Part shown: one piece after another, positions 1 through 64,000 of the stretch | Layout: every line of letters starts with the position of its first letter | Numbering within the stretch: the first letter of the stretch is position 1 | Origin: Candidatus Peregrinibacteria bacterium Gr01-1014_25 | GTDB lineage: Bacteria > Patescibacteriota > Gracilibacteria > Peribacterales > Peribacteraceae | Length of the DNA: 64,000 nt | Assembly (NCBI GenBank): GCA_007376205.1 | Contig: VMFU01000001.1 | Location: forward strand, 94,661-158,660 | Direction: 5' to 3' | Notes under the pieces: generated by a model | Seen by the model: only the letters and a program-made list of their open reading frames with translations | What the model was told of the DNA's origin: nothing | Databases searched by the model: none | Position numbers and translations under genes: made by a program

Positions 1-129
1 GACGCCGCGCACGGCCTCGTCGAGGCCTTCGAGAAAGGCCTGCTACCGAATGCCATGACCGATGCGCGCTACTTTAATATCAAGCGCATGCAGGAACTGA
101 ACCTGCAACCTACCGCCCAGGCCGCATGA
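1..129 (+). CDS. C-terminal fragment of an unidentified CDS entering from the left edge
   Basis: Frame 1 is open from nt 1 to TGA 127-129 (..LLPNAMTDARYFNIKRMQELNLQPTAQAA*). The stop overlaps the next ATG (ATGA). Confidence 0.4.
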   Translation, partial: DAAHGLVEAFEKGLLPNAMTDARYFNIKRMQELNLQPTAQAA

Positions 130-1259
130 CGCGACAAACTGCTCCCACGCCGGCCCTGACCGTGCCCTTCATCGATCTTGCCGTGCACGATCCAGCGTTG
201 AAGGCGAAACTCCTGGAGGCCGCCGATCGCGTGCTATCCCACGGGCAATTTATCCTGGGACCGGAGGTGAAGAAATTCGAGGAGGATTTCGCGGCGTACA
301 CCGGCACGACGTACGCCGTCGGCATCGGCAACGGCACCGACTCGCTCACGCTGACCATGAAAGGACTCGGCATCGGGCCGGGCGATGAAGTCATCACCGC
401 CGCCAACTCCTTCCTCGCTTCGGCGTCGTCCGTCATTTTCGCCGGCGCGCGGCCCGTGCTCGTGGACATGCTCGACGACTGCACGATCGATCCCGTGCGT
501 GTCGAAGCCGCCGTCACGCCGCACACGAAAGCGATCATTCCCGTACATCTCATGGGACAGCCCGCCGACATGGATGCGATCCTCGCCATCGCGGAGAAGC
601 ACGGCCTGTACGTCATCGAGGACGCCGCACAAGCGGCCGGCGCGAAGATCGGCGACCGGCGCGTCGGTTCCTTGGGCACCGCCGGCTCGTTCAGTTTTCA
701 CCCGCTCAAAACGCTGAATGCCTGCGGCGACGCGGGGATGGTCACGACGAACGACCGCAAGCTCTACGAATATTTGCTGCTCGCGCGGACGCACGGACTG
801 AAGGATCGCGATGACTGCGTCTTCTGGAGCCCGAATTCCCGCCTCGACGCGCTGCAGGCCGCATTCCTTGGGGTGAAGCTGCCATACCTGGACCAATGGA
901 ACGCCGCGCGGCGGGCGCACGCCGCGTTCTACCAAACCTGCCTCGCCGATGTCGTCGAGGTCGCCCGGGAGACGCCGGGAACGTTCAACGTCTTCTATAT
1001 GTTCGTCATCCAGACCGACCGGCGGGACGACCTGCAGCGATTCCTGCGGGAACGGGGCATCGAGAGCGCGGTGCACTACCCCACACCGATCCATCTGAAG
1101 CGCGCCGCGAAGGATCTGGGATACAAACGGGGGGATTTTCCGGTCACGGAGCGATGGTCGGACCGCATCTTGAGTATTCCCGCGACGCAGTGGCACTCGA
1201 AAGACCAGTGCGCGTACGTCGCCGACACTGTCCGCGAATTCTTCTCCAAGGAATCATGA
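126..1259 (+). CDS. DegT/DnrJ/EryC1/StrS-family PLP-dependent sugar aminotransferase
   Basis: 377-aa ORF with family-typical stretches GTDSLTL, ITAANSF, FSFHPLKTLNACGDAGMVTT and HYPTPIH. Confidence 0.9.
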   Translation: MTRQTAPTPALTVPFIDLAVHDPALKAKLLEAADRVLSHGQFILGPEVKKFEEDFAAYTGTTYAVGIGNGTDSLTLTMKGLGIGPGDEVITAANSFLASASSVIFAGARPVLVDMLDDCTIDPVRVEAAVTPHTKAIIPVHLMGQPADMDAILAIAEKHGLYVIEDAAQAAGAKIGDRRVGSLGTAGSFSFHPLKTLNACGDAGMVTTNDRKLYEYLLLARTHGLKDRDDCVFWSPNSRLDALQAAFLGVKLPYLDQWNAARRAHAAFYQTCLADVVEVARETPGTFNVFYMFVIQTDRRDDLQRFLRERGIESAVHYPTPIHLKRAAKDLGYKRGDFPVTERWSDRILSIPATQWHSKDQCAYVADTVREFFSKES

Positions 1260-2245
1260 AAGTCTGCGTCCTCGGCGCCAACGCGTTCTCCGGCCAGGAC
1301 TTCGTCGACCTTCTGCTCGACGATCCTTCCTACGAGGTCATCGGGGTAAGCCGGTCACCGGAGCGCTCCTCGCTCTTCTTGAAATACAAAACCCGCGCCG
1401 ACCTGTCCCGCTACCGGTACCGCCAGCTTGACGCGAACCGCGACATGCCGGCGATCCTCGGCCTGCTCGACGCCGAACGCCCGGAAGCAATCGTCAACTT
1501 CGCCGCGCAGAGCGAAGTCGCGCCGAGTTGGGAGCATCCCGAGCAATGGTACGAGACCAACTGCGTCGCCCTGGCCAAGCTGGTGAACCACCTGCGCAAG
1601 CAAGACTACCTCCGGCGTTACCTGCACGTGTCCACCAACGAAGTCTACGGAACGTGCGCCGGCACGGTGAAGGAAGACGCGCCGCTCAATCCGAGCACGC
1701 CCTACGCCGCATCGAAGGCGGCCGCCGACGTTCTCCTGGAGACGTACCGCAGGCAATTCGGCTTCCCCCTCCTCACCGTCCGGTCCACCAACGTCTACGG
1801 CGCGCGACAACAGCTTTTCAAGATCATCCCCCGCTCCGTGATCTTCGCGAAGCTCGGCAAGAAGATTGAGCTACATGGCGGCGGCGTCGCGGTGAAGTCC
1901 TACATCCACATCCGCGATATCTCCATGGGAGAAAAAGCGATTCTGGAGAGCGGCCGCCTCGGCGAGATTTATCACCTGTCTCCCGACGCCGGCGTCGAAG
2001 TACGGGAGGTCGTACGCATGATTTGCGATCGGCTGGGGCGCTCTTTCGAGGAAGCGGTGACGATCGTGGGCGAGCGCCCGGGCCAGGATAAGGCGTACGT
2101 CATCGATTCGAACAAGGCGAGAACGGAGCTGGGTTGGCGGCCGGTGGTGACGCTCGAGCGGGGCCTCGGTGAGGTTGTGGATTGGGTGAATACGTACTGG
2201 GACGAGATCCAAAAACAGCCGCTTGCCTACGAGCATAAGGCGTGA
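1256..2245 (+). CDS. NAD-dependent NDP-sugar epimerase/dehydratase (4,6-dehydratase-like extended SDR)
   Basis: Start set at ATG 1256 (MKVCVLGANAFSG Rossmann motif), with an ATGA overlap on the upstream stop. Catalytic YAASK (YxxxK) is present. The longer ORF from 896 is an Arg/Pro-rich out-of-context extension. Confidence 0.85.
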   Translation: MKVCVLGANAFSGQDFVDLLLDDPSYEVIGVSRSPERSSLFLKYKTRADLSRYRYRQLDANRDMPAILGLLDAERPEAIVNFAAQSEVAPSWEHPEQWYETNCVALAKLVNHLRKQDYLRRYLHVSTNEVYGTCAGTVKEDAPLNPSTPYAASKAAADVLLETYRRQFGFPLLTVRSTNVYGARQQLFKIIPRSVIFAKLGKKIELHGGGVAVKSYIHIRDISMGEKAILESGRLGEIYHLSPDAGVEVREVVRMICDRLGRSFEEAVTIVGERPGQDKAYVIDSNKARTELGWRPVVTLERGLGEVVDWVNTYWDEIQKQPLAYEHKA

Positions 2246-2284
2246 GGATGTTATAAACTACCGTTATTCTTCACTGCTCCACTC

Positions 2285-3796
2285 ATGGAACGGAAGCTGA
2301 AACCACTCCGGGAATTGGCAGAACTTCTGCGGCGCGATGCGCGCGGCGACCGACGCGTCGTGCACTGTCATGGCGTTTTTGACCTCCTGCACCCGGGACA
2401 CATCCGTCATTTTCTTGCCGCAAAACGCGAAGGAGACATCCTCGTTGTCACGATCACGCCGGATCGCTTCGTAAATAAGGGGCCCGGCCGCCCTGCATTC
2501 CCCGAGTACCTCCGCGCCGAGTCCATCGCAGCGCTCGGCATGGTCGACTACGTTGCGATCAACGAGTGGCCGACGGCGGTGGAAACGATCGCGCTGCTCC
2601 AACCCGACGTCTATACCAAGGGCAAGGAGTACACCGACGCCTCCGCCGACCTCACCGGGTTTCGCGACGAGGAAGTCGCTGTGCGCGAAGCGGGCGGGCG
2701 GATGCATTTCACCGACGACATCACGTTCAGTTCCTCGAAGCTCCTCAACGAGCACTTCGGCGTGCTGCCCGTCGCTGCGCGCGCCTACCTCACGGATTTC
2801 CGCACGCGCTTTGCGGCCACCGACATCGTCGACCTCCTCCGCGCGCTGCGCGGCATGCGCGTCCTCGTCATCGGCGACGCGATCATCGATGAATACCACT
2901 CGTGCCGGCCCATCGGCCTGGCCTCCAAGTCCGCGACGTTGTCCGCGCAGTTTCTCGGCGCCGAGCAGCAGGCGGGCGGCGCGTTGGCCATCGCGAATCA
3001 CGTCGGGTCTTTCTGCGACAAAGTCGACGTGATCACGTGCCTCGGGGCGACGGATTCCCGCGAGGATTTCATCCGGTCCAATCTGAAACCGTCCGTCACG
3101 CCGCACGTCTTTCTGCGTCCCGACGGCCCGACGACGGTCAAGCGACGGTACGTCGATTTTCGGCTCCAGAAGCTGTTCGAGATCACGTTCCTCCAAGACC
3201 GCCCCCTGCCGCAGGACATCGCCGCGGGGATCGACGGGCTGCTCCGGGAAACCCGGGATGTCTACGACGCCGTTCTGGTAGCGGATTTCGGCTACGGCAT
3301 GTTCACCTCCGGCACGAAGGAAATGCTGGAAGACGTGAAGGGCTACCGCGCGCTCAACGTCCACACGAACAGCGCGAACATGGGGTTCAACGCGGTGACG
3401 GCTTTCCGGAGTGCGGACTACGTCTGCATCAATGAACTGGAACTGCGCATCGCCTCCCACGACCGGTTCGGTCCGGTCGATGCCCTGGGTGACCCCCTGC
3501 GCGAGCGCCTGCACGCCGCGCTGCTGACGGCGACGCTTGGCCGTGAAGGTTCCGCAACATGGGACGGACGTTCCGTGCTGCACACGCCAGCGTTCTGCAG
3601 CGAAGTCATCGACACGATCGGCGCGGGCGACGCGTTCTTCTCCATCGCCGCCCTCTGCGCGGCGGCGCGGATGCCCACGGAGCTCGTCGCTTTCCTCGGC
3701 AACGCCGCGGGTGCGCTGGCCAGCCGCGTTGTCGGCAACCGCGAATCGGTGGAATTCCCCGCCCTCGCAAAGTACGTCACCACTCTGCTGAAGTAG
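2285..3796 (+). CDS. Bifunctional cytidylyltransferase-like nucleotidyltransferase (N-terminal) / PfkB-family sugar kinase (C-terminal); HldE/RfaE-like with reversed domain order
   Basis: The N-terminus has VVHCHGVFDLLHPGHIRHF (HxGH nucleotidyltransferase motif). The C-terminal half has VLVIGDAIIDEY ... DTIGAGDAFF (PfkB signature). Confidence 0.8.
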   Translation: MERKLKPLRELAELLRRDARGDRRVVHCHGVFDLLHPGHIRHFLAAKREGDILVVTITPDRFVNKGPGRPAFPEYLRAESIAALGMVDYVAINEWPTAVETIALLQPDVYTKGKEYTDASADLTGFRDEEVAVREAGGRMHFTDDITFSSSKLLNEHFGVLPVAARAYLTDFRTRFAATDIVDLLRALRGMRVLVIGDAIIDEYHSCRPIGLASKSATLSAQFLGAEQQAGGALAIANHVGSFCDKVDVITCLGATDSREDFIRSNLKPSVTPHVFLRPDGPTTVKRRYVDFRLQKLFEITFLQDRPLPQDIAAGIDGLLRETRDVYDAVLVADFGYGMFTSGTKEMLEDVKGYRALNVHTNSANMGFNAVTAFRSADYVCINELELRIASHDRFGPVDALGDPLRERLHAALLTATLGREGSATWDGRSVLHTPAFCSEVIDTIGAGDAFFSIAALCAAARMPTELVAFLGNAAGALASRVVGNRESVEFPALAKYVTTLLK

Positions 3797-3801
3797 TCGT
3801 C

Positions 3802-5025
3802 ATGCGCCTCATCGTCTGTTCCACCGGCATCCCCCACCGGCATTTTCATCCGCGTTTGAGTGCGAGTTTGATGACGCTTTACAGCTACATTGAGGAAAGC
3901 AAGCGCTCCGGGGTGCAGATCCTCCATCTCATGATCCTCGATCGAAAAAACTTCGACGAGGAGTTGTTGCAACGATACCGCGTTGAGCAGGAGGATGACC
4001 GGCTGACGACGCTCGTATGGCAGACACCTTCGTACCTCCAGCCGCGTCGTGGCGTCTTCGATCCCATCCGGCCGCTCCCCCTCCCGGAGGAGTACCGCCG
4101 GCGTTTGCGGGAGTTCCAACCGGACGCCGTCTTCTGCCTCGATGCCTATGCCGCCGGTGCACTGAAGGATCTGAAGGTTGCCCCGATCTTCGTGCAGGTG
4201 CACGATCCGAAGTTTCAGACGATGTGGTACCACGCGCTCTATGCTCTGCGCGAGAATCCCTTCCGCCCCCTGCAACCGCTCGTCGACATGGCCAAGGCGC
4301 TGCGGTGGCGGCGATACTACAGAGAAGCGCTGTCTCACGCGGACCGAGTGGTGACGGTTGCGACATCCGGGGCAGACGCGCTCGTGCGCATGGGTATACC
4401 TGCGCAGCTCTTTCCCATGCTCTGGATCGGCGTTCCTGGCGCGGACACGTCCATGCCGACGCATTTGCCTTCAAAGCCCACATTCGTGTTCCAGGGAAAC
4501 CTGTCCGGCCTTGGGTCGCGCGCCGCTCTGCACTATCTCCTGAATCGGGCGTTCCCCGTCATCCGCCAGCACTGGGGACGGAACGGCTTTGAGATCCTGC
4601 TCTGCGGTTCGCGCTCACTCCCCGCGTGGGTGGCGGAGCGGATCGGGGACATGCCCGAAATCCGGTTCCTCGGATTCGTCGAGGACATCGCCGCGCTCCT
4701 GCGCGGTTGCCATGCGGTGCTTGCCCCCATCGACGTGCCCATCGGGAACCGTACGCGCATTCTCACGGCCATGGCACTGGGCGTGCCCGTAGTAACGCAC
4801 GTCAGCATCGCCTCGGCAAATCCGCACCTCGTCGATGGGAAGACGTGCCTCATCGCCGACGCACCGGAGGAATTCGTCTCCAAGATGATTCAGGCCTTTC
4901 ACCGCGGGCCGGCGATCGAAGCAATCATCCGCAACGCGCAGCAAACCTACATCGATACGTTCAGTCCTCCTGCGGCGACCAAGGCGCTCCTGGATGCGCT
5001 GCGTGTCATGCGGCGGGCATCGTAG
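3802..5025 (+). CDS. Glycosyltransferase, GT-B fold (GT1/GT4-like)
   Basis: ATG 3802 lies 5 nt after the upstream stop. The C-terminal half (RFLGFVEDI..LAPIDVPIGNRTRILTAMALGVPVVTH..DGKTCLIA) resembles a GT-B donor-binding domain. Confidence 0.65.
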   Translation: MRLIVCSTGIPHRHFHPRLSASLMTLYSYIEESKRSGVQILHLMILDRKNFDEELLQRYRVEQEDDRLTTLVWQTPSYLQPRRGVFDPIRPLPLPEEYRRRLREFQPDAVFCLDAYAAGALKDLKVAPIFVQVHDPKFQTMWYHALYALRENPFRPLQPLVDMAKALRWRRYYREALSHADRVVTVATSGADALVRMGIPAQLFPMLWIGVPGADTSMPTHLPSKPTFVFQGNLSGLGSRAALHYLLNRAFPVIRQHWGRNGFEILLCGSRSLPAWVAERIGDMPEIRFLGFVEDIAALLRGCHAVLAPIDVPIGNRTRILTAMALGVPVVTHVSIASANPHLVDGKTCLIADAPEEFVSKMIQAFHRGPAIEAIIRNAQQTYIDTFSPPAATKALLDALRVMRRAS

Positions 5026-5031
5026 GCCGGG

Positions 5032-5991
5032 CTACCGGAAACCGGCACCGAGCATGCCCGCAATTTTTTGCGCGATGAACACGTCCGTCACGGTTCGTGC
5101 CTCACGCGTCATGCCGCCGATGTGCGGAGTGAGCAATACCTCGTCATGCTCGCGTACGTAGGCAACGAGAGGGTGCGCCGAGCAGGAGGCATCGAACGTC
5201 AGTTCGCCGTCGAGAACGTCGGCGGCGTACCCGGCGAGGCGGCCGGATCGCAGGGCGTCGAGGATCGCGGCTTCGTCGACGACCCGCCCGCGCGCGGTAT
5301 TCACCAGCACGGCGGACGGACGCAACAGTCCCAGCATGCGGGCATTGATCAGTCGTTCCGTGTCGGACGTCAGGTGGACGTGCAGCGAAACGGCGTCGCA
5401 GCGGGGCAGCATGGCATCGAGCGGCAACCATTCGTCGCACAGAATCCGGTCGGACGGAGCAGGGTCGCACCCCAGAACGGTCATGCCGAAGCAACGCCCG
5501 TACCGCGCGACCATGCCGCCGAGGCGGCCGACGCCGACGACGCCCAACGTCTTGCCGGCCAGCGAGGTTCCCATGAATGCGTCTCTCGCCCATTCCCCCC
5601 TCCGAACGGCCTCGCCCGCGGGCACGATCCTGCGCAGCAATGCGAGGAGCAATCCCCATGCGAGCTCCGCGGTGGCGGTCACTTCGCGGAGAACGTCGTC
5701 GGCTCCGCGGAGGTTGACGACGGCGATCCCCCGGCTTTCGGCGACCGCGACGTCCACGTGATCGAGTCCCGTTGTCGGCGTGGCGATGACCTTGAGCTTG
5801 GGTGACGCATCGAAAAGAACACGATCCGCGATGTGATCGAGGCCGATGATCAGCACCTCGGCATCGCCCAGCGCCGCGAGCAAATCCCGCCTGGTGAACG
5901 TTTCGCAGCGCACGTCTCCCGCGCCGCGAAGAATCTGCAGCGCCTCCGGCGCAAAGCGATCCCCGAGGGCGACAACGATGCGCGGCATCAT
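5032..5991 (-). CDS. D-isomer-specific 2-hydroxyacid dehydrogenase family protein (NAD-binding)
   Basis: GVVGVGRLGGMVARYG (GxGxxG), NTARGRVVDEAAILDAL, DVLDGE and TPHIGGMT motifs. An ATGA overlap with the upstream neuA-like stop is present. Confidence 0.85.
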   Translation of the reverse strand: MMPRIVVALGDRFAPEALQILRGAGDVRCETFTRRDLLAALGDAEVLIIGLDHIADRVLFDASPKLKVIATPTTGLDHVDVAVAESRGIAVVNLRGADDVLREVTATAELAWGLLLALLRRIVPAGEAVRRGEWARDAFMGTSLAGKTLGVVGVGRLGGMVARYGRCFGMTVLGCDPAPSDRILCDEWLPLDAMLPRCDAVSLHVHLTSDTERLINARMLGLLRPSAVLVNTARGRVVDEAAILDALRSGRLAGYAADVLDGELTFDASCSAHPLVAYVREHDEVLLTPHIGGMTREARTVTDVFIAQKIAGMLGAGFR

Positions 5992-6689
5992 GTAGTTTTT
6001 CCCAGAAGGAGTTCGGCGATGGCCATGTCCATCGGCTCGTTGACGTCGACGGAACGCTCACGGGGCATCACGTACGCCCGGGAATCAGCGCCGAAGAGTT
6101 CACCGCGCATCAACACCGGCACGCGCGTGAGGTAGATCGCCGTATTGCGCTTGTAGACGGGGTCGTTGTCGCGGTGCGCGGAGCGCTGTCCCTCATCGGC
6201 GAAACGCGGCTGGATCCTGCCATCCTCCGTAATGCGCTTGAGTTTTTGCACCGCGAAGTCCGGGATCTGCACCATGCTCATGACGGAATCGGCATTCGTC
6301 CGCGCGGCGAGTTCCAGGCACGCATCGATGTCGGCACCCGTGCGCAACGGGGATGTCGGCTGCAGGATCATCGCGTAGTCGAAACGCTCGCCGCGCTCCT
6401 CCATCCAGCGAATAGCGTGCTGCATGACCTCGATGGACCCGGCCGCATCCGTGGAGAGCTCCGCCGGGCGCAGGAACGGCACATCGGCCCCGAGCGAGCG
6501 CGCCATCTCCGCGATGTCGGAATCATCGGTCGAGACGATGCAGCGCGTGAGGCGACTCTGTGCCGCGGCATCGATGGTGTACGCGATGAGCGGCTTGCCG
6601 GCAAGCAGGGCGATGTTTTTGCGCGGGATGCCCCGGGAACCTCCGCGGGCCGTGATCACCCCAAGCGTGCGCGGAACGGTTTCATTCAT
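5988..6689 (-). CDS. neuA: Acylneuraminate (nonulosonate) cytidylyltransferase, CMP-NulO synthetase
   Basis: Start set at MNETVPRTLGVITARGGSRGIPRKNIALLAGKPLIAYTI (classic CMP-NeuAc synthetase N-terminus). It has an 8-nt overlap with the neuC-like stop. The upstream 95-codon extension of the ORF is Arg/Ser/Thr-rich and implausible. Confidence 0.85.
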   Translation of the reverse strand: MNETVPRTLGVITARGGSRGIPRKNIALLAGKPLIAYTIDAAAQSRLTRCIVSTDDSDIAEMARSLGADVPFLRPAELSTDAAGSIEVMQHAIRWMEERGERFDYAMILQPTSPLRTGADIDACLELAARTNADSVMSMVQIPDFAVQKLKRITEDGRIQPRFADEGQRSAHRDNDPVYKRNTAIYLTRVPVLMRGELFGADSRAYVMPRERSVDVNEPMDMAIAELLLGKTT

Positions 6690-7839
6690 CGCTGTCGACG
6701 TGGAAGCGCTTCTGGACGTACAGGTCCGTCGTGGCGAGGATGTTGGCGATGGTCTTACTGCTCTTCGGCTTGTAGTAGAGATCGCTACGTGGGTAACGAC
6801 CGATGGCGCTCTGGCGCGTAATGGCGTCGCGCAGCTGCGTAGCGTCGTACGGCACGTCGATGACATTGTCTGCGCGCAACCGCCCTGCCTGGCGCGTACC
6901 GACGTTGACCGCGGGAACGCCGAGGAACGAGGCCTCTTTGATGCCGGACGACGAGTTGCCGACGATGCAGGCACACCCTTTCAGGAGCGAGAGGAACTCC
7001 TGTGTTGGCAGGTATTTGGCGAAGCGCATCGATCGCGGGTCGTTGTGTTCGCGGAAGACGCGGATCGCCTTGGATACCTCGTCGGTGCCGGCGTCGACGT
7101 TCGGCCAGAACCAAATGACCTGCAGGCCGTTCTGCGAGAGAGCATCGAGGAGCATCGCGGTGTGGGCGCGGTTCTGTTCCGGTTCCGTCGTCACCGGGTG
7201 ATGGATAACGAGAATGTACGGCTTTTGCAGATCCAGGTCGGCCCCGACGCCGTGCCGGTTGATCTGCTCCGAGGTAATCGATCCGGTGTGCGCCTCAAGC
7301 TGCTCAATTTCGGGAGCGCCGACGTCGAAGACGTACCGCGGGTCCTCTCCCATCCGGATGATGCGCTTCGCCGAGGCGGCGTTCGTCGCAAAGTGGATGT
7401 GCGACAGTTTCGTCACGGCGTGTCGGACGCTCTCATCGATGCTGCCGGTGATGTCGCCGCCCTCGATGTGCGCGACGGGAATGTTCATGTATGCCGCGGC
7501 GACAGCCGCGGAGAGGACTTCGTAGCGATCGCCGCGGACGACGACGAGATCCGGCTGCAAGTTCTCGAACGCCGTGGCGAATTCCGTGACACCGATGCCC
7601 GTGGTTTTGGCCATCGCCACCGGCGTTCCTCCCGCGAGCGTCATCGTGATCTTCGCATCGTACGTGAATTTATCCTCCGCCATCGCGGACAATGCGTCCC
7701 CGTACTGCGGCAGAATCGCGGATGCGCCGACGGCAATCTGCAGGCTGACATCCGGCCGAGCTTGCAATTCCCGGAGCACGAGGCGCGTTCGGGTGTAGTG
7801 GATATGCGAGGTGATGACGACGCAGATTTTTCGCGGCAT
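6682..7839 (-). CDS. neuC: UDP-N-acetylglucosamine 2-epimerase (hydrolysing), NeuC-type
   Basis: 385 aa with VVVRGDRYEVL, PVAHIEGGDITGSIDESVRHAVTKLSH and NSSSGIKEASFLGVPAVNVGTRQ, which are typical of NeuC/LegG-type epimerases. Confidence 0.85.
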   Translation of the reverse strand: MPRKICVVITSHIHYTRTRLVLRELQARPDVSLQIAVGASAILPQYGDALSAMAEDKFTYDAKITMTLAGGTPVAMAKTTGIGVTEFATAFENLQPDLVVVRGDRYEVLSAAVAAAYMNIPVAHIEGGDITGSIDESVRHAVTKLSHIHFATNAASAKRIIRMGEDPRYVFDVGAPEIEQLEAHTGSITSEQINRHGVGADLDLQKPYILVIHHPVTTEPEQNRAHTAMLLDALSQNGLQVIWFWPNVDAGTDEVSKAIRVFREHNDPRSMRFAKYLPTQEFLSLLKGCACIVGNSSSGIKEASFLGVPAVNVGTRQAGRLRADNVIDVPYDATQLRDAITRQSAIGRYPRSDLYYKPKSSKTIANILATTDLYVQKRFHVDSDE

Positions 7840-7841
7840 GG

Positions 7842-8927
7842 TCAGTGGAAGGAAGATATTGTGATCGGGTCCAATGCGCGGTGATCGCGGATGGTAGTCT
7901 TCCCGATGGCGTCGGGGAAGCGCTGGGAGGACAGGCCGTCGATCATCGAGGCCGGCCGAAGCGCCATAATCTCCTCTCCGGTCAGGATAGCTCCGGCAGG
8001 GATATCCTGCCCTGCAACCAATGCTTTATGGAAGTACGGACGGAACCGATTCGTCGCGCCGTCGAATTCGCGGTCCTTTTGCCCCAGGAACGACCGTGAA
8101 TCAACACGTTCGTACGTCTTCGACCGCACCGCTTCCGCCATGGCGGAGAATTCGGTCGGTGTCATGGACACCTTGTGGTCCGGCCCCCAGAGATCGCGGG
8201 ACAGGGAAAAATGCTTCTCGATGACGACGGCTCCGAGCGCCGAGGCGGCCATTGCCGCCTCGAACCCGAGGGAGTGGTCGGAAAATCCGATAACGGCGTC
8301 GGGGTACGTAGCGTGCAGTTCGGGAATCGTTGCAAGGTTGAATGTCTCGGGAGGACACGGGTACTCACTGATGCAGTAGAGAATGCCGATCGGCGAACCG
8401 GCAGCCGCGAGGAAGTCCACGGCGCTGCGCAGCTCGGCACGACTCACCATACCCGTCGAGAGGATGACGGGCTTTCCCGTTTTGCGCAGCGTGTCCAGCA
8501 GAACGAAATCCAGAACATCTCCCGACGATACCTTCCAGAAGGGCGGATCGTACGGCTGCAAAACGCGCGCGCCGCCGCGACTCATGGGCGTAGAGAAGAA
8601 CGTGATGCCGCGCGTCTTGCAGTGCCCGGTAATCGCATCCCAGAACGCGCGCGGCGTCGCGCGGGTATTGCGACTCACCCAGGCGTACCGATCGAGCTCT
8701 TTGGCGTGCGGCGACGTGATGGGCAGGGGCATCTGCTCATCGTCCACGACGTGCGTCTGGAACTTCACGGCATCCGCCCCGGCATCGGTCGCCGCATCGA
8801 TGAGTACGATCGCGTTATGGATACACTCATCAACGGGCCGTTCATCGGGGGTCTGGATGAAATTCTTGCCGATTTCGGCGACCAGAAAGGGCCGGTCGCC
8901 GCCGATGCCTGGGAAAAGCGCGGACAT
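7842..8927 (-). CDS. neuB: N-acetylneuraminate (nonulosonate) synthase with C-terminal SAF domain
   Basis: 361 aa with FLVAEIGKNF, DAVKFQTH, ILSTGM, GFSDHS and a C-terminal SAF-like IPAGAILTGEEIMALRP. Confidence 0.9.
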   Translation of the reverse strand: MSALFPGIGGDRPFLVAEIGKNFIQTPDERPVDECIHNAIVLIDAATDAGADAVKFQTHVVDDEQMPLPITSPHAKELDRYAWVSRNTRATPRAFWDAITGHCKTRGITFFSTPMSRGGARVLQPYDPPFWKVSSGDVLDFVLLDTLRKTGKPVILSTGMVSRAELRSAVDFLAAAGSPIGILYCISEYPCPPETFNLATIPELHATYPDAVIGFSDHSLGFEAAMAASALGAVVIEKHFSLSRDLWGPDHKVSMTPTEFSAMAEAVRSKTYERVDSRSFLGQKDREFDGATNRFRPYFHKALVAGQDIPAGAILTGEEIMALRPASMIDGLSSQRFPDAIGKTTIRDHRALDPITISSFH

Positions 8928-9036
8928 GGGAGCAAATGATAGCCCAGCGCGGACATAAGCGCACGGGAGGCATGTCGCCCTTTTTCTGCTAGACTGCGCC
9001 GGCCTAGCGGTTTTGACCGTTACGCTCCTTTAGCGC

Positions 9037-10686
9037 ATGGCAACTTCCACCCCCGCCCCAACGCGAGCTTCACGCATCGGCCGCTTCCTCCAATCCATCC
9101 TCAAAACCGTCCGGGAATGGAAAGAGTACGCGCGGTTCCGCCGTTCCTTCTTCTTTCTCGCCAAGCGCGGCCCGGCGCCAGGCGAGGAGGTCTTCCTTGT
9201 CAGCTTCACGGACTGGGCGCCTCGTCTGCAACTTGAGGGGTTGATCGCCGCACGCCTGCGGTTTGCGGGCCGGCGCGTCACGGTGATCACGCGGCGATCG
9301 CACAGATGGGCCGTGCGGTACTTCCGCGCCTGCGGCGTGCGCGATTTTGTGTTCTTCGACGAATGGATGCAAGAGGCCGCATCGGATGTGCGCAATGAGG
9401 ACGCGCTCGCGCTCCTGGAGCAGCATCATTCGTTCGCGGGGCTCTTCCAGTATTCGTGGAACGGCGTCGGCGTGGGGCGCCACGTACTCTCCACCGTCGC
9501 ACGCCAGCGCCTGCAGGGCAGCGTCACATTCGATGATCCTGAAACGGACAAGATGCTCCGCTCGTTTTTCCCGCAATCACTCCGCGCCGCCTCGGCGGCG
9601 AGGAAGCTCTTCGCCGAGCGATCTCCGAAGGCCGTGCTCTTCCTCGAAAAAGGCTACACGCCGTACGGCGAAATTTTCGACGTCGCCCTCGAACATCGGC
9701 TGAACGTCGTTCAGTACCACCATGCGCATCAGTCGGACATGATCGTCATGAAACGCTACACGACCGAAAACCGCTTCCAGCATTCCCATTCGCTGTCGAC
9801 GAAGAGCTGGGAAACGGTGAAGGCGATGCCGTGGAGCACCGCGCAGGACGAGGTGTTCATGGCTCACCTCAAACGCGCGTACACCGAGGGGACCTGGTTC
9901 AATCGCAAGAAGCTTCTCGCGGGAAAGCGCGTGAAAACGTCGGAGGAAGTGCGTGAGCAGTTGCGGCTGGATCCGGCGAAGAAGACGGCCGTGGTTTTCT
10001 CGCACATCCTCTGGGATGCCACGTTCTTCTTCGGGACGAACCTCTTCGAAGACTATGAGAAATGGTTGATCGCCACGGTGCGGGCCGCCTGCGCCAATTC
10101 ACGCGTGAACTGGGTCGTGAAACTCCACCCGGACTACACGTGGAAAATGCGCGCGGCGGGACAGGGTATCACGCCGCGGGACGTGGTCGCGCTCGCGTCG
10201 GGCATCGGCGAATTGCCGCCGCATGTCATCATCGTTCCTCCCGAAACCGACATCAGCACGTATTCGTTCTTCGGCGTGATGGACTACGCCATCACCGTGC
10301 GGGGCACGATCGGCATCGAGGCGCCGTGCTTCGGCATCCCCGTGCTCACCGCGGGAACGGGCCGCTACAGCGGCCTGGGCTTCACCGAGGATTCGCGGAC
10401 GCCCGAGGAGTACCTGGCCAAACTCGACCGCATCGAAACGATCCCCCGCCTCACCGACGACCAGGCGCGTCTGGCCCGCAAGCATGCGCATGCGCTCTTC
10501 AATCTGCGGCCTCTGCGCTGTTCCTCGTTCTCGCTCGAAGCGTCCGCGCTGCCCGACGGTCGCCTGGAGAACACCCTGCGCATCACCACGCGCTCCCGCA
10601 AGGCGTTCGAGGAGGCCACCGATCTGCAGGCATTCGCCGATTGGGTGCTGACGTCGCGTGATGACGATTTTCTTGCCCCCATCTGA
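9037..10686 (+). CDS. Hypothetical protein; possible capsule-biosynthesis KpsS/KpsC-like (PF05159-like) ulosonic-acid transferase
   Basis: 549 aa. Blocks LFLEKGYTPYGEIF, VVKLHPDY and YAITVRGTIGIEAPCFGIPVLTAGTGRYSGLGFT resemble my recollection of E. coli KpsS (FEEGYLRP, VIKHHPMD, AVVTINSTAGISAL..). No search was run. Confidence 0.4.
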   Translation: MATSTPAPTRASRIGRFLQSILKTVREWKEYARFRRSFFFLAKRGPAPGEEVFLVSFTDWAPRLQLEGLIAARLRFAGRRVTVITRRSHRWAVRYFRACGVRDFVFFDEWMQEAASDVRNEDALALLEQHHSFAGLFQYSWNGVGVGRHVLSTVARQRLQGSVTFDDPETDKMLRSFFPQSLRAASAARKLFAERSPKAVLFLEKGYTPYGEIFDVALEHRLNVVQYHHAHQSDMIVMKRYTTENRFQHSHSLSTKSWETVKAMPWSTAQDEVFMAHLKRAYTEGTWFNRKKLLAGKRVKTSEEVREQLRLDPAKKTAVVFSHILWDATFFFGTNLFEDYEKWLIATVRAACANSRVNWVVKLHPDYTWKMRAAGQGITPRDVVALASGIGELPPHVIIVPPETDISTYSFFGVMDYAITVRGTIGIEAPCFGIPVLTAGTGRYSGLGFTEDSRTPEEYLAKLDRIETIPRLTDDQARLARKHAHALFNLRPLRCSSFSLEASALPDGRLENTLRITTRSRKAFEEATDLQAFADWVLTSRDDDFLAPI

Positions 10687-10692
10687 ACCCAC

Positions 10693-11814
10693 ATGCGCGT
10701 CGCCCTCTTCTCTTCGACGCTGGATGTCCGCAACGGCTACGGCAATATCACCTTCGAGCTCACGCGCGAGCTCTGCGCGCAAGGCATCGACGCCGAACTG
10801 TTTCTCCCGACATCCGAGCAGCGCTTCGCGAAGGCCAATCCCGCGCCCTGCCCCACGCACTGCGTGCTGCCGGAATACATTTACCGCATTCATCAGCCGC
10901 GCGCTGTGAGCTATCTGCGCCCGCTCGACCTCCGCGGATTCGACATCGTGCACTCCGTATTTGATTTTCCGTACTGCGTCTACGCGGCGTGGCAGGCGCG
11001 GAGAGCAAAGCGTCCGTTCCTGATGGGGGTGCAGGGCACGTACGGCGTCGTCCCGCTCGTCTACTGGCCGGAGAAGCACCTCATGCGGTGGTGCTACCGT
11101 CAGGCGCGACGCGTGATCGTCCCGAGCCAATTTACGAAGGACATGATCCAGCAATACGCGGGCGAGCAGTATCCGATCGACATCATCCACAACGGCGTGC
11201 GCACGGATCGCTTTCTGCGACCCGCCGATACGGCGGAGATCCGCCGCCGATTCGCAGGCAAGACGCTCCTCCTCACCGTCGGCGGTCTGAAGGAACGCAA
11301 GGGGCAGGATCTCGTCATCCGCGCGCTGCCGGCTATCGTCGCAAAGCGCTCCGATGTGATGTACGTCATGGTCGGTGAGGGATTCTGGCAAAATCATCTT
11401 GAGGCGCTCGCGCGCGATCTCGGCGTCGCGGGGCACGTGGTCTTCGCCGGGCCGCAAGCCGACGACGCCCTCGTCGCCTGGTTTCAGGCGTGCGATATCT
11501 ACGTCCACACGCCGCGCGTCGCCAATCTGCAATTCGAGGGATTCGGCATCGTGTACCTCGAAGCGGGTGCCTGCGCCAAGCCGAGCATCGCCACGGACGC
11601 CGGCGGCATCCGCGATGCCGTCGTCAACGGCGAGACGGGATTGATCGTCCCGGACGGCGACGTCCATGCCATCGCCGAAGCGACCGTACGGCTCTGCGAT
11701 GATCCGTCCCTGCGCGCGCGCCTGGGCGAGACGGGCCGCCGCTACGCGGCGCAGCACGACTGGTCCCATATTGCCAAGCGATTCATCGCGACCTACCGTG
11801 AAGTCCATTCATGA
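10693..11814 (+). CDS. Glycosyltransferase family 4 (GT-B)
   Basis: 373 aa with EGFGIVYLEAGACAKPSIATDAGGIRDAVVNGETGLIV (E-x7-E type motif). Confidence 0.85.
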   Translation: MRVALFSSTLDVRNGYGNITFELTRELCAQGIDAELFLPTSEQRFAKANPAPCPTHCVLPEYIYRIHQPRAVSYLRPLDLRGFDIVHSVFDFPYCVYAAWQARRAKRPFLMGVQGTYGVVPLVYWPEKHLMRWCYRQARRVIVPSQFTKDMIQQYAGEQYPIDIIHNGVRTDRFLRPADTAEIRRRFAGKTLLLTVGGLKERKGQDLVIRALPAIVAKRSDVMYVMVGEGFWQNHLEALARDLGVAGHVVFAGPQADDALVAWFQACDIYVHTPRVANLQFEGFGIVYLEAGACAKPSIATDAGGIRDAVVNGETGLIVPDGDVHAIAEATVRLCDDPSLRARLGETGRRYAAQHDWSHIAKRFIATYREVHS

Positions 11815-12851
11815 GCCCGCAGCGCATACTCATCACCGGCGGCGCCGGCTTCATCGGCAGCAATGCTGTTTTGCGCTTCGTGAAAGACGGATGGGACGTC
11901 ACTATGTTCGACAATTTTTCACGGAAGGGAACGGAGTGGAACCTCGCCTTCCTGCAGCGGGAATGCGGCGATCGCCTGTCCGTTGTCCGCGGAGACGTGC
12001 GATCGGCCGATGACATTCTCGCCGCATGCTCAACGCCGTTCGACGCCGTTCTCCATCTGGCCGCGCAAGTCGCCGTGACGACGTCCGTCCACGACCCGCG
12101 CACGGACTTCGACGTGAACGCGCTCGGCACGTTCAACACGCTGGAGGCTGTCCGCGTCAAGTCGCCGAAAGCCGTCTTCCTCTACGCATCGACGAACAAG
12201 GTATACGGAGGCCTCGATCACCTTGAGGTGAAAGAAACGCCAACGCGCTTTGCCTTCGCCGACGGACGCGGCGGAGTCGGCGAAGACGAACCGCTGGATT
12301 TCCACTCGCCGTACGGCTGCAGCAAGGGATCCGCCGACCAGTACGTTCGCGACTACGCGCGCATCTACGGACTGTCCACGATCGTCTTCCGGCAGTCATG
12401 CATCTACGGAACGCGGCAGATGGGCGTTGAGGATCAGGGATGGGTCGCGTGGTTTCTGCTCGCGGGGCTCTTCGGGAAGCCAGTGACGATCTACGGCACG
12501 GGGAAGCAGGTGCGCGACTTGCTGCACATCGACGATCTCGTCGATCTGTACGTTCGCGCGATCGAGCGGCGCGCCGAGGCGGCCGGGCACGTCTTCAACA
12601 TCGGCGGCGGGGCGGAGAACACCCTATCGTTGATCGAGTTTCTCGATTTCCTGCGATCGGAACTCGGGATGGACCTCGCGCATGCATCCGCTGCGGAGCG
12701 TCCGGGCGACCAGCCGATTTTCGTCAGCGACAACACGAAGGCCTTGCGGATGCTCGGATGGTCTCCACGCATGCCGGTGCGCGACGGCCTGCGGCGATTA
12801 CACGCGTGGATCACGGAAAACCGCGATGACCTCGCGCAATTCTACCGATGA
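11811..12851 (+). CDS. NAD-dependent NDP-sugar epimerase (CDP-paratose 2-epimerase / UDP-glucose 4-epimerase-like SDR)
   Basis: ILITGGAGFIGSN and YGCSKGSADQY (YxxxK) motifs, with ATGA overlaps at both ends. Confidence 0.85.
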   Translation: MSPQRILITGGAGFIGSNAVLRFVKDGWDVTMFDNFSRKGTEWNLAFLQRECGDRLSVVRGDVRSADDILAACSTPFDAVLHLAAQVAVTTSVHDPRTDFDVNALGTFNTLEAVRVKSPKAVFLYASTNKVYGGLDHLEVKETPTRFAFADGRGGVGEDEPLDFHSPYGCSKGSADQYVRDYARIYGLSTIVFRQSCIYGTRQMGVEDQGWVAWFLLAGLFGKPVTIYGTGKQVRDLLHIDDLVDLYVRAIERRAEAAGHVFNIGGGAENTLSLIEFLDFLRSELGMDLAHASAAERPGDQPIFVSDNTKALRMLGWSPRMPVRDGLRRLHAWITENRDDLAQFYR

Positions 12852-14110
12852 ACGAAGCGCCGATTCGCACCGGCGACGCCGACCGTATTGTCCGGGGCGC
12901 GGTGATCGCCCTCTTCATTATCGCATGGTCGCTCCTCCTTCCGGGCCGTCTTGCCGAGCCGGCAACCCAGACATTCGCCGACGACGCGGGTGACTATCAT
13001 AACGTCGCGGCCCATCTCGTGCGCGAGGGCATGTACTCGTCGGGCGGCATCGTCCCGACGAACGAGCGCGAGCCGGGGTACAGCATCGTCCTGGCGCTCA
13101 TCTACACCGTAGCGGGGATCGGAAACCGCTGGGCGATCTTCTTCGCGCAAGCTGCGCTGCAGCTCATCGGCGCGGTAGTGTTCATGCGTGAGTGGGCGCG
13201 ATGGTCGTCGCCCCGTTCCGCCACCATCGCCTTCGTGTTCCTTCTCTTATCTCCCGCGGTCCTGCACCTCGTCTTCTTCGCGTACCGCGAAGCGATCGCC
13301 GGATCGTTCATGCTCCTGTGGTTCGCATCGCTCCTGCGATGGCTTCGCACCGCCCACTGGCCCGCGGCGGTCGCGGCCGGGCTCGCCGGAGGCGCCGTCG
13401 CCATGACGTACATGCCGCTCCTGCCTCTGCTGCTGCTCGTACCATGCATCTGTCTCCTGCTGCGCGATGCGCGCCTGCAGTGCGCCGTGCTTCTCTGCAT
13501 CACGATCGTTCCACTGCTCCTGTGGGTCGGCCGAAACATGCAGCACCCGGCGACGGCGGAGTGCCTCCTTGGCGGCTGCACGCGCGGCGCGGCCGCGTGG
13601 TACGTCCGGTCGCGACAAGTCACGGATTTGGCGCTATGGGATCCTCCCCGTTGTCTCTGGGCGGAATACATCTCGCACGACATCCGCCGCCTCCCCGCGG
13701 CATGTGACTTCGGCGTTCTTGCCGAACATCCCCTGCCCGTGGATCCCGCGCTGCGGCGCATCGCGGAACGGGCGATGCAACACGAAGCACTGGGGAAAAT
13801 CATGGAACATCCCGCGATGCACCTGTGGACCTCGCTGTGGTGGCTGGCGGAATTCCATCTGCCGTACGTCAACGGATGGGGATTTGCATACAACATCCTG
13901 GAAACGATCGCCACCGCCACCTTGCTCCTCGGCGCGCTCTTGGCTTTTGTTCGCAGGCGTTCACCGCTGCTCCTGATGACAGCTGTCATCATCATTGGCA
14001 GCGCCACCTTCGCCATGATCGATGTCGAACCCCGGTACCGCATGCCGCTGCTCGGCGCATACGCGGCCCTCGCCAGCCTGGGTTTCACGAAACACCGCAC
14101 GAACCGATAG
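12848..14110 (+). CDS. Polytopic membrane protein, GT-C-type (ArnT/PMT-like) glycosyltransferase candidate
   Basis: 420 aa with about 10 hydrophobic segments. An early extracytoplasmic loop (NEREPGYSIVLALIY) resembles the GT39/GT83 N-terminal region. Confidence 0.55.
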   Translation: MNEAPIRTGDADRIVRGAVIALFIIAWSLLLPGRLAEPATQTFADDAGDYHNVAAHLVREGMYSSGGIVPTNEREPGYSIVLALIYTVAGIGNRWAIFFAQAALQLIGAVVFMREWARWSSPRSATIAFVFLLLSPAVLHLVFFAYREAIAGSFMLLWFASLLRWLRTAHWPAAVAAGLAGGAVAMTYMPLLPLLLLVPCICLLLRDARLQCAVLLCITIVPLLLWVGRNMQHPATAECLLGGCTRGAAAWYVRSRQVTDLALWDPPRCLWAEYISHDIRRLPAACDFGVLAEHPLPVDPALRRIAERAMQHEALGKIMEHPAMHLWTSLWWLAEFHLPYVNGWGFAYNILETIATATLLLGALLAFVRRRSPLLLMTAVIIIGSATFAMIDVEPRYRMPLLGAYAALASLGFTKHRTNR

Positions 14111-14119
14111 GATGGGCAC

Positions 14120-15880
14120 ATGTCCCGCAGCATGACGAAAGACGAACGACGTTGGAGGTACGCCCTGGCGACCCTTGCAACCGCCTACGGGCTGCTCTGC
14201 ATTTTGCCGAATATTCTCCAGCGGCTTGACCTTGTATTCCCGTTCGCCGGCATTGAGATGCTCGGTGGCGATCAGGAGGTGTACTACGCGGCGCGCGTCC
14301 GGGAAGTGCTTGATGGCAACATGATGGTGGGGAACGTGTACAACAGCGACAAATCGTTGCCCTACGCGCAACCTCCTCTGCCGGAATGGCTGATGGGCGG
14401 CGTGGGGCTGGTGCTGGGACTCGACGTCGGTGCGACGCTCCTCGTTGGCAAATGGCTGTTTGGAACATTGCTGTTCCTGACGATGGGGGGCTTTCTCGCA
14501 AGCCTGTCCCGTCGGCCGTGGTGGTCCCTCGCGGCCACGGCATCGGTGCTGTGCGCGTGGTTCCTCTTCGCCTCGCCGTCGGCGTTGTGGGATGCGCTGC
14601 GGGGCGCCCCTTTGAGCTCGGAATTCCTCCGTTTCGCGCGGCTCACGAATCCGCAGGTCAGCCTGACGCTGTTTTTCGCATCGCTCTGGGGAATGGTGGT
14701 CTGGATGACGAACCGCCGGCTCATGGCACTTCTCCTGACAGGCGTCCTGACGGGCGCGTCGTTCTACGCCTATCCCTACACGTGGTCCTACCTGCTCACG
14801 ACCGGTGGAGTCCTGACGCTCCTGGCGTGCATTCGGCGGGACTGGCGGCTGGCCCGCGGCCTCGTCGCGATCGGCGTCATTGCCGCGATCGTCGCGACGC
14901 CGTACGGCATCCACCAGAGCATCGTCGTAAACCATCCCGCCTATGCGGGTCTCCTGGAGCGCTTCGGCCTGGTGCACACCCGCGCTCCCATCTGGGGCGT
15001 CTGGCTCACGGCTCTGCTCGCCATCGGCTGCTTCGCTCCCAAACGCATCGGTCGGCAATGGATACTCGTCACGGCGCTCGCGTGGGCGGGCGCCATCGTC
15101 ATGAACCAGCAGCTCCTCACCGGCGTGACTATCGTGCCTCACCACTACCACTGGTACTTCATTCACCCGCTCGCCGTCGCCTTCGTGATCCTGTGGGCGG
15201 GGCCACTGGCGCAGGAGCGCATCCGTCACCACCTCCCGCACCGCACGCGCGGGCTGCTGACGGCGATCATTCTCCTGATGTGCTTTGCGTGGGGCGTGAA
15301 GCTCCAGGTGGACTCGTACCGCGCGCAGCGCGAGCAATGGGGTGAGGCCCAGCGCGCAGCGGGCGTCCTGGCGTTCCTCGATTCCCCGGCTTTGCGTGAG
15401 CAAACCGTGTACGTGCAAGATGAGTTGCAGGAATTAACCTCCGTTTTCTCGCGTGCGAACACGCTCTACGCCAACAACATCACCATCGGATGTCTCTGTT
15501 CGCAGGAATGGTTGCGCGACATTCTCTTTTTCGAATTGTGGCTGCAGGGCCTGACGCCGGCCGATGCGGAGAAGCGCTTCGCGACCGATTTGCGGGGGCT
15601 GCTTAGCGCCCGTGTCCACGCGATTTACTACCGCGAATCGGCGGGAGGCTACGACCGTCTCCCGGACACGGAAGTGCAAGAGCGTATCCGGGAATACCGT
15701 GACTACGTGGCTTTGCCGCTCGCGGCCAAGCGTGCCTTACATCCAATGGACGCTATTCTCCTCCCTGTCGGTTCACAGCGAACACCGGCTCTGCGCGCCA
15801 TGATGCAAGGCGGCGTACTGGTATATGAGGATGATGTATATCGTCTATGGCGCCTGCCGCCCGTTCACGGGCGGAGCTGA
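14120..15880 (+). CDS. Large polytopic membrane protein with a C-terminal soluble domain (function unknown; possibly GT-C or polymerase-like)
   Basis: 586 aa with many TM-like segments over about 400 aa, followed by a hydrophilic tail of about 180 aa. No motif was recognised. Confidence 0.5.
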   Translation: MSRSMTKDERRWRYALATLATAYGLLCILPNILQRLDLVFPFAGIEMLGGDQEVYYAARVREVLDGNMMVGNVYNSDKSLPYAQPPLPEWLMGGVGLVLGLDVGATLLVGKWLFGTLLFLTMGGFLASLSRRPWWSLAATASVLCAWFLFASPSALWDALRGAPLSSEFLRFARLTNPQVSLTLFFASLWGMVVWMTNRRLMALLLTGVLTGASFYAYPYTWSYLLTTGGVLTLLACIRRDWRLARGLVAIGVIAAIVATPYGIHQSIVVNHPAYAGLLERFGLVHTRAPIWGVWLTALLAIGCFAPKRIGRQWILVTALAWAGAIVMNQQLLTGVTIVPHHYHWYFIHPLAVAFVILWAGPLAQERIRHHLPHRTRGLLTAIILLMCFAWGVKLQVDSYRAQREQWGEAQRAAGVLAFLDSPALREQTVYVQDELQELTSVFSRANTLYANNITIGCLCSQEWLRDILFFELWLQGLTPADAEKRFATDLRGLLSARVHAIYYRESAGGYDRLPDTEVQERIREYRDYVALPLAAKRALHPMDAILLPVGSQRTPALRAMMQGGVLVYEDDVYRLWRLPPVHGRS

Positions 15881-16833
15881 CCCGAGGCCAGCAGTCGGAG
15901 CTGATGCCCGTAGACGCGGTGCATGCCCACGAGCAGGCTCGTCCGCTGTGGACGGGGAATGTCGGCCCACACAGCGGAGCGGAAGCGCACCGATCGTACG
16001 TGCCCTGGCGCGCGGGGTAGGTGCACCACCGGAACGGGCCGTTTGGAGATGCGCTCGAATGTCGAAAGCACTTCGCCGATTGTCGTCACCGACTCGGAGG
16101 CGAAAATTTTTGTTGTGCATCCCCTGCAATTCTCCGTCGTCAGACGTCGCAGGCACGCGATGATGTGCATCGCGCAGTCATCCACGTCGAGGTAGTCCCG
16201 GATCGTATCCAGCGGGACGTAGAGACGCAGAGGACGCCGGAGGAGTGTGCTGCGGGCAATGTGGGAAATAATGCCCTGCGGCTTGCGGAGGTTCTGCCGC
16301 GGACCGTAGAGGTTGGCAATGCGGCCAAGGAGCACCCTCTGCTCTGGATGATGTGCGCTCCAAGCGCGCAGCGATGCTTCCTGTCGCAGCTTGGCGCGGC
16401 CATAGGCCGAAATCGGATGCGGAGGCGTTTCTTCCATTAAGAGCGCGTCGGTCTCGCCGTAAATGGTCCCGGCAGAACTGGCGAAGAAGACGGCGCCGCG
16501 GCTGACGGGCGACATGAGCGACGTCTGCAACGAGAGCGCCTCCAGAAAAGCATTGAACGTCGCAGTCTCACGCTGCAAATCTTCCTCGCTGCTACCGACC
16601 GTCCCCGACCCCGCTGCCCATACAACAGTCCATGCTCCCGCGCGTTGCGCTTCGCCTGCAAATAATTTCACCGTTTCGATGAACTGCTCCCGGACGAGGC
16701 TGGTGTCGTGCCACGCGAACGGGCCGAGAGGGCATTGCCAGAGCGTATGTCCAGGAAGGTTATGAGCGTGCGCAGCGATGCGCGAACCCAGCATCCCGCG
16801 ACTGCCGAGGATCCAGAGGGGGGCGGATGTCAT
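15865..16833 (-). CDS. NAD-dependent epimerase/dehydratase family protein
   Basis: Start set at MTSAPLWILGSRGMLGS (Rossmann motif), overlapping the upstream stop (TCAT). YGRAKLRQE (YxxxK) is present. Confidence 0.75.
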   Translation of the reverse strand: MTSAPLWILGSRGMLGSRIAAHAHNLPGHTLWQCPLGPFAWHDTSLVREQFIETVKLFAGEAQRAGAWTVVWAAGSGTVGSSEEDLQRETATFNAFLEALSLQTSLMSPVSRGAVFFASSAGTIYGETDALLMEETPPHPISAYGRAKLRQEASLRAWSAHHPEQRVLLGRIANLYGPRQNLRKPQGIISHIARSTLLRRPLRLYVPLDTIRDYLDVDDCAMHIIACLRRLTTENCRGCTTKIFASESVTTIGEVLSTFERISKRPVPVVHLPRAPGHVRSVRFRSAVWADIPRPQRTSLLVGMHRVYGHQLRLLASGQLRP

Positions 16834-17807
16834 CGGCGCGAGCGCGGCCGTGAGGAAACGAGGTAGAGCGGCTTGCCCATGACAATGCCGAGGGCGACGG
16901 CGAGATACTCCGCAATCACCCCGAGCGCGAAAAGGATGCAGCCCGAGAAGAACGAAATGACGATGACGAGCGACGTCCATCCCTGCGCCGACACCGGCTG
17001 CGTCTGACTGAAGAATTTCACCCAGATCGCGTACGCGGTCAGCCCGACGGCGACGAGGATCGACAGGAGTCCGAGTGAGGCGATGAAACGCAGGGGGCGC
17101 GTCCCCGTGGTGATGAGCAGGCGCAGGAAGTGGTTGGAGAGTGACCGGAGCGAGTATCCGGACGGACGCGTCTCCTGTTCACGCAATCGTACCGGCACGT
17201 GCACCGCACCGTGCACGACCCACGAGAGCGCGGCATCGAGGAATACGCTGTGACTGCAGTACGCCGCCAAACTCCGCGCAATTTCTCCATCGATGACACG
17301 GAAGCTGTTGAAGACGCCGATGTGCCTGTTGCCAAGAGGATGGATAAAGAGCCAGTGCACAATCCCGCTTAAGGCATTGCGGAATAGGCCATGCCCCGAC
17401 GCGTTCACAGGCGCGGCGTACGCGAGGGGAAGATCCGCCTTGATGGCTCCCGCGAGCAGGGCACCGATGTCTCGCGGGTCCTGCTGGCCGTCTTCATCGA
17501 TCGTCGCCACCCATGGCGCCGTCGTCGCGGCCATGCCGGCGAGCGTCGCGGCGTGCTGGCCGAAATTGCGTGTGAGCCAGATGACGCGGGTGCAAGGATG
17601 CGCGAGAGCAAGATGCTGCATGACGCGCGCCGAATCATCCATCGCGCCATCGTGGACGAGAACGATTTCATCGATCCGGTACGTCATCCCGTCAACGGGC
17701 GTCGGCTCCGTGAGCGCAAGGAGTTCGCCCACGACCCGCTCGAGCGTCCGCTCGCCGCGGTACACAGGAATGACGACGGAGACGTGCAGAACAGAGTCGG
17801 CAGTCAT
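16830..17807 (-). CDS. GT2 (GT-A) polyprenyl-phosphate sugar synthase-like glycosyltransferase (GtrB/ArnC/DPM1-like)
   Basis: Start at MTADSVLHVSVVIPVYRGE. VLVHDGAMDDS and ATIDEDGQQDP (DxD region) are present, with two C-terminal TM helices. Confidence 0.8.
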   Translation of the reverse strand: MTADSVLHVSVVIPVYRGERTLERVVGELLALTEPTPVDGMTYRIDEIVLVHDGAMDDSARVMQHLALAHPCTRVIWLTRNFGQHAATLAGMAATTAPWVATIDEDGQQDPRDIGALLAGAIKADLPLAYAAPVNASGHGLFRNALSGIVHWLFIHPLGNRHIGVFNSFRVIDGEIARSLAAYCSHSVFLDAALSWVVHGAVHVPVRLREQETRPSGYSLRSLSNHFLRLLITTGTRPLRFIASLGLLSILVAVGLTAYAIWVKFFSQTQPVSAQGWTSLVIVISFFSGCILFALGVIAEYLAVALGIVMGKPLYLVSSRPRSRR

Positions 17808-17859
17808 GCGCCGATGGTAGAGGAAGATGGCGAAGACGTCGACGTTCGGCCAAAAACGC

Positions 17860-18750
17860 TCATTCTTCGGTGCTCTCGATCCCTTCCGCTTCTTCGGCAC
17901 CTCCGCGTTTCGCCATGATCACGTAGAATCCCTCCGTTCCGTGCAATGCGGTTGGGAAGCGGCCGAAGATGTGGTCGAAGAACTTCAGCGGCGCGATCGG
18001 AACGAGCAGGATCATGCTCCACACGTTGTACAGGCGCTCGGAGCCGAAGGAGAGGACGATGGCGAGCCACGTCACGAGCTGGGAGACCAGGGCGGATGTC
18101 GGCCCCGATCGCGAGGCGACGTCGACGATGTCCCCCTCGCGGCAGAGTTCCCGCACGCCCATGATCGACCAGCGGTAGTAATCGTGCGGACACGCGTGGA
18201 AGGCGTAGACGAAGGGAACAGTGATGTACACGCGGCCGCCCGGCTTGAGCACGCGCAGGATTTCGCGGACAACGAGCTCCGGCCGCGTTACGTGCTCCAG
18301 GAGGCACTCGCACAGCGCGCCGTCGAAGGTGTTGTCGGGAAATGGCAGCGCCGTCGCATCGGCGACGACGTCGACGCCGCTGTAGGGATACATGTCCAGG
18401 TTCACCATCGTCGTCGTGTAGCGGTGAACGCCGGAGCCGACGTTCAGCACGAGCGCGTCGACGGGCAGGCTGCGCAAGAATCGGGGCGCGGTCATGCCAA
18501 CGTAGCAGACGGGGCTGATGAGGTAGATGAGCCAGCGGTAGAGGAGCGGCGACCGGCGCAGCAACGTCTTCACGGCATTGACGAAGTCGCCGCGCTCCTC
18601 CTCGGCCCGGTGCCGCAGCGCAAGGGGGAGAAAGCACGGCACACCCATCTGCAGAGGGAATGTTTCACCCGTCGCCGGGCAGCGGTATCCATCGCCGCTC
18701 CGTTCGAGCGGCTGGTGCGTCCGGGGATGGACAAAAGAGAGATCCGTCAC
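17860..18750 (-). CDS. Class I SAM-dependent methyltransferase with an N-terminal Trm112-like segment
   Basis: GTG start. Motifs are LNVGSGV (motif I), FPDNTFDGALCECLLEHV and LKPGGRVYITVPF. The N-terminal region is HPRTHQPLERSGDGYRCPATGETFPLQMGVPCFL. Confidence 0.8.
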   Translation of the reverse strand: MTDLSFVHPRTHQPLERSGDGYRCPATGETFPLQMGVPCFLPLALRHRAEEERGDFVNAVKTLLRRSPLLYRWLIYLISPVCYVGMTAPRFLRSLPVDALVLNVGSGVHRYTTTMVNLDMYPYSGVDVVADATALPFPDNTFDGALCECLLEHVTRPELVVREILRVLKPGGRVYITVPFVYAFHACPHDYYRWSIMGVRELCREGDIVDVASRSGPTSALVSQLVTWLAIVLSFGSERLYNVWSMILLVPIAPLKFFDHIFGRFPTALHGTEGFYVIMAKRGGAEEAEGIESTEE

Positions 18751-18770
18751 CGTCCGAGTATACTCGTGAC

Positions 18771-20591
18771 ATGTGCGGCATTGCAGGCTTCGCCGGCGAA
18801 GACCGCGGGACGATCGAGCGGATGACGGATGCGATCCGCCATCGCGGTCCCGACGGCGTCGGCATCGACGTCGAACAAGGCGCCTCTCTGGGACACCGGC
18901 GGCTGGCGATCCTCGATCCCCGGCCCGAAGGCAACCAGCCGATGTGGAACGAAAACCGCTCCGTCGCCATCCTGCTCAACGGCGAGATTTTCAACTACCG
19001 CGAACTGCGCGAGAGGGAGGGGTTTGCCTGCCGAACGGGAACGGACACCGAGGTGCTGTTGAAACTCTACGAACGGCACGGCATGAGTTTCCTTCCGCGA
19101 CTCCGGGGCATGTTCGCGCTGGCGATCTACGATGCGCGGTCACGAACGTGGCACCTCGCGCGCGACACCAGCGGCATCAAGCCCCTCTACCGCACGACAA
19201 TCGACGGGCGGCTCCATTTCGCCTCCGAAGTCCGATCGCTCCTGCGCGCGTTCCCGTCGAAACCGCAGCTCAATCTGCGATCACTCTCGCTGTACGTGCG
19301 GCTGCAGTACGTCCCGGGTCCCGAGACGTTGTGCGAGGGCATCGAAAGCGTCGTCCCCGGATCGGCGGTGGAGTGGCACGAGGGGCGGGAACACGTCACG
19401 CACTTCACGCCCGACGTCGCCCCGACGGCCTTCCCGTCGCCCGGCGCGTTCCGCGAGGGTTTCCCCGCGCTCATGGACGACGCCGTGCGCGAGCACCTCG
19501 TTTCGGACAAGCCCGTGGGGCTTTTCTTGAGCGGCGGCATGGACTCGACCATCGTCTTGCACCACATGGCACGTCACATGCCCTCGGGACTCAATACGTT
19601 CACGATGCGTTTCGAGGCGACGCGCGAGGAGGATGCCGACCGCTTCAATGCCGACGCAAAACTCGCGGCGCTCTCCGCAGCGCACTACCGCACGACCCAC
19701 CACGAAGTGCACATGACCGCCCAGGACTGCCGCGCGATCTACCGCGATACTGCACGCGCGCTCGACCTGCCGAACGCCGATTCCGTCGCGATGGCACAGG
19801 CGCTCCTCTCACGAACAGCCAAGAAGCACGTCGACGTCATCCTGACCGGCGCAGGAGGCGATGAACTCTTTGGAGGGTACCCCCGCTACCGCATCGCGCG
19901 GCTGCTGCACGCGTCGCGCGCCATTCCCGCATCGGTGCGTGCCGCCCTCGCCCACCTCGCGGGAGTTCCCGCGGATATCTGCAGACTCGCTCCCGACGCG
20001 CGCCTGGCGACGCGACTGCTCGCCCGTCCACCCCGCGAGGGGCGGGCTATCACAAAGGACTCATGGTTTGACCCCGATGCCACAGACGCCCTCTCCGCGG
20101 ACTGGTATGACCGCCTCCACCAATCCGATCCCGTCCGGGCATTAATGGAATTCGACCGCCACGTGTGGCTCGTCGACGAGTCGCTCAAACTCACCGACGC
20201 CACGACGATGTCTAGCGGCCTCGAAGGTCGCGTGCCGTTCCTCGATGTGCGCGTCGTCGCATCGGCCCTCGCCATGCCGACGTCGTGGCATGTGGGGTGG
20301 CGCACGACCAAGCGCCTGCTCAAGGAGACGTACTTCCCCGTTCTGCCCCCGCATATCCGTGCCCTGCACAAAGCCTGCTTCTTCCCGCCGATGGCCAAGT
20401 GGATCCGCCGTGAGGCGGCTCCGCTCGTCGAAGAGGCGCTCGCAAGCCCCCGCATCCGCGAACTGTTCGACGTCGATGCGCTGCGCACCGTTTTCGACAA
20501 ACATGTCCGTCATGAGGCCTACGGCTACCACACGCTCGCGACGATCACGCAGCTCGCTTTCTGGTTCGAGGAAGTGTACGACGCCCACTGA
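18771..20591 (+). CDS. Asparagine synthase (glutamine-hydrolysing) family amidotransferase
   Basis: Starts MCGIAGF (Ntn Cys2). FLSGGMDS (PP-loop) is present. 606 aa. Confidence 0.9.
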   Translation: MCGIAGFAGEDRGTIERMTDAIRHRGPDGVGIDVEQGASLGHRRLAILDPRPEGNQPMWNENRSVAILLNGEIFNYRELREREGFACRTGTDTEVLLKLYERHGMSFLPRLRGMFALAIYDARSRTWHLARDTSGIKPLYRTTIDGRLHFASEVRSLLRAFPSKPQLNLRSLSLYVRLQYVPGPETLCEGIESVVPGSAVEWHEGREHVTHFTPDVAPTAFPSPGAFREGFPALMDDAVREHLVSDKPVGLFLSGGMDSTIVLHHMARHMPSGLNTFTMRFEATREEDADRFNADAKLAALSAAHYRTTHHEVHMTAQDCRAIYRDTARALDLPNADSVAMAQALLSRTAKKHVDVILTGAGGDELFGGYPRYRIARLLHASRAIPASVRAALAHLAGVPADICRLAPDARLATRLLARPPREGRAITKDSWFDPDATDALSADWYDRLHQSDPVRALMEFDRHVWLVDESLKLTDATTMSSGLEGRVPFLDVRVVASALAMPTSWHVGWRTTKRLLKETYFPVLPPHIRALHKACFFPPMAKWIRREAAPLVEEALASPRIRELFDVDALRTVFDKHVRHEAYGYHTLATITQLAFWFEEVYDAH

Positions 20592-20621
20592 AATCCAAGG
20601 CGAAACTTTGTTACGTAGAAT

Positions 20622-20645
20622 CTACAATTATTTCAATAATTGTAG
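20622..20645. terminator. AT-rich hairpin between convergent genes (candidate bidirectional terminator)
   Basis: CTACAATTATT-tc-AATAATTGTAG. The arms are perfectly complementary, but there is no clear U-tract. Confidence 0.3.
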
Positions 20646-20691
20646 GTGTCTTCCGCGCTGTTAATAATCTGGAATTTTGCCCCGTTTCACC

Positions 20692-21843
20692 TCACGCCAT
20701 TGCATGCCACGGATGCACCGTGAGCGCAAGGCCCATTCCCGCCGCCAGGCCCACCGCCATCGTGGCGACCGCGAGGAGTTTCCATGCACGCGTGCTCTGG
20801 CATGCGCCGTAGAGCAGGACGAAGGGATACACCGGCGTGATGACGCGGCCGATGCTCGTGATCGCGCCCCAGATGTCGAACCGCATCACCGACATCACCG
20901 CGAGGAACGCCAGTGCGCCGATGCCGAGCAGGAGCGGCGGGCGGCGTCGTGCGACATCGCGCAGGAGCAGCACGATCGCCGGCAGACAGAATCCGAGGAA
21001 TAGCGCGATGGAGGAGAGGGTGAACGCATTGAAGCCGCGCCGTCCCAAGAGGATCTCGACGATGGCCGCAAACGGCAGATCGCGTTTGCCCGCGCTCCAG
21101 AGGAACGGCACGGTACCGAATACGCCGTAGATCGCCGCATGCCACAACAGGAAGACAGTGGCGGGCAGGCACAGCCAGAGGGCATCGCGCCAGCGACCGC
21201 GGACGAGGAACGCTGCGAGCAGGAAGGCGATCGCCACGCCATTGATTTCCCGCGACAGCGCAGCGGCGGCGAGGAGGAGCGCATCCAGAACATCGATGCG
21301 GTCGCGGTCGATGACGCGGGTGAGCACGACGGTGAAAAGCAGCAGCGTCAGCGGCTCGGCGAGCGAGAAGTGCAGGCCGACCATCGCGGCGGGCGAGAGC
21401 GCGATGCCCAACGCGAACGGCCAGGCGGACCGCCGCCAGCGCACGATCCACCAGCACGCCGCGAGGAGCGAACCGACATTGAGCGCAATGAAGGCAAACG
21501 GCAGGAGCGTGTCGTTGCCAAGGGAAAGAGCGAAGGCGAGCAGTGGCAGCAGGAAGCGCTGGTACGAGTACGACAAGTTGGCATCGGCCCCGATGCGCGC
21601 CCTCCCCTCTCCGGTGAGCAGATCGGGTACGGTGCGCGCGATGGCGTAGTACTGCATGCCGTCGTATCCCGGCATATCGAGGAGGACGAATCCGGCGGGC
21701 GGCTGGTACGTCTGCGCATGCTCTGCATCCATGTGGAATAGCGCCGAGACATCGCCGCGGTACGGCGTGAGTGTAAGAGCGATCACCACCATGAGCACGG
21801 CGGCGAGGAGGGCGACCGGCCACCGCTGGCGCAGGAGATGCAT
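20692..21843 (-). CDS. Polytopic membrane protein (possible GT-C / PIG-V / DUF2029-like)
   Basis: Start set at MHLLRQRWP (21843) to avoid overlap with the upstream stop at 21848. The protein has 9 or more hydrophobic segments. The loop GYDGMQYYAIART resembles the motif of GT-C mannosyltransferase-like families (from memory). Confidence 0.55.
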   Translation of the reverse strand: MHLLRQRWPVALLAAVLMVVIALTLTPYRGDVSALFHMDAEHAQTYQPPAGFVLLDMPGYDGMQYYAIARTVPDLLTGEGRARIGADANLSYSYQRFLLPLLAFALSLGNDTLLPFAFIALNVGSLLAACWWIVRWRRSAWPFALGIALSPAAMVGLHFSLAEPLTLLLFTVVLTRVIDRDRIDVLDALLLAAAALSREINGVAIAFLLAAFLVRGRWRDALWLCLPATVFLLWHAAIYGVFGTVPFLWSAGKRDLPFAAIVEILLGRRGFNAFTLSSIALFLGFCLPAIVLLLRDVARRRPPLLLGIGALAFLAVMSVMRFDIWGAITSIGRVITPVYPFVLLYGACQSTRAWKLLAVATMAVGLAAGMGLALTVHPWHAMA

Positions 21844-21847
21844 GGGA

Positions 21848-23119
21848 CTAGAGCGCAAGATACTGCACGCCGGCATCGCGGAATGCCTGGGTGTCGAGGA
21901 GGGACTTCAGATCGAAGAACACGCCACCCTTGCGAACGATGCGTGCCATCGCATCCACGCCCATCGCGCGAAATTCTCCGTGCGGCACGAGATAGAGCAC
22001 GGCATCATATGGCCCGTCTTTTGGACCGCCGACGACACACCCCTCCTTCTGCAAGACGCCGTCATCGACGTGGGGGTCATGCACGGCGACATGGCAACCG
22101 CATGACGTCAGCTCCCGCACGACATCGATGACTTTGCTGTTGCGCGTGTCGGGAATGTCTTCCTTGAACGTGAAACCGAGGACGAGGACGCGCGATCCGT
22201 GGGCGTCCTTGCCGAGAGCATCGCAAACGCGCCGCCCGATGTACGCACCCATGCCTTCGTTCACCGTGCGTCCGGCGGTGATCACGTGCGTATCCATGCC
22301 GAGCTGTCGGGCCTTCTCCACCAGGTAGAACGGGTCGACGCCGATGCAGTGGCCGCCGACAAGTCCGGGCTGGAACGGCAGGAAATTCCATTTCGTTGCC
22401 GCAGCCGCGAGAACGTCCTTGGTCGGAATGCCGATGTGGTTGCAGAGCAGCGCCACTTCGTTGATGTATGCGATGTTGAGATCACGCTGCGCGTTCTCGA
22501 TAGCTTTCGCCATCTCCGCGACTTTGATGCTCGACGCCCGGTGAATCCCAGCGCGCACGATCGAGCCGTACAGGGAGCAGAGCGTGTCCGTCGTCTTCTC
22601 ATCCTGCCCCGCGACGATCTTCAGGATCGACCGGACCGTGTGCTTCTTGTCACCCGGGTTGATGCGCTCGGGCGAATAGCCGAGCGTGAAATCCGTTCCA
22701 CACCGCATGCCCGACGCCTTCTCCAGGATCGGCCCGCAGATGTCCTCCGTGACGCCCGGGTACACCGTCGATTCGTAGACGACGATGACTCCGCGCTTGA
22801 GGTGCGCGCCGACGGTGGCCGAGGCCTGCTCCAGTAGCGTGAGGTCCGGTTTGTTCGCCGCGTCGACCGGTGTGGGAAGGGCGAGGATGACGATGTCGGC
22901 GGCTTCGATGCTCTTGGGATCGTCGGTGTAGGTGATGCGGACGGCAGACAGCTGCTCGGCAGACAGCTCCCGCGTGCGATCCACGCCTCGGAAGAGTTCG
23001 TCGATGCGGGAACGGCTGACGTCGTAACCGATGACGGGGTACCCCTCCTCCGCAAATGCGTGGGCGAGGGGAAGGCCGACGTATCCGAGGCCGACGATGC
23101 AGAGCGTGGGCTTTGCCAT
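21848..23119 (-). CDS. Nucleotide-sugar (UDP-glucose/GDP-mannose family) dehydrogenase
   Basis: Start at MAKPTLCIVGLGYVGLPLA (NAD fold). GGHCIGVDP (catalytic Cys) is present. About 423 aa. Confidence 0.9.
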   Translation of the reverse strand: MAKPTLCIVGLGYVGLPLAHAFAEEGYPVIGYDVSRSRIDELFRGVDRTRELSAEQLSAVRITYTDDPKSIEAADIVILALPTPVDAANKPDLTLLEQASATVGAHLKRGVIVVYESTVYPGVTEDICGPILEKASGMRCGTDFTLGYSPERINPGDKKHTVRSILKIVAGQDEKTTDTLCSLYGSIVRAGIHRASSIKVAEMAKAIENAQRDLNIAYINEVALLCNHIGIPTKDVLAAAATKWNFLPFQPGLVGGHCIGVDPFYLVEKARQLGMDTHVITAGRTVNEGMGAYIGRRVCDALGKDAHGSRVLVLGFTFKEDIPDTRNSKVIDVVRELTSCGCHVAVHDPHVDDGVLQKEGCVVGGPKDGPYDAVLYLVPHGEFRAMGVDAMARIVRKGGVFFDLKSLLDTQAFRDAGVQYLAL

Positions 23120-23135
23120 GCCGCGGGAGTGTAGC

Positions 23136-24359
23136 ATGGTACACGTGCGCATCCTCGTTCTCACCCCCTGGGTTCCCTATCCCCTGACCGGCGCCTGCCA
23201 GCAGGACCGCTTCGCGGGCTTGGAGCAGATGCAACGTCTCGGCCACGAGGTCCGCGTCGTCGCCAAAATCCACGCGTTCCAGAACCGCGCATCCGTCGAA
23301 CGCGTTTTCGCGGACAGGCGTCTCCCTCTGACGCTCGTCCCCTACGTCCGCAGCCGGCTCGGCCTGCTTGTGAGGCGACTGCCCCGCGTGCTTCGGACGC
23401 CATGGCTGCTCGACGGCGCTGCGCTCGAGTACACCGACCCCGCTTTCGAGGAGGCGGCGCTCAAGGCCGCCGCGGAGATGAAGCCCGACGCCATCTGGAT
23501 CGAGTACACGCTCCTCTGGCCGCTGCTCCGGCTGCTCAAGCCCCTGGGCATTCCCATGATTGTGAAATCGTCGCTGAACGAACCCCGAAACTGCCGTGAC
23601 GAACACGGCGGCAGCGTGTTGTCGTGGATCAAATCGATCCCCAAGTACGGCGGCGAGCGCATCGCCGCGCGGGAGAGCAACATGCTGCTGGCGATTACAC
23701 CGGACGAGGAGGTGTGGTACCGGTCGCTCGGGGCGAAACGCACAGGCGTGCTTCCCCTGCGCGGCCTTGCGCGCTGCTTCTCACGCAAAACACACGCCGA
23801 CAAGCCCGTCCTCGACGTCGTCTTCTTGAGCTCGAACTACAGCATGGGCCACAACCGCGACGCCGCACTGCTGCTTCTGCGTGATATTCTGCCCCGCGTG
23901 CGGGCAGCCGCGCCCGGGCGGTTTCGGTTCCACCTGACGGGGAAGAAGTTCCCCGATTACTGGCGGCACTATCTCGCCGATGACGCACAGACCACCGGAT
24001 TCGTCGATGATCTCGGGATGTTTTTGGCGACGATGGACATCGCGATTGCGCCGTCGATCTCCGGCCAGGGCATGCAACAGAAAGTCTTCGAGCCTCTCTG
24101 CCGCGGCCTGCCTCTCATCACGACCCACACGGCGGGATACCCGTTCATAGGCGGGGAAGACGTCCTGCTCGCCCGCTCCCCCGACGCGTACGTTGAGCAA
24201 CTCCTCCGACTCACGAGCACAACGGAGCGCCAGCGCATCGCGGACGCAGCTTATGAAAAAGCACAAACACTTTTCTCGGAGGAAGCTGTCATGGGAACTG
24301 TGAAAAAGGCTTTGGAGACCGTCCACATCAGCGATATCCGAAATCCGAACAAATTCTAA
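23136..24359 (+). CDS. Glycosyltransferase, GT-B fold (GT1/GT4-like)
   Basis: Start at MVHVRILVLTPWVPYP. The C-terminal part is GQGMQQKVFEPLCRGLPLITT..GGEDVLLA. Confidence 0.75.
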   Translation: MVHVRILVLTPWVPYPLTGACQQDRFAGLEQMQRLGHEVRVVAKIHAFQNRASVERVFADRRLPLTLVPYVRSRLGLLVRRLPRVLRTPWLLDGAALEYTDPAFEEAALKAAAEMKPDAIWIEYTLLWPLLRLLKPLGIPMIVKSSLNEPRNCRDEHGGSVLSWIKSIPKYGGERIAARESNMLLAITPDEEVWYRSLGAKRTGVLPLRGLARCFSRKTHADKPVLDVVFLSSNYSMGHNRDAALLLLRDILPRVRAAAPGRFRFHLTGKKFPDYWRHYLADDAQTTGFVDDLGMFLATMDIAIAPSISGQGMQQKVFEPLCRGLPLITTHTAGYPFIGGEDVLLARSPDAYVEQLLRLTSTTERQRIADAAYEKAQTLFSEEAVMGTVKKALETVHISDIRNPNKF

Positions 24360-24418
24360 TAACTCAAACGGCGAAACGGAGAAGTCGTGTTTTGACGATG
24401 CGAATTTCAAACGTTTCC

Positions 24419-24441
24419 TTCGGATTTCGTGTTTCGGATTT
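24419..24441. repeat. Two direct TTCGGATTT copies phased 14 bp, plus an inverted copy at 24338-24349
   Basis: TTCGGATTT occurs at 24419-24427 and 24433-24441. CCGAAATCCGAA (reverse complement of TTCGGATTTCGG) occurs at 24338-24349, inside the end of the GT gene. Confidence 0.6.
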
Positions 24442-24467
24442 GCTGTGTCACATTCACGACAACGGAG

Positions 24468-25202
24468 TCATATCGGCAATGCCGCGAATGCCGTGAGCAC
24501 GATATCGACGATCCCGTGCACCCAGCCCGAGAGGATCCGGACGGGAAGAAAGGATTCGAAGAGGATGAGACCGAGGAGGATGAACGGCCCGTACTGCAAC
24601 ATCGCGTCGTAAGCATCCTGCAACGAAAGCGGTACGAACGGCTCGATGATTTTTGATCCGTCAAGCGGCGCGATCGGTAGGAGGTTGAATGCCATGAGCG
24701 CGAGGTTCACGAAGAGGGACGCGGCGAAGAAATGCGTGAGGAAGACCTGCGTCACGCTCCCGCCATCGCCGATCGACAGCAGCTCCATTGAACTCTGGGG
24801 GCTGGCAGGCATGAGCAATGCGAGCCCGATGAAGGCGAGGAACGCAAGGATGAGATTCGACGCCGGTCCTGCGAGCGCGACGACAGCGTTGTCCCGTTTG
24901 GGATGACGGAAGGAGGACGGATCCACTGGCACGGGCCTGGCCCATCCGAAGCCGACGATCAGGAACATCAGTGCGCCGAGCGGGTCGATGTGCGACAGCG
25001 GATTGAGTGTGAGCCGCCCGGCATGCTCGGCCGTATCGTCGCCGAGTCGCTTGGCCATCCACGCATGCGCGCACTCGTGCACGCTCACCGCGATGAGCAT
25101 CGCGAGGATGGCAATGGGATGGATGAAGGGCACGAAAACGAGGATACCGAAGCAACCAAGGAAACCAAAGATTCCGGGGATCGTCGGCTGCTTTGATTGC
25201 AT
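24468..25202 (-). CDS. Site-2 protease family (peptidase M50) membrane metalloprotease
   Basis: HECAHAWMA (HExxH) and [14 protein letters not shown] motifs. Start set at MQSKQPT (25202) to avoid overlap with rpmB; 25256 is an alternative. Confidence 0.8.
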
Positions 25203-25254
25203 TGGTTTCTTTGGTTGCCTTCCTCGTAGACCTCCATTACTCTTGGCCCCACTC

Positions 25255-25464
25255 ATGGCACGTCAGTGCGTCAAAACCGGCCGCAAGACCGCCTTCGGGA
25301 ACACCCGCAGCCACTCGCTGCGCCACACCCGCCGGACGTGGAAGATCAATCTGCAGAAAAAGCGCGTCTTCGATCCCACAACCGGCGCGTACAAGACGTT
25401 GCGCGTCTCGACGGCCTACCTGCGCACGCTCGCGAAGCGCATGGCCGCCGGCAAATCCGCATAA
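25255..25464 (+). CDS. rpmB: 50S ribosomal protein L28
   Basis: [38 protein letters not shown].., 69 aa. Confidence 0.9.
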
Positions 25465-25477
25465 AAACCCTCCCCGT

Positions 25478-25500
25478 GTTCTTCCAAAAGAACTGTTTTT
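25478..25500 (+). terminator. Rho-independent terminator after rpmB
   Basis: GTTCTT-ccaa-AAGAAC hairpin followed by TGTTTTT. Confidence 0.5.
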
Positions 25501-25501
25501 G

Positions 25502-26428
25502 ATGTACAATGACCGGATGCCTCCCGATACACCCACATTCGAAAACCCCGACAAACCTCCGAAGGCGCCCATTGCGCCGGTGAATCCGGATAGGCCAAAA
25601 CCGGCGGTGCCTCCCGCCCCCGAAAACCCGGACAACCCAAAGGGCCCGAAGGCGGCGATGCGAAAGGAGGCCGAGAAAACGGATCGCCATCGCGATGCCC
25701 GCCTCGCCGATCGCCTCATGCGTAGTCCCGATCTGGACGAGGCACTGAAGCAACTGAAGCCACAGATCGACAATGTCCGTAAATTCATCGACGGCTCGTA
25801 CCATGAACAGCGCGGAATGAATCTCATTAAGATCTCCGAATTTCAGAAGGAAATCGACGTGCTCAATGGGCAAATCAAGCAGTTGCGTGATCAGGGAAAG
25901 AGCTTTGCCGCTACGGATGTGTGGGGTACCGCGTTGGGCATGGACATTGTGCCGGATGACATCGGCTTAAAGCTTCCGATGATCAGAAACCCCAAGATGA
26001 ACGATGCGTACTTTGCACGACAGAATCGCAAGGACACGCTGCATTCGCAGCAGCCTCTGCTGCTGCGCGTCAGGAAAGAAGGTCTTGCCCTGGTCGGCAA
26101 CGAAAACCGCGACGACGCAGTGGACGGCATTGATACGAATTTTATGACTCTGAAGTCGACGGGGACGCTGACCAAGGACGCTCAACGACACTTCATCATC
26201 GCACTCGGTCCGGTCGGGGCAAGGCAGAGTGACCTTCTCACCAGGCGTGCGGAGGCATACGGCATTCCCGTAACTGTGCAAAAATCAGGGAATACGCAGA
26301 CAGTGTGGCTGGATCTCCATGGGGCGGAATGGAAGAGTACGCAAAAACGTTTCTTGCAGCTCGACATTCCCAGCAATGACGTATCCGGTCGCCTGCAGCT
26401 CACCGACAAGCCTCCGTCGGCAAAATAA
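25502..26428 (+). CDS. Hypothetical protein with a Pro-rich NPDxP-repeat N-terminus (start may be ATG 25517)
   Basis: MYNDRMPPDTPTFENPDKPPKAPIAPVNPDRPKPAVPPAPENPDNPKGPKAA.., followed by a Lys/Glu/Gln-rich region. No family was recognised. Confidence 0.55.
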   Translation: MYNDRMPPDTPTFENPDKPPKAPIAPVNPDRPKPAVPPAPENPDNPKGPKAAMRKEAEKTDRHRDARLADRLMRSPDLDEALKQLKPQIDNVRKFIDGSYHEQRGMNLIKISEFQKEIDVLNGQIKQLRDQGKSFAATDVWGTALGMDIVPDDIGLKLPMIRNPKMNDAYFARQNRKDTLHSQQPLLLRVRKEGLALVGNENRDDAVDGIDTNFMTLKSTGTLTKDAQRHFIIALGPVGARQSDLLTRRAEAYGIPVTVQKSGNTQTVWLDLHGAEWKSTQKRFLQLDIPSNDVSGRLQLTDKPPSAK

Positions 26429-26440
26429 CACGTGTGACTA

Positions 26441-26530
26441 TGGCGGAGAGGGAGGGATTCGAACCCTCGAGACCCTTTCAGGTCTACACGCTTTCCAAGC
26501 GTGCGCACTAGGCCACTATGCGACCTCTCC
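26441..26530 (-). tRNA. tRNA-Ser (anticodon GGA), CCA encoded
   Basis: The reverse complement folds as a cloverleaf. Acceptor stem is GGAGAGG/CCTCTCC. The anticodon stem CACGC/GCGTG carries loop TTGGAAA. There is a long variable arm (GACC-tgaaag-GGTC), a T-arm GAGGG-TTCGAAT-CCCTC, and a 3' GCCA. Confidence 0.9.
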
Positions 26531-26570
26531 GTGGAGAGTCGATTGTGCCGAAGCATGCCACGACGGACAA

Positions 26571-26816
26571 CTACTTCCGCGCGCTCCCGCAGCCGCAGCA
26601 CATGTACATCTGCCGCGTCCAGAACATCAAACTGAAGCAGAAAGCGACGAGGTAGATCGCGCCCTGTGGGGACGTGAACGTCATGCCGCTCGGCGGGAAG
26701 TGCGTCTTGTAGACGCCGATGAGTGCGGCCAGCGTCGCGAGGAACAGGAGGAGGTTGGCGACCCATGCAACGACCGAGCACGCGTCGCATGTGTCCGTCT
26801 CATGATGGAAGAACAT
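26571..26816 (-). CDS. Small membrane protein (2 TM) with a C-terminal CCGCG motif
   Basis: Start set at MFFHHETDTCDACSVVAWVANLLLFLATLAAL... The protein ends ..MYMCCGCGSARK. No family was recognised. Confidence 0.45.
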   Translation of the reverse strand: MFFHHETDTCDACSVVAWVANLLLFLATLAALIGVYKTHFPPSGMTFTSPQGAIYLVAFCFSLMFWTRQMYMCCGCGSARK

Positions 26817-26867
26817 ACGCGAATTGGGGAAGGAGACGGAGGTTGATGCTACTCTGGCAAATGAAAA

Positions 26868-26892
26868 GTGCAAAGTGCACGGTGCAAAGTGC
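26868..26892. repeat. Direct repeat GTGCAAAGTGC x2, 14-bp phase
   Basis: Copies at 26868-26878 and 26882-26892, in the divergent intergenic region upstream of pheT. Confidence 0.7.
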
Positions 26893-26948
26893 GGTAAAAA
26901 CACAAAAGACAAAATCTGGCGTCTGCGCTCTATATCCTGCAATGGTGT

Positions 26949-26972
26949 GCATTCTGCACTTCGCATTCTGCA
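26949..26972. repeat. Direct repeat GCATTCTGCA x2, 14-bp phase
   Basis: Copies at 26949-26958 and 26963-26972. The reverse complement loosely resembles the 26868 repeat unit (TGCAnAnTGC). Confidence 0.7.
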
Positions 26973-27002
26973 TTTTCGACAAAAACAAGTACTCTACTGG
27001 CC

Positions 27003-29432
27003 ATGAAGATTTCCCTGGACTGGCTAGCGGACTTCATCGAATGGACCGAGCGCGATCCGGCCGTCATCGCCGAGCGCCTGACGGTGTGCAGCGCCGAGGT
27101 CGAGGAGGTGGAGGAACAGGGCGCACTGCTGGCGCACTGCTGCGTCGGCAAAGTGGTAAAGACCGCCCGGCACCCGAATGCCGACAAACTGTCGCTCGTC
27201 GACGTCGCCACGGACCATGGCACGAAGCGCGTCGTCTGCGGCGGATCGAATGTCCGCGAAGGGATGCTCGTCGCGTTCGCGCACGTGGGGGCGACGGTGC
27301 GATGGCACGGGGGCGACCGGATGACTCTGGAACGCGCGACCATCCGTGGCGAGGAGAGCGAGGGGATGATCTGCGCGGCGGAAGAGCTCGACCTTGGGGG
27401 CATGTTCCCGCCTTCGCCCGAAGACGGCCCGCGTCCCATCATCGACCTCATGCCTATGGCGCAGAGCGCGAAGCTCAAGGTTGGTATGCCTCTCCGCGAG
27501 GCCCTTGGCATGACCGACACGATCCTCCACGTCTCGAACAAAGCCATTCCGCACCGTCCCGACCTGTTCTCGCACATCGGCTTCGCCCGCGAGTGCGTCG
27601 CGCTGGGACTCGCGCGATGGAAGAAGCCCCGCGCACCAAAACTCCCGTTCCCGAAAACCCCCTGCCCCGTCCGCTGCCGCATCGACGTTCCCGACCTCGT
27701 GCCGCGGTACGTCAGCTGCCTGCTCACGATCGACGTCCTCGGCACGACGCCGGATTGGATGCGACGCCGCCTGGAGGCGACGGGATGGCGGTCGGTCAGC
27801 CTCCCCGTGGATATCACGAACTACGTGACGATGGAACTCGGGATGCCGCTGCACAGCTTCGATGCCGACGATCTCGTCGGCGACGTGTGCATGCGCACCA
27901 GTACGAAGGGCGAACGCCTCACCACGCTCGACGGCGCAGATCGCACGCTGCCGGACGGTGCGATCGTTTTGAGCGACAACGAGGGCATCTTCGACCTGCT
28001 CGGCATCATGGGGGGGCTGCGCAGTTCGACGAAGGAGACAACGCGCCGCATCTACCTGCACAGCGCGATCATCGACCCGGTCCGGATCCGGCGGACAATC
28101 ATCGCGACCGGCCACCGCACCGATGCCTCGACGGTCTACGAGAAGGGCGTCCCCCGCATCATGGCGAAAGCCGGATTGCTGCGGGCGGCGGAACTCTTCC
28201 TCGCTACCGTTCCCGGCTGCAAGCTCGCCTCACGCATCGACGAAGAGGGCGACGACGGCAGGGCGCCGTCGATTCCGCTGCGACCGGACCATGTGCGCGA
28301 CGTTCTCGGAGTGCGCATCCCCGACAAACGCATGATCGACGCATTGAGTGACCTGGGGTGCATAGTGAAACACAGCGGGAAGCAAAAACATGGCCCGCAC
28401 TCAAAGCTCAAAGCCCAAAGCCCAAAGCTAGCTGTCTTTCCGCCGCTCTGGCGGCTGCGCGACCTCACCGCGGAACACGATCTCATTGAAGAGATCGGCC
28501 GTATCACCGGCTTTGACGCCATTACGCCCGTCCTGCCGGCGGCCCCGGTGCTGCTGCATGCCCGCGACGAGCGTTCGAGCGCGCTGCGCCGAATGGCGAA
28601 GGAGCGCGGCTTCTGCGAACTGCTCCCACTCTCGCTCGTCGGCCCGTCCCTCGTGCGCAAGGCCGGCATGGATCCCTCCACCTGCGTCGCGCTGGCCAAC
28701 CCCCTCGGCGAAGAATTCTCGCTGCTGGCCCCCGGCCACCTGCCGCGCCTCCTGGAACATGCCTCGCGCGCAGTCCGCCAGACGGCGCATGACGTCAAAA
28801 CGTTCACCGTCGGCCGCATCTTCTCCCTGCCGCGCAACGAAGAACGCCGCTGCGCCCTTCTCCTCGTCGCCCGCGACGCCGCCGATCTCTCCCGTCCGCC
28901 GCTCCTGCGCCTGCAGGCCGACATCGCCGCCTGTATGGAAGATATCGGCGTTCCCCTCATGGTGCAGCCTGCCGAATGCATCCCGCCATCCGCCCACCCG
29001 GGACAGGCCGCGAGCCTCATGAGTGCGGGAACGAATGTGGGCCTCCTCTGCACGCTGCACCCCGATGTCTGCGAGCGTTTCGGCCTCCCGCCTTCGACGG
29101 CGTTCGCGAGCCTGTCCGTCGACGCCCTGCTGCGTTCGCCCCAGCGCGATGCGTTGCTGCGCGATCTGCCGATGTTCCCCGCAATCGTGTACGACGAGAC
29201 GTTCCCGCGCACGCACGCCAAGCGCATCGGGCCGCTGCTCGAAGAACTGCGCCGACGTCATGCGCTCCTCACGGACGTCGACATCACCGACCTGTACGTC
29301 AGCGCCGCGCTCCCCCGCGACCAGTACAATGTCACGCTGCGCTTCACGTATCGCGCGCCCGATCGCACACTGACCGAAGAAGAGGCGAAGGAGGTGCACG
29401 AGGAAGTCATCGCGGCGATCTCCGAAAAATGA
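27003..29432 (+). CDS. pheT: Phenylalanine--tRNA ligase beta subunit
   Basis: 809 aa. It begins MKISLDWLADFIEW, has a tRNA-binding domain (VGKVVKTARHPNADKLSLVDV), and B3/4, B5 and FDX-ACB-like regions. Confidence 0.9.
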   Translation: MKISLDWLADFIEWTERDPAVIAERLTVCSAEVEEVEEQGALLAHCCVGKVVKTARHPNADKLSLVDVATDHGTKRVVCGGSNVREGMLVAFAHVGATVRWHGGDRMTLERATIRGEESEGMICAAEELDLGGMFPPSPEDGPRPIIDLMPMAQSAKLKVGMPLREALGMTDTILHVSNKAIPHRPDLFSHIGFARECVALGLARWKKPRAPKLPFPKTPCPVRCRIDVPDLVPRYVSCLLTIDVLGTTPDWMRRRLEATGWRSVSLPVDITNYVTMELGMPLHSFDADDLVGDVCMRTSTKGERLTTLDGADRTLPDGAIVLSDNEGIFDLLGIMGGLRSSTKETTRRIYLHSAIIDPVRIRRTIIATGHRTDASTVYEKGVPRIMAKAGLLRAAELFLATVPGCKLASRIDEEGDDGRAPSIPLRPDHVRDVLGVRIPDKRMIDALSDLGCIVKHSGKQKHGPHSKLKAQSPKLAVFPPLWRLRDLTAEHDLIEEIGRITGFDAITPVLPAAPVLLHARDERSSALRRMAKERGFCELLPLSLVGPSLVRKAGMDPSTCVALANPLGEEFSLLAPGHLPRLLEHASRAVRQTAHDVKTFTVGRIFSLPRNEERRCALLLVARDAADLSRPPLLRLQADIAACMEDIGVPLMVQPAECIPPSAHPGQAASLMSAGTNVGLLCTLHPDVCERFGLPPSTAFASLSVDALLRSPQRDALLRDLPMFPAIVYDETFPRTHAKRIGPLLEELRRRHALLTDVDITDLYVSAALPRDQYNVTLRFTYRAPDRTLTEEEAKEVHEEVIAAISEK

Positions 29433-29992
29433 TGTCCATCGTCACCCGCACCGGCGACGGAGGAACCACCGGCCTGCTCGGCGGGACGCGGGTGCGCAAG
29501 GACGATCCCCGCGTGCATGCCGAGGGGACCATCGATGAACTCAATGCGCTCCTCGGCGTCGTCTGCGCGGAGAAGCGTTTGCCGCAAGCCATCCATGCCA
29601 TCATCGCCCGCTTGCAACATCTGCTCTTCACGGTTGGAGCCGATCTCGCTGCGCCGGCACGGCAGGCGACGGACGTCCCGCACATCACTGCGGAGCACAT
29701 CGCGATCATCGATGCGTGGATCGCTGCGATCGAACCGACGTTGCCCCCGCTAACCCGCTTCATCCTCCCCGGCGGCTCGCGCCCCTCGGCCCAGCTCCAC
29801 CACGCGCGGGCCGTCTGCCGGCGCGCCGAACGGTGGGCCGTCGCCCTGCAATCGCGCGAGACGATCGGCGAGCACGTCATCCCCTTCCTCAACCGCACGA
29901 GCGACCTTCTGTTCCTGCTCGCGCGCGAGGCGAACCGCGCCGAAGCCACCCCCGACATCGAAGTGGAATACTATCGTCCAAGACAGGCGTAA
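29429..29992 (+). CDS. PduO-type ATP:cob(I)alamin adenosyltransferase family protein
   Basis: [43 protein letters not shown]. The start overlaps the pheT stop. Confidence 0.85.
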
Positions 29993-30054
29993 CACCGACA
30001 AAGGAAAGACTGCCTCCTTGCACAACCCGCCTGTCATCGTTACCCTCCCCTCGC

Positions 30055-30198
30055 ATGCTCGGTAAACTCCGCTGGCGCAAGCGCCTTCGCAAACACGGCT
30101 TCCGCAAACGCATGAAGACCGCCGATGGGCGCAAGGTCCTCGCGCGCCGCCGCACCCGCGGCCGCAAGCGCCTGACGGTGAGCAAGAAGACGAAATAG
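30055..30198 (+). CDS. rpmH: 50S ribosomal protein L34
   Basis: ..[31 protein letters not shown].., 47 aa. Confidence 0.9.
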
Positions 30199-30213
30199 GG
30201 TATTCTCCCACCC

Positions 30214-30507
30214 GTGATCCCACTCCTGCGCTCCATCGCGGCCGTCTGCTTCTATGCCCTGGGGACGACGTTTTTCGTCGCATACGCGCTCTGGCAGAGC
30301 GGCATCGGCGGCGTATGGCCGCTCTGGTGGCTGCAGATCGCGGATCTCCCCCTGCTCCTCTCGGGCGCGGTCTTCGGCGGCACGAGCGTCGTCATGAGCG
30401 TCGAGCAGACCCACGGAGCGTCTCCGGCGACCCGCATCGTCATCGGTCTCCCCCTTGCGCTCTTCATCCTGTTCCTCCTCTACCTCACCTTCAGCACGCT
30501 GCTCTAA
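30214..30507 (+). CDS. Small membrane protein (3 TM), unknown function
   Basis: GTG start, 97 aa, three hydrophobic segments. It is not YidD-like (no CRFxPSCS motif). Confidence 0.45.
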   Translation: MIPLLRSIAAVCFYALGTTFFVAYALWQSGIGGVWPLWWLQIADLPLLLSGAVFGGTSVVMSVEQTHGASPATRIVIGLPLALFILFLLYLTFSTLL

Positions 30508-30547
30508 TTCCTGCCCGAATCCCGAAGTCCTCTTCCCAATTCCCTCC

Positions 30548-31810
30548 GTGTACCACGTCGACACCCTCCCCTCCGGCCTGCGTATCTTGACGGCCCCCAG
30601 CGACGCGACCGCGTCCGTGACCGTCACCGTGTTCGCCGGAGCGGGATCGCGCTACGAAACAAACGCCGAGCGGGGCATCAGCCATTTCCTCGAGCACATG
30701 TTCTTCAAGGGCGGGAAGAAATACGTGAACACGAAGGAGGTCAGTGCGGCGATCGACGGCGTCGGCGGTGATTTCAACGCCTTCACAGGCAAGGAGTACG
30801 CGGGCTACTACGTGAAAGTCGCCGCGGAGCAATGCGAGCTGGCGTGCGACGTGCTCGCCGACATGCTCCTCCACGCCAGTTTCCCGCCGGAGGAAATCGA
30901 GAAGGAGCGCGGCGTGATTATCGAGGAAGAGAGGATGTACCAGGACACGCCGATGTACCGCGCGGGATGGGACTTCGAGGAATTACTCTACGGCGACCAT
31001 CCGCTCGGCTGGGACACGATCGGTCTGGAGAAGATCATCCTGTCCGTCACGCAGGACGATTTTCTGAAGCACAAGCGGCGCCTCTACACAGCGGAGAATA
31101 TCGTGCTGGCATTCGCCGGCGCCGTCACCCGCGAGCAGGCGCTGAAACTCGGCAAGAAGTTCTTCGGCGCGATCGACGGCAAGGGCAAGGAACCGTTCAT
31201 GCCCTTCACGACGTACAGCGACCGCCGCGTCTTCCTGCGCAACAAGAACACGGAGCAGGTCCATCTCGTGCTCGGCGTCCCGGGCGTCAGCGCGCTGCAC
31301 GACGATCACTTCGCCCAGAAACTGCTCGCCATCGTGCTGGGCGGCAACATGAGCTCGCGGATGTTTCTCAAGGTCCGCGAAGCGCGCGGGCTGTGCTACT
31401 ACATCTCCACCGAAGTCGACAGCTACCTCGACGGCGGCGCGCTCACGACACGGGCGGGCGTGGACCAAAGCCGCCTGGCGGAAGCCCTCACCGCGATTCG
31501 CCACGAGTACCTCGTCTGCGCGAAGGATGGGATCGAACCCGACGAGCTGGAACGCGCGAAGGCCTTCCTGAAGGGGAAGTTGATCCTGGGACTCGAAGAC
31601 AGTGAGGAGCGATGCCACTTCTACGGCAAGCAGCTCCTGCTCTACCCGAAGATCCGCGACATCGAGGCATACATGAAGGAAGTCGACGCCGTCACGCTCG
31701 ATCAACTCAACGCACTGGCCACACGAATCCTCAAGTCCGAAGAGCTGCGTCTCGTCGTCATCGGCAAGGGGCAGACCGAGGAGGGATTGGGGAAACTGTT
31801 GAAAGATTGA
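30548..31810 (+). CDS. Peptidase M16 (pitrilysin/insulinase) family protein
   Basis: HFLEHMFFKG (HxxEH) lies near the N-terminus. Start set at GTG 30548 (VYHVDTLPSGLRIL) to avoid overlapping the preceding ORF. Confidence 0.8.
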   Translation: MYHVDTLPSGLRILTAPSDATASVTVTVFAGAGSRYETNAERGISHFLEHMFFKGGKKYVNTKEVSAAIDGVGGDFNAFTGKEYAGYYVKVAAEQCELACDVLADMLLHASFPPEEIEKERGVIIEEERMYQDTPMYRAGWDFEELLYGDHPLGWDTIGLEKIILSVTQDDFLKHKRRLYTAENIVLAFAGAVTREQALKLGKKFFGAIDGKGKEPFMPFTTYSDRRVFLRNKNTEQVHLVLGVPGVSALHDDHFAQKLLAIVLGGNMSSRMFLKVREARGLCYYISTEVDSYLDGGALTTRAGVDQSRLAEALTAIRHEYLVCAKDGIEPDELERAKAFLKGKLILGLEDSEERCHFYGKQLLLYPKIRDIEAYMKEVDAVTLDQLNALATRILKSEELRLVVIGKGQTEEGLGKLLKD

Positions 31811-31868
31811 GCATTGTCATCGGCTTGTCGTTGGTCGCTTTGCATTCTCCAAACATCCCCGTTCTCAC

Positions 31869-31898
31869 GATCACCCATATACTAGTATATGGGTGATC
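31869..31898. repeat. Perfect 30-bp palindrome GATCACCCATATACTAGTATATGGGTGATC
   Basis: Verified by hand as self-reverse-complementary. It lies between the M16 peptidase stop (31810) and the metK start (32025). Confidence 0.9.
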
Positions 31899-32024
31899 TG
31901 ATCGCTGCGTGCTCTTTCTCTGAACAATTCCTGTGGGAACCCAATCGCTGCTGGACTGGACAGGAGTATGAACGGGAAGTACAAATCGCTCCATCCGGAC
32001 ATTTCTCATCATCCCCCCTTCCAT

Positions 32025-33179
32025 ATGTCCCACCTGATCTCCTCCGAATCCGTCACGAAAGGCCATCCCGACAAAGTCGCCGATCAGATCAGCGACGCCG
32101 TGGTCGATGCCTGCCTCGGGCAGGATCCGTCTTCGCGCGTCGCCTGCGAGACCCTCGTCAAGAACAATGCCGTCGTCGTCGCTGGCGAGATCTCGACGCG
32201 CGCCCGCCTGGACATCGAGGCGATCGCGCGGGTGGTGATTGCGAATATCGGTTACACCGACCCCGCGCTGGGGTTCGACGCGAGGGGGGCGACCGTGTTG
32301 CAGCTCATCGGCAACCAGAGCGGGGACATCGCCCGCGGCGTGGACCGCACCGACCCGCGTGAGCAGGGTGCCGGCGACCAGGGATTGATGTACGGCTACG
32401 CGACGAATGAGACCTTCAACCGCATGCCTCTCCCGATTCATCTGGCCCACCTCATCTCCAGGAATCTCCAGTTCTGGCGGGAATCTGGCGAGCTGCCATA
32501 CCTGCGTCCTGACGGCAAAAGTCAGGTGACTGTGGAATACGCCAGTGGCGAGATCCCGCCCCGCATCGATGCGGTCGTGCTATCGACGCAACACTCCCCC
32601 GACGTCACGCAGGAACGCCTTCGGGATGACGTGCGCACCCGTCTGGAAAAGCTGCTCGAGAACAGGGGCGTCGACAGCAGAACCACATACCTCATCAATC
32701 CCACCGGCAATTTCGAAATCGGCGGGCCGGTCGGCGATTGTGGTCTGACGGGCCGCAAGATCATCGTCGATACCTACGGGGGTGTCGGCCGCCATGGCGG
32801 CGGGGCGTTCTCCGGCAAGGATCCCAGCAAGGTCGACCGCAGCGGGGCGTACGCAGCCCGCTGGGCCGCGAAGCACGTGGTGAACGCCAACCTTGCGGAC
32901 TCCTGCGAAGTACAGATCGCGTACGCCATCGGCGTGGCCAAGCCCGTATCGATCCATGTGGATACATTCGGCACCGGCGTCGTCGACGACGACCAGATCG
33001 CGCGGGCGATCCGCGCCACGTTCGATCTGCGCCCGGCGGCGATCATCGAGGATCTCCGTCTTCTGCAGACGAAGTACCTGCCGCTTGCGTCGAACGGACA
33101 GATGGGGCGCGAAGATCTGGATGTCGCATGGGAACGCACCCCCCGCGTGGATGACCTCATGCGGCACATTTCCGGCTGA
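32025..33179 (+). CDS. metK: S-adenosylmethionine synthetase
   Basis: MSHLISSESVTKGHPDKVADQISDAVVDACL, GAGDQGLMYGYA and GGGAFSGKDPSKVDRSGAY. Confidence 0.95.
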   Translation: MSHLISSESVTKGHPDKVADQISDAVVDACLGQDPSSRVACETLVKNNAVVVAGEISTRARLDIEAIARVVIANIGYTDPALGFDARGATVLQLIGNQSGDIARGVDRTDPREQGAGDQGLMYGYATNETFNRMPLPIHLAHLISRNLQFWRESGELPYLRPDGKSQVTVEYASGEIPPRIDAVVLSTQHSPDVTQERLRDDVRTRLEKLLENRGVDSRTTYLINPTGNFEIGGPVGDCGLTGRKIIVDTYGGVGRHGGGAFSGKDPSKVDRSGAYAARWAAKHVVNANLADSCEVQIAYAIGVAKPVSIHVDTFGTGVVDDDQIARAIRATFDLRPAAIIEDLRLLQTKYLPLASNGQMGREDLDVAWERTPRVDDLMRHISG

Positions 33180-33182
33180 CCC

Positions 33183-35123
33183 CTAGTCCGCTCCCAGCTG
33201 CCGTAGTGCGCTGCGCGCGGCGCCGTTGCCCGGGTCGATCGCCAGCACCTGGCGGAAGCGCTCCGCCGCGCCGTCGCGGTCACCCATCTTCGCCAGCAGG
33301 ATGCCGTCATTGATGTACGCGGCGATGAAGCGCGGCGCCAGACGGATCGTCCACGCGTATTGTTCGTGCGCCTCGTTGTCGCGCCCGAGCGCCTCGAGGG
33401 CGACGGCCATGTTGTACCGCGCGTCGGGGAAGTACGCGTTGATCGCCAGCGCCTGCTCGTACGCGCCGACCGCATCCTCCCAGCGTCCCTGCGCCGCGAA
33501 GAGCGCGCCCAGATTCGTCGGCGCCTCCTCGAAGAGCGGATCGAGGCGCATTGCTTCGCGGTAGCGCGCCTCGGCCTGCGCGGACTGCCCCTCCTGTGCA
33601 AGGACGATGCCCAGGCCGAAATGCGCGAAGGGGCTAGCGGCATCGAGCTCGAGCGCCTGCGCATAGACCGCGTGAGCCTCGCTCAAGCGTCCCTGCTGCC
33701 GCAGCAGCGCGCCCAAGTTGCTCAAAGTTTTCGCGTGCGGCCGGATCGCCAGCGCCTTGCGATACTCCTCCTCGGCCTGCATGAAGGCTTTACGCAGCCG
33801 GTAGGCGTTGCCCAGGTTGTTGTGCGCGACGTGCGACGCCTCGGGGTAGAAGTGGATGACATTCATGAAGAGCGTCTCCGTCGTCTCCCACACCCGCAGC
33901 TGCCGGTGCGCGAGCAGGCCGAGCGCGGCGATGACGGCGAGGGCGACTGTCGCAACGGCGACGCGCAGGCGCGGCAGGCGCAGCGCGGCAAGCGATGCCA
34001 CCCATCCCGCGAGGAGGAATATTCCGAACGACGGAATGTACGCGTAGCGGTCCGACGCGAAATACACGTCCATGTCCCCGCCTTTGGCGAAGTTGAGGAA
34101 CGTCGGCGCGACCGTCACCAGGAAGAACGCAAGGCTGAAGGCGATCCACCGCTGGCGACGTACCGTCGCAACCGCCACTGCGCATAAAACCGCGATGATC
34201 CCCACCGACCACGCGATGTCCGCTGTCGCCAGACTGACCTGCTCCGTGTACGGGTAGAGGAGCGAGAAGTGCCGAGGCCAGAGAATCTGCTGCAGATAGA
34301 ACACGGCACTCTTGCAGGCCATGAGGAGTTTGGTCGCCGTGCTCGACGCGACGACGAGCTGCTGCTTACCCCCTAGCGCAATAACGCCGAACACGGCAGC
34401 GAGCGCAAGGTATGGGGCAATGTCGCGCCATAGTCCGGTCCGGCGCAGTTTTCCGTCACGCCACTCGACGAGGAGCAGCACGATGGGCAGCGTGATCACC
34501 ATCACTTTTGACAGAAGACCCAGGAGGAAAAACACCAGGCTCCACAGGCGCAGCCGCCGGTCGTCACGATCGCGTGCGTAGAGGTACGCAAGCAACGCGG
34601 CGAAGAATAATGCCGTCGACAGAACATCCTTCCGCGCGCTCGCCCACGCGACGGCCTCGGTGTGGAGCGGGTGGAGGAGGAAGAGGAGGCCGACGGCGAG
34701 TGCGGGAAGCGGGATTCGGGAAGAGGATTTCGGAAGCAAGAGAAACGCCGTCCACGCTGCGAGCAGCGCGCTGATCGTGTGCAAAAGGAGATTGTCCAAG
34801 TGGAATGGCCACGGCGCGCCGCCGCCGATAAGCCAGTCAAATTGGTACGTGAGGAATGTGAGCGGGATATAAAGCTCGGGGTCGTAGTGGGTGAAGATCC
34901 ACGCGATGGACCACGGAGCGATCGCCTGTACCGCCGGCTGCTCCGTGATGAGGAGGCCGTCGTCCCATCGCACGAAGGGAAAGCCGACGACGCGCCCGTA
35001 CGTTGCAGCGGCCAGAACACCGAACAGCACGGCAATGCCTGCCAGAATGTGCCGGGCGGGCAACCGCGGGAGGGCGGGTTCTTCCATGGGACGATGGTAG
35101 CTGTAAGAAAATGGCGGTTCCAT
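33183..35123 (-). CDS. TMTC-like protein: N-terminal polytopic GT-C-type membrane domain fused to C-terminal TPR repeats
   Basis: 646 aa. There are about 10 TM segments in the first 400 aa or so, then repeated TPR units (..AHNNLGNAYRL.., ..SNLGALLRQQGRLSEA.., ..FGLGIVLAQEG.., ..TNLGALFAAQGRWEDA..). The alternative start is 35087. Confidence 0.7.
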   Translation of the reverse strand: MEPPFSYSYHRPMEEPALPRLPARHILAGIAVLFGVLAAATYGRVVGFPFVRWDDGLLITEQPAVQAIAPWSIAWIFTHYDPELYIPLTFLTYQFDWLIGGGAPWPFHLDNLLLHTISALLAAWTAFLLLPKSSSRIPLPALAVGLLFLLHPLHTEAVAWASARKDVLSTALFFAALLAYLYARDRDDRRLRLWSLVFFLLGLLSKVMVITLPIVLLLVEWRDGKLRRTGLWRDIAPYLALAAVFGVIALGGKQQLVVASSTATKLLMACKSAVFYLQQILWPRHFSLLYPYTEQVSLATADIAWSVGIIAVLCAVAVATVRRQRWIAFSLAFFLVTVAPTFLNFAKGGDMDVYFASDRYAYIPSFGIFLLAGWVASLAALRLPRLRVAVATVALAVIAALGLLAHRQLRVWETTETLFMNVIHFYPEASHVAHNNLGNAYRLRKAFMQAEEEYRKALAIRPHAKTLSNLGALLRQQGRLSEAHAVYAQALELDAASPFAHFGLGIVLAQEGQSAQAEARYREAMRLDPLFEEAPTNLGALFAAQGRWEDAVGAYEQALAINAYFPDARYNMAVALEALGRDNEAHEQYAWTIRLAPRFIAAYINDGILLAKMGDRDGAAERFRQVLAIDPGNGAARSALRQLGAD

Positions 35124-35139
35124 CGTCTATAGTGTTGTC

Positions 35140-35649
35140 ATGCAACGCTTCGTCTCCGTCTCCATTGCTGCTCTCCTCACCGTTGTTCCGCTTGCCGCGT
35201 CGGCGCGTGACGATTCCATGGCCACCGTGCAGCGGGAGAAGATCCTCAAGGAACTGGCCTGCGGTACGAAAGTCGGCAGGGACATCGGCAGCTGTCTGCG
35301 CGATAAGCAGAAGACCGTGCGGGAGATGCGCAAACGCTTCCTCGATCAGCAGCAGGTGCGCGTGAAGCAGTGGTACAAGGACCACGCTTCCGAAGGAGTC
35401 GGCCCGGAGTACCTCCGTGCGCTCAATGCCTTCCTCAAAGGGATTGAGGAGGAGCGGAGGGCGTACGACCGTGTCCTGCAGGACATCCGTCGGGACATGG
35501 AGAGCGAACGTCGCCAGCTGCGCGGGCGCAATCGTCCCGTGCCGGTGACGGAGCGCGTCTCGCCGTCCACGACGGACAAACGCTGCTTCGTCGGCACACG
35601 CCGGCAGCAGAGCCAATGCCTCCGGCGATTGCTGCATCCGGTGAAATAG
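35140..35649 (+). CDS. Secreted hypothetical protein
   Basis: Signal-peptide-like MQRFVSVSIAALLTVVPLAASA. The remainder is charged and Arg/Glu-rich. Confidence 0.55.
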   Translation: MQRFVSVSIAALLTVVPLAASARDDSMATVQREKILKELACGTKVGRDIGSCLRDKQKTVREMRKRFLDQQQVRVKQWYKDHASEGVGPEYLRALNAFLKGIEEERRAYDRVLQDIRRDMESERRQLRGRNRPVPVTERVSPSTTDKRCFVGTRRQQSQCLRRLLHPVK

Positions 35650-35702
35650 ACGGGACAAAACCGCCGGTCTTGCGTACACTGCCCGCAACCTTCCTCCCGA
35701 CC

Positions 35703-36122
35703 ATGGAACGTACGCTCATTCTTCTCAAACCCGATTGCATCGCCAAAGGCCTCTGCGGCGCGGTCATGTCGCGCTTCGAATCCGCCGGCTTCAAGATCCG
35801 CGGATGCAAGATGCTCCATCTGGGCAAGGACCTCTTGCGCGACCACTACGCGCACATCGCCGACAAGCCCTTCTACCCCGACGTCGAGAGTTTCATGGGC
35901 TCCACACCGGTCATCGCGCTGGTGCTGGAGGGGGCAAACAGCGTCGCGGCCGTCCGCGACATGCTCGGGCCGACCGACAGCCGCAAGGCGCCCAAGGGCA
36001 CGATCCGCGGGGACCTTGGGGTCGACATGATGGTGAACATCGCGCACGCGTCGGACTCGCCGGAGACGGCGCAGAAGGAAGTCGCGCGCTTCTTCAGCGA
36101 CGAAGAATTGTTTCCGTACTGA
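35703..36122 (+). CDS. ndk: Nucleoside-diphosphate kinase
   Basis: MERTLILLKPDCI.., NIAHASDS (active-site His). Confidence 0.95.
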   Translation: MERTLILLKPDCIAKGLCGAVMSRFESAGFKIRGCKMLHLGKDLLRDHYAHIADKPFYPDVESFMGSTPVIALVLEGANSVAAVRDMLGPTDSRKAPKGTIRGDLGVDMMVNIAHASDSPETAQKEVARFFSDEELFPY

Positions 36123-36134
36123 AGCTTCACGCCA

Positions 36135-38378
36135 TCAAATCAGCGGTTCCTCGAACTTCTCCTCGATGCTCGCGATCTCCCCTTCCTTTGGCGGCGCGGA
36201 GGCGGCTTCGTCCCATTTCTTCAGCATGTCTTCCACTTCCTGTTTCGGCGTGCAATATTTGCGACGTGAGGCGGCGATGATCTGATCCGAGTGATCCCAC
36301 TCGGGCCGCGGCGCGTCGAGTGTCCGACCGGAGAAGGCTTCCCGCAGCTCGCCGTTCACCGACATCTTGCAGTAGAGTTCACGTACGCCCAGGTTGATGA
36401 TGTCGCGCTCCTTGAAGACGGGGTTGTACTCCTCGGCGAGAATCTTGGCGTCCTCGGCGCCGACGCGGAAGCTGATCATGGAACCGACGTTGCCGAACAC
36501 GGTCTTGCGAACGACATCGTTGAGCTGGCCCATGTACTGGTGGGCGATGGTCAGGTTCAGGCGGTACTTGCGCGCTTCGGAGAGGATCTCGGCGAACGTG
36601 TCGGTCGCGAAGTTCTGGAACTCATCGACGTACAGGTAGAAGTCCGTGCGCTGGTCCTCGGGCGTGTCGGCGCGGCTCATCGCGGCCTGGTAGAGCTTCG
36701 TGATGAACATCGAGCCGATGAGCGACGAGTTCTCCTCGCCGAGCAGACCTTTGCTCACTTTCATGAGAAGAATTTTCTTCTGGTCCATGATCTCGCGGAT
36801 GGAGAATTTCGTCACCGGCTGCCCGATCATGTTACGGATCATGTTCGTGGCAACGAACTGGCCGACTTTGTTCAGCAACGGCGTGATCGCTTCGGCGTCG
36901 AATTTCTCCGACCATGCGGCGAACTCGCTGACCCAGAAGCTCTTCACGACGCTGTCCTGAATGCGCGCGACGATCTTCTGGCGGTAGTTCTTGTCGGTCA
37001 GCATCTTCAGGATCGAGAGCACCGTCGTGTTCGGACTGTCGAGGAGCGCGAGCGTCGTGTAGCGCAACACGTGCTCCAAGCGGTACGTCCAGTTGTCGCC
37101 GAACAACTTCTTGAAAATCTGCAGGAAGCCGATCGTCACCTGCATCTTGTAGGCGTCGTCGACCTTCTCGAGCGGGTTGAAGGCGATGGGGAAATCCGTA
37201 TCCGCCGGATCGAGAAGCACGACGTCGTTGATGCGGTGCTCGGGAATGTACCGCAGAATGGCGTCAATCAGATCGCCGTGCGGGTCGAGAACGGCGATGC
37301 CCTCGCCATTGCGCAAATCGTCATTGATGAGGAGCTCAAGGAGCTTGCTTTTGCCCGATCCGGACTTTCCCACGGCGTAGAGGTGCCGACGACGGTCGGC
37401 GCGACGGATGCCGAACGGCACGAAATTGTTGTGGTAATTCGTCACGCCGAAACCGCTCACGTCCTTCTCGCCTATCTTCGGAAGATCCTGTGGCGGATCC
37501 GATTTGCGCGCGAGAACGTGGACGATGTGCGGGACGTAATCGGCGTTCGGGAAGTGGTAGAGCGTCGCCACTTCCTTCGCGCTCAATATGAACGTCTTCG
37601 TATGCCTGCGGGACCGGTACTGCTCGATGAAGCGGGCGTCAACGGCGGCGGCGTGGCCGTGGAAGCTATTGATGTCGCTGTCATTGAACTGCGAGAAGCT
37701 ACCAATGATCGCCTCGAGTTTGCGGACGGCCGTCGCTGTGTCGCTGGAAATGTACGCGCAGCGGATGCTCACCTTGTATGGCTTGATGCCGAGTTTTTCG
37801 TTCGCGCGTTCGTGCCGGACGGCGGCGATGCTCTTGCGTCCGCCCTCGCGCAAGCGGTCGCGGATGCTGAAGAAATGCCGCATATTGGCCAGACGCATTC
37901 TCCACTTGCGCACGAAGTGGTAGCCGCCCGTATCGTCCTGCGGCTCCGCTATGATCTGTACCCACACCTGGTCACCCGCGCTGATCTTCGAAATGACTGC
38001 GAACAGTCGCGACAGGCTGTCCTCCTCAAACAGATCGTACGTCTTGATGGGGTAAATATCGGAATGATGCAACGTGATGACGGTCCCGGCGACCCCATGA
38101 CTTGTTCCTTCGACGCCGGCGGTATAGTCGGCCGTCTCTTTGATCTCGGCATCAGGGAACGCCGTGTAAATCAAACCTTCCACCGTCTCGAAGAGGCGCT
38201 CCTCCACAACGACGAAGAAATAGGTGTACTGATTGGCTCCGTAAAATTCGAGAGAAATCGGTGTCCCTGTGAATGTATTACGCATGTTCACCAGCAATTC
38301 CTGGAACTTCGATTCCAGTTTTACTCGCCCCTCAACGCCTTGGGGGATAACCACATGAAGGTAGCGCAGAGCAGCCAT
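36135..38378 (-). CDS. Type IV secretion coupling-protein-like ATPase (TraD/TraG/VirD4 C-terminal NTPase type) with an uncharacterised N-terminal domain and no TM anchor
   Basis: 747 aa. Walker A is AVGKSGSGKSKL. The Walker B/TraG-D_C-like region is FYLYVDEFQNF..ARKYRLNLTIAHQYMGQL. The N-terminal 330 aa or so are hydrophilic. Confidence 0.7.
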   Translation of the reverse strand: MAALRYLHVVIPQGVEGRVKLESKFQELLVNMRNTFTGTPISLEFYGANQYTYFFVVVEERLFETVEGLIYTAFPDAEIKETADYTAGVEGTSHGVAGTVITLHHSDIYPIKTYDLFEEDSLSRLFAVISKISAGDQVWVQIIAEPQDDTGGYHFVRKWRMRLANMRHFFSIRDRLREGGRKSIAAVRHERANEKLGIKPYKVSIRCAYISSDTATAVRKLEAIIGSFSQFNDSDINSFHGHAAAVDARFIEQYRSRRHTKTFILSAKEVATLYHFPNADYVPHIVHVLARKSDPPQDLPKIGEKDVSGFGVTNYHNNFVPFGIRRADRRRHLYAVGKSGSGKSKLLELLINDDLRNGEGIAVLDPHGDLIDAILRYIPEHRINDVVLLDPADTDFPIAFNPLEKVDDAYKMQVTIGFLQIFKKLFGDNWTYRLEHVLRYTTLALLDSPNTTVLSILKMLTDKNYRQKIVARIQDSVVKSFWVSEFAAWSEKFDAEAITPLLNKVGQFVATNMIRNMIGQPVTKFSIREIMDQKKILLMKVSKGLLGEENSSLIGSMFITKLYQAAMSRADTPEDQRTDFYLYVDEFQNFATDTFAEILSEARKYRLNLTIAHQYMGQLNDVVRKTVFGNVGSMISFRVGAEDAKILAEEYNPVFKERDIINLGVRELYCKMSVNGELREAFSGRTLDAPRPEWDHSDQIIAASRRKYCTPKQEVEDMLKKWDEAASAPPKEGEIASIEEKFEEPLI

Positions 38379-38392
38379 AAACTTGGTGTCTT

Positions 38393-38420
38393 ACATTAGC
38401 ACATTTTTGGCTATTTTCAA
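38393..38420 (-). promoter_or_regulatory. Candidate extended -10 promoter in the 60-nt gap upstream of the ATPase gene
   Basis: On the coding strand: TTGAAA-N16 (ending TGC)-TAATGT, 14 nt before the ATG. It shares the 8-mer GTGCTAAT with the array promoter candidate at 45220-45227. Confidence 0.35.
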
Positions 38421-38438
38421 AGGAAAACCGCCCGCTCC

Positions 38439-40130
38439 TTACTCTCCAAACTCCTGCTCGTACACATCCCTATCCCAAAGAATAAAGGGGCTCTCCGGAG
38501 GATATGTCGTCCGGATCGGCCTGCCCGTCTTCGCGCATGCGCGATCGTAGAGATGAATGCCGCCGAGCTTTTTGGCGCGTTCTTCCATACGCTCGTCGTA
38601 TGTCATGCGGGGCAAGGGAACATTGAACTGCCGGTAGCGCTTGAGCTCCTGCGACGTGATCTTGAAGGGGCGGCCGGACAGGGCGCTCTGTACGATCATG
38701 GAGTCGTCGGTCTGCGGCAAGCTGTCGGGGAGCGCGGAAGAATCGATCGCTTCCGTCATGCTGACCGGCTCTTCGTGCCATGTCAGTCCCGCTTCCAATG
38801 CCTGGTTTTTGGTGAGAGGAAAATGGCGCTGCGCTTGCGAGCGGTTGTACGGATGCGGCGTGCGTGACAACGGGAAAAATTCGCCCCATTCCCCTGCCTG
38901 CCGCATCTGCTCGATAAGCTTCGGCATGAGCGCTTCGTACTCTTCTTTCGTATACTGCTTGTTCAAGATGCAGTATTTCTTGTGGTTCAGGCTCACGCAG
39001 CCGAAACACTGTTCGCACGCGTCGCAGTGCCAGCAGTACAGAAGATCGCTGCTGCCGGCACGACACTGATAGCAGAACGCGAGCCGCTGGATGTCGATGC
39101 CGCACGTCGCGCACTCGTAGATGAGCTCCGCGCGGCGTCCGAACAGCGAGTAATCGCGGCAGTCTTTGATGCCTTCGTGGAGATTGAAGCAATGCCGCAG
39201 ATTCTCCCCATGCTGAATGAAAAAGCTGTCATGGACGTCTTTCGCCTCGAGGATGAAATTCCCAGAAACGTCTTCCGTCTGCCGCAGGATTGCATGGGGA
39301 CGTGGGTGGCGCAGGCAAAGTTCCCTCCAGCGTTGATCCATCTCCGCGCGCTGGCGACGGGAACGCGCATCAAAGCCGTGGAGGAAAGCTTCGTACTCGT
39401 CACGTGTTTTCTGTTCGTTGAAGATGCAGTACTCGCGCCGCCGCAGATTCACGCAGCCGAAGCAGTGTTTGCAGGAACGGCACAGGGAAAGGAAGGTGCT
39501 TTCCTGGCAGTCCTCGCAATACTCCGAACTCTGCAACGCATAGCAGCGCGTGCATGCCGTGCAGTCGTAGCACAGCTCCGATTGCCGCGTGTGCGTGCAT
39601 TCGACGCAGTCGCGCGATCCCCAGGCGTTCTCGCAGTACATGCAATCTTCGGCGAGCGACGTATTGAAGACCATGTAGCAGTTCTTGTTGTCCGAAAGAT
39701 TGTTGCAGTACTCGCAATTCTCGTTGCGCGTCGCGGTGAGCGCGGGCTGGGGTACTTCCCGCTGCAACGCGAAAAATTGCGAGAAGAACGATTGGAACAG
39801 ATCAACGTCCCGTCCGTACCGCAACGGGTCCCATCCGTCGCCAGACCATTCTTCGATGGGAACCACGGGGAATGGAACGGAAGTGGGGTACACGGAGAAC
39901 ATCGGCTGCCCCGTCGATGACGACGGCCGCGAATAGACGTAAATCTCCGTGCGAAACGCCAGCCGCCGCTGCAAGCGGCACTCTGGACATAGCGTTGGCG
40001 GAGGAACGTCGCATCGCACCCCGCCAAATATTGGGCCGATCTTCTCCAAGAATGCGAGATCGTCATCCGTAACCTCAAAAGTCGCTTGGCACTGTGCACA
40101 GGTTCGCCGACCGACAATGGGCTGTTGCAT
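38439..40130 (-). CDS. Cysteine-rich repeat protein, paralog A (unknown family)
   Basis: 563 aa with 37 Cys by my count. Domain order is: N-terminal CxxC..CPxC module, two Cys-rich modules each ending CFGCV.L....YC..N.Q.T..EYEA, then a C-terminal module with its Cys residues lost. Confidence 0.8.
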   Translation of the reverse strand: MQQPIVGRRTCAQCQATFEVTDDDLAFLEKIGPIFGGVRCDVPPPTLCPECRLQRRLAFRTEIYVYSRPSSSTGQPMFSVYPTSVPFPVVPIEEWSGDGWDPLRYGRDVDLFQSFFSQFFALQREVPQPALTATRNENCEYCNNLSDNKNCYMVFNTSLAEDCMYCENAWGSRDCVECTHTRQSELCYDCTACTRCYALQSSEYCEDCQESTFLSLCRSCKHCFGCVNLRRREYCIFNEQKTRDEYEAFLHGFDARSRRQRAEMDQRWRELCLRHPRPHAILRQTEDVSGNFILEAKDVHDSFFIQHGENLRHCFNLHEGIKDCRDYSLFGRRAELIYECATCGIDIQRLAFCYQCRAGSSDLLYCWHCDACEQCFGCVSLNHKKYCILNKQYTKEEYEALMPKLIEQMRQAGEWGEFFPLSRTPHPYNRSQAQRHFPLTKNQALEAGLTWHEEPVSMTEAIDSSALPDSLPQTDDSMIVQSALSGRPFKITSQELKRYRQFNVPLPRMTYDERMEERAKKLGGIHLYDRACAKTGRPIRTTYPPESPFILWDRDVYEQEFGE

Positions 40131-40141
40131 GGCCTTCTAGT

Positions 40142-41815
40142 CTACGACCCAAACTCTTTCTCGTACACATCCCGATCCCAAATGATGTACGGGCTGTCCG
40201 GCGGATACGTCGTCAGAATGGATTGTCCCGTCTTGGCGCATGCGCGCTGGTAGAGATGGATACCGCCAAGCTTCCGTATTCTCTCCTCCATTCGCTCGTC
40301 GTACGTCATGCGGGGCAGGGGAACGTTGAACTGCCGGTAGCGGCGGATTTCTTCGGACGTGATCTTGAACGGCCGTCCGGAGAGTGCGCTGCGAACGATG
40401 ATGGGATCGTCCTGAGCCGGTAATCCGTCCGGCAGCGACGAGACTTCGACGGCCTGTTTTGCTTCGGGGATCTGCTGGTCGTACCAATGCAATTTCTGCG
40501 TTGCGGCTTCCGACTTCGTCAGGGGGAAGTACCGTTGGGCAAGCGAGTAGTTGTACGGACCGAACGCCTCGGTCATTGGGAAAAATTCGCCCCACTCCCC
40601 TCTGAAACGCATATGCGCGATGATTGTCGGCACCAACGCCTCGTATTCCTCCTTCGTATACTGCTTGTTGAACACGCAATGGTGCTGCTTCTTTAAGCCG
40701 ACGCAGCCGAAACAATCGCGGCAACCGACGCAACCCTGGCAATACAACATGTTGGACGTGTTGGTGTGCACTTCGTAGCAGCACAGGAGACGTTGCGCGT
40801 TGATCCCGCAACTGACGGCTTCGTAGACCAATTCCGCCTTGTTACCCCAAACCGAATAATCGCGGCAATCCTTCGATCCGTGGACTCCGAAACAATATGT
40901 AAGATCCTCGTCGTTGGAACAAAAAAACGATCCTTGGACGTTGCGGGAATGCAGCACGATATTCCCGGCACACTGTTCCACTTGGCGTAAAATGACATTG
41001 GGGCGCGGGTGTTGCTGGAAGAAAACCTGGGTCTTCCGCCGCATATCTTCCCGCCAGGCATGTGATGATGCGGGAAGGCCACGAAGGAACGCATCGTATT
41101 CCGCCTTGGTCTTCTGTTCGTTGAAAACGCAATACTCCGCATGACGAAGATTCACGCAGCCGAAGCAGTGTTTGCAGGAACGGCAATTCAAGAGAAAATG
41201 GCTATCGCTGCAGTGTTCGCATTGTTGGGAGCTCTGCAGGTTGTAGCAGTTCTCGCAGAGCGTGCAGTCGCAGCACAATTGCGACGAGACGATCATCGTG
41301 CAGTCCAAGGTATTTACGGAGCTGTTCATCATTTCGCAATACATGCCGTCTTCGCCTCCCGTGGTATTGAAAACCATGTAGCAGTTTTTGAGCTCACCGG
41401 CATTGACGCAATAATCGCTGTTTTCCAGATTGGAAACCGAACGCGCGATATGCGGGACCTGCGATCGAAGCTCGTGAAATTGCTCGTGAAAGCTTTTCCC
41501 GAAATCAAAAGTTTGCCCCGCGGATAGCCCGTTCCAGGCATCACCCCACCATTCTTCATTACTGATAACAGGAAACCCCACGTCCTCTGGCCACGAGGAA
41601 AATATCTGTTTCCCTGACAAGGACGACGTTCGCGAAAAAACATGGATTTGATTCCGAAACGCCAGCCGCCGCTGCAGCCGGCACTCCGGACACAGCGTCG
41701 GCGCGGGGATCGCCTCTTTCTTCCCGTTGAACACGGGGGAAACTTTGTCGAGGAACGCGAGGTCGTCGTCGGTGATCTCGAATCCTGCCTGACATTGCCT
41801 GCATGACTGTTGCAT
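40142..41815 (-). CDS. Cysteine-rich repeat protein, paralog B (unknown family)
   Basis: 557 aa, colinear with A. The C-terminal ~85 aa are near-identical to A (GRPFKITS.E..RYRQFNVPLPRMTYDERMEER..KLGGIHLY.RACAKTG). There is an 11-nt gap to A. Confidence 0.8.
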   Translation of the reverse strand: MQQSCRQCQAGFEITDDDLAFLDKVSPVFNGKKEAIPAPTLCPECRLQRRLAFRNQIHVFSRTSSLSGKQIFSSWPEDVGFPVISNEEWWGDAWNGLSAGQTFDFGKSFHEQFHELRSQVPHIARSVSNLENSDYCVNAGELKNCYMVFNTTGGEDGMYCEMMNSSVNTLDCTMIVSSQLCCDCTLCENCYNLQSSQQCEHCSDSHFLLNCRSCKHCFGCVNLRHAEYCVFNEQKTKAEYDAFLRGLPASSHAWREDMRRKTQVFFQQHPRPNVILRQVEQCAGNIVLHSRNVQGSFFCSNDEDLTYCFGVHGSKDCRDYSVWGNKAELVYEAVSCGINAQRLLCCYEVHTNTSNMLYCQGCVGCRDCFGCVGLKKQHHCVFNKQYTKEEYEALVPTIIAHMRFRGEWGEFFPMTEAFGPYNYSLAQRYFPLTKSEAATQKLHWYDQQIPEAKQAVEVSSLPDGLPAQDDPIIVRSALSGRPFKITSEEIRRYRQFNVPLPRMTYDERMEERIRKLGGIHLYQRACAKTGQSILTTYPPDSPYIIWDRDVYEKEFGS

Positions 41816-41822
41816 AAGGAGG

Positions 41823-43496
41823 TTAGTATACCTCCTTCAGATAGCATTCCTCGCAATAGACGATCTCTGGCCTCTCCGGGCCGTACGTCGTCTGGATCGC
41901 CTTCCCGCACTTCGCACACGCGCGCGGCCAGAGGTGGCGGGGATTGCGGAGAGCGAGGCGATCACGATGACGCTGATCCGGGCAGCGGCGCGGGATTGGG
42001 AGCCGCATGCGACGATAGAATTGCAATTCTTGCGGGATGATTTTGTAGGGTTTGCCGGTCACTTCGCAACGGAGGATGCGATCGCAGATATCATCCTCCG
42101 CGCCGTCGATCGATTCGGGGATCGCCTGCGCCGGACCCATGTACGCGTCTTCCTTCGCCTGCCCGTCATACCACTTCCATTGGCGGCGGAGCACATCATC
42201 CCTCTCCATCGGAAAATACTCTTGAGCGAGCGTTTCGTTGTATCCCATGGTGGAGAGGCACGGATCGGGATACGCGCCCCATTCTCCGGTTTTCCGCATG
42301 TGCTCGATGATCTTCGGCACGAGAACTTCGTACTCCTCTTTGGAATACTGCGCATTCAAGATACAATGCTGCTTGCGCTTCATGCCGCTGCAGCCGAACA
42401 CATCCGTGCAGTGATGACATTCGCGGCTGTAGTAGACATCACTGCCGTACCACGACAGAAAAGTCCCCATGCAGCGCTCGCCGCCGACGGTGGAATTGAC
42501 GTTGTAACAGAATCGCACTCCCGCCGGAGCCGTGTAATTGGCATCCTGGCTCATGAAGCCCTTCGGGGTGTTGGAAATATGGGCGCAATCCTCACATCCC
42601 GTGCAATCGAATGCGTCGTGGCAATTCTTTGAATTGAAGATCATATCGCCGGTACATCCTTCGCTGCCGAAAACGTACGACGCGCGATGCGGCAGGGTTT
42701 TTTTGAGATCCTGGAACTTCGCGCGCATGAGGCGAACGTGTTCCTGCGTCAGCGGCGTGAGTTGTTTCATGCGCTCCTCGTATTCTTCTTTGCCGAGACG
42801 CTCATTGAGGAAGCAATATTCCTGGCCCTTCAGGCCGAAGCAGAGGCAGCAATTCTTGCAGTTCTGGCAATCTTCGACCATGAGGCAGTTGCTGCAATTG
42901 TACGAATAGAGAGCGTAGAAACATTCGTAGCACCCCTGGCAGGCAACGCTTTCGTATGACCATTGGCATGAGTAGAGCGACAGCGCGTCGACGACATTGC
43001 TGCAGCTGATGACAAAGCGGCCGTACAGGGAATCCTCGATGTCCGTCGCGCCGGCGATGAGATAGGTATTGCGGGCGTTGAGCGAGTGATTCGTGTAGTA
43101 GCTGTTTTCGGCGTTCGTCGTGAAGAGCGACATATGCGGGACGACGTTGTTCAGATCCGCAAATTGCTCGGCGAACGTTCTGGAAAAATCGAAAGGCCTG
43201 CCGTACGAACGCTCATCCCACTGATCGCTCCACCACTCATCCTGATCATAGACGGTATACGGCTTATCCGGAGCGTACATCGACACGATTTGCTTGCCCG
43301 TCAGATCGGACTTGCGATGGTACAGAGTGAGATCGTTGCGGAAGAGCAGCCGCCGTTGCGTCCGGCAATCCGGGCACAGCGTCGGCGGCAGGATGATTTC
43401 TTTTTTTCCTTGGAACACCGGCGAAACATTCTCCAGAAATGTACGATCGCCGGAGGTGACCTCGAATGCGGCCGAGCATTGTTTGCAGGTGGGCAT
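41823..43496 (-). CDS. Cysteine-rich repeat protein, paralog C (unknown family)
   Basis: Start set at MPTCKQCSAAFEV (43496), which overlaps the stop of D by 1 nt (TGATG). 557 aa. The C-terminal module retains CAKCGK..VYCEECY. Confidence 0.8.
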   Translation of the reverse strand: MPTCKQCSAAFEVTSGDRTFLENVSPVFQGKKEIILPPTLCPDCRTQRRLLFRNDLTLYHRKSDLTGKQIVSMYAPDKPYTVYDQDEWWSDQWDERSYGRPFDFSRTFAEQFADLNNVVPHMSLFTTNAENSYYTNHSLNARNTYLIAGATDIEDSLYGRFVISCSNVVDALSLYSCQWSYESVACQGCYECFYALYSYNCSNCLMVEDCQNCKNCCLCFGLKGQEYCFLNERLGKEEYEERMKQLTPLTQEHVRLMRAKFQDLKKTLPHRASYVFGSEGCTGDMIFNSKNCHDAFDCTGCEDCAHISNTPKGFMSQDANYTAPAGVRFCYNVNSTVGGERCMGTFLSWYGSDVYYSRECHHCTDVFGCSGMKRKQHCILNAQYSKEEYEVLVPKIIEHMRKTGEWGAYPDPCLSTMGYNETLAQEYFPMERDDVLRRQWKWYDGQAKEDAYMGPAQAIPESIDGAEDDICDRILRCEVTGKPYKIIPQELQFYRRMRLPIPRRCPDQRHRDRLALRNPRHLWPRACAKCGKAIQTTYGPERPEIVYCEECYLKEVY

Positions 43497-45154
43497 CAGT
43501 AGACAGTGGCAAGGTAACACTCTTCGCAGTAGACGATTTCGGGGGCGTTGGGTGCAAACGTCGTGCGGATGCCTTTCTGACACTTGCCGCATGTGCGCTC
43601 ATAGAGCACGCGCTTGTGCCTTTTCTTCAGGCGAAGCTCGTGACGCTCATCGGGTGAAATGCGAGGGAGTGGGATGTTCAACCGTTGATAGAATTCCCAC
43701 TCTTGCGGGATGATTTTGTACGGCTTTCCGGATGCGGCTGATGTCAGAATTTTCGCTGTCACATCATCTGATGCATCACGAATACTGTCCGGCAGCTCTA
43801 TCGCGGGCCCCATATATTTCTTCGTTTGTTCTTCCTCTTCGTCATGCCATTGCCATCCTTTCGCAAGCGTCTCTTTCTTCGTGAGGGGTATCTGCTCCTG
43901 CGCAAGAGATTCGTTATAAGCGTATATGCTCTTGTCAACGGGAAAGAATTCACCCCATTCACCGGTCCGTTTCATGTGTTCGATGATGCGCGGTACAAGC
44001 TTTTCGTATTCCTCCTTTATGCACTGCTTATTCAGAATGCAATACGTCTGTTTCTTGAGGGATACACATCCGAAGCAATTTTTCGTAGAGAAGCACTGAT
44101 CGCAGTAGGTTAGATCGCTGCAATTGGTCCAGCAGAGATTGCAAAAACGCAGCTGAAATAGGTCGTAGCCACATGCCTGGCATTCGTACATCTTCTCGGT
44201 ATTCCCTCCCCAATAGCTGAAATCCACACTGTCCTTCGCATCGTAGACGCACATGCAGTAGCGGATATCCTCGCTTCTATCGCACTCAAAGCAGGTGAAG
44301 GCGTTTTTACTGTCCTGCAAGTAATCACCGACACAGTTTTCGGCATTCGTTCCGGTAAATTCTTTCACGATGATTTTTCTGGAGAAATCATCGAATGTCT
44401 GTCTGCTCTTTTCCATTTGGATGAAACTACCCGTATCCACGCTCTGGAGGAACGCTTTGTACTCCCCCTCGGTCTTTTGCTCATTGAATACCATGTACTG
44501 CTTCTGCACTTGGTTGAAGCAGAAGAAACAATCGCTGCAACCAATGCAGTTGCGCAGAAAGAACGAATCGCTGCAATTGGTGCACTCTTGGCTGTAGCGC
44601 ACGTTGTAGCAATGACGACACCCGACACAGTCGTAACAGAGTTCGCAGGCATCGATGTTGGTGTTGTCTAAGCAATCCTTCGATTGATTCACCCAGGAAC
44701 CGTAGTAACAATCTTCGCAATGATTGGTGGAAAATACGAGATAGCAGTTTTTATTCATGCTTGCGCAATTGCAGTAATCGCTATTGACCATAGGTTTCTG
44801 TTGTTGAAGAGCGAGGCGGGGCACGACATCGCGTAACGCGAAGAACTGTTCAAAGAACGGTTTGTTGAAATCGAATTCCCTGCCATACGAGAGCGGGTCC
44901 CAGTCATCGCTCCACCACGCATCAATGTCATATACGGGAAACGGTTTATCAATGGAAAACGACGAAACAATTTGCTTGCTGGTCAGGTTGCATTTTCGAT
45001 GATAGAGAAAACGTTCGTTTCTGTAGCTCAGCCTCCGTTGCATCCGGCAGAGATAGCAGTGCGTCGGCGCCGGTACATGCATATCATCGTAGAACGCGAG
45101 ATCCTCGGGGGTTACAGCAAAGCCGGCGGCGCACTGGACACACGTTTTCTGCAT
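43496..45154 (-). CDS. Cysteine-rich repeat protein, paralog D (unknown family)
   Basis: Start set at MQKTCVQCAAGF (45154) by analogy with paralogs A-C; the ORF could extend to 45214. There are 42 Cys by my count. The C-terminal module retains CGKCQK..VYCEECY. Confidence 0.75.
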   Translation of the reverse strand: MQKTCVQCAAGFAVTPEDLAFYDDMHVPAPTHCYLCRMQRRLSYRNERFLYHRKCNLTSKQIVSSFSIDKPFPVYDIDAWWSDDWDPLSYGREFDFNKPFFEQFFALRDVVPRLALQQQKPMVNSDYCNCASMNKNCYLVFSTNHCEDCYYGSWVNQSKDCLDNTNIDACELCYDCVGCRHCYNVRYSQECTNCSDSFFLRNCIGCSDCFFCFNQVQKQYMVFNEQKTEGEYKAFLQSVDTGSFIQMEKSRQTFDDFSRKIIVKEFTGTNAENCVGDYLQDSKNAFTCFECDRSEDIRYCMCVYDAKDSVDFSYWGGNTEKMYECQACGYDLFQLRFCNLCWTNCSDLTYCDQCFSTKNCFGCVSLKKQTYCILNKQCIKEEYEKLVPRIIEHMKRTGEWGEFFPVDKSIYAYNESLAQEQIPLTKKETLAKGWQWHDEEEEQTKKYMGPAIELPDSIRDASDDVTAKILTSAASGKPYKIIPQEWEFYQRLNIPLPRISPDERHELRLKKRHKRVLYERTCGKCQKGIRTTFAPNAPEIVYCEECYLATVY

Positions 45155-45217
45155 TACGGAGGGGGGATCGGTGACGCCCCCATGCTGCACGGATGAGCAC
45201 ATTCTGTCCAACATTGA

Positions 45218-45245
45218 AAATTAGCACTAGTATTTTTTATTTCTA
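45218..45245 (-). promoter_or_regulatory. Candidate promoter of the Cys-rich array
   Basis: On the coding strand: TAGAAA-N16 (ending TGC)-TAATTT. The predicted TSS near 45211 would lie downstream of the 45214 ATG, which favours the 45154 start. Confidence 0.35.
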
Positions 45246-45261
45246 TGAAGCCAAAAATTGA

Positions 45262-45270
45262 TGATAAAAT
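45262..45270 (+). promoter_or_regulatory. Candidate extended -10 (TGATAAAAT) for the TrmB-like gene
   Basis: TGnTAAAAT lies 24 nt upstream of ATG 45295, in an AT-rich 80-nt divergent region. Confidence 0.35.
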
Positions 45271-45294
45271 TGTGTAGAAAAAGTTCGACAACAG

Positions 45295-46131
45295 ATGTAT
45301 TCTCTTGCCGAAAGCATGATCTCCGAACTCCTCAAGCTCGGCCTCACGGATGAAGAAGCCCGTGTGTATCTCGCATGCCTCGAGATCAACGGCGGTCCCG
45401 TGTCACTCATCGCGAAGAAGGCGAACACCCATCGCGTGAGCTGCTATCACACCCTCGAGAATTTGCTGCGGAAAAATCTCTTGAGCCAGTACAACCGCAA
45501 CGGCGTGAAATGTTTCGCGCCGGAGCCGCCCGAGCAGTTGCTCAAGCTCACGGAGGAAAAGGTGCATCTCGCCCGCGGCCTGCTCCCACAGCTGCAGTCC
45601 ATCGCTAGCACGCTGGCATTCAAACCGAAGATCCGCTTCTACGAAGGGCGCGACGGCGTGGAACGTGTGTACGGCGAATCGCTCGAGCTGCGGCCGGAGA
45701 TCGACGCGAAGAAACAGCGGGCGGACCACGGCATCGTGCGCGGCGCGGCGCCCGCCGAAATCCTGGGATACACGAACCTCAAGACCGTCACGACGTTCTT
45801 CCCTGAATTTTTCCGCCAATACACGCACGAACGTTTGTGCCGCGGCATCAAGACGCGCTACCTGTCACCGACGACCGTCGAGAGCGTGCACGCCATCGAC
45901 CCTTTCCTGCCGTCGCGGTACGACGCCAACCTCATCGAAATCCTCCTCGTGAACAAGGAACAATTCCCGTTCGACAACGAAGTGCTGATCTTCGGCAGCA
46001 AAGTCTGCGTCGTGTCGCTCAATCCCGACGAATTGCTCGGCCTCGTCGTGGAAAGCGCGACATTCGCACGGACGATGAAGGCGGTGTTCGATTTAGCATG
46101 GCTTGGCGCGACGGCCTTCGTCGCCAAGTGA
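45295..46131 (+). CDS. TrmB-family transcriptional regulator (winged HTH)
   Basis: LLKLGLTDEEARVYLACLEINGGPVSLIAKKANTHRVSCYHTLENLLRKNLL is a typical TrmB N-terminal HTH. 278 aa. Confidence 0.75.
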   Translation: MYSLAESMISELLKLGLTDEEARVYLACLEINGGPVSLIAKKANTHRVSCYHTLENLLRKNLLSQYNRNGVKCFAPEPPEQLLKLTEEKVHLARGLLPQLQSIASTLAFKPKIRFYEGRDGVERVYGESLELRPEIDAKKQRADHGIVRGAAPAEILGYTNLKTVTTFFPEFFRQYTHERLCRGIKTRYLSPTTVESVHAIDPFLPSRYDANLIEILLVNKEQFPFDNEVLIFGSKVCVVSLNPDELLGLVVESATFARTMKAVFDLAWLGATAFVAK

Positions 46132-46656
46132 GTGTTTGCCATTCGCACACCCGCATTCCTCGCTCTTCTTCCCGCAACATCCCCGCTCTTCGGGCAGATC
46201 CAGCTTGAACCTGCCCTCGCGGAAATCGATCGTCGCGCCGCCAATGCGGGCGAGCGTGAGCGGCAAGGCGATGATTGTGAGATCGACGGCGGAATGGGAG
46301 AAAACCAGCGCCTCTGCGGGAATGTCGGCGCGGAATTCCATGCAGAAGCCGCCATGCCCGTCGGCGACGACTTCGAGCGCCTGGGACAGGCGCTGCTCGG
46401 CTTCGGCGATCGCGCGCAGGTGCTCCGCCGCGGGCTGCGTGACGTTGAGCGTCTGACTGCGTGCGGGCCGCGCACGGAGAAGCTCGTTGAGCTCCCCCAC
46501 GAGCATGGCGATGTCCTCGGCGGGGAACCCGTGGCTCGCGCATCCGTCCTCGAGCGTTTCGATGTCGCTATAGTCGCAGGCGAAACAGTGCAATCCGTAC
46601 CGCGCGAGCACCGGCTCCGCCTCGGGCAGAATCGTGATGATTTCCTGCACGCGCAT
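46093..46656 (-). CDS. DUF1858 (redox-disulfide CxxC) / HesB-IscA-like fusion protein
   Basis: Start at MRVQEIITILPEAEPVLARYGLHCFACDYSDIETLEDG (DUF1858-like). It continues with LNVTQPAAEHLRAI..ALEVVADGHGGFCMEF (IscA/HesB-like fold) and a Cys-rich tail CCGKKSEECGC. The last 39 nt overlap the convergent TrmB gene. Confidence 0.55.
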   Translation of the reverse strand: MRVQEIITILPEAEPVLARYGLHCFACDYSDIETLEDGCASHGFPAEDIAMLVGELNELLRARPARSQTLNVTQPAAEHLRAIAEAEQRLSQALEVVADGHGGFCMEFRADIPAEALVFSHSAVDLTIIALPLTLARIGGATIDFREGRFKLDLPEERGCCGKKSEECGCANGKHSLGDEGRRAKPC

Positions 46657-46763
46657 CGCCCCCGTGATCTTCGGTTTCCTTGGCATCCTTGGTTGCCTTG
46701 GTTTCCCCGTCGGCACTTTTCCCATATTCTGATGCTCGCCAGAGATTCCATCACTGTCAATTC

Positions 46764-48017
46764 ATGCCGCCGAATTTCTCGCCAATCTCGCGCCCGTTGC
46801 TCGTCGTCTGCCTGCTCATCATCAGCCTCGCCATCGGGTGGAGGCTGGGGGGGCAAGCGGAGCGCGTGCACCTCGCCGTGGAGCATGAGCGCATTGCCGA
46901 GCTTTTCCGGCAGAGCGATGACGCGGTCACGGACGATCCGGAGAAAAGCGTCTCGCTCGATTTGCTCTGGAGTGTGTGGCGTCTACTCCAAGACCACTAC
47001 ATCGATCCGGGCGATCTGAAGCGGGGTCCGATGGTGTACGGCGCCGTGCGGGGCATGGTCAGCGCGATCGGCGATCCGTACACGTCGTTCCTGACGCCCG
47101 AGGAACACGCCGAATTCCAGGAGGGGCTCGACGGCCACCTGCAGGGCATCGGCGCGGAATTGAGCACGCGCGACGGGCTGATCGTCATCGTCTCGCCGAT
47201 CAAGAAATCGCCGGCCGAACGTGCGGGGCTGCTTCCGGGCGACATCATCACGGAGGTCGACGATTGGCCCACCTATGGCAAAACTCTCGCGGAAGTCGTG
47301 AAGCGCATCCGTGGCAAGCGCGGCACGACCGTGACGCTGACGATCGAGCGCGACGGCGAGCGCGAACCGGTCTCCGTCACGATCACGCGCGCAGACATCA
47401 CCGTCCCCAGCGTCGAATTGCGCTATCAAAAGGACAAACAGGGAGTGATCGCCATTGCGGAAGTGAACCAGTTCGGTTCGGACACGACCGCGGAATTGAC
47501 GTCCGCGCTGCGAGATGTCCTGCGCCACGGGAACATCAGTGGCTTGGTACTTGACCTGCGATACAACGGCGGCGGCTACCTGACCGGAGCGGTGGAGATG
47601 TCGTCGCTGTTCCTCACGAAGGGCAAAGTCGTGACGGTTGAGCGCCGCGAAGGCGAGCCGCAGCGCCATTACGTCGACGGGCGGCCGCTCCTCCCCGATC
47701 TGCCGATGGTCATCCTGATCAACGAGGGAACGGCGAGCGCGGCGGAGATCGTCGCCGGCGCGCTTCGGGACGCGGAGCGCGCGACGATCGTCGGCACAAA
47801 GAGTTTCGGGAAGGGAACGGTGCAGGAGGTCATCGAACTCCCCGGCGGAAGCAGCCTGCGCGTGACGACGGCACACTGGCTCACGCCGAGCGGCCGCAAT
47901 CTCGCCAAGGAAGGCATTACGCCGGACGTCGTCGTGGAACGCACGAAAGAAGACCGTGAAGCGAACCGCGATCCGCAACTGGACGCGGCGATCGCGCATC
48001 TCCTGAAGGGGAGATGA
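46764..48017 (+). CDS. Carboxyl-terminal processing protease (peptidase S41)
   Basis: TM anchor, PDZ domain (SPAERAGLLPGDIITEVDD), catalytic INEGTASAAEIVAGAL and GTKSFGKGTVQ. Confidence 0.9.
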   Translation: MPPNFSPISRPLLVVCLLIISLAIGWRLGGQAERVHLAVEHERIAELFRQSDDAVTDDPEKSVSLDLLWSVWRLLQDHYIDPGDLKRGPMVYGAVRGMVSAIGDPYTSFLTPEEHAEFQEGLDGHLQGIGAELSTRDGLIVIVSPIKKSPAERAGLLPGDIITEVDDWPTYGKTLAEVVKRIRGKRGTTVTLTIERDGEREPVSVTITRADITVPSVELRYQKDKQGVIAIAEVNQFGSDTTAELTSALRDVLRHGNISGLVLDLRYNGGGYLTGAVEMSSLFLTKGKVVTVERREGEPQRHYVDGRPLLPDLPMVILINEGTASAAEIVAGALRDAERATIVGTKSFGKGTVQEVIELPGGSSLRVTTAHWLTPSGRNLAKEGITPDVVVERTKEDREANRDPQLDAAIAHLLKGR

Positions 48018-48121
48018 AGCTCCACCGGCGTACGCCGGTGGCATCTTCAGATGCTGCAGCGCAACCGCGCCGAAGCATATCCGGCTACGCTTGCGAGCTA
48101 CGCCGCGATACCCGCATTCAT

Positions 48122-48147
48122 CCACCACCTGACGGTGGTGGCTTTCT
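48122..48147 (+). terminator. Hairpin CCACCACC-tgac-GGTGGTGG followed by CTTTCT
   Basis: 8-bp GC-rich stem with a short pyrimidine/T tract, downstream of the S41 protease gene. Confidence 0.4.
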
Positions 48148-48206
48148 GCGGAGGCGGGTAAAAGCAACCCGTAGCCTTGGCGAAGGAGGGTCGGTATCCT
48201 CATTGC

Positions 48207-48833
48207 ATGCGCCTTCCCGCCGAGCTCGAGCGGCGTCTGACGGAACTTTTCCCCCGCGTGCGGGAGCGCGAGCGTTTCATCGCGGACACGCTGCGCGCGG
48301 CGCTCGAGGGCAAACCCGCGCCGGAGGAGGACCAACCGACGGCCATCGGCGGCACGCTGCATTTGTTCACCGATGGCGGATCGCGGGGCAATCCTGGGCA
48401 AGCGGCCATCGCCTGCATCCTGGAAGACCCCATCGAAGGCAAGGTTCTCGCCGAGCACGCGGAAACGATCGGCGTGGAGACGAACAACGTCGCCGAGTAC
48501 AAAGCGTTGATTGCCGGCCTGGGGTTGGCGAAAAAATTCCAGCCCAACCGTCTCATTTGCCACCTCGATTCCGAGCTCATCGTCCGCCAGCTCAACGGTG
48601 AGTACCGCGTGAAAATGCCCGCGCTCAAGGTGTTCGTCGATGAAGTGCAGTCACTCGCCGCCGAACTGCCCGACGTCGTCTTCTTGCACATCCCGCGCGA
48701 GGACAACTACCGCGCGGACTCGCTCGTGAACCGCGCACTCGACGAAGAAGCGAAGGCGCGGAAGGGTACCATGCCTCCACGGCGCCCCACGCCCCGACCC
48801 GAGCCGCCGCAGCGAAAGTGGGAGTGGGAATGA
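48207..48833 (+). CDS. rnhA: Ribonuclease HI family protein with an N-terminal extension of about 45 aa
   Basis: LFTDGGSRGNPGQAAIA, ETNNVAEYKALIAGL, DSELIVRQL and HIPREDNYRADSLVNRA (DEDD residues). The start could be 48177. Confidence 0.8.
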   Translation: MRLPAELERRLTELFPRVRERERFIADTLRAALEGKPAPEEDQPTAIGGTLHLFTDGGSRGNPGQAAIACILEDPIEGKVLAEHAETIGVETNNVAEYKALIAGLGLAKKFQPNRLICHLDSELIVRQLNGEYRVKMPALKVFVDEVQSLAAELPDVVFLHIPREDNYRADSLVNRALDEEAKARKGTMPPRRPTPRPEPPQRKWEWE

Positions 48834-48870
48834 AAGAAAGAAACTGTGAAATCCGAAAGAAATTCCCATC

Positions 48871-50313
48871 ATGAAAACAGTAAACGGGCCAAACAATGTT
48901 TTGGTCATTCGGATTTGGATGTTTCTTCGGATTTCGGATTTTGTTGTTTGCAGATTTGGGATTTCATCGCGGACATTCTTTCATCACAATGCTTCCGTGT
49001 TCTGCCGTCGCATCATCGTTGGTCTCCTCGGCATCTTCGGTCTCCTTGGTCTCTTGCAGCCCGGGGCTGCCGCCGCGGCCTCCCTCACGTGGCGCCATGC
49101 CCATTGGCTCTTTCCGGTGACGCAGCAAGACATCGCGCTGTGGCGCGCGGACGAGGACGTGTGGACGCTCGACAGTCTCGCAATCACTCCGCCGTCGTCC
49201 CTGCGTGTCGACGGTGACGATGTTCCGCCGCTCCCGCGCGGGATAACCCGTTCGCTCCGACAGACGTGGGACCGCGCCAGAATCGAACGCACCCTGCGCG
49301 CCCGCGTTCTGCCCTCCGTGGAGCGCGAACCGCGCACGGTGACGATGAGCCTCTCTTCGACGGGAACCGTGACATTCGACGGCGTCGGGCTTCCGGGCAG
49401 GAAGGTCGACGTCCACCGCGCAGTGGACCTCACGATCGCGGCGCTCGAGGCAAATATCCCCGACGTGGAACTCCCCATGGATGATGTGCAGCCCGCGATG
49501 CATATCGCCGAACAGCTGCGCCGTCGCGGCATCAACGAGGTGCTGGTCGTCGGCGAATCGATTTATGCAGGATCGCCCGTCAATCGGCGGCATAACATCG
49601 GTGTCGGATTGCGGCGCTTCAACGGTCACATCATTCCGCGTGACGGCACGTTCTCCTTCAACACCGTCCTCGGTCCCGTCGATGCGCGAACGGGATACCG
49701 GAAAGAACTGACAATCAAGGGCGACAAGACGCTCCCCGATTACGGCGGAGGCCTGTGCCAGGTCAGCACGACCGTCTACCGCGGGGCATGGGAGTACGGC
49801 CTGCCCATCGTTCAGCGTCGCAATCACAGTTACACCGTCCGGTACTACGCGCCGGCGGGAACGGATGCCACGGTCTACCCGCCGCACACGGATGTGCGAT
49901 TTATGAACGACAGCCCGGGGGACATCCTCCTGCAGACCCATTACGAGCAGGATCGCGCGTACGTCATCTACTACGGCACAAACGACGGCCGCCGCACCGC
50001 TTTCGCCGGGCCGTTCACCTGGGGGCAGCAACCACCACCGCCGCCGCGCACCGAAGAGACGACGGAAATTCCGCCGGGCGAAACGCGGAAGGTCGGCGAA
50101 GCCGTGCCGGGGATGAAGGCGTTGTGGTACCGCATCGTCTCCAGCGGCACCGGGGAAATCGTCGAGCCGGTATTCTCGTCTTACGAAGCGCGGCCGCTCT
50201 TCACGCAGTACGGCGTCGCCTCCTCTGCTCCGCCCCTCTTTCTTTCTTCGCCCGCTTCTTCGTCATCGAGCAGCCGCGCGGCTGCCGGAGCACGGAGAGG
50301 CGTGAGGAGATGA
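48871..50313 (+). CDS. VanW-family protein (membrane-anchored)
   Basis: TM segment IIVGLLGIFGLLGLL. VanW core is DYGGGLCQVSTTVYRGAWEYGLPIVQRRNHSY. The start is uncertain (48871 or 48919). Confidence 0.8.
   Translation: MKTVNGPNNVLVIRIWMFLRISDFVVCRFGISSRTFFHHNASVFCRRIIVGLLGIFGLLGLLQPGAAAAASLTWRHAHWLFPVTQQDIALWRADEDVWTLDSLAITPPSSLRVDGDDVPPLPRGITRSLRQTWDRARIERTLRARVLPSVEREPRTVTMSLSSTGTVTFDGVGLPGRKVDVHRAVDLTIAALEANIPDVELPMDDVQPAMHIAEQLRRRGINEVLVVGESIYAGSPVNRRHNIGVGLRRFNGHIIPRDGTFSFNTVLGPVDARTGYRKELTIKGDKTLPDYGGGLCQVSTTVYRGAWEYGLPIVQRRNHSYTVRYYAPAGTDATVYPPHTDVRFMNDSPGDILLQTHYEQDRAYVIYYGTNDGRRTAFAGPFTWGQQPPPPPRTEETTEIPPGETRKVGEAVPGMKALWYRIVSSGTGEIVEPVFSSYEARPLFTQYGVASSAPPLFLSSPASSSSSSRAAAGARRGVRR
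48908..48941. repeat. Cluster of TTCGGATTT copies (at least 3 direct, plus degenerate copies and one inverted at 48849-48857)
   Basis: TTCGGATTT occurs at 48908-48916, 48926-48934 and 48933-48941. TTGGGATTT is at 48956-48964 and AAATCCGAA at 48849-48857. Confidence 0.6.
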
Positions 50314-50903
50314 TCGGCGAGGAGGGCTTCGCAAAACCTCCGGACAGCTCGACCGCACGGCCTCTGCGCGCATGATCGCCATGCGTCGGTACTTCGGCAG
50401 GCAAGGATGTACGCGCGGTCTTCCGCGCCGAGCATGGCGAAACGCGGTTCATCTTGTGTCGACGGCAGTGCGCCGAGAATGGCGAGGAGTCGCAGCGTGA
50501 ACGCGGGAACGGGGTCCGCTTGCGACGTCGTGCAGAGCGTGGCGAAGTCGACGGCGAGATCGTAGACGTCCACAACCGGCTCGGCATCCTCCAGCAGGAC
50601 CGTCAGCAGAATTTCCATGCCACGCGAGAGCCGCGCGAACGCGCGGACATCCGCCCACGCGGCCGGCACATCGGCTGATGCGGATGCCGCGGTCACGAGC
50701 CACCCGGCGGAGCGCTCACAGATGTTCACGCTGACGCAGCGGCCGGGGAGAACGCCCGCCATGCGGCTCTCGGCACGCCGCGCGCCGCAAACCCGCGCCG
50801 GAATGCGCCCCATTTCCCGCGTCAGGAGAATGCAGAAGCGATCCGCCTCGCCGACATCGATGGCGCGGAGGACGAGCGCGGAGCAGACGTACGTGCGCGG
50901 CAT
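50181..50903 (-). CDS. recO: DNA repair protein RecO
   Basis: MPRTYVCSALVLRAIDVGEADRFCILLTREMG.. is a typical RecO OB-fold N-terminus. 240 aa. The tail overlaps the VanW gene end by 133 nt. Confidence 0.75.
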   Translation of the reverse strand: MPRTYVCSALVLRAIDVGEADRFCILLTREMGRIPARVCGARRAESRMAGVLPGRCVSVNICERSAGWLVTAASASADVPAAWADVRAFARLSRGMEILLTVLLEDAEPVVDVYDLAVDFATLCTTSQADPVPAFTLRLLAILGALPSTQDEPRFAMLGAEDRAYILACRSTDAWRSCAQRPCGRAVRRFCEALLADHLLTPLRAPAAARLLDDEEAGEERKRGGAEEATPYCVKSGRAS

Positions 50904-50907
50904 CGAA

Positions 50908-51795
50908 TTACGGGGAATTAGGAGCGCGGAGGACGCGCACGGCGACGCCGAGCACCGCGATCACTGGCGAGCAAAGCAGGAGGAGGGCCGTCGCGCCCGC
51001 AACGTTGAGCATGGGGCGTTGCAAGGTCGCAAAGGGCAACGCGCTCCACGATGCATCGGAGAAGGAAAGCGCGAGCCATGCGAGTATGAGGGCGGCCAAG
51101 GCGATGACGAGACTGCTGAGCGCAGCCGCCTGGATAGTCGCGGCGCGCAGCGCGACGAGCGGCCGGTGGACGACGAACGCCTCCCGCAACGACCGAGCCG
51201 AGAGCAGGGCGTCTGGAAAGCGCAGCAGCGATGGCAAGAGAAAGACGCACAAGGCCGCCGCGAGCGCGGCGAACGCACTTCCGGCGGCGGCAATCCCCTG
51301 CAAAAGCAGAAGGGCATCTTGCGCCACGACGCCGGCCTCCCGCGCGGCATCCGCCGTCGACGGCCCGAGGACGGGAGCCCAGAGGGGATCGGCCAGGAAG
51401 CTGGCGAGTGCGGGGTAATCCGTCGCTGCATGCAGGGTCACGGCATAGGTATTGGGCACGGCCGCAGTGTCCCGTAGCAGGCCGCGCGCAGGATCATCGG
51501 CTGTCAGGGTATCGAGGAAGCGCGCCGCGCCCATGTACGTCACGCGCGTGACGCCGGGAACGGCGCGCAGAGCGGCGGCGAAGGGCGCCGTGCTCGCAGC
51601 ATCCCCCGTCACATCAATGTGGATCGTTGCTCCGGCGTTGGCCCGCTCGAGAAGCTCGCCTGCACCGGCACGGGCGATGAGGAGGGTATCGACAACCAGC
51701 AGCAGAACGACGCATGCCGCCAAGCGCCCGCGTACGGCGGGCGCGCTGTAGAGCATGGACCAACCGGTGCGGACGAAATCCACAAAGGGAGACAC
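50908..51795 (-). CDS. FtsX-like permease family protein (cell-division type)
   Basis: GTG start. TM1 is followed by an extracytoplasmic domain (GVTRVTYMGAARFLDTL..VPNTYAVTL, resembling the FtsX ECD) and three C-terminal TM segments. No ftsE is adjacent. Confidence 0.5.
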   Translation of the reverse strand: MSPFVDFVRTGWSMLYSAPAVRGRLAACVVLLLVVDTLLIARAGAGELLERANAGATIHIDVTGDAASTAPFAAALRAVPGVTRVTYMGAARFLDTLTADDPARGLLRDTAAVPNTYAVTLHAATDYPALASFLADPLWAPVLGPSTADAAREAGVVAQDALLLLQGIAAAGSAFAALAAALCVFLLPSLLRFPDALLSARSLREAFVVHRPLVALRAATIQAAALSSLVIALAALILAWLALSFSDASWSALPFATLQRPMLNVAGATALLLLCSPVIAVLGVAVRVLRAPNSP

Positions 51796-51810
51796 ACGGG
51801 CAAGGATAGC

Positions 51811-52428
51811 TCACCCCTTCACTTTTCGCTGGCCGTTCGTCGAGACCCCCCGCTCCAGCCGCTCAATGGCGGCCACGCACTCGCGCGCGCGGTCGTTGGC
51901 AGGATCGAGTTCGATGGCGCGCCCGAAGAGCGCCTTCGCCTTCTTGAGATTGCGCAGTTCGACGTAAGCGACACCCAGATCGCAGAGCGTGAGGGCGTTC
52001 TCGTGATCCAGATTCAGCGCACGTTCGAGTGTTACCACGCCTTCCGGACGGTGGCCCTGGTGGAACATCGCCCATCCCAGGCACCGCAGAATCTCCCCGT
52101 TGTTCGGCTTCAGTTTGTTCGCGCGCTTCAGGTGCGCGACGGCATCATCCCACTCCCCTTCATGTGAACGCACGAAACCGAGGATGTATTCGCCGGTGTA
52201 ACTCTTCGAATCCAATTGAATCGCCTGTTGGGCCGCCGTTTCGGCGCGCTCATACGCCTCCAGGCTCAACTCGTTATCCGCGATCTCCTCCAATGCCGTG
52301 ACGTTGCCGGGGTCCTCCTCCAGTAGCTGCTCGAGGATGATGATCGCCTCGCGGTATTGGCCGGCGAGCTTGAGCTGTTCGGCCTGTTCCAGGCGCTGCA
52401 TGCCGGGCGGCGGTGTCGGATCGGTCAT
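51811..52428 (-). CDS. TPR-repeat protein
   Basis: Start set at MTDPTPPPG. It contains repeated 34-aa TPR units (..YREAIIILEQLLEEDP.., ..CLGWAMFHQGHRPEGVVTLERALNLD.., ..CDLGVAYVELRNLKKAKALFGRAIELDP..). Confidence 0.7.
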   Translation of the reverse strand: MTDPTPPPGMQRLEQAEQLKLAGQYREAIIILEQLLEEDPGNVTALEEIADNELSLEAYERAETAAQQAIQLDSKSYTGEYILGFVRSHEGEWDDAVAHLKRANKLKPNNGEILRCLGWAMFHQGHRPEGVVTLERALNLDHENALTLCDLGVAYVELRNLKKAKALFGRAIELDPANDRARECVAAIERLERGVSTNGQRKVKG

Positions 52429-52465
52429 GGCAGAAATGGGGATGGGGGGCGAGACGGCGCGAATC

Positions 52466-52798
52466 CTACCCCGCACCGTAGAGGACGGAAACAACAATGC
52501 GGAGAATTCCCTGGGCGCCTAAAACGAGCGCCAAACCGATGAGCGATTCGATCATGAGCGTTTTCCCGCGCGGCAGGAACGGCTCCTGGCCGCGGGAGAT
52601 GACGATCATGAGCGCGCCGACGATGAATGCGACCGTACAGAACGCGCCGATGGCATACGACAGGAAATACACCACGCGCACGATGAGCTCCGGCAGGCTG
52701 CCGCTGTATCCCGTATTCAAGCAGATGCACCGATCGTCTCCCGCGGGGCAAGCGCATTGCGCATAGGCCGTTTCGATGAGCGAAAGCAGAGAAAACAT
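52466..52798 (-). CDS. TrbC/VirB2-like type IV secretion pilin-like small membrane protein
   Basis: Start at MFSLLSLIETAYAQ (signal-like). It continues with a Cys-rich stretch CACPAGDDRCIC, two TM helices separated by a charged loop (..IVGALMIVISRGQEPFLPRGKTLMIESLIGLALVL..). 110 aa. Confidence 0.5.
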   Translation of the reverse strand: MFSLLSLIETAYAQCACPAGDDRCICLNTGYSGSLPELIVRVVYFLSYAIGAFCTVAFIVGALMIVISRGQEPFLPRGKTLMIESLIGLALVLGAQGILRIVVSVLYGAG

Positions 52799-52893
52799 TC
52801 CCTCCAGTATAGCACAAAAAGGGCCTGCCGACGAAGGAAAAACTCCATCGGTGAATCTTCTCCCGCTCTGGCGTACACTGCCAGCTCTCCCCG

Positions 52894-55800
52894 ATGGATT
52901 TCCAAATCCACTCCCTCGGCCAGGGCCCGCAACCGCGCCGGTTGCGTTCATTGCGGCAGGACCGTCTGGAGGCCGCGCAGCGCCTCCATGCGTCCATCGC
53001 GTGGGCGCGGCAACACCCACGGCGAATCGCCGCGATCTGCGCGGTCGCTCTCGCGGGGTACCTCTCGCTCCTCTGGCTGACGCTGCCGGACATTTCCGAT
53101 CCACGCGCTCTCATCGCGGACACCAGCTCGGTCATCACGGACCGCAACGGCACGGAGCTTTACCGTTTGTATAAAGAAGAAGACCGAACGTTCATCCCCG
53201 GCGAACAAATTCCGGCGCACGTGAAGGAGGCGATCATCGCGATCGAAGACGAACGCTTCTACACCCGCGGCTGCCTGGATATTCGGGCGATCGCGCGTGC
53301 GTTCTTTCGCTTCGGCCAGGCCGGTGGCGCCTCCACGCTCACGCGCCAACTGGCCCGCAACGCGCTCAATCTCAAGCGCGAGAGCATCATCAGCCGCAAA
53401 CTCAAAGAACTCTTCTTGGGTTGCATGCTCGAACGGAGGTACTCGAAGGAAGAACTGCTGGGGTTGTACTTGAACTGGATTCCGTTCGGCAGCAACGCCT
53501 ATGGCATCGAGCAGGCCAGTCGCGTGTACTTCGGAAAATCGGCGTCGGGCCTGACCCTGGCCGAGTCCGCGGTCCTCGCGGCTCTCCCGCAGCGCCCAAC
53601 GTACTTCAGCCCGTACGGCAAGCACGTGCGCACCGACCTGACCGATATCGCGCTGACTGAGTTGTTGCGCGGCGACATCCGCTCGGCGGACGATCTGGAT
53701 GACGAGGACGTCGTCATCGGCCTCATCGGCGACGTCGTCGGCACGGGCGCGACGACGGTGTACGCCGGTGGCCGCACGGATCAGGTGCTGCACAACATGC
53801 AGCAGATGGCATTCATCACCGACACGGAGCGTAACGCGGCACTGCTCGACTTGCGAGCGATGTCGTTCCGTCCGGCCCGTGAGACGATCCGCGCCCCGCA
53901 TTTCGTCCTCTGGGTGCGCCAGACGGTCGACGAAATCCTCGCCGGAACGGAGAGCGCGGACGTCCTCTCTCGCGGCGGACTGCGCATCGAAACCACCCTC
54001 GATTGGGATCTGCAACAGGCAGCAGAGAAAGCCGTTGAGCGCCAACGGAAGGATTTGGTCGACCGTTTCGGCGCACAGAACATCGCCCTCGTCGCCATCG
54101 ATCCATATTCCCGCGACGTCCTCGCGTACGTCGGCAATGCCGACTACGGCGACGATGAACACAGCGGCAAGGTGGACATGGCCCGCGCCCCGCGGCAGCC
54201 GGGATCGACATTCAAGCCTCTCGTCTACTCCGCTGCGTTCCAGAAGGGATACGGCCCCGCCACCGTGCTCTACGACGTGCCGACGAAATTCGGGGAGGAT
54301 GAACCGCAGAACTTCGACGGGACGTTCTGGGGGCTGACCGATGCGCGACACGCGCTCGGCGGATCGCGCAACATCCCCGCCATCAAGGCCTACTACCTGG
54401 CCGGCGAGGATGAACGGGAGGAGCGCATTCTGTCGCTCGTCGCCGACATGGGCGCGCCGACGCCGAAGCGCGTCTGGGAGGAGCACCGCGCCGCCGATCG
54501 CGCGGCGGGCGTCGCGGAAGACAGTCTGTTCTCCTACGGCTATCCGCTGGCCATCGGCGCGGCGGAAACCCCGCTTCTGGAAATGGTCCAGGCCTATGCC
54601 ACGTTCGCAGATGAGGGTCGCTTCCGCCCGGTCACGGCGATCAACCGCATCCTCGACCGCAGCGGCAACATCCTCTACGCGGCCGACCGGCAGTCGCCGG
54701 CCGACGTTCTCGACCCGCGCATCGCCTACCAGATCACGTCGATCTTGAGCGACCCCAATGCCCGCCCGAATGCCTACTGGCGCGAGGTGCTGTCCGTCCC
54801 CGGATGGGAGGCCGGCGCCAAAACCGGCACGAGCAACAAATGTCTGGAGCGGTTCGAGGCCGGCAAGGACAAAGGGAAGTGTAAGGATCGCAAGCCGTCC
54901 GATCTGTGGACCATCGGTTTCTCGCCCGCGCTCGTCGCCGGCGTTTGGGTAGGGAATGCCGACGGCACGGGGCTCTCGACCGCCGCGGAGTCGCTCATCA
55001 CGGCCGCGCCGATTTGGAAGAACTTCATGACCGCGGCCCACGCGGTGATGAAGACCGCACCCGCCGCCTTCTCCGTTCCTCCGGGCATCGTCTCCCCGCA
55101 AATTTCCGCGTTGTCAGGACAGCTGCCGACGACATGCACGCCCATCGAGCGTCGCCGCGCCGACGTCTTCCTCGATGAATCGGCCCCGATCCAGGACGAT
55201 CCCGCATGCGCCGAACTGGAGATCGACAGGGTGACGGGGCTTCTGGCGTCGGAGGAGTGCCCGGCGGAAGCGCGTGAGAAGCACGGCTTCCTCATTGCCC
55301 GCAGTATCGCCGCGGAACGCTGGCCGCTGTGGGAGAGCGGTGTGCAGGAATGGGCCGCCAAACAGATGGCCCTCTACCTCGTCCGTCCCGACCACTCCGG
55401 TTCCCTGTTGCCGTTGCCGCTCGCGCCGACCGAAACATGCCGCCTGTCCCTGACGCCGGGACGTCTGGAGAAGCCGACGGTCCGCATCCTCTCGCCCGAA
55501 GACGGCGGCTTGGCCTCGCATCCCGCTTTCCGCCCATCCCTCGACATCGACTCCGCGTCGGGCGTTCGCGAGGTGCGCTACATGATCGACGGTAAGAACG
55601 TCCTCACGAGCTCCGGCTCGGCCCGCGTGACCATCACCGCTCCTCGTAGTATGGACACGGCCGGGCAGCACACGCTCCGCGTCGTTGTTGTCGACCGGTA
55701 CTTCAATGAAGCCTTCGCCGAGACGCGCTTCCGTTTCGGGGAAGACAAAGACCCGCCGCACATCCGGCTGGTTTCCCCGGCAAACGGCATGCACATTCCG

Positions 55801-56028
55801 TCGGGGACGACAGTGACACTGCGCGCCGACGCGGGCGACGGCAATGGCGCCCTCAAGTACGTGCAGTTCTTCCTCGGCGAACGCCTGCTGACGACGAAAC
55901 CCGCCGCCCCCTTCGAGCTTCAGTATCCCGTGGAGTGGAAACCGGGCGAGTATTCTCTGCGGGCCGTCGCGACGGACGTTGCGGGGAACACGGCGGAGGA
56001 CAGCATCGCGATCACAGTGACGCAGTAA
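52894..56028 (+). CDS. Penicillin-binding protein 1A (GT51 transglycosylase + transpeptidase) with a C-terminal Ig-like extension
   Basis: IAIEDERFYTRGCLD and RKLKE (GT51). PGSTFKPLVYSAA (SxxK) and KTGTS (KTG). The C-terminal ~300 aa carry two Ig-like units (VRILSPEDGG.., IRLVSPANGMHIPSGTTVTLRA..YSLRAVATDVAGN). Confidence 0.9.
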   Translation: MDFQIHSLGQGPQPRRLRSLRQDRLEAAQRLHASIAWARQHPRRIAAICAVALAGYLSLLWLTLPDISDPRALIADTSSVITDRNGTELYRLYKEEDRTFIPGEQIPAHVKEAIIAIEDERFYTRGCLDIRAIARAFFRFGQAGGASTLTRQLARNALNLKRESIISRKLKELFLGCMLERRYSKEELLGLYLNWIPFGSNAYGIEQASRVYFGKSASGLTLAESAVLAALPQRPTYFSPYGKHVRTDLTDIALTELLRGDIRSADDLDDEDVVIGLIGDVVGTGATTVYAGGRTDQVLHNMQQMAFITDTERNAALLDLRAMSFRPARETIRAPHFVLWVRQTVDEILAGTESADVLSRGGLRIETTLDWDLQQAAEKAVERQRKDLVDRFGAQNIALVAIDPYSRDVLAYVGNADYGDDEHSGKVDMARAPRQPGSTFKPLVYSAAFQKGYGPATVLYDVPTKFGEDEPQNFDGTFWGLTDARHALGGSRNIPAIKAYYLAGEDEREERILSLVADMGAPTPKRVWEEHRAADRAAGVAEDSLFSYGYPLAIGAAETPLLEMVQAYATFADEGRFRPVTAINRILDRSGNILYAADRQSPADVLDPRIAYQITSILSDPNARPNAYWREVLSVPGWEAGAKTGTSNKCLERFEAGKDKGKCKDRKPSDLWTIGFSPALVAGVWVGNADGTGLSTAAESLITAAPIWKNFMTAAHAVMKTAPAAFSVPPGIVSPQISALSGQLPTTCTPIERRRADVFLDESAPIQDDPACAELEIDRVTGLLASEECPAEAREKHGFLIARSIAAERWPLWESGVQEWAAKQMALYLVRPDHSGSLLPLPLAPTETCRLSLTPGRLEKPTVRILSPEDGGLASHPAFRPSLDIDSASGVREVRYMIDGKNVLTSSGSARVTITAPRSMDTAGQHTLRVVVVDRYFNEAFAETRFRFGEDKDPPHIRLVSPANGMHIPSGTTVTLRADAGDGNGALKYVQFFLGERLLTTKPAAPFELQYPVEWKPGEYSLRAVATDVAGNTAEDSIAITVTQ

Positions 56029-56042
56029 TAAAGCTTCAGCAG

Positions 56043-56777
56043 CTATCCGGTAATCTCCGCATTCGTGGATACTTGCGACACGTCGTCGTCTTCCTCGAGC
56101 CCCTCGACGAACGTGACGAGCTTCTGTACGACTTCGCCCGTAACCACCGTCTTCTGGGTCGGTACGAATTGCATCCCGGCCAAGACAACCTCGTAGCCGC
56201 TCTGTTTCAGGAAGTCGCGGATTTTCGTCCATTCGCCTACCCCCGTCGTTACCGTTAATACGCCATCGCTCTCGTCAATATCCTCCGCTCCGAAATCGAT
56301 GAGCTCCAACTCCAATTCCTCCAAAGATTTCGTGCTGGCCGCTGTGCGCTGTGCGCTGACCACTCCTTTGTGGGTGAACATCCACTGCACGCTGGCGGTC
56401 TCGGCGAACCGTCCGCCCTTCCTGTCGATGATCATCTTCACGTTCCCAAGCGTGCGGTTCTTGTTGTCGGTCAGGCATTCGATGAGGCAGGCGACGCCGC
56501 CCGGGCCCATCGCCGCGTAGAGCACCTCCGCCATCTGCTCGCCCTTGAGCGCGCCAATACCCTTCTTGATCGCACGCTCGATGTTCGCATTCGGCACGTT
56601 CTCCGCACGCGCGTTGTCGATGGCGACGCGCAACGACGAATTCGTAACCGGATCGTCGCCGCCGGCACGAGCGGCCATCTCGATCAGACGCGCATGGCGC
56701 GTGTACACCTTCCCCCGCCGCGCGTCCTCGGCGGTCTTCTTGACGCGAATATTATGCCACTTGCTATGACCCGACAT
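56043..56777 (-). CDS. YebC/PmpR-family DNA-binding transcriptional regulator
   Basis: MSGHSKWHNIRVKKTAEDARRGKVYTRHARLIEMAAR.. Confidence 0.9.
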   Translation of the reverse strand: MSGHSKWHNIRVKKTAEDARRGKVYTRHARLIEMAARAGGDDPVTNSSLRVAIDNARAENVPNANIERAIKKGIGALKGEQMAEVLYAAMGPGGVACLIECLTDNKNRTLGNVKMIIDRKGGRFAETASVQWMFTHKGVVSAQRTAASTKSLEELELELIDFGAEDIDESDGVLTVTTGVGEWTKIRDFLKQSGYEVVLAGMQFVPTQKTVVTGEVVQKLVTFVEGLEEDDDVSQVSTNAEITG

Positions 56778-56873
56778 ACGAGAGAGGAAGAATGTTCCTT
56801 GCCCTTCCGTAGCTGCAGAGGAGCGAAGGAAGGTGCCATGTACTGTGGCCGGATATAATGAGATTGTACAGCC

Positions 56874-57107
56874 ATGACATCCCGCTTGCCCTCTGACGAA
56901 GCGATTGCCAAAGTCATCATGAGTTACACGGGTCATGATGAGTTTCGCATCACGCTCACAGCGGCGGATGTCCCCGTTCTTCTGCCGATCGTGAAGGAAA
57001 AACTCTTGACGCTCGGTGGACTGTCACGACACAGCACGGGCATCCGCGAAGCTCTTGCGCATGCCTTGATGAGTTCGCGTTGGCTGCATCGTAACACTGA
57101 CAAATAG
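56874..57107 (+). CDS. Small hypothetical protein (77 aa)
   Basis: The ORF sits in an otherwise empty gap and a TATAAT box at 56854-56859 lies upstream. There is no recognisable family. Confidence 0.3.
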   Translation: MTSRLPSDEAIAKVIMSYTGHDEFRITLTAADVPVLLPIVKEKLLTLGGLSRHSTGIREALAHALMSSRWLHRNTDK

Positions 57108-57142
57108 GCTCTTCTACGGTCGGAGAAACTCTTGTGCGGTAA

Positions 57143-57379
57143 CTATTTCCTGTACGCGAGCATCGCCATGAAGCGTGCGCGCTCGATCGCGGTCTTGAGC
57201 ATCTTCTGATGCTTCAGGCACACGCCCGTGTAATACCGCTGGCGGATATTGCCGAAGTAGTCGATGTACGGCTTCATCGTCGGGTAGTCCTTGTAGTCGA
57301 TGAAACGTACCTCCTTCGGACAGAAGGGGCAGAGTTTCTGCCGTGGATCGCTGCGCTGCTGGGACTGCTTCTTGGCCAT
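57143..57379 (-). CDS. rpsR: 30S ribosomal protein S18
   Basis: ..CPFCPKEVRFIDYKDYPTMKPYIDYFGNIRQRYYTGVCLKHQKMLKTAIERARFMAML.. Confidence 0.95.
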   Translation of the reverse strand: MAKKQSQQRSDPRQKLCPFCPKEVRFIDYKDYPTMKPYIDYFGNIRQRYYTGVCLKHQKMLKTAIERARFMAMLAYRK

Positions 57380-57945
57380 CAGAGATTGAGGGAATCGTCG
57401 GAGATGATCTTGTCGATCTGCACATCGAGAGATTCCACGGGGCGCACCGGAGTCGTCGAGGTCGCATCGGCCTTCTTCGTCGCACGCTTCGTCTGACGCT
57501 TGGCCTTCTCAACGACCTGCTGCTTGAGCTTCTCTTCGCGCTCGCGCTCCTCGCGCTCCACCGAAGCGACCCGCTGTACCTGCCAATCCTCGAACGCCTT
57601 CGCGTAGGCGATGAAGGGATAGTTCTTCGGCACGGTGATGATCATATGACGCAAGATGCCCTTGAGGATCTTGAGCTGCTGCTCCACGTCCTTCACTTTC
57701 TCGGGAGCCATATCGTAATACAGGATGACGTAGTTCCCCTCACGCAAACCGCCGACGGGATACGCAAGGCCGCGGCGTCCCCACGCGTCCTTCGCCACCT
57801 GCTTGGCACCGACGTCGTCGAAAATCTGCTCGATGCTCTTGAGCAGCTGTTGCTCTTCCTTCTGCTGCATCGGGTACGGATACAACACCGCGATCTCGTA
57901 GACACGGTTGTCTTCGATGGCCGATGTCAGGACAGGCGTACTCAT
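57379..57945 (-). CDS. rpsF: 30S ribosomal protein S6 with a Lys/Glu-rich C-terminal extension
   Basis: Start at MSTPVLTSAIEDNRVYEIAVLY... DAWGRRGLAYPV is present. The stop overlaps the rpsR start by 1 nt (TGATG). 188 aa. Confidence 0.9.
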   Translation of the reverse strand: MSTPVLTSAIEDNRVYEIAVLYPYPMQQKEEQQLLKSIEQIFDDVGAKQVAKDAWGRRGLAYPVGGLREGNYVILYYDMAPEKVKDVEQQLKILKGILRHMIITVPKNYPFIAYAKAFEDWQVQRVASVEREEREREEKLKQQVVEKAKRQTKRATKKADATSTTPVRPVESLDVQIDKIISDDSLNL

Positions 57946-58115
57946 AGGCGACTCGCGGACGAAGTCCACCCTGAGCATTGTCGAATGGGTGGGCAAAGCC
58001 CTGTACCCAAGCGCACATGGGCGCGAGTGGTTCAGGGAAGTCAGCCGCGGCAGCGTAGCAGGGATGGAATGGGCGTCAAGCGCCCCGATATGCGGAAAAA
58101 TCCCCTGCCCCTCAC

Positions 58116-58143
58116 TTGACCGGCCCCCTCCGACGGGTACAAT
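58116..58143 (+). promoter_or_regulatory. Candidate sigma70-type promoter of the 16S rRNA gene
   Basis: TTGACC (58116-58121) - 16 nt - TACAAT (58138-58143), about 300 nt upstream of the mature 5' end. Confidence 0.5.
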
Positions 58144-58251
58144 CCCGTGGCTCTTCCCTGCTTTTCGGCCCCTTGGCCTTCAGGTGCAGGGGGAGAAATT
58201 TTTCGTCGGTACGGCATCCGCATGGGTGTGCGCCGCGATGCAGCCCTTTCA

Positions 58252-58273
58252 CAGCATCGTGTAGTAGAGAAGT
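58252..58273 (+). other. 5' half of the pre-16S processing stem
   Basis: CAGCATCGTGTAGTAGAGAAGT is complementary (21/22) to 60071-60092. Confidence 0.75.
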
Positions 58274-58439
58274 GAGTCCACTGGAATTCCGCAAGGAACG
58301 ACAGTGGGTGTGTTCATCTCCCTCGGCCGCAAGGCAGAGGGATGCATGACCCAATTTTCCTTTGAATTTTTTCTGAACAGCAAATTCACCCCGCGAAGCT
58401 CCGCAAGGAGCGTCGTAGGGTCGAGTCAATCAATTCTTC

Positions 58440-59907
<1,468 letters not shown>

Positions 59908-60070
59908 CCAGGGAGCAAAAACATTGGTACCGCATGCGCTGGATAGTGTCCGAACGTCGCGCCGGCCATCTCGGCAGACGCCATCATGCGGATTTGATTG
60001 CCTCGGGGGATACTCCTGCTGCTCTGCATCTTTCCGTCACGGAAGGAGTCAGGGCAGCGGGCCCGAGGAA

Positions 60071-60092
60071 ACTTCTCTACTACACAATGCTG
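60071..60092 (+). other. 3' half of the pre-16S processing stem
   Basis: ACTTCTCTACTACACAATGCTG pairs with 58252-58273. Confidence 0.75.
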
Positions 60093-60117
60093 TGAATGAG
60101 TCTTCGATTTGCTCTAT

Positions 60118-60145
60118 TTGACATATAATAAAATTGTAATATAAT
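60118..60145 (+). promoter_or_regulatory. Near-consensus sigma70 promoter
   Basis: TTGACA (60118-60123) - 16 nt - TATAAT (60140-60145), 76 nt upstream of ATG 60222. Confidence 0.55.
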
Positions 60146-60221
60146 TACTGATAGGCTCTTTTGCACCAACGGGTTGCAAAATCCGCATCTGTCGGAAGGC
60201 GCATAACCGGAGATTTATCTC

Positions 60222-60740
60222 ATGCGCAAGATCGTGAAACTGTTGGCCGCGGCTCACGCCATCATTCTGCGGCTGAAGTGGGACCTGCTGCTCGCCCAAG
60301 TCCTCGACAAGGTCGTCCTGGTCTACGAAAGTCGCGCGGGGGTGGCGCTGGAAAAAGCGACCACGGACATGCACTTCGCAGGATCTCATGACGGGACACT
60401 CGTCGCCGGGGTCAAGCAGATGCTGATCATCTGGCAGACGGATAACGTCGTGACACCTGATGACGGGGGCAAAAACACGCCGATCATCCCCGCCATCTGC
60501 CACATCCCCCTCGACCTGGAAACGGGCTGCGAACCGACCGCGGTGGCCTTCTACGACAATGACCTCGTCATCGTCGGCGACAATCGGGGTTTTGTGCGAT
60601 TCTTCCGCGTCCATGACGGGTACGAACTCAAGGCGCTGAAAGCTGGATCGCCGGTCGAGTTCCTGACCGCCTGGAAGGGCCAAGTAATCTGCAAGACGAT
60701 GCAGGGACCGGTCGCTTTCGAGATCATCGACGAACAGTAG
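60222..60740 (+). CDS. Hypothetical protein (172 aa)
   Basis: Sits between a strong promoter upstream and a strong terminator downstream. It has beta-rich sequence (..LVAGVKQMLIIWQTDN.., ..VAFYDNDLVIVGDNRGFVRFFRVHDG..). No family was recognised. Confidence 0.6.
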   Translation: MRKIVKLLAAAHAIILRLKWDLLLAQVLDKVVLVYESRAGVALEKATTDMHFAGSHDGTLVAGVKQMLIIWQTDNVVTPDDGGKNTPIIPAICHIPLDLETGCEPTAVAFYDNDLVIVGDNRGFVRFFRVHDGYELKALKAGSPVEFLTAWKGQVICKTMQGPVAFEIIDEQ

Positions 60741-60762
60741 CAACCCGACGGCAAAGGAAGCC

Positions 60763-60796
60763 GAACCCCGCATGCGCTGCATGCGGGGTTCTTTTT
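60763..60796. terminator. Bidirectional Rho-independent terminator
   Basis: GAACCCCGCATGC-gct-GCATGCGGGGTTC (12-13 bp stem) followed by TTTTT. It lies between convergent genes, and the T-tract overlaps the stop of the minus-strand gene. Confidence 0.7.
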
Positions 60797-61508
60797 ATGG
60801 GCGCAGAGATCGCATCGCCGCGGCACGAGCATCCTTTGGTAGTCGCGCGACGAGCTCGCCCAGGAAGCCCTCGACGATCAACTGCCGCGCTTTGTCTGGC
60901 GGCACGCCGCGCGAGGTGAGGTAGAAGATGTCCTGCGGCTGCACTCTGCTCACCGACGCGCTGTGACTTGCTTTCACGTCGCTCGTGCGGATGTCGAGCG
61001 CGGGAACGGCGTCGACCTTCGCCGTCGCATCAAGCATCAGCACATCCTGCGTCAGATACGCATCGGTGCCGGCCGCACGCGGACCGACGGCGATCAACCC
61101 CGCGCAGGCGAGTTTGCCCGTCCCTGCGGCGACGCCGCGCATGGTGATCTCCCCGCTCCCCTGCCTGCCGAGGAAGTGATTCTCGACGGAGAGGCGCACA
61201 CCATCGCCGTTTGCAGCAAGCGCCGTCCATTCCACTGTACTGGAGGCGGCCACACCTTCGATGTGTGTCGTAATGCGGCGCTCCCCCTTCCCGCCAATGG
61301 TGACGATCTGCCAGAGGATGGCGGCGTCCTGTTCCAAAGCGGCTGACAATTCTCTGCGGCCGCTGCCGTGATCATCGATCCAGACGACGGTCGCGTGCGC
61401 GCCGCGCTGCACGCGGATGTCCTTCAATGCCTTCGTCACAACAACGGTCCTGCGCTGCCCGCGCTTGACGAGCAGTGAAGGGACGGCGCGCGCCACGCGT
61501 TTTGACAT
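60795..61508 (-). CDS. SufB/SufD-family Fe-S cluster assembly protein (short, SufD-like)
   Basis: 237 aa. C-terminal core is TDAYLTQDVLMLDATAKVDAVPALDIRTSDVKASHSASVSRVQPQDIFYLTSRGVPPDKARQLIVEGFL. Confidence 0.7.
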   Translation of the reverse strand: MSKRVARAVPSLLVKRGQRRTVVVTKALKDIRVQRGAHATVVWIDDHGSGRRELSAALEQDAAILWQIVTIGGKGERRITTHIEGVAASSTVEWTALAANGDGVRLSVENHFLGRQGSGEITMRGVAAGTGKLACAGLIAVGPRAAGTDAYLTQDVLMLDATAKVDAVPALDIRTSDVKASHSASVSRVQPQDIFYLTSRGVPPDKARQLIVEGFLGELVARLPKDARAAAMRSLRP

Positions 61509-61575
61509 GGGGCCAGTATGCAGGAAAATGGCGGAGGTAGCCGAAAAACACCTCCGCCCCTAAATCGGCCATTCA

Positions 61576-61603
61576 TTGCAAAATTTGAGAAATACTGTAT
61601 AAT
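61576..61603 (+). promoter_or_regulatory. Candidate promoter producing a leaderless mRNA
   Basis: TTGCAA - 16 nt - TATAAT (61598-61603), then 6 nt (tactac), then ATG 61610. Confidence 0.5.
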
Positions 61604-61609
61604 TACTAC

Positions 61610-62212
61610 ATGAGCACTCCACGACTCCACGTCCAGGGGCTGACGCCTGCCGAGGGGGACGGCACACCCGAAGCCGGCGAACACGATGCGCCGCAAACGT
61701 TCATCGGCCGTATCCGGCGGGGCTTGCGCAGCATGTTCGGCGGCACCGCACCGACTGCGCCCGAGACATCGCCCCAACGGCGCACCGTCGAGCTGCAGGA
61801 GGGCGTTGCGACGCTGCGTTTCGAGTTCGACGATGCCAATCGCGTATGTACCGTCACGCGCAAGGAAATGCAGCCCGGCCGCTATACATCAACGGAGGCA
61901 ACGCGTTTCTCCGTCACGGTGGCGTTGTCACCACAGCAATACGCCGAAGCGGCGATCATGGTGCAGCAGGCCGAGTCCCTCCCCCGCAACCGCGCGGCCC
62001 TGCTCAAAGCATTCGACGTCCACGACACGCTCCGCACCGCGGTCCATGCAGGAATGATTGAACAGTGTTTTGCAGACACGTTGCGGGTCATTCGCGAGCA
62101 GCAGGAGGCGGCGCACCGCACCGAGACAGCGAAACGTTCGGAACCCCGGGCGAATCCCGACGCAGCGGAGGACTTGGAAGCGCATCTTGCGCGACGCCGC
62201 GGGAAGAAGTGA
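61610..62212 (+). CDS. Hypothetical protein (200 aa)
   Basis: The plus-strand ORF has a balanced composition, whereas the antisense shadow ORF 61882-63030 is Arg/Ala/Ser-rich. No family was recognised. Confidence 0.5.
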   Translation: MSTPRLHVQGLTPAEGDGTPEAGEHDAPQTFIGRIRRGLRSMFGGTAPTAPETSPQRRTVELQEGVATLRFEFDDANRVCTVTRKEMQPGRYTSTEATRFSVTVALSPQQYAEAAIMVQQAESLPRNRAALLKAFDVHDTLRTAVHAGMIEQCFADTLRVIREQQEAAHRTETAKRSEPRANPDAAEDLEAHLARRRGKK

Positions 62213-62238
62213 GACAAGGTGTATACTGACACACTGCT

Positions 62239-62667
62239 ATGCGCGGAATGGAACCCGGCGTGCACTATGGCTTCGACAGGCGGACGCCCTGGCTGCGGCA
62301 TGTTCACAGGCAGCGCGAAGCACCGCCCAAGCAGCTCCTCGGCCTCCACGATCCGATCACGCCGGAGGAGTTGGAGGCGTACCGAACGCTGGAGGGCGAA
62401 TCGCTCATCTTCCGTCTCGTTCAACTGCAACTGGTAACACGCGAGCAACTTCGACAGATGTTTAAGCAGAAGCAGCAATACGTCCGCACGCACAACAAAC
62501 CCCTGCGCAAGAAAGTCGATCGCGAGCGGCGACTGCCGCGGCCCGAATTTTACGCGTTCGTCGGGCAACTCCACCGCGAGCGCTATCTCCCCGCCATCGA
62601 GGCGTTCATGCGCGGCGGTCACGCATCGCCGCGCGCAGCGATGGAGGCTCTTCTGGGAGAAAAGTAG
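62239..62667 (+). CDS. Hypothetical protein (142 aa)
   Basis: Follows the previous ORF after a 26-nt gap. It is Lys/Arg/Gln-rich and helical in appearance. No family was recognised. Confidence 0.45.
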   Translation: MRGMEPGVHYGFDRRTPWLRHVHRQREAPPKQLLGLHDPITPEELEAYRTLEGESLIFRLVQLQLVTREQLRQMFKQKQQYVRTHNKPLRKKVDRERRLPRPEFYAFVGQLHRERYLPAIEAFMRGGHASPRAAMEALLGEK

Positions 62668-62721
62668 GTTTTTCACAGCATAACCGGCGATACGCTGGCG
62701 CTTCACAGAAACAGGTGAAAG

Positions 62722-63063
62722 ATGTACAGTAAACATTACATGAAGCGATACCCCCAGCCCCACGGCCAACCGGACTTCCGCGAACGGGAGACCGGACGAG
62801 GCGGCGAGGCTGAAGACATCTCCCGCCCGATCGATTCGCTGATGCAGAGCATCCGCATCCGCGTCCTCGTGAATGGCACGAACAAAGACGTTAGGGATCG
62901 CGCGCTGGAGGATCTGTTTACGACGGGCGTGACGCCGGATCTCGTCGCGCAGGAACTCCGCGCCCTTGCCAAACGCGCCCCGCGGGATTTCCCGCAATGC
63001 AGCGTGGAGCAAGTCATCTGCTGGGCGCACGTCCTGTGGAACAATCGCGCGAGGGGGTTATAG
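62722..63063 (+). CDS. Hypothetical protein (113 aa)
   Basis: Same strand as its neighbours, and ends 7 nt before the next start. No family was recognised. Confidence 0.4.
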   Translation: MYSKHYMKRYPQPHGQPDFRERETGRGGEAEDISRPIDSLMQSIRIRVLVNGTNKDVRDRALEDLFTTGVTPDLVAQELRALAKRAPRDFPQCSVEQVICWAHVLWNNRARGL

Positions 63064-63070
63064 TGCGAAT

Positions 63071-64000
63071 ATGGTCGAACGCGATGCATTCCTCCGAACC
63101 GCCCAAGAGCGTCCCGATGACGACGCCCCACGCCTCGTATACGCGGATTGGCTGGAGGAACAGGGCGACCCGCAAGCGGAATTGATCCGTGTGTAGATAG
63201 AACTCTCACGGCTTGACCCGCACTCGGCGCGTGCACGGCAATTGTTGGTCCGCGCCCAAGAAGTGCGGGCACTGCTCGACCTGCGGCATCTTCGTCGCCT
63301 TCGTCGCCGCATACGCGGCCTGCAGTGCGGATTCCGCCGAGGCTTCATTGAAGTCGCCCATGCACCACTGGGCCCCCTCATCGAACACCAGGAAGAGTTT
63401 TGGCGCTGGGCCCGGAGACACACCGTTCTCCGTGCGGTATCCATCACCGACATTCATCCGGTCGATTGGGCAATGTACGATACTGCGGGGCAGGAATCAT
63501 CCCTCATCAATCACATCGGAGATCTCCGCATTGATACGGATGCGCCGACGCTCATTCGCGAGCTCCGCATATCGACCGGAAATTTTTCCCGAGACGATCT
63601 CGCCCTATTTCGCGAGTGTAACAATCTGGGTCATATCCAACATCTTGATGTATCGCAGGTCGGCGACCTGACGCCATCCACGCTGGGAGACCTCATTGCC
63701 TTGAAAGGAAGCATGCTGCCGATGCTGCAAGCTGTACGGGCAAGCCATCGAGAAACGTTGAGAGGTGGCGAGCAGCAAGGTTTCCAGGGCATCCGCGAGC
63801 AACTGCTTGCAGCGATGGCTCGGCCGGCGCCCCGCCTTTCGCTTGAGCAGCTGCGCATCGATCATAACCGGCTCAACGATCATGCGCTCTACCAGACACT
63901 TCTCCGTGGGAATCTGGCCCACATCGGCCGCCTCGATATCCGCGGCAATCCCATCACGACACGGTGTGTCGACGAGCTGCGCGAGCGGAACATCGCGGAG
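63071..64000 (+). pseudogene. TIGR02996-type (repeat-companion N-terminal domain) / leucine-rich-repeat protein interrupted by an in-frame TAG at 63194-63196; runs off the right edge
   Basis: MVERDAFLRTAQERPDDDAPRLVYADWLEEQGDPQAELIRV*IELSRLDP... The same frame then stays open for 268 codons to nt 64000. It contains FRRGFIEV and LRR-like units (..LRIDHNRLNDHALYQTLLRGNLAHIGRLDIRGNPIT..). Confidence 0.6.

Follow-up and report, generated by a model that had tools for sequence, protein, structure and literature searches.

The window, that is, the whole stretch of 64,000 nucleotides that was analysed, contains exactly four copies of a gene family encoding cysteine-rich proteins, arranged consecutively on the minus strand (A to D; Table 1). 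All four ORFs were present where the initial annotation had placed them, with the spacings it had reported (11 nt between A and B, 7 nt between B and C, and a 1-nt TGATG overlap between C and D), and the 37-42 cysteines it had counted in A and D were recovered. When the encoded proteins were compared with one another, they proved to be full-length colinear paralogues with 33-57% pairwise identity (BLASTP E-values 1e-106 to 0), a likeness that, judged from these alignments, is far above chance; the motif strings previously quoted for them were found in the alignment, and each protein contains 13-18 overlapping CxxC motifs. Longer ORFs exist for C (reaching 43592) and for D (reaching 45214). For D, the start at 45154 is the better one, because the ATG at 45214 lies within a conserved non-coding box (CTGTTGGACA) that lacks this ATG in other loci, and because homologues are also 548-560 aa long. 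Kyte-Doolittle values in A-D did not exceed 1.1 in any 19-residue window and the N-termini were polar, which fits the reported absence of a signal peptide or transmembrane (TM) segment. On this basis, the four proteins appear to be cytoplasmic.

Table 1. Genes, protein modules and spacer elements at the array locus (positions in the window)
Feature	Position	Strand	Remarks
Soluble VirB4/VirD4-class P-loop ATPase	36135..38378	-	747 aa; 60 nt after A
Paralogue A	38439..40130	-	563 aa, 37 Cys; N-terminal Cys4 ribbon and central CxxCxxCxxC coil intact, C-terminal finger without cysteines
Paralogue B	40142..41815	-	557 aa, 34 Cys; 57% identity to A; metal sites as in A
Paralogue C	41823..43496	-	557 aa, 36 Cys; N-terminal ribbon, central Cys4 coil and C-terminal CxxC-x17-CxxC finger intact
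Paralogue D	43496..45154	-	552 aa, 42 Cys; first gene after the regulator
C-terminal Zn module of D (residues 469-552)	43499..43750	-	Treble-clef finger C522/525/543/546 intact
Second solenoid of D (residues 263-378)	44021..44368	-	Homologous to first solenoid
First tight beta-solenoid of D (residues 113-227)	44474..44818	-	Period-3 Cys/Ser core lattice
N-terminal Zn module of D (residues 1-80)	44915..45154	-	CxxC-x24-CxxC ribbon, Arg-rich helix, decayed finger
Non-coding box (C/A)TGTTGGACA	45205..45214	-	Conserved, in array leader; holds spurious ATG of the longer D ORF
AT-rich TGGCTT...ATAAA box	45233..45253	-	Conserved, in divergent spacer, promoter-like
Inverted repeat GTAGAAAAAGTTCGAC	45274..45289		Candidate operator, consensus GTAGAA-N4-TTCTAC
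TrmB-like winged-helix regulator	45295..46131	+	278 aa; divergent from array

Each family protein is a nested duplication in which two tight beta-solenoids are enclosed by two Zn modules. When slices of the family alignment were compared by hhalign, the N-terminal module matched the C-terminal module with a probability of 99.7% (E=2e-24), and beta module 1 matched beta module 2 with a probability of 99.75% (E=2.5e-26); negative controls remained at noise level. The AF2 model had a pLDDT of 84 and a pTM of 0.86. In D, the first solenoid ends in a conserved CxxCxxCxxC coil (C203/206/209/212), and the second ends in a near-invariant FGC...YC.LN.QY motif. Both terminal modules carry Arg-rich helices, of which R37, R41 and R45, and likewise R504 and R508, were invariant in a 46-sequence alignment. 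Column entropy was lowest (1.6-1.8 bits) in the W-rich linker, the 379-425 block and the C-terminal module, and highest (2.2-2.9 bits) in the solenoids, the insert and the second linker.

Analyses of conservation and co-occurrence revealed that the terminal cysteines are present or absent as whole Cys4 sets, and in this respect they behave as all-or-none Cys4 metal sites. In the central part, about 25 cysteines are buried at every third position of the coil; across the family, one solenoid register was 91% small or aliphatic, and 80% of the Cys-Cys spacings were multiples of 3. Given that missing central cysteines are replaced by Ser, Val or Leu, and almost never by His or Asp, most of them serve core packing and are not obligate ligands. 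The earlier suggestion of a multi-zinc or Fe-S scaffold thus holds for the terminal modules, and perhaps for one central coil, but not for most of the central cysteines. These observations also bear on the idea that the proteins act autonomously in a structural, metal-buffering or redox role, the solenoids forming, for example, a scaffold or cytoskeletal polymer or a reservoir of thiols or metal, with the neighbouring ATPase being a syntenic passenger or co-regulated only. A cysteine content of 6.9% of residues family-wide would suit such a role, as would the 81-96% conservation of the one full CxxCxxCxxC coil and the homology of the N- and C-terminal modules, which could allow head-to-tail assembly. 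However, the individual dispensability of the central cysteines argues against metal storage needing many thiolates, and we consider an autonomous role rather improbable.

No match for the protein body was obtained in Pfam, NCBIfam, PADLOC or PDB searches, and no literature description of the family was found. Profile and structure searches thus placed the proteins in no characterised family, in agreement with their initial designation as unrecognised. The family is undescribed and very large (5,561 clusters at 50% identity), and is restricted almost entirely to CPR bacteria, mainly Peribacteria, Peregrinibacteria and Gracilibacteria. Arrays of one to at least 11 copies recur across the lineage. 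The closest orthologue of C had 72% identity (locus L004) and the closest homologue of D 68%, and adjacent cysteine-rich copies had a median identity of 43%; no recent duplicates exist. Neighbouring copies are ancient paralogues, without a fixed subunit order.

It is highly implausible that the array is a mobile or selfish element recently acquired as foreign DNA, or that its ORFs, in a genome of high GC, are non-functional. GC in the array region (0.49-0.58) and GC3 of the array genes (0.61-0.73) are below the surroundings, and this genome has many long shadow ORFs. However, the richness of the proteins in Cys, Asn, Lys, Tyr and Phe itself lowers GC, the locus is flanked by housekeeping genes with no integrase, transposase or repeats there, recent duplicates are lacking, and no family member was found in phage records or IMG/VR contigs. 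Moreover, thousands of homologues are full-length, with strongly conserved motifs and constant length. An annotation artefact is effectively refuted. The GC3 of the ATPase and TrmB-like genes (0.80-0.81) differs from that of the array genes, which suggests a partly separate history.

Gene neighbourhoods were compared for 254 copies in 76 loci, which represent the best matches to paralogue D, so that the linkage frequencies carry a sampling bias. Outside the family, only two gene clusters were recurrent, the TrmB-like genes (32 loci) and the ATPase (21 loci). Neither a membrane or channel partner nor an enzyme acting on nucleic acids, such as a nuclease, methylase or helicase, recurred in the 76 loci. 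The TrmB HTH domain (PF01978) of the regulator in the window scored 32.3 bits against a Pfam cut-off of 25.6, which bears out the assignment of a divergent TrmB regulator upstream of the array. An inverted repeat lies 5 nt upstream of its start codon. Its consensus, GTAGAA-N4-TTCTAC, had a single match in the window, exactly in this spacer, and 20 matches in the 76 loci (compared with 1-6 in shuffles), mostly 105-170 nt upstream of a family gene. Conserved beside TrmB-like genes, this element is a candidate operator.

The ATPase contains an N-terminal DUF8128 domain (PF26449, precomputed annotation), a Walker A motif (GKSGSGKS) at residue 337 and a Walker B motif (FYLYVDE) at residue 580. It scored above the Pfam cut-offs for T4SS-DNA_transf, TrwB_AAD_bind and DUF87, and Foldseek matched it to TrwK/VirB4 (E=5e-12) and TrwB (E=6e-9). 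Its homologues were 69-83% identical and mostly 744-751 aa long. A hydropathy check detected no TM segment. The Pfam matches agree with the earlier description of a T4CP-like ATPase, but, unlike true coupling proteins, this one has no TM anchor, and VirB4 is structurally as close to it as VirD4.

Among arrays of at least two copies, a divergent TrmB-like gene was adjacent in 16 of 26 observable cases and the ATPase followed directly in 11 of 22, whereas the ATPase adjoined only 2 of 21 singletons. Four of six sampled ATPase orthologues had arrays directly upstream, and the other two stood alone (L079, L083). A Parcubacteria locus and loci from Gracilibacteria (L058, L067, L075) retained the linkage to the ATPase with the order rearranged. 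Unlinked singletons of the family also occur; even so, homologues elsewhere are not simply singletons, because linkage to both neighbours is kept across many genomes and the operator is conserved in the divergent spacer. A fixed four-component system was not borne out: genomes carry between 1 and at least 19 copies, singletons exist, and the ATPase-proximal copies (3/19, compared with a 9% background) are not a distinct subfamily. The singletons, the many arrays without an ATPase and the solitary ATPases would be compatible with autonomous proteins, as would the high investment of a genome of ~1 Mb that carries at least 19 copies, which is expected of an abundant structural or buffering protein. 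In contrast, the paralogues are anciently diverged and differentially regulated, not dosage copies, and an ATPase linkage that outlasts gene-order changes across orders makes chance synteny hard to argue.

Taken together, the locus is best explained as an example of a module with three parts that occurs across a CPR lineage. First, the divergently encoded TrmB-like regulator would bind the repeat in the shared spacer, such regulators choosing which cassette is expressed. Second, the operon encodes anciently diverged, apparently cytoplasmic paralogues of ~555 aa, with true Cys4 metal sites and Arg-rich helices in the terminal modules, and solenoids that combine a buried Cys/Ser ladder (every third residue) with polar, variable outer faces. 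Third, a highly conserved, soluble, hexameric-type ATPase with its DUF8128 domain would contact the paralogues physically and might translocate or export them. We tentatively favour, with somewhat less than an even chance of its being correct, the view that the paralogues form a regulated repertoire and are alternative clients of one conserved motor, as its cargo or adaptors. The terminal modules together with the conserved 350-425 block would form a common handle, and the variable solenoid surfaces would provide isoform-specific binding. The entropy pattern of handles versus variable body is in favour of clients, as are the paralogy and architecture of the proteins, the linkage seen from both the array and the ATPase side, the operator matches, and the pairing of one conserved motor with many diverged partners. 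Against it stand the solitary ATPases (2/6 contexts), the roughly half of observable arrays without an adjacent ATPase, the lack of a proximal subfamily, of a recurrent channel partner and of a TM anchor in the ATPase, and the GC3 difference. An unfolding translocase would also have difficulty with rigid, metal-stapled solenoids as substrates. Context in favour of clients is that a coupling-protein gene of conjugative systems usually adjoins its substrate gene, such as a relaxase, and that Patescibacteria contain many orphan VirD4-like genes (of 5,713 genes, only 148 lie near virB4); VirB6 is reported to be scarce or absent in class Gracilibacteria, which counts against clients (PMC12102498). 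That this family is maintained as arrays in tiny symbiotic (CPR) bacteria, next to a dedicated regulator and a secretion-type motor ATPase, points to a so far uncharacterised molecular system.

A complex for nucleic-acid handling or defence is an unlikely alternative. In it, the zinc ribbons and Arg-rich basic termini would attach to DNA or RNA, the VirB4/VirD4/HerA-class ATPase would translocate nucleic acid, and the paralogues would provide different target specificities or serve as acidic DNA-mimic decoys. The conserved Arg-rich helices of both terminal modules are consistent with it, as is the charge distribution (family medians of +6 for the first half of the C-terminal module and about -18 for the core); the structural relatives of the ATPase include the DNA translocases TrwB and HerA, weak PADLOC matches were obtained to mad8 (6.6e-12) and HerA, and DNA import has been suggested for T4SS-like machinery in Patescibacteria (PMC12102498). 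However, the proteins are acidic overall (median net charge -6), no family member had a convincing PADLOC match, nucleic-acid enzymes were not recurrent and phage or viral contigs not associated, and vertical conservation with a near-invariant ATPase differs from the patchy spread typical of defence islands. The ATPase shares its P-loop clade with the ATPases of HerA/FtsK-type defence modules and, like them, adjoins non-enzymatic-looking partners, but the array proteins match no defence model, and arrays of up to 11 paralogues are atypical of such islands.

Among the closest known systems are the type IV coupling proteins (VirD4/TrwB/TraG). Besides passing their Pfam cut-offs, the ATPase superposes on TrwB (TM up to 0.60 on TrwB's length) and, like coupling proteins beside their substrates (relaxases, shared-domain effectors), is encoded co-directionally right after proteins sharing terminal modules. 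Unlike them, it has soluble DUF8128 in place of an N-terminal TM anchor, falls far under every curated NCBIfam coupling-protein cut-off, and has no recurrent T4SS channel or relaxase genes in the 76 loci; the array proteins are neither relaxases nor toxins, and their transfer is putative. VirB4/TrwK gave its best Foldseek matches, aligned over the full length to chains of similar size (about 750-940 residues), but at a TM-score of ~0.35 and ~10% identity, with no VirB3, VirB6 or VirB8 nearby and with Pfam placing the NTPase with VirD4/TrwB and DUF87. As for the array proteins, the last 35 residues of C and D (CxxC-x17-CxxC) resemble treble-clef fingers (zf_Tbcl_2 PF23477, zf_Tbcl PF13451, TIGR04272, LIM-like); PF23477 matched 34 of 46 family members, the proteins in the window being below curated cut-offs, and the family profile matched LIM domains weakly (E=0.011). 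However, this pattern covers ~6% of the protein, and A and B lack these cysteines. The large cysteine-rich proteins that Ca. Peribacter riflensis has outside the cell (580-3,860 aa, at least 56 Cys, mostly with signal peptides and annotated as pappalysin or Myxococcus-repeat proteins; Anantharaman et al. 2016, PMC4736985) share lineage, Cys percentage (5-11%) and gene clustering with the present family, whose ~555-aa members lack signal peptides and are absent from the table in that paper. Homology to the Tenebrio molitor antifreeze protein (TmAFP; PDB 1EZG) was not detectable (hhalign probability 0.3-1.4%; not among the Foldseek matches listed). TmAFP is secreted and has Cys pairs at spacing 6 that form disulfides, whereas the family appears to be cytoplasmic and is CxxC-dominated (spacings 3 and 9), with ~550 aa, two modules and zinc caps. 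What the two have in common is the period-3 lattice of small inward residues: TmAFP is a tight beta-helix of 12 residues per coil with a Cys/Ser/Ala core, in which one register (CSCACSCACSC...) is 95% small or aliphatic, with 75% of Cys-Cys spacings being multiples of 3.

The initial annotation of this region had described four consecutive minus-strand genes encoding colinear, cysteine-rich paralogues of unrecognised family (A to D), bracketed by a TrmB-type regulator and a secretion-type ATPase, and this arrangement was confirmed. The four ORFs are separated by 11 nt, by 7 nt, and by a 1-nt TGATG overlap, their products are 33-57% identical from end to end (E 1e-106 to 0), and exactly four family copies are present in the window. 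Neither a signal peptide nor a transmembrane helix was found in a hydropathy scan of A-D, where the maximum 19-residue hydropathy was 1.07. The divergent upstream gene encodes a protein with a TrmB winged helix above the Pfam cut-off, and the gene 60 nt downstream of A encodes an ATPase with T4SS-DNA_transf, TrwB_AAD_bind, and DUF87 matches above the Pfam cut-offs. For D, the shorter ORF starting at 45154 is the preferred gene model, because the ATG at 45214 lies inside a non-coding box that is conserved in other loci and is ATG-less there.

Features of the array, its flanks, and the remainder of the window (positions are those of the window)
Feature	Position	Strand	Remarks
A	38439-40130	-	563 aa, 37 Cys
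B	40142-41815	-	557 aa, 34 Cys
C	41823-43496	-	557 aa, 36 Cys
D	43496-45154	-	552 aa, 42 Cys
ATPase gene	36135-38378	-	747 aa
TrmB-like gene	45295-46131	+	divergent from the array
Inverted repeat GTAGAA-N4-TTCTAC	45274-45289		inside the divergent spacer
Gene downstream of the TrmB-like gene	46093-46725	-	longest ORF
Antisense "shadow" ORF	36291-38399	+	702 aa, opposite the ATPase gene
tRNA-Ser(GGA)	26441-26530	-	sole tRNA of the 64-kb window
16S rRNA gene	58440-59907	+	complete, bacterial, 1472.6 bits

The array genes differ in composition from their own operon partners. GC3 was 0.61-0.73 in the four array genes (lowest in D), compared with 0.79-0.82 in the ATPase gene, the TrmB-like gene, and the flanking housekeeping genes. 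The lower values come in part from amino-acid composition, and the rest of the gap may stem from exchange of array genes between genomes; overall, the difference could reflect either such exchange or effects of amino-acid and codon usage. An Rfam scan of the locus returned no RNA family. Elsewhere in the window, no 23S match was obtained at the Rfam gathering threshold in the ~4 kb that follow the 16S rRNA gene, and the two rRNA genes seem to be unlinked in the source genome; unlinked rRNA genes are common in CPR bacteria. Long antisense ORFs, such as the one opposite the ATPase gene, run across the locus, and 71 were counted in 29 loci. These shadow ORFs recur across loci because they mirror conserved genes, and they were rejected as real genes and regarded as artefacts of high GC content. 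A convergent overlap of ~39 nt, dependent on the choice of start, is seen between the TrmB-like gene at its 3' end and the longest ORF of the downstream gene; the product of this downstream gene begins, as judged by eye, like DUF1858 and may contain a HesB/IscA-like part.

The description of A-D as members of an unrecognised family also held in all library searches. Across Pfam, NCBIfam, PADLOC, and the PDB, only the last ~35 residues were matched, by a sub-threshold finger, and when A-D and both flanking proteins were scanned against Pfam, NCBIfam, PADLOC, and PHROGs, no model covered the body of A-D; PHROGs gave one weak match, to phrog_15341, a family of unknown function. A Pfam scan of 46 family members likewise left the body unmatched beyond the finger and a 24-residue Med15/KIX helix echo, which occurred in 27 of the 46 and was set aside as meaningless. 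The newer Pfam release behind the precomputed annotations also held no model for the protein body, sequence and profile searches of the PDB yielded only LIM-like finger echoes, and literature searches on DUF8128 and on CPR cysteine-rich tandem families brought up no description.

The family is nevertheless large. A word-indexed search with D gave at least 7,280 significant matches among 8,000 scored candidates; among the matches listed, all source names were "hypothetical protein" and most sources were Peribacteria, Peregrinibacteria, or Gracilibacteria. When 1.84 billion representatives at 50% identity were searched exhaustively with a profile, 5,561 proteins passed E<=1e-3 and 2,373 passed E<=1e-30; of those listed, nearly all were full-length matches and most were ~545-565 aa long. 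At least 585 encoding stretches were confirmed in a scan of GTDB species representatives. The family comprises more than 5,500 clusters at 50% identity and takes up as much as about 3% of a ~1 Mb genome. A tblastn search of GenBank phages and a scan of IMG/VR contigs found no relative of the family, and a phage or viral origin was rejected; the explanation that the array is a mobile element or an artefact is so improbable that we consider it essentially excluded.

Several unusual members were encountered. A single copy outside the CPR, 45% identical to D, lies at L019:10001-11644 on a 3.26-Mb contig of a predatory-bacterium MAG of the Bdellovibrionota; its neighbours are unrelated genes (DUF4397, M20 peptidase, and PMT glycosyltransferase), with neither a TrmB-like nor an ATPase gene, and it may have been acquired by horizontal transfer. 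A contig labelled Candidatus Micrarchaeota UBA10214 (L003) carries a D orthologue with 58% identity, as close as true Peribacteria orthologues, and is probably misbinned rather than an archaeal occurrence. The 731-aa protein P0267 combines a family member with an N-terminally fused, genuine GNAT acetyltransferase domain (PF00583, E=3e-8), and a weak FeeM/GNAT-like ORF precedes the Bdellovibrionota copy. The two GNAT-like proteins are unrelated in sequence, and GNAT was dropped as a functional lead. The 808-aa protein P0305 has a C-terminal extension of ~250 aa with no Pfam match and an end that appears winged-helix-like by eye; either fusion with a regulator or read-through in gene calling could explain it.

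The internal organisation of the proteins was examined by structure prediction and by profile-profile comparison of slices of the family alignment. An alignment of 46 sequences was used to model D with AlphaFold2; the model was confident (pLDDT 84, pTM 0.86), with residues 121-180 as its only weak part. Foldseek comparison of this model with the PDB and BFVD returned nothing at E<=1e-3, and the sub-threshold echoes were left-handed beta-helices (E>=0.066, TM<=0.17) and zinc ribbons. In the profile-profile comparisons, the N-terminal module (residues 1-80) matched the C-terminal module (466-552) with a probability of 99.7% (E=2e-24), and the first central module (112-245) matched the second (262-400) with 99.75% (E=2.5e-26); cross-comparisons of terminal with central modules remained at noise level. 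These comparisons show a nested duplication, from which the following order results: zinc module, W-rich linker, beta-solenoid, helical insert, beta-solenoid, conserved helix with the GEWGEFFP block, linker, and zinc module. An acidic core (about -18 when its segments are summed) lies between basic terminal modules, and the median charge is +6 in the first half of the C-terminal module. For about 450 of the 552 residues, no curated family or solved structure offers a detectable relative.

Cysteines were analysed in 214 full-length copies. In the terminal modules, C5/C8/C33/C36 were conserved in 84-94% of copies and C522/C525/C543/C546 in 93-98%, and co-occurrence was strong (phi of 0.99-1.00 for C58/C76/C79, 0.99 for C475/C503, and 0.84 for C8/C36). 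Terminal cysteines come and go as whole units, and such all-or-none gain and loss is the behaviour of real metal sites. Each terminal module therefore had a pair of Cys4 sites ancestrally, one a CxxC-x24-CxxC ribbon and the other a CxxC-x17-CxxC finger. Their decay has been complementary: the ribbon is usually kept in the N-terminal module (176/214) and the finger in the C-terminal module (196/214), and just 17 of the 214 copies have the full set of four intact sites. In the window, A and B retain the N-terminal ribbon alone, and C and D retain this ribbon together with the C-terminal finger.

The central cysteines behave differently from the terminal ones. Among Cys-Cys spacings of up to 40 residues, 80% were multiples of 3, compared with 32.4 +/- 0.3% in shuffles, and the dominant unit of the central lattice is CxxC-x8. 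Presence and absence of central cysteines were weakly coupled (phi <=0.41, the best pairs being at spacing 12). Where a central cysteine was missing, the residue in its place was Ser (in 36% of replacements, a 5.7-fold enrichment), Val, Leu, Thr, Ala, or Ile, and His, Asp, and Glu appeared at 0.39, 0.11, and 0.02 of background. Within residues 137-221, small or aliphatic residues made up 91% of one register and charged or amide residues 7%, and the other two registers were polar and more variable. Together, these features are characteristic of a tight solenoid with every third residue turned inward. Most central cysteines are therefore assigned to core packing, and a role as obligate Zn or Fe-S ligands was rejected for most positions, since coupling is weak and the replacements are Ser, Val, and Leu. 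One coil may be an exception: the CxxCxxCxxC at 203/206/209/212, conserved in 81-96% of copies per position and complete in 137 of 214, could be a fifth Cys4 site. Three Cys4 sites are predicted for D and two for A.

The relationships among the copies bear on how the arrays arose. Adjacent copies had a median identity of 43% (5th-95th percentile 33-51%), and for only 17 of 214 copies was the nearest relative in the same locus. No adjacent pair exceeded 80% identity, and recent tandem amplification or gene conversion was rejected for this reason. We also considered a dedicated subfamily of ATPase-adjacent adaptors and rejected it, as the nearest foreign neighbour of an ATPase-adjacent copy was in the same position in 3 of 19 cases, against a background of 9%. 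For copies that come first after the TrmB-like gene, partial positional orthology was seen (13/30, against a background of 14%). The arrays represent sets of differentiated isoforms that have been maintained for a long time, rather than recent amplifications, gene-conversion cassettes, or a fixed series of subunits.

Genomic context was compared in 76 fetched loci, which were the best matches to D (from the best 80 of at least 585 loci) and are biased toward D-like copies. These loci contained 254 family copies, the largest array having 11 copies within 21 kb, and one Peribacteria MAG had at least 19 copies in two loci. When every ORF was compared all-against-all, three clusters only were recurrent, namely the family itself, a TrmB-like cluster with 44 genes spread over 32 loci, and an ATPase cluster with 22 genes from 21 loci; the remaining ORFs were antisense shadow ORFs or non-recurrent neighbours, and no membrane or channel protein recurred across the 76 loci. 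Linkage was counted only in loci where the relevant array end could be observed. A divergent TrmB-like gene was adjacent to 16 of 26 arrays of at least two copies and to 2 of 20 singletons; the ATPase gene directly followed a copy in 11 of 22 such arrays and 2 of 21 singletons. Viewed from the ATPase side, arrays lay directly upstream of four of six orthologues (the window, L077, L081, and L082), and the ATPase stood alone, with no array, in the other two (L079 and L083). The linkage was kept despite rearrangement, with the ATPase gene before the array in L058 (Parcubacteria), in mid-array in L075, and followed by a convergent family copy in L067. These counts bear on the alternative that the proteins act autonomously, as structural or thiol/metal-buffering proteins to which the ATPase is linked incidentally; we regard this as unlikely.

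The regulator side of the locus was examined in the same loci. The TrmB-like protein matched PF01978 over residues 12-79 with 32.3 bits (cut-off 25.6), and its residues 80-278, where members of the TrmB family would have a C-terminal sugar-binding effector domain, matched no Pfam or NCBIfam domain. Inside long arrays, TrmB-like genes are co-amplified (up to six in L015; also in L012, L034, L045, and L059) and are usually divergent from the next family gene, a pattern suggesting that cassettes of a regulator with a sub-array have been repeated. In the closest loci, three elements are common to the divergent spacers: an inverted repeat, GTAGAA-N4-TTCTAC, beside the TrmB-like start; a TGGCTT...ATAAA box; and a CTGTTGGACA box. 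With one mismatch allowed, the repeat had a single match in the 64-kb window; in 1.19 Mb of loci there were 20 matches, compared with 1-6 in shuffles, mostly 105-170 nt upstream of a family gene and including loci from Abawacabacteria and Gracilibacteria. There is good bioinformatic evidence for this repeat as a candidate dedicated operator. A pattern scan for sigma-70 promoters and intrinsic terminators performed no better than shuffles.

The ATPase carries Walker A at residue 337 and Walker B at residue 580, and matched PF02534 with 36.4 bits (cut-off 20.1). Its NTPase domain contains an all-alpha insert, matched by PF10412 TrwB_AAD_bind (25.8 bits, cut-off 20.5) and modelled as a helical block at 408-518. 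No N-terminal transmembrane anchor was detected (maximum 19-residue Kyte-Doolittle hydropathy of 1.24), and residues 1-275 form a soluble alpha/beta domain, DUF8128 (PF26449), according to the precomputed annotation and the model (pLDDT 72.5, pTM 0.53). Homologues were 69-83% identical and mostly 744-751 aa long, a conservation far above that of the cysteine-rich proteins. Foldseek aligned the ATPase with TrwK/VirB4 at E=5e-12 over ~880 columns, with a TM of 0.35 and an rmsd of 12-13 Å from a model of pTM 0.53, and with TrwB/VirD4 at E=6e-9 (TM 0.5-0.6 on the length of TrwB), followed by HerA, Cag-beta, and DotL. The protein scored far below all curated NCBIfam coupling-protein cut-offs, the best being 55 bits against 250 (NF045973). 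T4SS channel or relaxase genes were absent from the Pfam-annotated ATPase contexts, with the exception of one PF18895 T4SS_pilin domain in L079, on a 1,749-aa PKD-repeat protein ~9 kb upstream. The ATPase belongs to the VirB4/VirD4/HerA clade and lacks the membrane anchor, which is one of the defining marks of true coupling proteins. A motor of DNA-translocase type together with Arg-rich zinc modules would also fit a complex for nucleic-acid handling or defence, an explanation that we hold to be unlikely. In Patescibacteria, 5,713 VirD4-like genes (T4CP homologues) have been reported, of which 148 are near virB4 (PMC12102498, 2025); the same study found a VirD4-like homologue to be non-essential in Ca. 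Southlakia epibionticum and VirB6 to be scarce or absent in class Gracilibacteria, and stated that exaptation "cannot be ruled out".

The interpretation that we favour, at somewhat less than an even chance, is that the paralogues constitute a regulated repertoire of alternative clients, either cargo or adaptors, of the motor. It is the model that best accounts for what the analysis showed: one nearly invariant soluble motor from a translocase clade; numerous diverged partners, alike in their conserved ends and in a conserved junction block (residues 350-425), with variable polar solenoid faces; dedicated regulators with a conserved candidate operator; and restriction of the family to host-dependent CPR lineages. 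From adjacency we infer that the ATPase and the paralogues would be physically coupled, and likewise that export may occur. Caution toward the client model is called for, since there is no recurrent channel gene, the ATPase is soluble, linkage is incomplete, and the partners are rigid metal-capped solenoids. A more far-reaching proposal, which we consider quite unlikely, is that the cysteine-cored solenoids are the missing protein substrates of the orphan VirB4/VirD4-like ATPases of Patescibacteria; the soluble DUF8128 motor would recognise the conserved, zinc-capped ends and feed a genome-specific, regulated repertoire into export toward the host, with the corollary that CxxCxxCxxC coils would hold a metal ion on the solenoid axis. 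If this substrate proposal were true, the proteins would define a new effector class of episymbionts, and T4SS-type ATPases would be seen in a new use; should the proteins be exported, the lineage would have its first candidate effector repertoire; and if the four-cysteine coils bound metal on the axis, this would be a metal site of a kind not described before.

The CPR, or Patescibacteria, account for much of bacterial diversity, and a great many genes in their reduced genomes still lack an explanation. The conserved linkage gives a subset of orphan VirD4-like ATPases concrete candidate partners, together with a candidate regulator and operator, and the exaptation question of PMC12102498 becomes directly testable with a few recombinant proteins. 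Moreover, a cytoplasmic, Cys/Ser-cored solenoid of 12-residue coils with decaying twin zinc caps is an architecture for which no precedent has been described.

When the locus was compared with known systems, the ATPase was found to share with T4CPs (VirD4/TrwB/TraG) an NTPase domain with Walker A/B and an all-alpha insert, but to lack their transmembrane anchor, their T4SS channel and relaxase neighbours, and a score above the NCBIfam cut-off. The CxxC-x17-CxxC of zf_Tbcl_2 (PF23477)/TIGR04272 is present in C, D, and 196 of 214 copies and absent from A and B, and the scores of C and D were sub-threshold for both models (23.3 and 21.8 bits against 27; 20.1 and 18.2 against 36). Assignment to the left-handed beta-helices (hexapeptide transferases, gamma-carbonic anhydrase) was rejected, as 46 members gave no Hexapep match and the best Foldseek result was at E=0.066 with TM <=0.17. 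The ferredoxin-type 4Fe-4S motif is CxxCxxCxxxCP with obligate cysteine ligands, whereas the family motif CxxCxxCxxC lacks the CP and its cysteines give way to Ser, Leu, or Met in 4-19% of copies; no Fer4 Pfam match occurred among 46 members. A-D were also distinguished from the cysteine-rich proteins of Ca. Peribacter riflensis (PMC4736985, Table S4), which have 580-3,860 aa, at least 56 Cys, and mostly signal peptides; A-D have 552-563 aa, 34-42 Cys, no signal peptide, and no Pfam matches of the pappalysin/Myxococcus Cys-repeat kind, and their membership in that set was rejected.

The closest geometric likeness is to the Tenebrio molitor antifreeze protein TmAFP (PDB 1EZG). This protein is a solved beta-helix with 12 residues per coil. 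The residues of its inward register run CSCACSCA..., multiples of 3 make up 75% of its Cys spacings, and it has in common with the family the lattice in which every third residue is small and inward, as well as the coil of ~12 residues. Homology was not detected by hhalign (probabilities of 0.3% and 1.4%), and TmAFP was not among the PDB Foldseek matches listed; unlike secreted, disulfide-bonded proteins of the TmAFP type, A-D have neither a signal peptide nor a hydrophobic N-terminus in hydropathy analysis. The parts at the edges of the system are of known kinds: the TrmB-type HTH, the NTPase of VirB4/VirD4 class, and the zinc sites of treble-clef and ribbon type. No counterpart has been described for the Zn-solenoid-solenoid-Zn architecture, for the cytoplasmic Cys/Ser-cored coil of 12 residues, or for the three-part module. 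The family is like a TmAFP-type beta-helix in geometry, and perhaps, by analogy, like a coupling protein and its substrate in logic. Because it is a member of neither class, we rate it as a new kind.

Follow-up and report, generated by a model that had tools for sequence, protein, structure and literature searches.

What kind of protein places 34 cysteines in 557 residues, and what do those cysteines do? The question is raised by paralog B, one of four copies in a tandem array (order D-C-B-A) of Candidatus Peregrinibacteria bacterium Gr01-1014_25, for whose products Pfam, NCBIfam and PADLOC gave no match to the body of the protein. The array lies in a 64,000-nucleotide stretch of contig VMFU01000001.1 (the window, to which all coordinates refer). 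A sequence-only reading had proposed homologous zinc-ribbon-like modules at the two ends of each paralog, and between them a duplicated Cys-rich module forming a β-solenoid with 18-residue coils.

The locus and its protein family

The genes of the locus, listed from the regulator to the end of the operon, are as follows.

45295..46131, plus strand: divergent TrmB-like HTH regulator, 278 aa (Pfam TrmB, 8.9e-8)
45273..45290, no strand: 18-bp palindrome TGTCGAA-N4-TTCTACA in the TrmB/array intergenic region, a putative operator
43496..45154, minus strand: paralog D, 552 aa counted from MQKTCVQC; the ORF call reaches 45214
41823..43496, minus strand: paralog C, 557 aa counted from MPTCKQC
40142..41815, minus strand: paralog B, 557 aa, from the ORF list, coordinates including the stop codon
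38439..40130, minus strand: paralog A, 563 aa, 57% identity to B
36135..38378, minus strand: DUF8128 plus TrwB/VirD4-like P-loop ATPase, 747 aa, last gene of the operon

The stop codon of D and the start codon of C overlap by 1 nt (TGATG), and the other gaps in the operon are 7, 11 and 60 nt; promoter and terminator consensus scans gave background level only. The upstream ATG of paralog D, at 45214, falls inside a DNA box conserved in the non-coding leaders of related loci. Paralog B (pI 6.1) is predicted to be a soluble, cytoplasmic protein, no TM segment or signal peptide being found in its sequence; paralog D contains 42 cysteines.

The family is large, with 2,607 database homologs of paralog B at E≤1e-3 and at least 3,300 clusters (3,347 at 50% identity), mostly in Peribacteria, and up to about seven tandem copies occur at a locus. 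A single homolog (P0212) carries a GNAT fusion. No publication on the family came up in literature searches for CXXC β-helices, ladders of cysteines, or HerA/zinc-ribbon arrays of Patescibacteria.

The N-terminus of the ATPase is DUF8128 (PF26449), and its P-loop domain matches the Pfam families T4SS-DNA_transf (36.4 bits, cutoff 20.1) and TrwB_AAD_bind (25.8 bits, cutoff 20.5), the best-covering PDB relative being TrwB (residues 327-623, E 1.9e-4). It shares this domain with the VirD4/TrwB coupling proteins but lacks their N-terminal membrane anchor, as no TM helix is found (maximum KD19 1.24). Nor was a T4SS channel gene set found near it, the ten ORFs Pfam-scanned as a subset of the 25-56 kb region being housekeeping or without match; phage matches of the ATPase were uninformative. 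In related genomes the ATPase gene follows immediately after family arrays; it adjoins the array in 8 of the 42 loci in which the downstream side is visible. The linkage is absent in one Peregrinibacteria genome, where the ATPase is 72% identical, and in Bdellovibrionota; being partial, it could reflect clade-level synteny.

At the other end, of the 56 related loci with a visible upstream side, 18 have a divergent TrmB homolog at the head of the array, and the palindrome, with the consensus TGTAGAA-N4-TTCTACA, recurs next to the start of TrmB in at least 13 of the related loci. TrmB regulator, family array and ATPase constitute a conserved cassette. The complete genome of Ca. Peribacter riflensis has the same cassette, as genes 657-664 (PMC4736985, supplement 2), where the counterparts are matched on gene order, size and annotation only, not on sequence. 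There, genes 658, 659, 661, 662 and 664 encode proteins of 550-570 aa (Anantharaman et al. 2016, PMC4736985, supplement 2), accompanied by a 748-aa COG0433/K06915 ATPase and a TrmB regulator (PMC4736985). The family homologs are listed in that work as C-rich hypotheticals only, without analysis (PMC4736985).

Domain organisation and the terminal modules

Paralog B is a seven-segment protein in which each of two solenoids is followed by helices. Its segments are listed from the N-terminus, and this overall architecture is, as mapped, very probably correct.

41552..41815, minus strand: N-terminal zinc module, residues 1-88; AF2 pLDDT >90, a hairpin and then a helix after CPxC
41456..41551, minus strand: conserved linker, residues 89-120, helical in AF2; family consensus WW.D.WD..YG..FDF..FF.QF..L...VP
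41111..41455, minus strand: Cys-rich module 1, residues 121-235, a parallel β-solenoid of about 9 coils of 12 residues
41006..41110, minus strand: helical hairpin after module 1, residues 236-270, containing ..EY.AF...; AF2 helices 237-245 and 252-266
40658..41005, minus strand: Cys-rich module 2, residues 271-386, a degenerate copy of module 1
40421..40657, minus strand: conserved helical region, residues 387-465, AF2 pLDDT 90-97; family consensus GEWGEFFP....P.PYN.S.AQRYFPL
40145..40420, minus strand: C-terminal copy of the terminal module, residues 466-557; zinc ligands lost, C526 alone kept

Both ends of paralog B are diverged copies of one module of about 85 residues. In Smith-Waterman alignment the first 100 aa match the last 110 aa at z = 9.7-16 in the four paralogs, a score reached by 0 of 500 shuffles, and the terminal alignments proposed earlier are reproduced; profile-profile comparison with hhalign spans 80 columns at a probability of 99.8% (E 1.7e-28). 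The ancestral form of the module had a pair of Cys4 zinc sites: a first, treble-clef-like CxxC...CPxC site with an arginine-rich helix after it, and a second site that is a CxxC-x17-CxxC ribbon. Two arginines, R46 and R50, are invariant in a 118-sequence alignment and nearly so in a more diverse alignment of 84 sequences.

Of these sites paralog B retains just one, the first in its N-terminal copy, with C5/C8/C42/C45 intact and the second ancestral site (64/67/85/88) absent. In the C-terminal copies of B and A only one of the eight ancestral ligand positions is left, which makes these copies metal-free relics. The description of both ends as zinc ribbons therefore holds in that they are related zinc-finger-type modules, but not for the C-terminal copy of these two paralogs. 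Elsewhere the C-terminal copy is better preserved: paralogs C and D, like about half of the family, have a CxxC-x17-CxxC site there at 526/529/547/550, that of C being intact.

Across the family the Cys tetrads of the terminal modules are kept or lost all-or-none, as seen in the co-occurrence coefficient phi, which is 0.80 for 8/45, 0.98-1.0 within 67/85/88, 0.73-0.95 within 479/504/507 and 0.98-0.99 within 529/547/550. By this measure the terminal modules behave as classical Cys4 zinc sites.

Two β-solenoids with 12-residue coils

The two central Cys-rich modules are an internal duplication, as the sequence-only reading held (Smith-Waterman z = 8.6-16.4; hhalign probability 99.95%, E 3.3e-38, 125 columns). 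Their common ending, read as having four residues between L and C, is indeed present in both modules but has five, CFGCV.L.....C..N.Q.T..EY.A. The cysteine indices given for module 1 of paralog B (1, 16, 28, 37, 38, 40, 43, 46, 55, 58, 67, 70, 73, 76 and 85) are exactly right, and 14 of these 15 cysteines fall in one residue class modulo 3 (P = 6.5e-6). This class is 94% Cys/Ser/Ala/Val/Ile/Leu/Thr/Gly/Met, against 24-35% in the other two classes, and the Cys autocorrelation peaks at all multiples of 3, most strongly at lags 3, 9 and 12. As each third residue of these very thin helices faces the core, the distances between cysteines are all multiples of three. In module 2 the lattice shifts phase within residues 321-345. 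No DNA-level tandem repeat was found behind the periodicity, which excludes a DNA-repeat origin.

Between the ends, paralog B forms two homologous parallel β-solenoids with coils of 12 residues, lengthening to 13 in the middle of module 2. In a direct-coupling analysis (DCA) of 469 homologs, 25 of the top 60 couplings of module 1 are at i/i+12, tiling residues 132-231 and including surface positions, as in parallel in-register stacking; module 2 has 13 of 60 at i/i+12 and 10 of 60 at i/i+13, with 12-residue coils at 283-319 and 356-378 and 13-residue coils at about 315-363. The module 1 repeat has the consensus C-Y-x-C-x-x-h-x-x-S-[EK]-[ND]. Shifting the profile against itself is best at 12, and Cys co-occurrence is highest at separations of 12 (0.145) and 9. 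The AF2 model of full-length B (pTM 0.85) places strands at 127, 139, 151, 163, 173 and 185, and strands likewise recur every 12 residues in a module-only model (pLDDT 81). The nearest PDB structure to the module 1 model in Foldseek is the antifreeze protein of the beetle Tenebrio molitor, TmAFP (1ezg), a non-significant match (E 0.7, TM 0.22/0.36), and all but one of the PDB neighbours listed are β-solenoids. It is on the DCA offsets, the AlphaFold spacing and TmAFP as nearest match that we assign both modules to β-solenoids with 12(-13)-residue coils. Full-length DCA was also run to find contacts between the modules, but artefacts from indels and subfamilies prevailed in it and it was set aside.

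These data bear directly on two other views of the central modules. That the solenoid has 18-residue coils, as a left-handed helix or an RTX-like one in which cysteines 18 apart stack as ladders or metal sites, was suggested by the cysteines themselves, which do form 18-spaced sets, and would suit the CxxCxxCxxC-x8 segments 181-198 and 211-228, each 18 residues long, as well as the weak Foldseek matches of the full-length model, mostly to LbH acyltransferases (E≥1.7). Once the 3-residue lattice is taken into account, however, the 18-residue period is no better than chance, with 12 Cys pairs at multiples of 18 observed against 12.5 expected (z = -0.29). DCA places 1 of 60 couplings at 18 in module 1 and none of 60 in module 2, against 25 and 13 at 12, Cys co-occurrence at 18 is 0.007, the profile self-shift score there is negative, and neither RTX Pfam matches nor, in the four paralogs or 84 family members, Hexapep matches were found; we regard an 18-residue coil as extremely unlikely. 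The modules might instead be beads on a string, their CxxC pairs forming discrete zinc ribbons or knuckles with no solenoid at all. Many CxxC pairs in a cytoplasmic protein would fit such beads, as would the moderate confidence of the Cys-rich modules in the full-length model (pLDDT 50-67 only, from AF2, which does not model metals) and the want of a significant structural neighbour, Foldseek searches of the PDB with full-length and module models giving nothing at E < 0.1 and a PDB sequence profile search only a marginal LIM-like match to the C-terminus (E 0.49). Independent knuckles are at odds with i/i+12 couplings that run constant across whole modules, surface positions included. Nor do they agree with a lattice that persists where Ser, Thr, Ala, Ile or Val replaces Cys, as in coils 1-5 of module 1 in paralog C, which lack almost all lattice cysteines (in paralog A the module 1 lattice is fully populated), or with module cysteines that, unlike the true terminal zinc sites, are not all-or-none. 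We consider the beads very unlikely and retain the solenoid, in 12-residue register.

The core cysteines

The module cysteines stack on successive coils, every third residue facing the core. Their lattice positions alternate between Cys, Ser, Ala, Val and Leu across the family, with pairwise Cys phi of at most 0.4, so that on sequence variation they seem to behave as exchangeable core residues, unlike the all-or-none Cys4 sites of the termini. Family members have even Cys counts in 130 and odd counts in 125 sequences. Free exchange of the core cysteines with Ser, Ala and Val, and the lack of a bias to even numbers, leave ladders of metal sites or disulfides unproven. A search for Cys4 tetrads within module 1 by the all-or-none test gave modest enrichment, and no tetrad was assigned. 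The best-conserved Cys segment of each module is a C-x2-C-x2-C-F-G-C-x8-C cap.

A metal-stapled helix, in which stacked CxxC pairs hold a row of Zn (or Fe/S, Cu/Cd) within or alongside the helix for storage, metal binding or redox sensing, has arguments in its favour: the CxxC pairs of successive coils should be about 4.8 Å apart (inferred from the 12-residue register), Cys co-occurrence peaks at separations of 12 and 9, the optional CxxC-x8-CxxC set 193/196/205/208 tends to co-appear, the cluster 211/214/217/220 is conserved at 86-95%, and a cytoplasmic location speaks against disulfides. Against it, most lattice cysteines are individually dispensable, many sequences keep three of the four cysteines at candidate module 1 tetrads, paralog C has whole stretches of helix without Cys, and no His, Asp or other ligand pattern is present; a continuous row of metals is thus improbable. 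Disulfides would enter if the proteins were exported, as TmAFP-like antifreeze, ice-binding or adhesin molecules, or as type IV secretion effectors oxidised after export. TmAFP is, after all, the nearest PDB structure, Cys-rich exported proteins are known in Peribacteria (PMC4736985), and a VirD4-like ATPase is encoded next door. Yet signal peptide and TM segment are absent, Cys counts are as often odd as they are even, co-occurrence at the i/i+6 spacing of TmAFP is negative (-0.14), module 1 has no TxT motif in B, C or D (0-2 across the paralogs), the ATPase has no membrane anchor, and the Cys-rich proteins highlighted for Peribacter are a different set, much larger, exported and bearing signal peptides (PMC4736985). 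We judge export with disulfide bracing highly unlikely. That the lattice is core packing, with metal binding partial at most, we rate at even odds.

A possible role for the array

The explanation that we favour overall, with a probability of roughly 0.6, combines the architecture above, cysteines that mainly pack the core, and paralogs that act as a set of adaptors or substrates. The core cysteines would be mainly compact core residues, and zinc may sit on stacked CxxC pairs of successive coils, in the cap at least. Each paralog would display surfaces of its own on the rigid helices, and could dock a partner, protein or nucleic acid, through its terminal zinc modules. The TrwB/VirD4-like ATPase, anchorless and co-transcribed with the array, might then be what the paralogs serve as adaptors or substrates, with the divergent TrmB-like regulator in control. 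The functional link to the ATPase is itself tentative, and we would call it doubtful on present evidence. A bolder version, which we think quite unlikely, makes the solenoids a new metal-thiolate β-helix, with a linear row of Zn or Fe/S on CxxC rungs, and the paralogs cargo or adaptors of the ATPase in dealings between episymbiotic Peribacteria and their hosts.

Among the gene sets of Peribacteria and Gracilibacteria-type CPR bacteria that lack annotation, the family stands out as one of the more conspicuous, and our analysis supplies it with a domain map, a testable fold and a genomic cassette. It also tells the real zinc sites, at the termini, from the questionable ones in the helix core. 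A β-helix with Cys-lined 12-residue coils inside a cytoplasmic protein is unusual: if its core cysteines bind metal they represent a new way to build a protein metal array, and if they do not, they are a neat case of cysteine as packing residue in a minimal solenoid.

Comparison with known systems

Matches of the terminal modules to known zinc fingers are weak. Among 84 family members, zf_Tbcl_2 (PF23477) matches 54 (best E 2.9e-7) and zf_Tbcl (PF13451) 12; paralogs C and D score 23.2 and 21.7 bits with zf_Tbcl_2, below its cutoff of 27, and 20 and 18.2 with the NCBIfam treble-clef model TIGR04272, below its cutoff of 36. What zf_Tbcl_2 and TIGR04272 have in common with the second terminal site of C and D is the exact CxxC-x17-CxxC spacing; the two CxxC pairs are not found in B or A, where C526 alone is left, and the three models span about 35 of the roughly 560 family residues. 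Likewise weak are the matches to LIM, seen in 6 of the 84 members with a best E of 0.018 and in PDB CRP1 at E 0.49. Double fingers of LIM and glucocorticoid-receptor-like type place two consecutive Cys4-type zinc sites in one module of about 60-85 residues. The ancestral terminal module carries two co-varying tetrads, and its first loop is much longer than that of LIM domains.

The Cys-rich solenoid module is shared with uncharacterised phage proteins of about half the family length that have no terminal zinc modules. All four paralogs weakly match the phage protein group phrog_15341 (E 1e-4 to 2e-3), and Foldseek against BFVD finds A0A8S5RUL5 over 149 columns (E 6.7e-6, probability 1.0, TMq 0.51). 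Phage genomes and viral contigs contain next to nothing of the family itself: among 50,697 phage genomes tblastn with paralog D gave no match, and a scan of viral contigs gave one family fragment.

Of the solenoids with known structure, left-handed β-helices have 18-residue coils built of [LIV]-G-x4 hexapeptides, which are not seen here (1/60 and 0/60 couplings at 18). The RTX β-roll and Ca2+-bound β-helices of the MpAFP type are a precedent for metal ions bridging successive solenoid turns; these extracellular proteins bind Ca2+ through Asp and Gly carbonyls, and their repeats have 9 or 18 residues. They have no sequence or Pfam similarity to the family and are relevant only to the metal-stapled helix. 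TmAFP is a secreted right-handed β-helix with 12-residue coils of the repeat TCTxSxxCxxAx, in which i/i+6 disulfides cross each coil. With the family it shares the 12-residue coil, a very narrow core lined by every third residue, and Cys, Ser and Ala as filling, without sequence homology. The differences are equally plain: TmAFP is secreted with a TxT ice-binding face, whereas the family has neither signal peptide nor such a face, and it pairs its cysteines at i/i+6 in disulfides, whereas those of the family are paired at i/i+3, with no bias to even numbers.

Architecture and gene organisation

We put the probability at about 0.9 that paralog B, one of four tandem Cys-rich proteins (A to D), is a soluble protein of seven segments with one intact Cys4 site and two solenoids of 12-residue coils, as judged from sequence analysis and structure prediction. 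Its gene lies in a tandem array bounded by a regulator and an ATPase:

from 45295, divergent to the array: TrmB-like regulator
43496-45154 (-): paralog D, first in the tandem array
41823-43496 (-): paralog C, second in the array
40142-41815 (-): paralog B, third of the four; ORF of 557 aa with 34 Cys (6.1%)
38439-40130 (-): paralog A, fourth in the array
36135-38378 (-): ATPase, 747 aa, 60 nt past paralog A

The other paralogs are 33-57% identical to A. Their genes are packed as an operon, with gaps of 7 nt (C-B) and 11 nt (B-A), and the D stop and C start share one base (TGATG, 43494-43498), which suggests translational coupling. G+C content is 51-59% over 36-46 kb (36001-46000, a span with the ATPase, all four paralogs and the beginning of the TrmB gene) and 62-66% in the flanks, which carry housekeeping genes (PheT, MetK, NDK, a class A PBP and VanW); the rest of the window is at 61-68%, except for two more dips, one at 24-26 kb and the other at 56-60 kb. 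Constraint on composition or past acquisition could explain the low G+C of the cassette, i.e. regulator, array and ATPase, which is nevertheless syntenic in related genomes. Two ORFs of this high-GC window, at 46983-48563 (-, 526 aa) and 25193-26428 (+, 411 aa), have no Pfam match and may be spurious or further uncharacterised genes.

The intergenic region between the TrmB-like gene and paralog D holds an 18-bp palindrome, TGTCGAA-CTTT-TTCTACA (45273-45290), one mismatch from a consensus (TGTAGAA-N4-TTCTACA) that at least 13 related Peribacteria loci carry no more than about 120 nt from the TrmB start and that occurs 28 times in 934 kb overall; the palindrome is plausible as a putative TrmB operator. 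In the leader of D (45155-45214) a 'TGTTGGAC' box is kept at the DNA level in the non-coding leaders of related loci, and since this box overlaps the upstream ATG at 45214, the real start of D is probably the ATG at 45154. The leader also contains a GC hairpin, GGGGGCGTCACCGATCCCCCC (45161-45181), possibly an attenuator or leader structure, and a hairpin with a T-run occupies the equivalent place in related loci.

Central modules and their solenoid fold

The two central Cys-rich modules of B, module 1 (residues 121-235) and module 2 (271-386), are homologous, in agreement with the sequence-only reading (SW z 8.6-16.4; hhalign probability 99.95%, E 3.3e-38, 125 columns). Both end in CFGCV.L.....C..N.Q.T..EY.A, five residues and not the four given earlier separating L from C. 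The same reading had indexed fifteen cysteines of module 1, all exactly, and had seen in them an 18-residue period; this dissolves once Cys are confined to every third residue, pairs at multiples of 18 then numbering 12 against 12.5 expected. The main signal in the modules is this three-residue lattice. Cys autocorrelation is raised at every multiple of three, one residue class modulo 3 holds 14 of the 15 Cys (P = 6.5e-6), and a search for a DNA tandem repeat behind the pattern found none. In 94% of sequences the lattice positions of residues 133-228 carry Cys, Ser, Ala, Val, Ile, Leu, Thr, Gly or Met, compared with 24-35% for the other two classes, and module 2 shows the same lattice (95% in 283-320), which slips in phase mid-module.

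The solenoid call combines covariation with AlphaFold. Mean-field direct-coupling analysis was applied to 469 family sequences (Neff about 425), drawn from 255 database hits and 226 ORFs from 84 related loci, and the top 60 couplings with |i-j| >= 4 were taken per module. In module 1, 25 of these are exactly 12 apart and four are 11 apart, separations of 13 and 18 occur once each, and the i/i+12 couplings tile residues 132-231 unbroken. In module 2, 13 are 12 apart, 10 are 13 apart and a separation of 18 does not occur; offsets of 13 residues lie at about 315-363 and account for its phase slip. Such a constant offset in sequence indicates parallel in-register stacking, i.e. a solenoid, and this signal is independent of AlphaFold. 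The full-length AlphaFold2 model (pLDDT 82.5, pTM 0.85, but just 50-67 in the Cys-rich parts) places strands at 127, 139, 151, 163, 173 and 185, and module 1 of paralog A modelled alone (pLDDT 81) has two strand series with 12-residue spacing. All but one of its PDB neighbours found by Foldseek are β-solenoids, with Tenebrio antifreeze protein, whose coils have 12 residues, at the top, similarities that are non-significant (all E >= 0.7) and serve solely to indicate the fold class of the model. The β-solenoid proposed from the sequence thus stands, but with coils of 12 residues (13 in mid-module 2) in place of 18.

Written in rows of twelve, module 1 gives the repeat C-Y-x-C-x-x-h-x-x-S-[EK]-[ND], with ladders of Asn/Asp before the first Cys and of alternating Glu/Lys. 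CxxC pairs sit at core positions 1 and 4 in coils 133-184, move to 7 and 10 in 187-214, and return to 1 and 4 from 217 on; the 18-spaced Cys sets are a by-product of this switching.

Core cysteines

The odds are about even that the core cysteines are mostly for packing and partly for metal, and the sequence evidence for stacked Cys as metal sites is lukewarm. Cys co-occurrence peaks at separations of 12 (+0.145) and 9 (+0.085), as fits partners on neighbouring coils; at 6 it falls below zero, and at 18 it is nil. Lattice Cys correlations are weak (phi <= 0.4), candidate tetrads frequently have three of four members, Ser, Ala, Val and Leu freely replace lattice Cys, and the first five module 1 coils of paralog C are almost without Cys. 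Disulfides like those of the Tenebrio molitor antifreeze protein (TmAFP) are disfavoured, because Cys counts show no even bias (even in 130 sequences, odd in 125) and no signal peptide or TM segment is predicted. The best-conserved set is a C-terminal cap in each module, C-x2-C-x2-C-F-G-C-x8-C, at 211/214/217/220/229 in module 1, where the first four are 86-95% Cys, and at 362/365/368/371/380 in module 2. These caps are the most plausible candidate for a metal site inside the modules.

Terminal modules

Pairwise comparison aligned the N-terminal 100 with the C-terminal 110 residues in every paralog (z 9.7-16; none of 500 shuffles reaches the score) and reproduced the alignments of the sequence-only reading, which held the two ends to be homologous; family profiles leave no doubt about this homology (hhalign probability 99.8%, E 1.7e-28, 80 columns). 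Cys presence and absence in 255 homologs resolved two ligand tetrads per copy, 5/8/42/45 and 64/67/85/88 at the N-terminus and 476/479/504/507 and 526/529/547/550 at the C-terminus. Variable Cys of one tetrad are gained or lost jointly (phi 0.98-1.0 for 67/85/88 and 529/547/550; 0.73-0.95 for 479/504/507), which indicates that an ancestral module of ~85 residues had two Cys4 sites. The first combines a knuckle with CPxC and leads into an arginine-rich helix, in which R46 and R50 are nearly invariant, and the second is a CxxC-x17-CxxC ribbon. In B and A just one site is left, the first one in the N-terminal copy, and the C-terminal copy is down to a lone Cys (C526). The C-terminal CxxC-x17-CxxC survives in C and D, and no other part of any paralog touches a curated model (here zf_Tbcl_2 and TIGR04272, with both scores under the cutoff). 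Among 84 family members, 54 match zf_Tbcl_2.

Family distribution and the conserved cassette

HMMER against 1.84 billion representatives retrieved 3,347 clusters at E <= 1e-3, of which 1,338 reach E <= 1e-30; nearly all are of about 560 aa and the same architecture. A scan of one genome per species gave at least 570 loci, overwhelmingly in Candidatus Peribacteria, Peregrinibacteria and Gracilibacteria, with some in other Patescibacteria; a few named matches are Bdellovibrionota or Oligoflexia. One homolog, P0212 (731 aa), has an N-terminal GNAT acetyltransferase domain fused to the full family body, a single case that may be a gene-call fusion. Tandem copies are frequent, up to six where the array is wholly covered by the fetched locus and about seven where it is longer. 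Of 56 loci with that side visible, 18 have a divergent TrmB homolog at the head of the array, and the ATPase follows in 8 of 42; these statistics are based on 84 fetched loci, whose flanks of 6-10 kb mean that long arrays are undercounted.

The ATPase, DUF8128 (PF26449) plus a TrwB/VirD4-like P-loop domain with no membrane or TM anchor, is 70-82% identical across Peribacteria among the 120 clusters listed, far better conserved than the paralogs, and also matches phrog_5156 (7e-73) and PADLOC mad8 (6.6e-12). From the ATPase outward, family genes lie immediately upstream in two of three sampled contexts, orthologous genes of 563 aa and 557 aa among them; the third, a Peregrinibacteria genome, has none. 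T4SS_pilin (PF18895) genes lie 2-10 kb from family genes or the ATPase in several related contigs (L002 20852-21665; L003 10224-11094; L087 1-1021), with none among the window ORFs scanned. The complete genome of Ca. Peribacter riflensis carries the same cassette (genes 657-664), matched by gene order, size and annotation (PMC4736985); its homologs are annotated just as C-rich hypotheticals with 'glucocorticoid receptor-like' zinc fingers (PMC4736985, supplement 2), and the Cys-rich exported proteins stressed in that paper are a different set (PMC4736985).

Proposed working and comparison with known systems

The solenoids would be rigid rods of about nine coils, or roughly 4 nm, each, with outward-facing residues that vary from paralog to paralog, and the terminal modules, carrying conserved Arg-rich helices, would dock a partner. 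The set might then provide TrmB-controlled adaptors or substrates for the co-transcribed ATPase, a functional link that we regard as rather unlikely.

The modules would work fold-wise like minimal β-helices of the TmAFP type, but differ in having no significant similarity, i/i+6 disulfides, TxT face or secretion signal, which rules out membership of that family; identity with hexapeptide (18-residue) helices is likewise rejected. For the terminal modules, the relatives are the 'probable treble clef' models zf_Tbcl, zf_Tbcl_2 and TIGR04272, with scores under the threshold. Structural neighbours reach significance only among predicted viral proteins, above all the uncharacterised 312-aa A0A8S5RUL5 (E 6.7e-6), and the PHROG family phrog_15341 is a weak match. 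Set against these known systems, what would be new is a CxxC-lined solenoid core within a predicted cytoplasmic, zinc-finger-capped protein.
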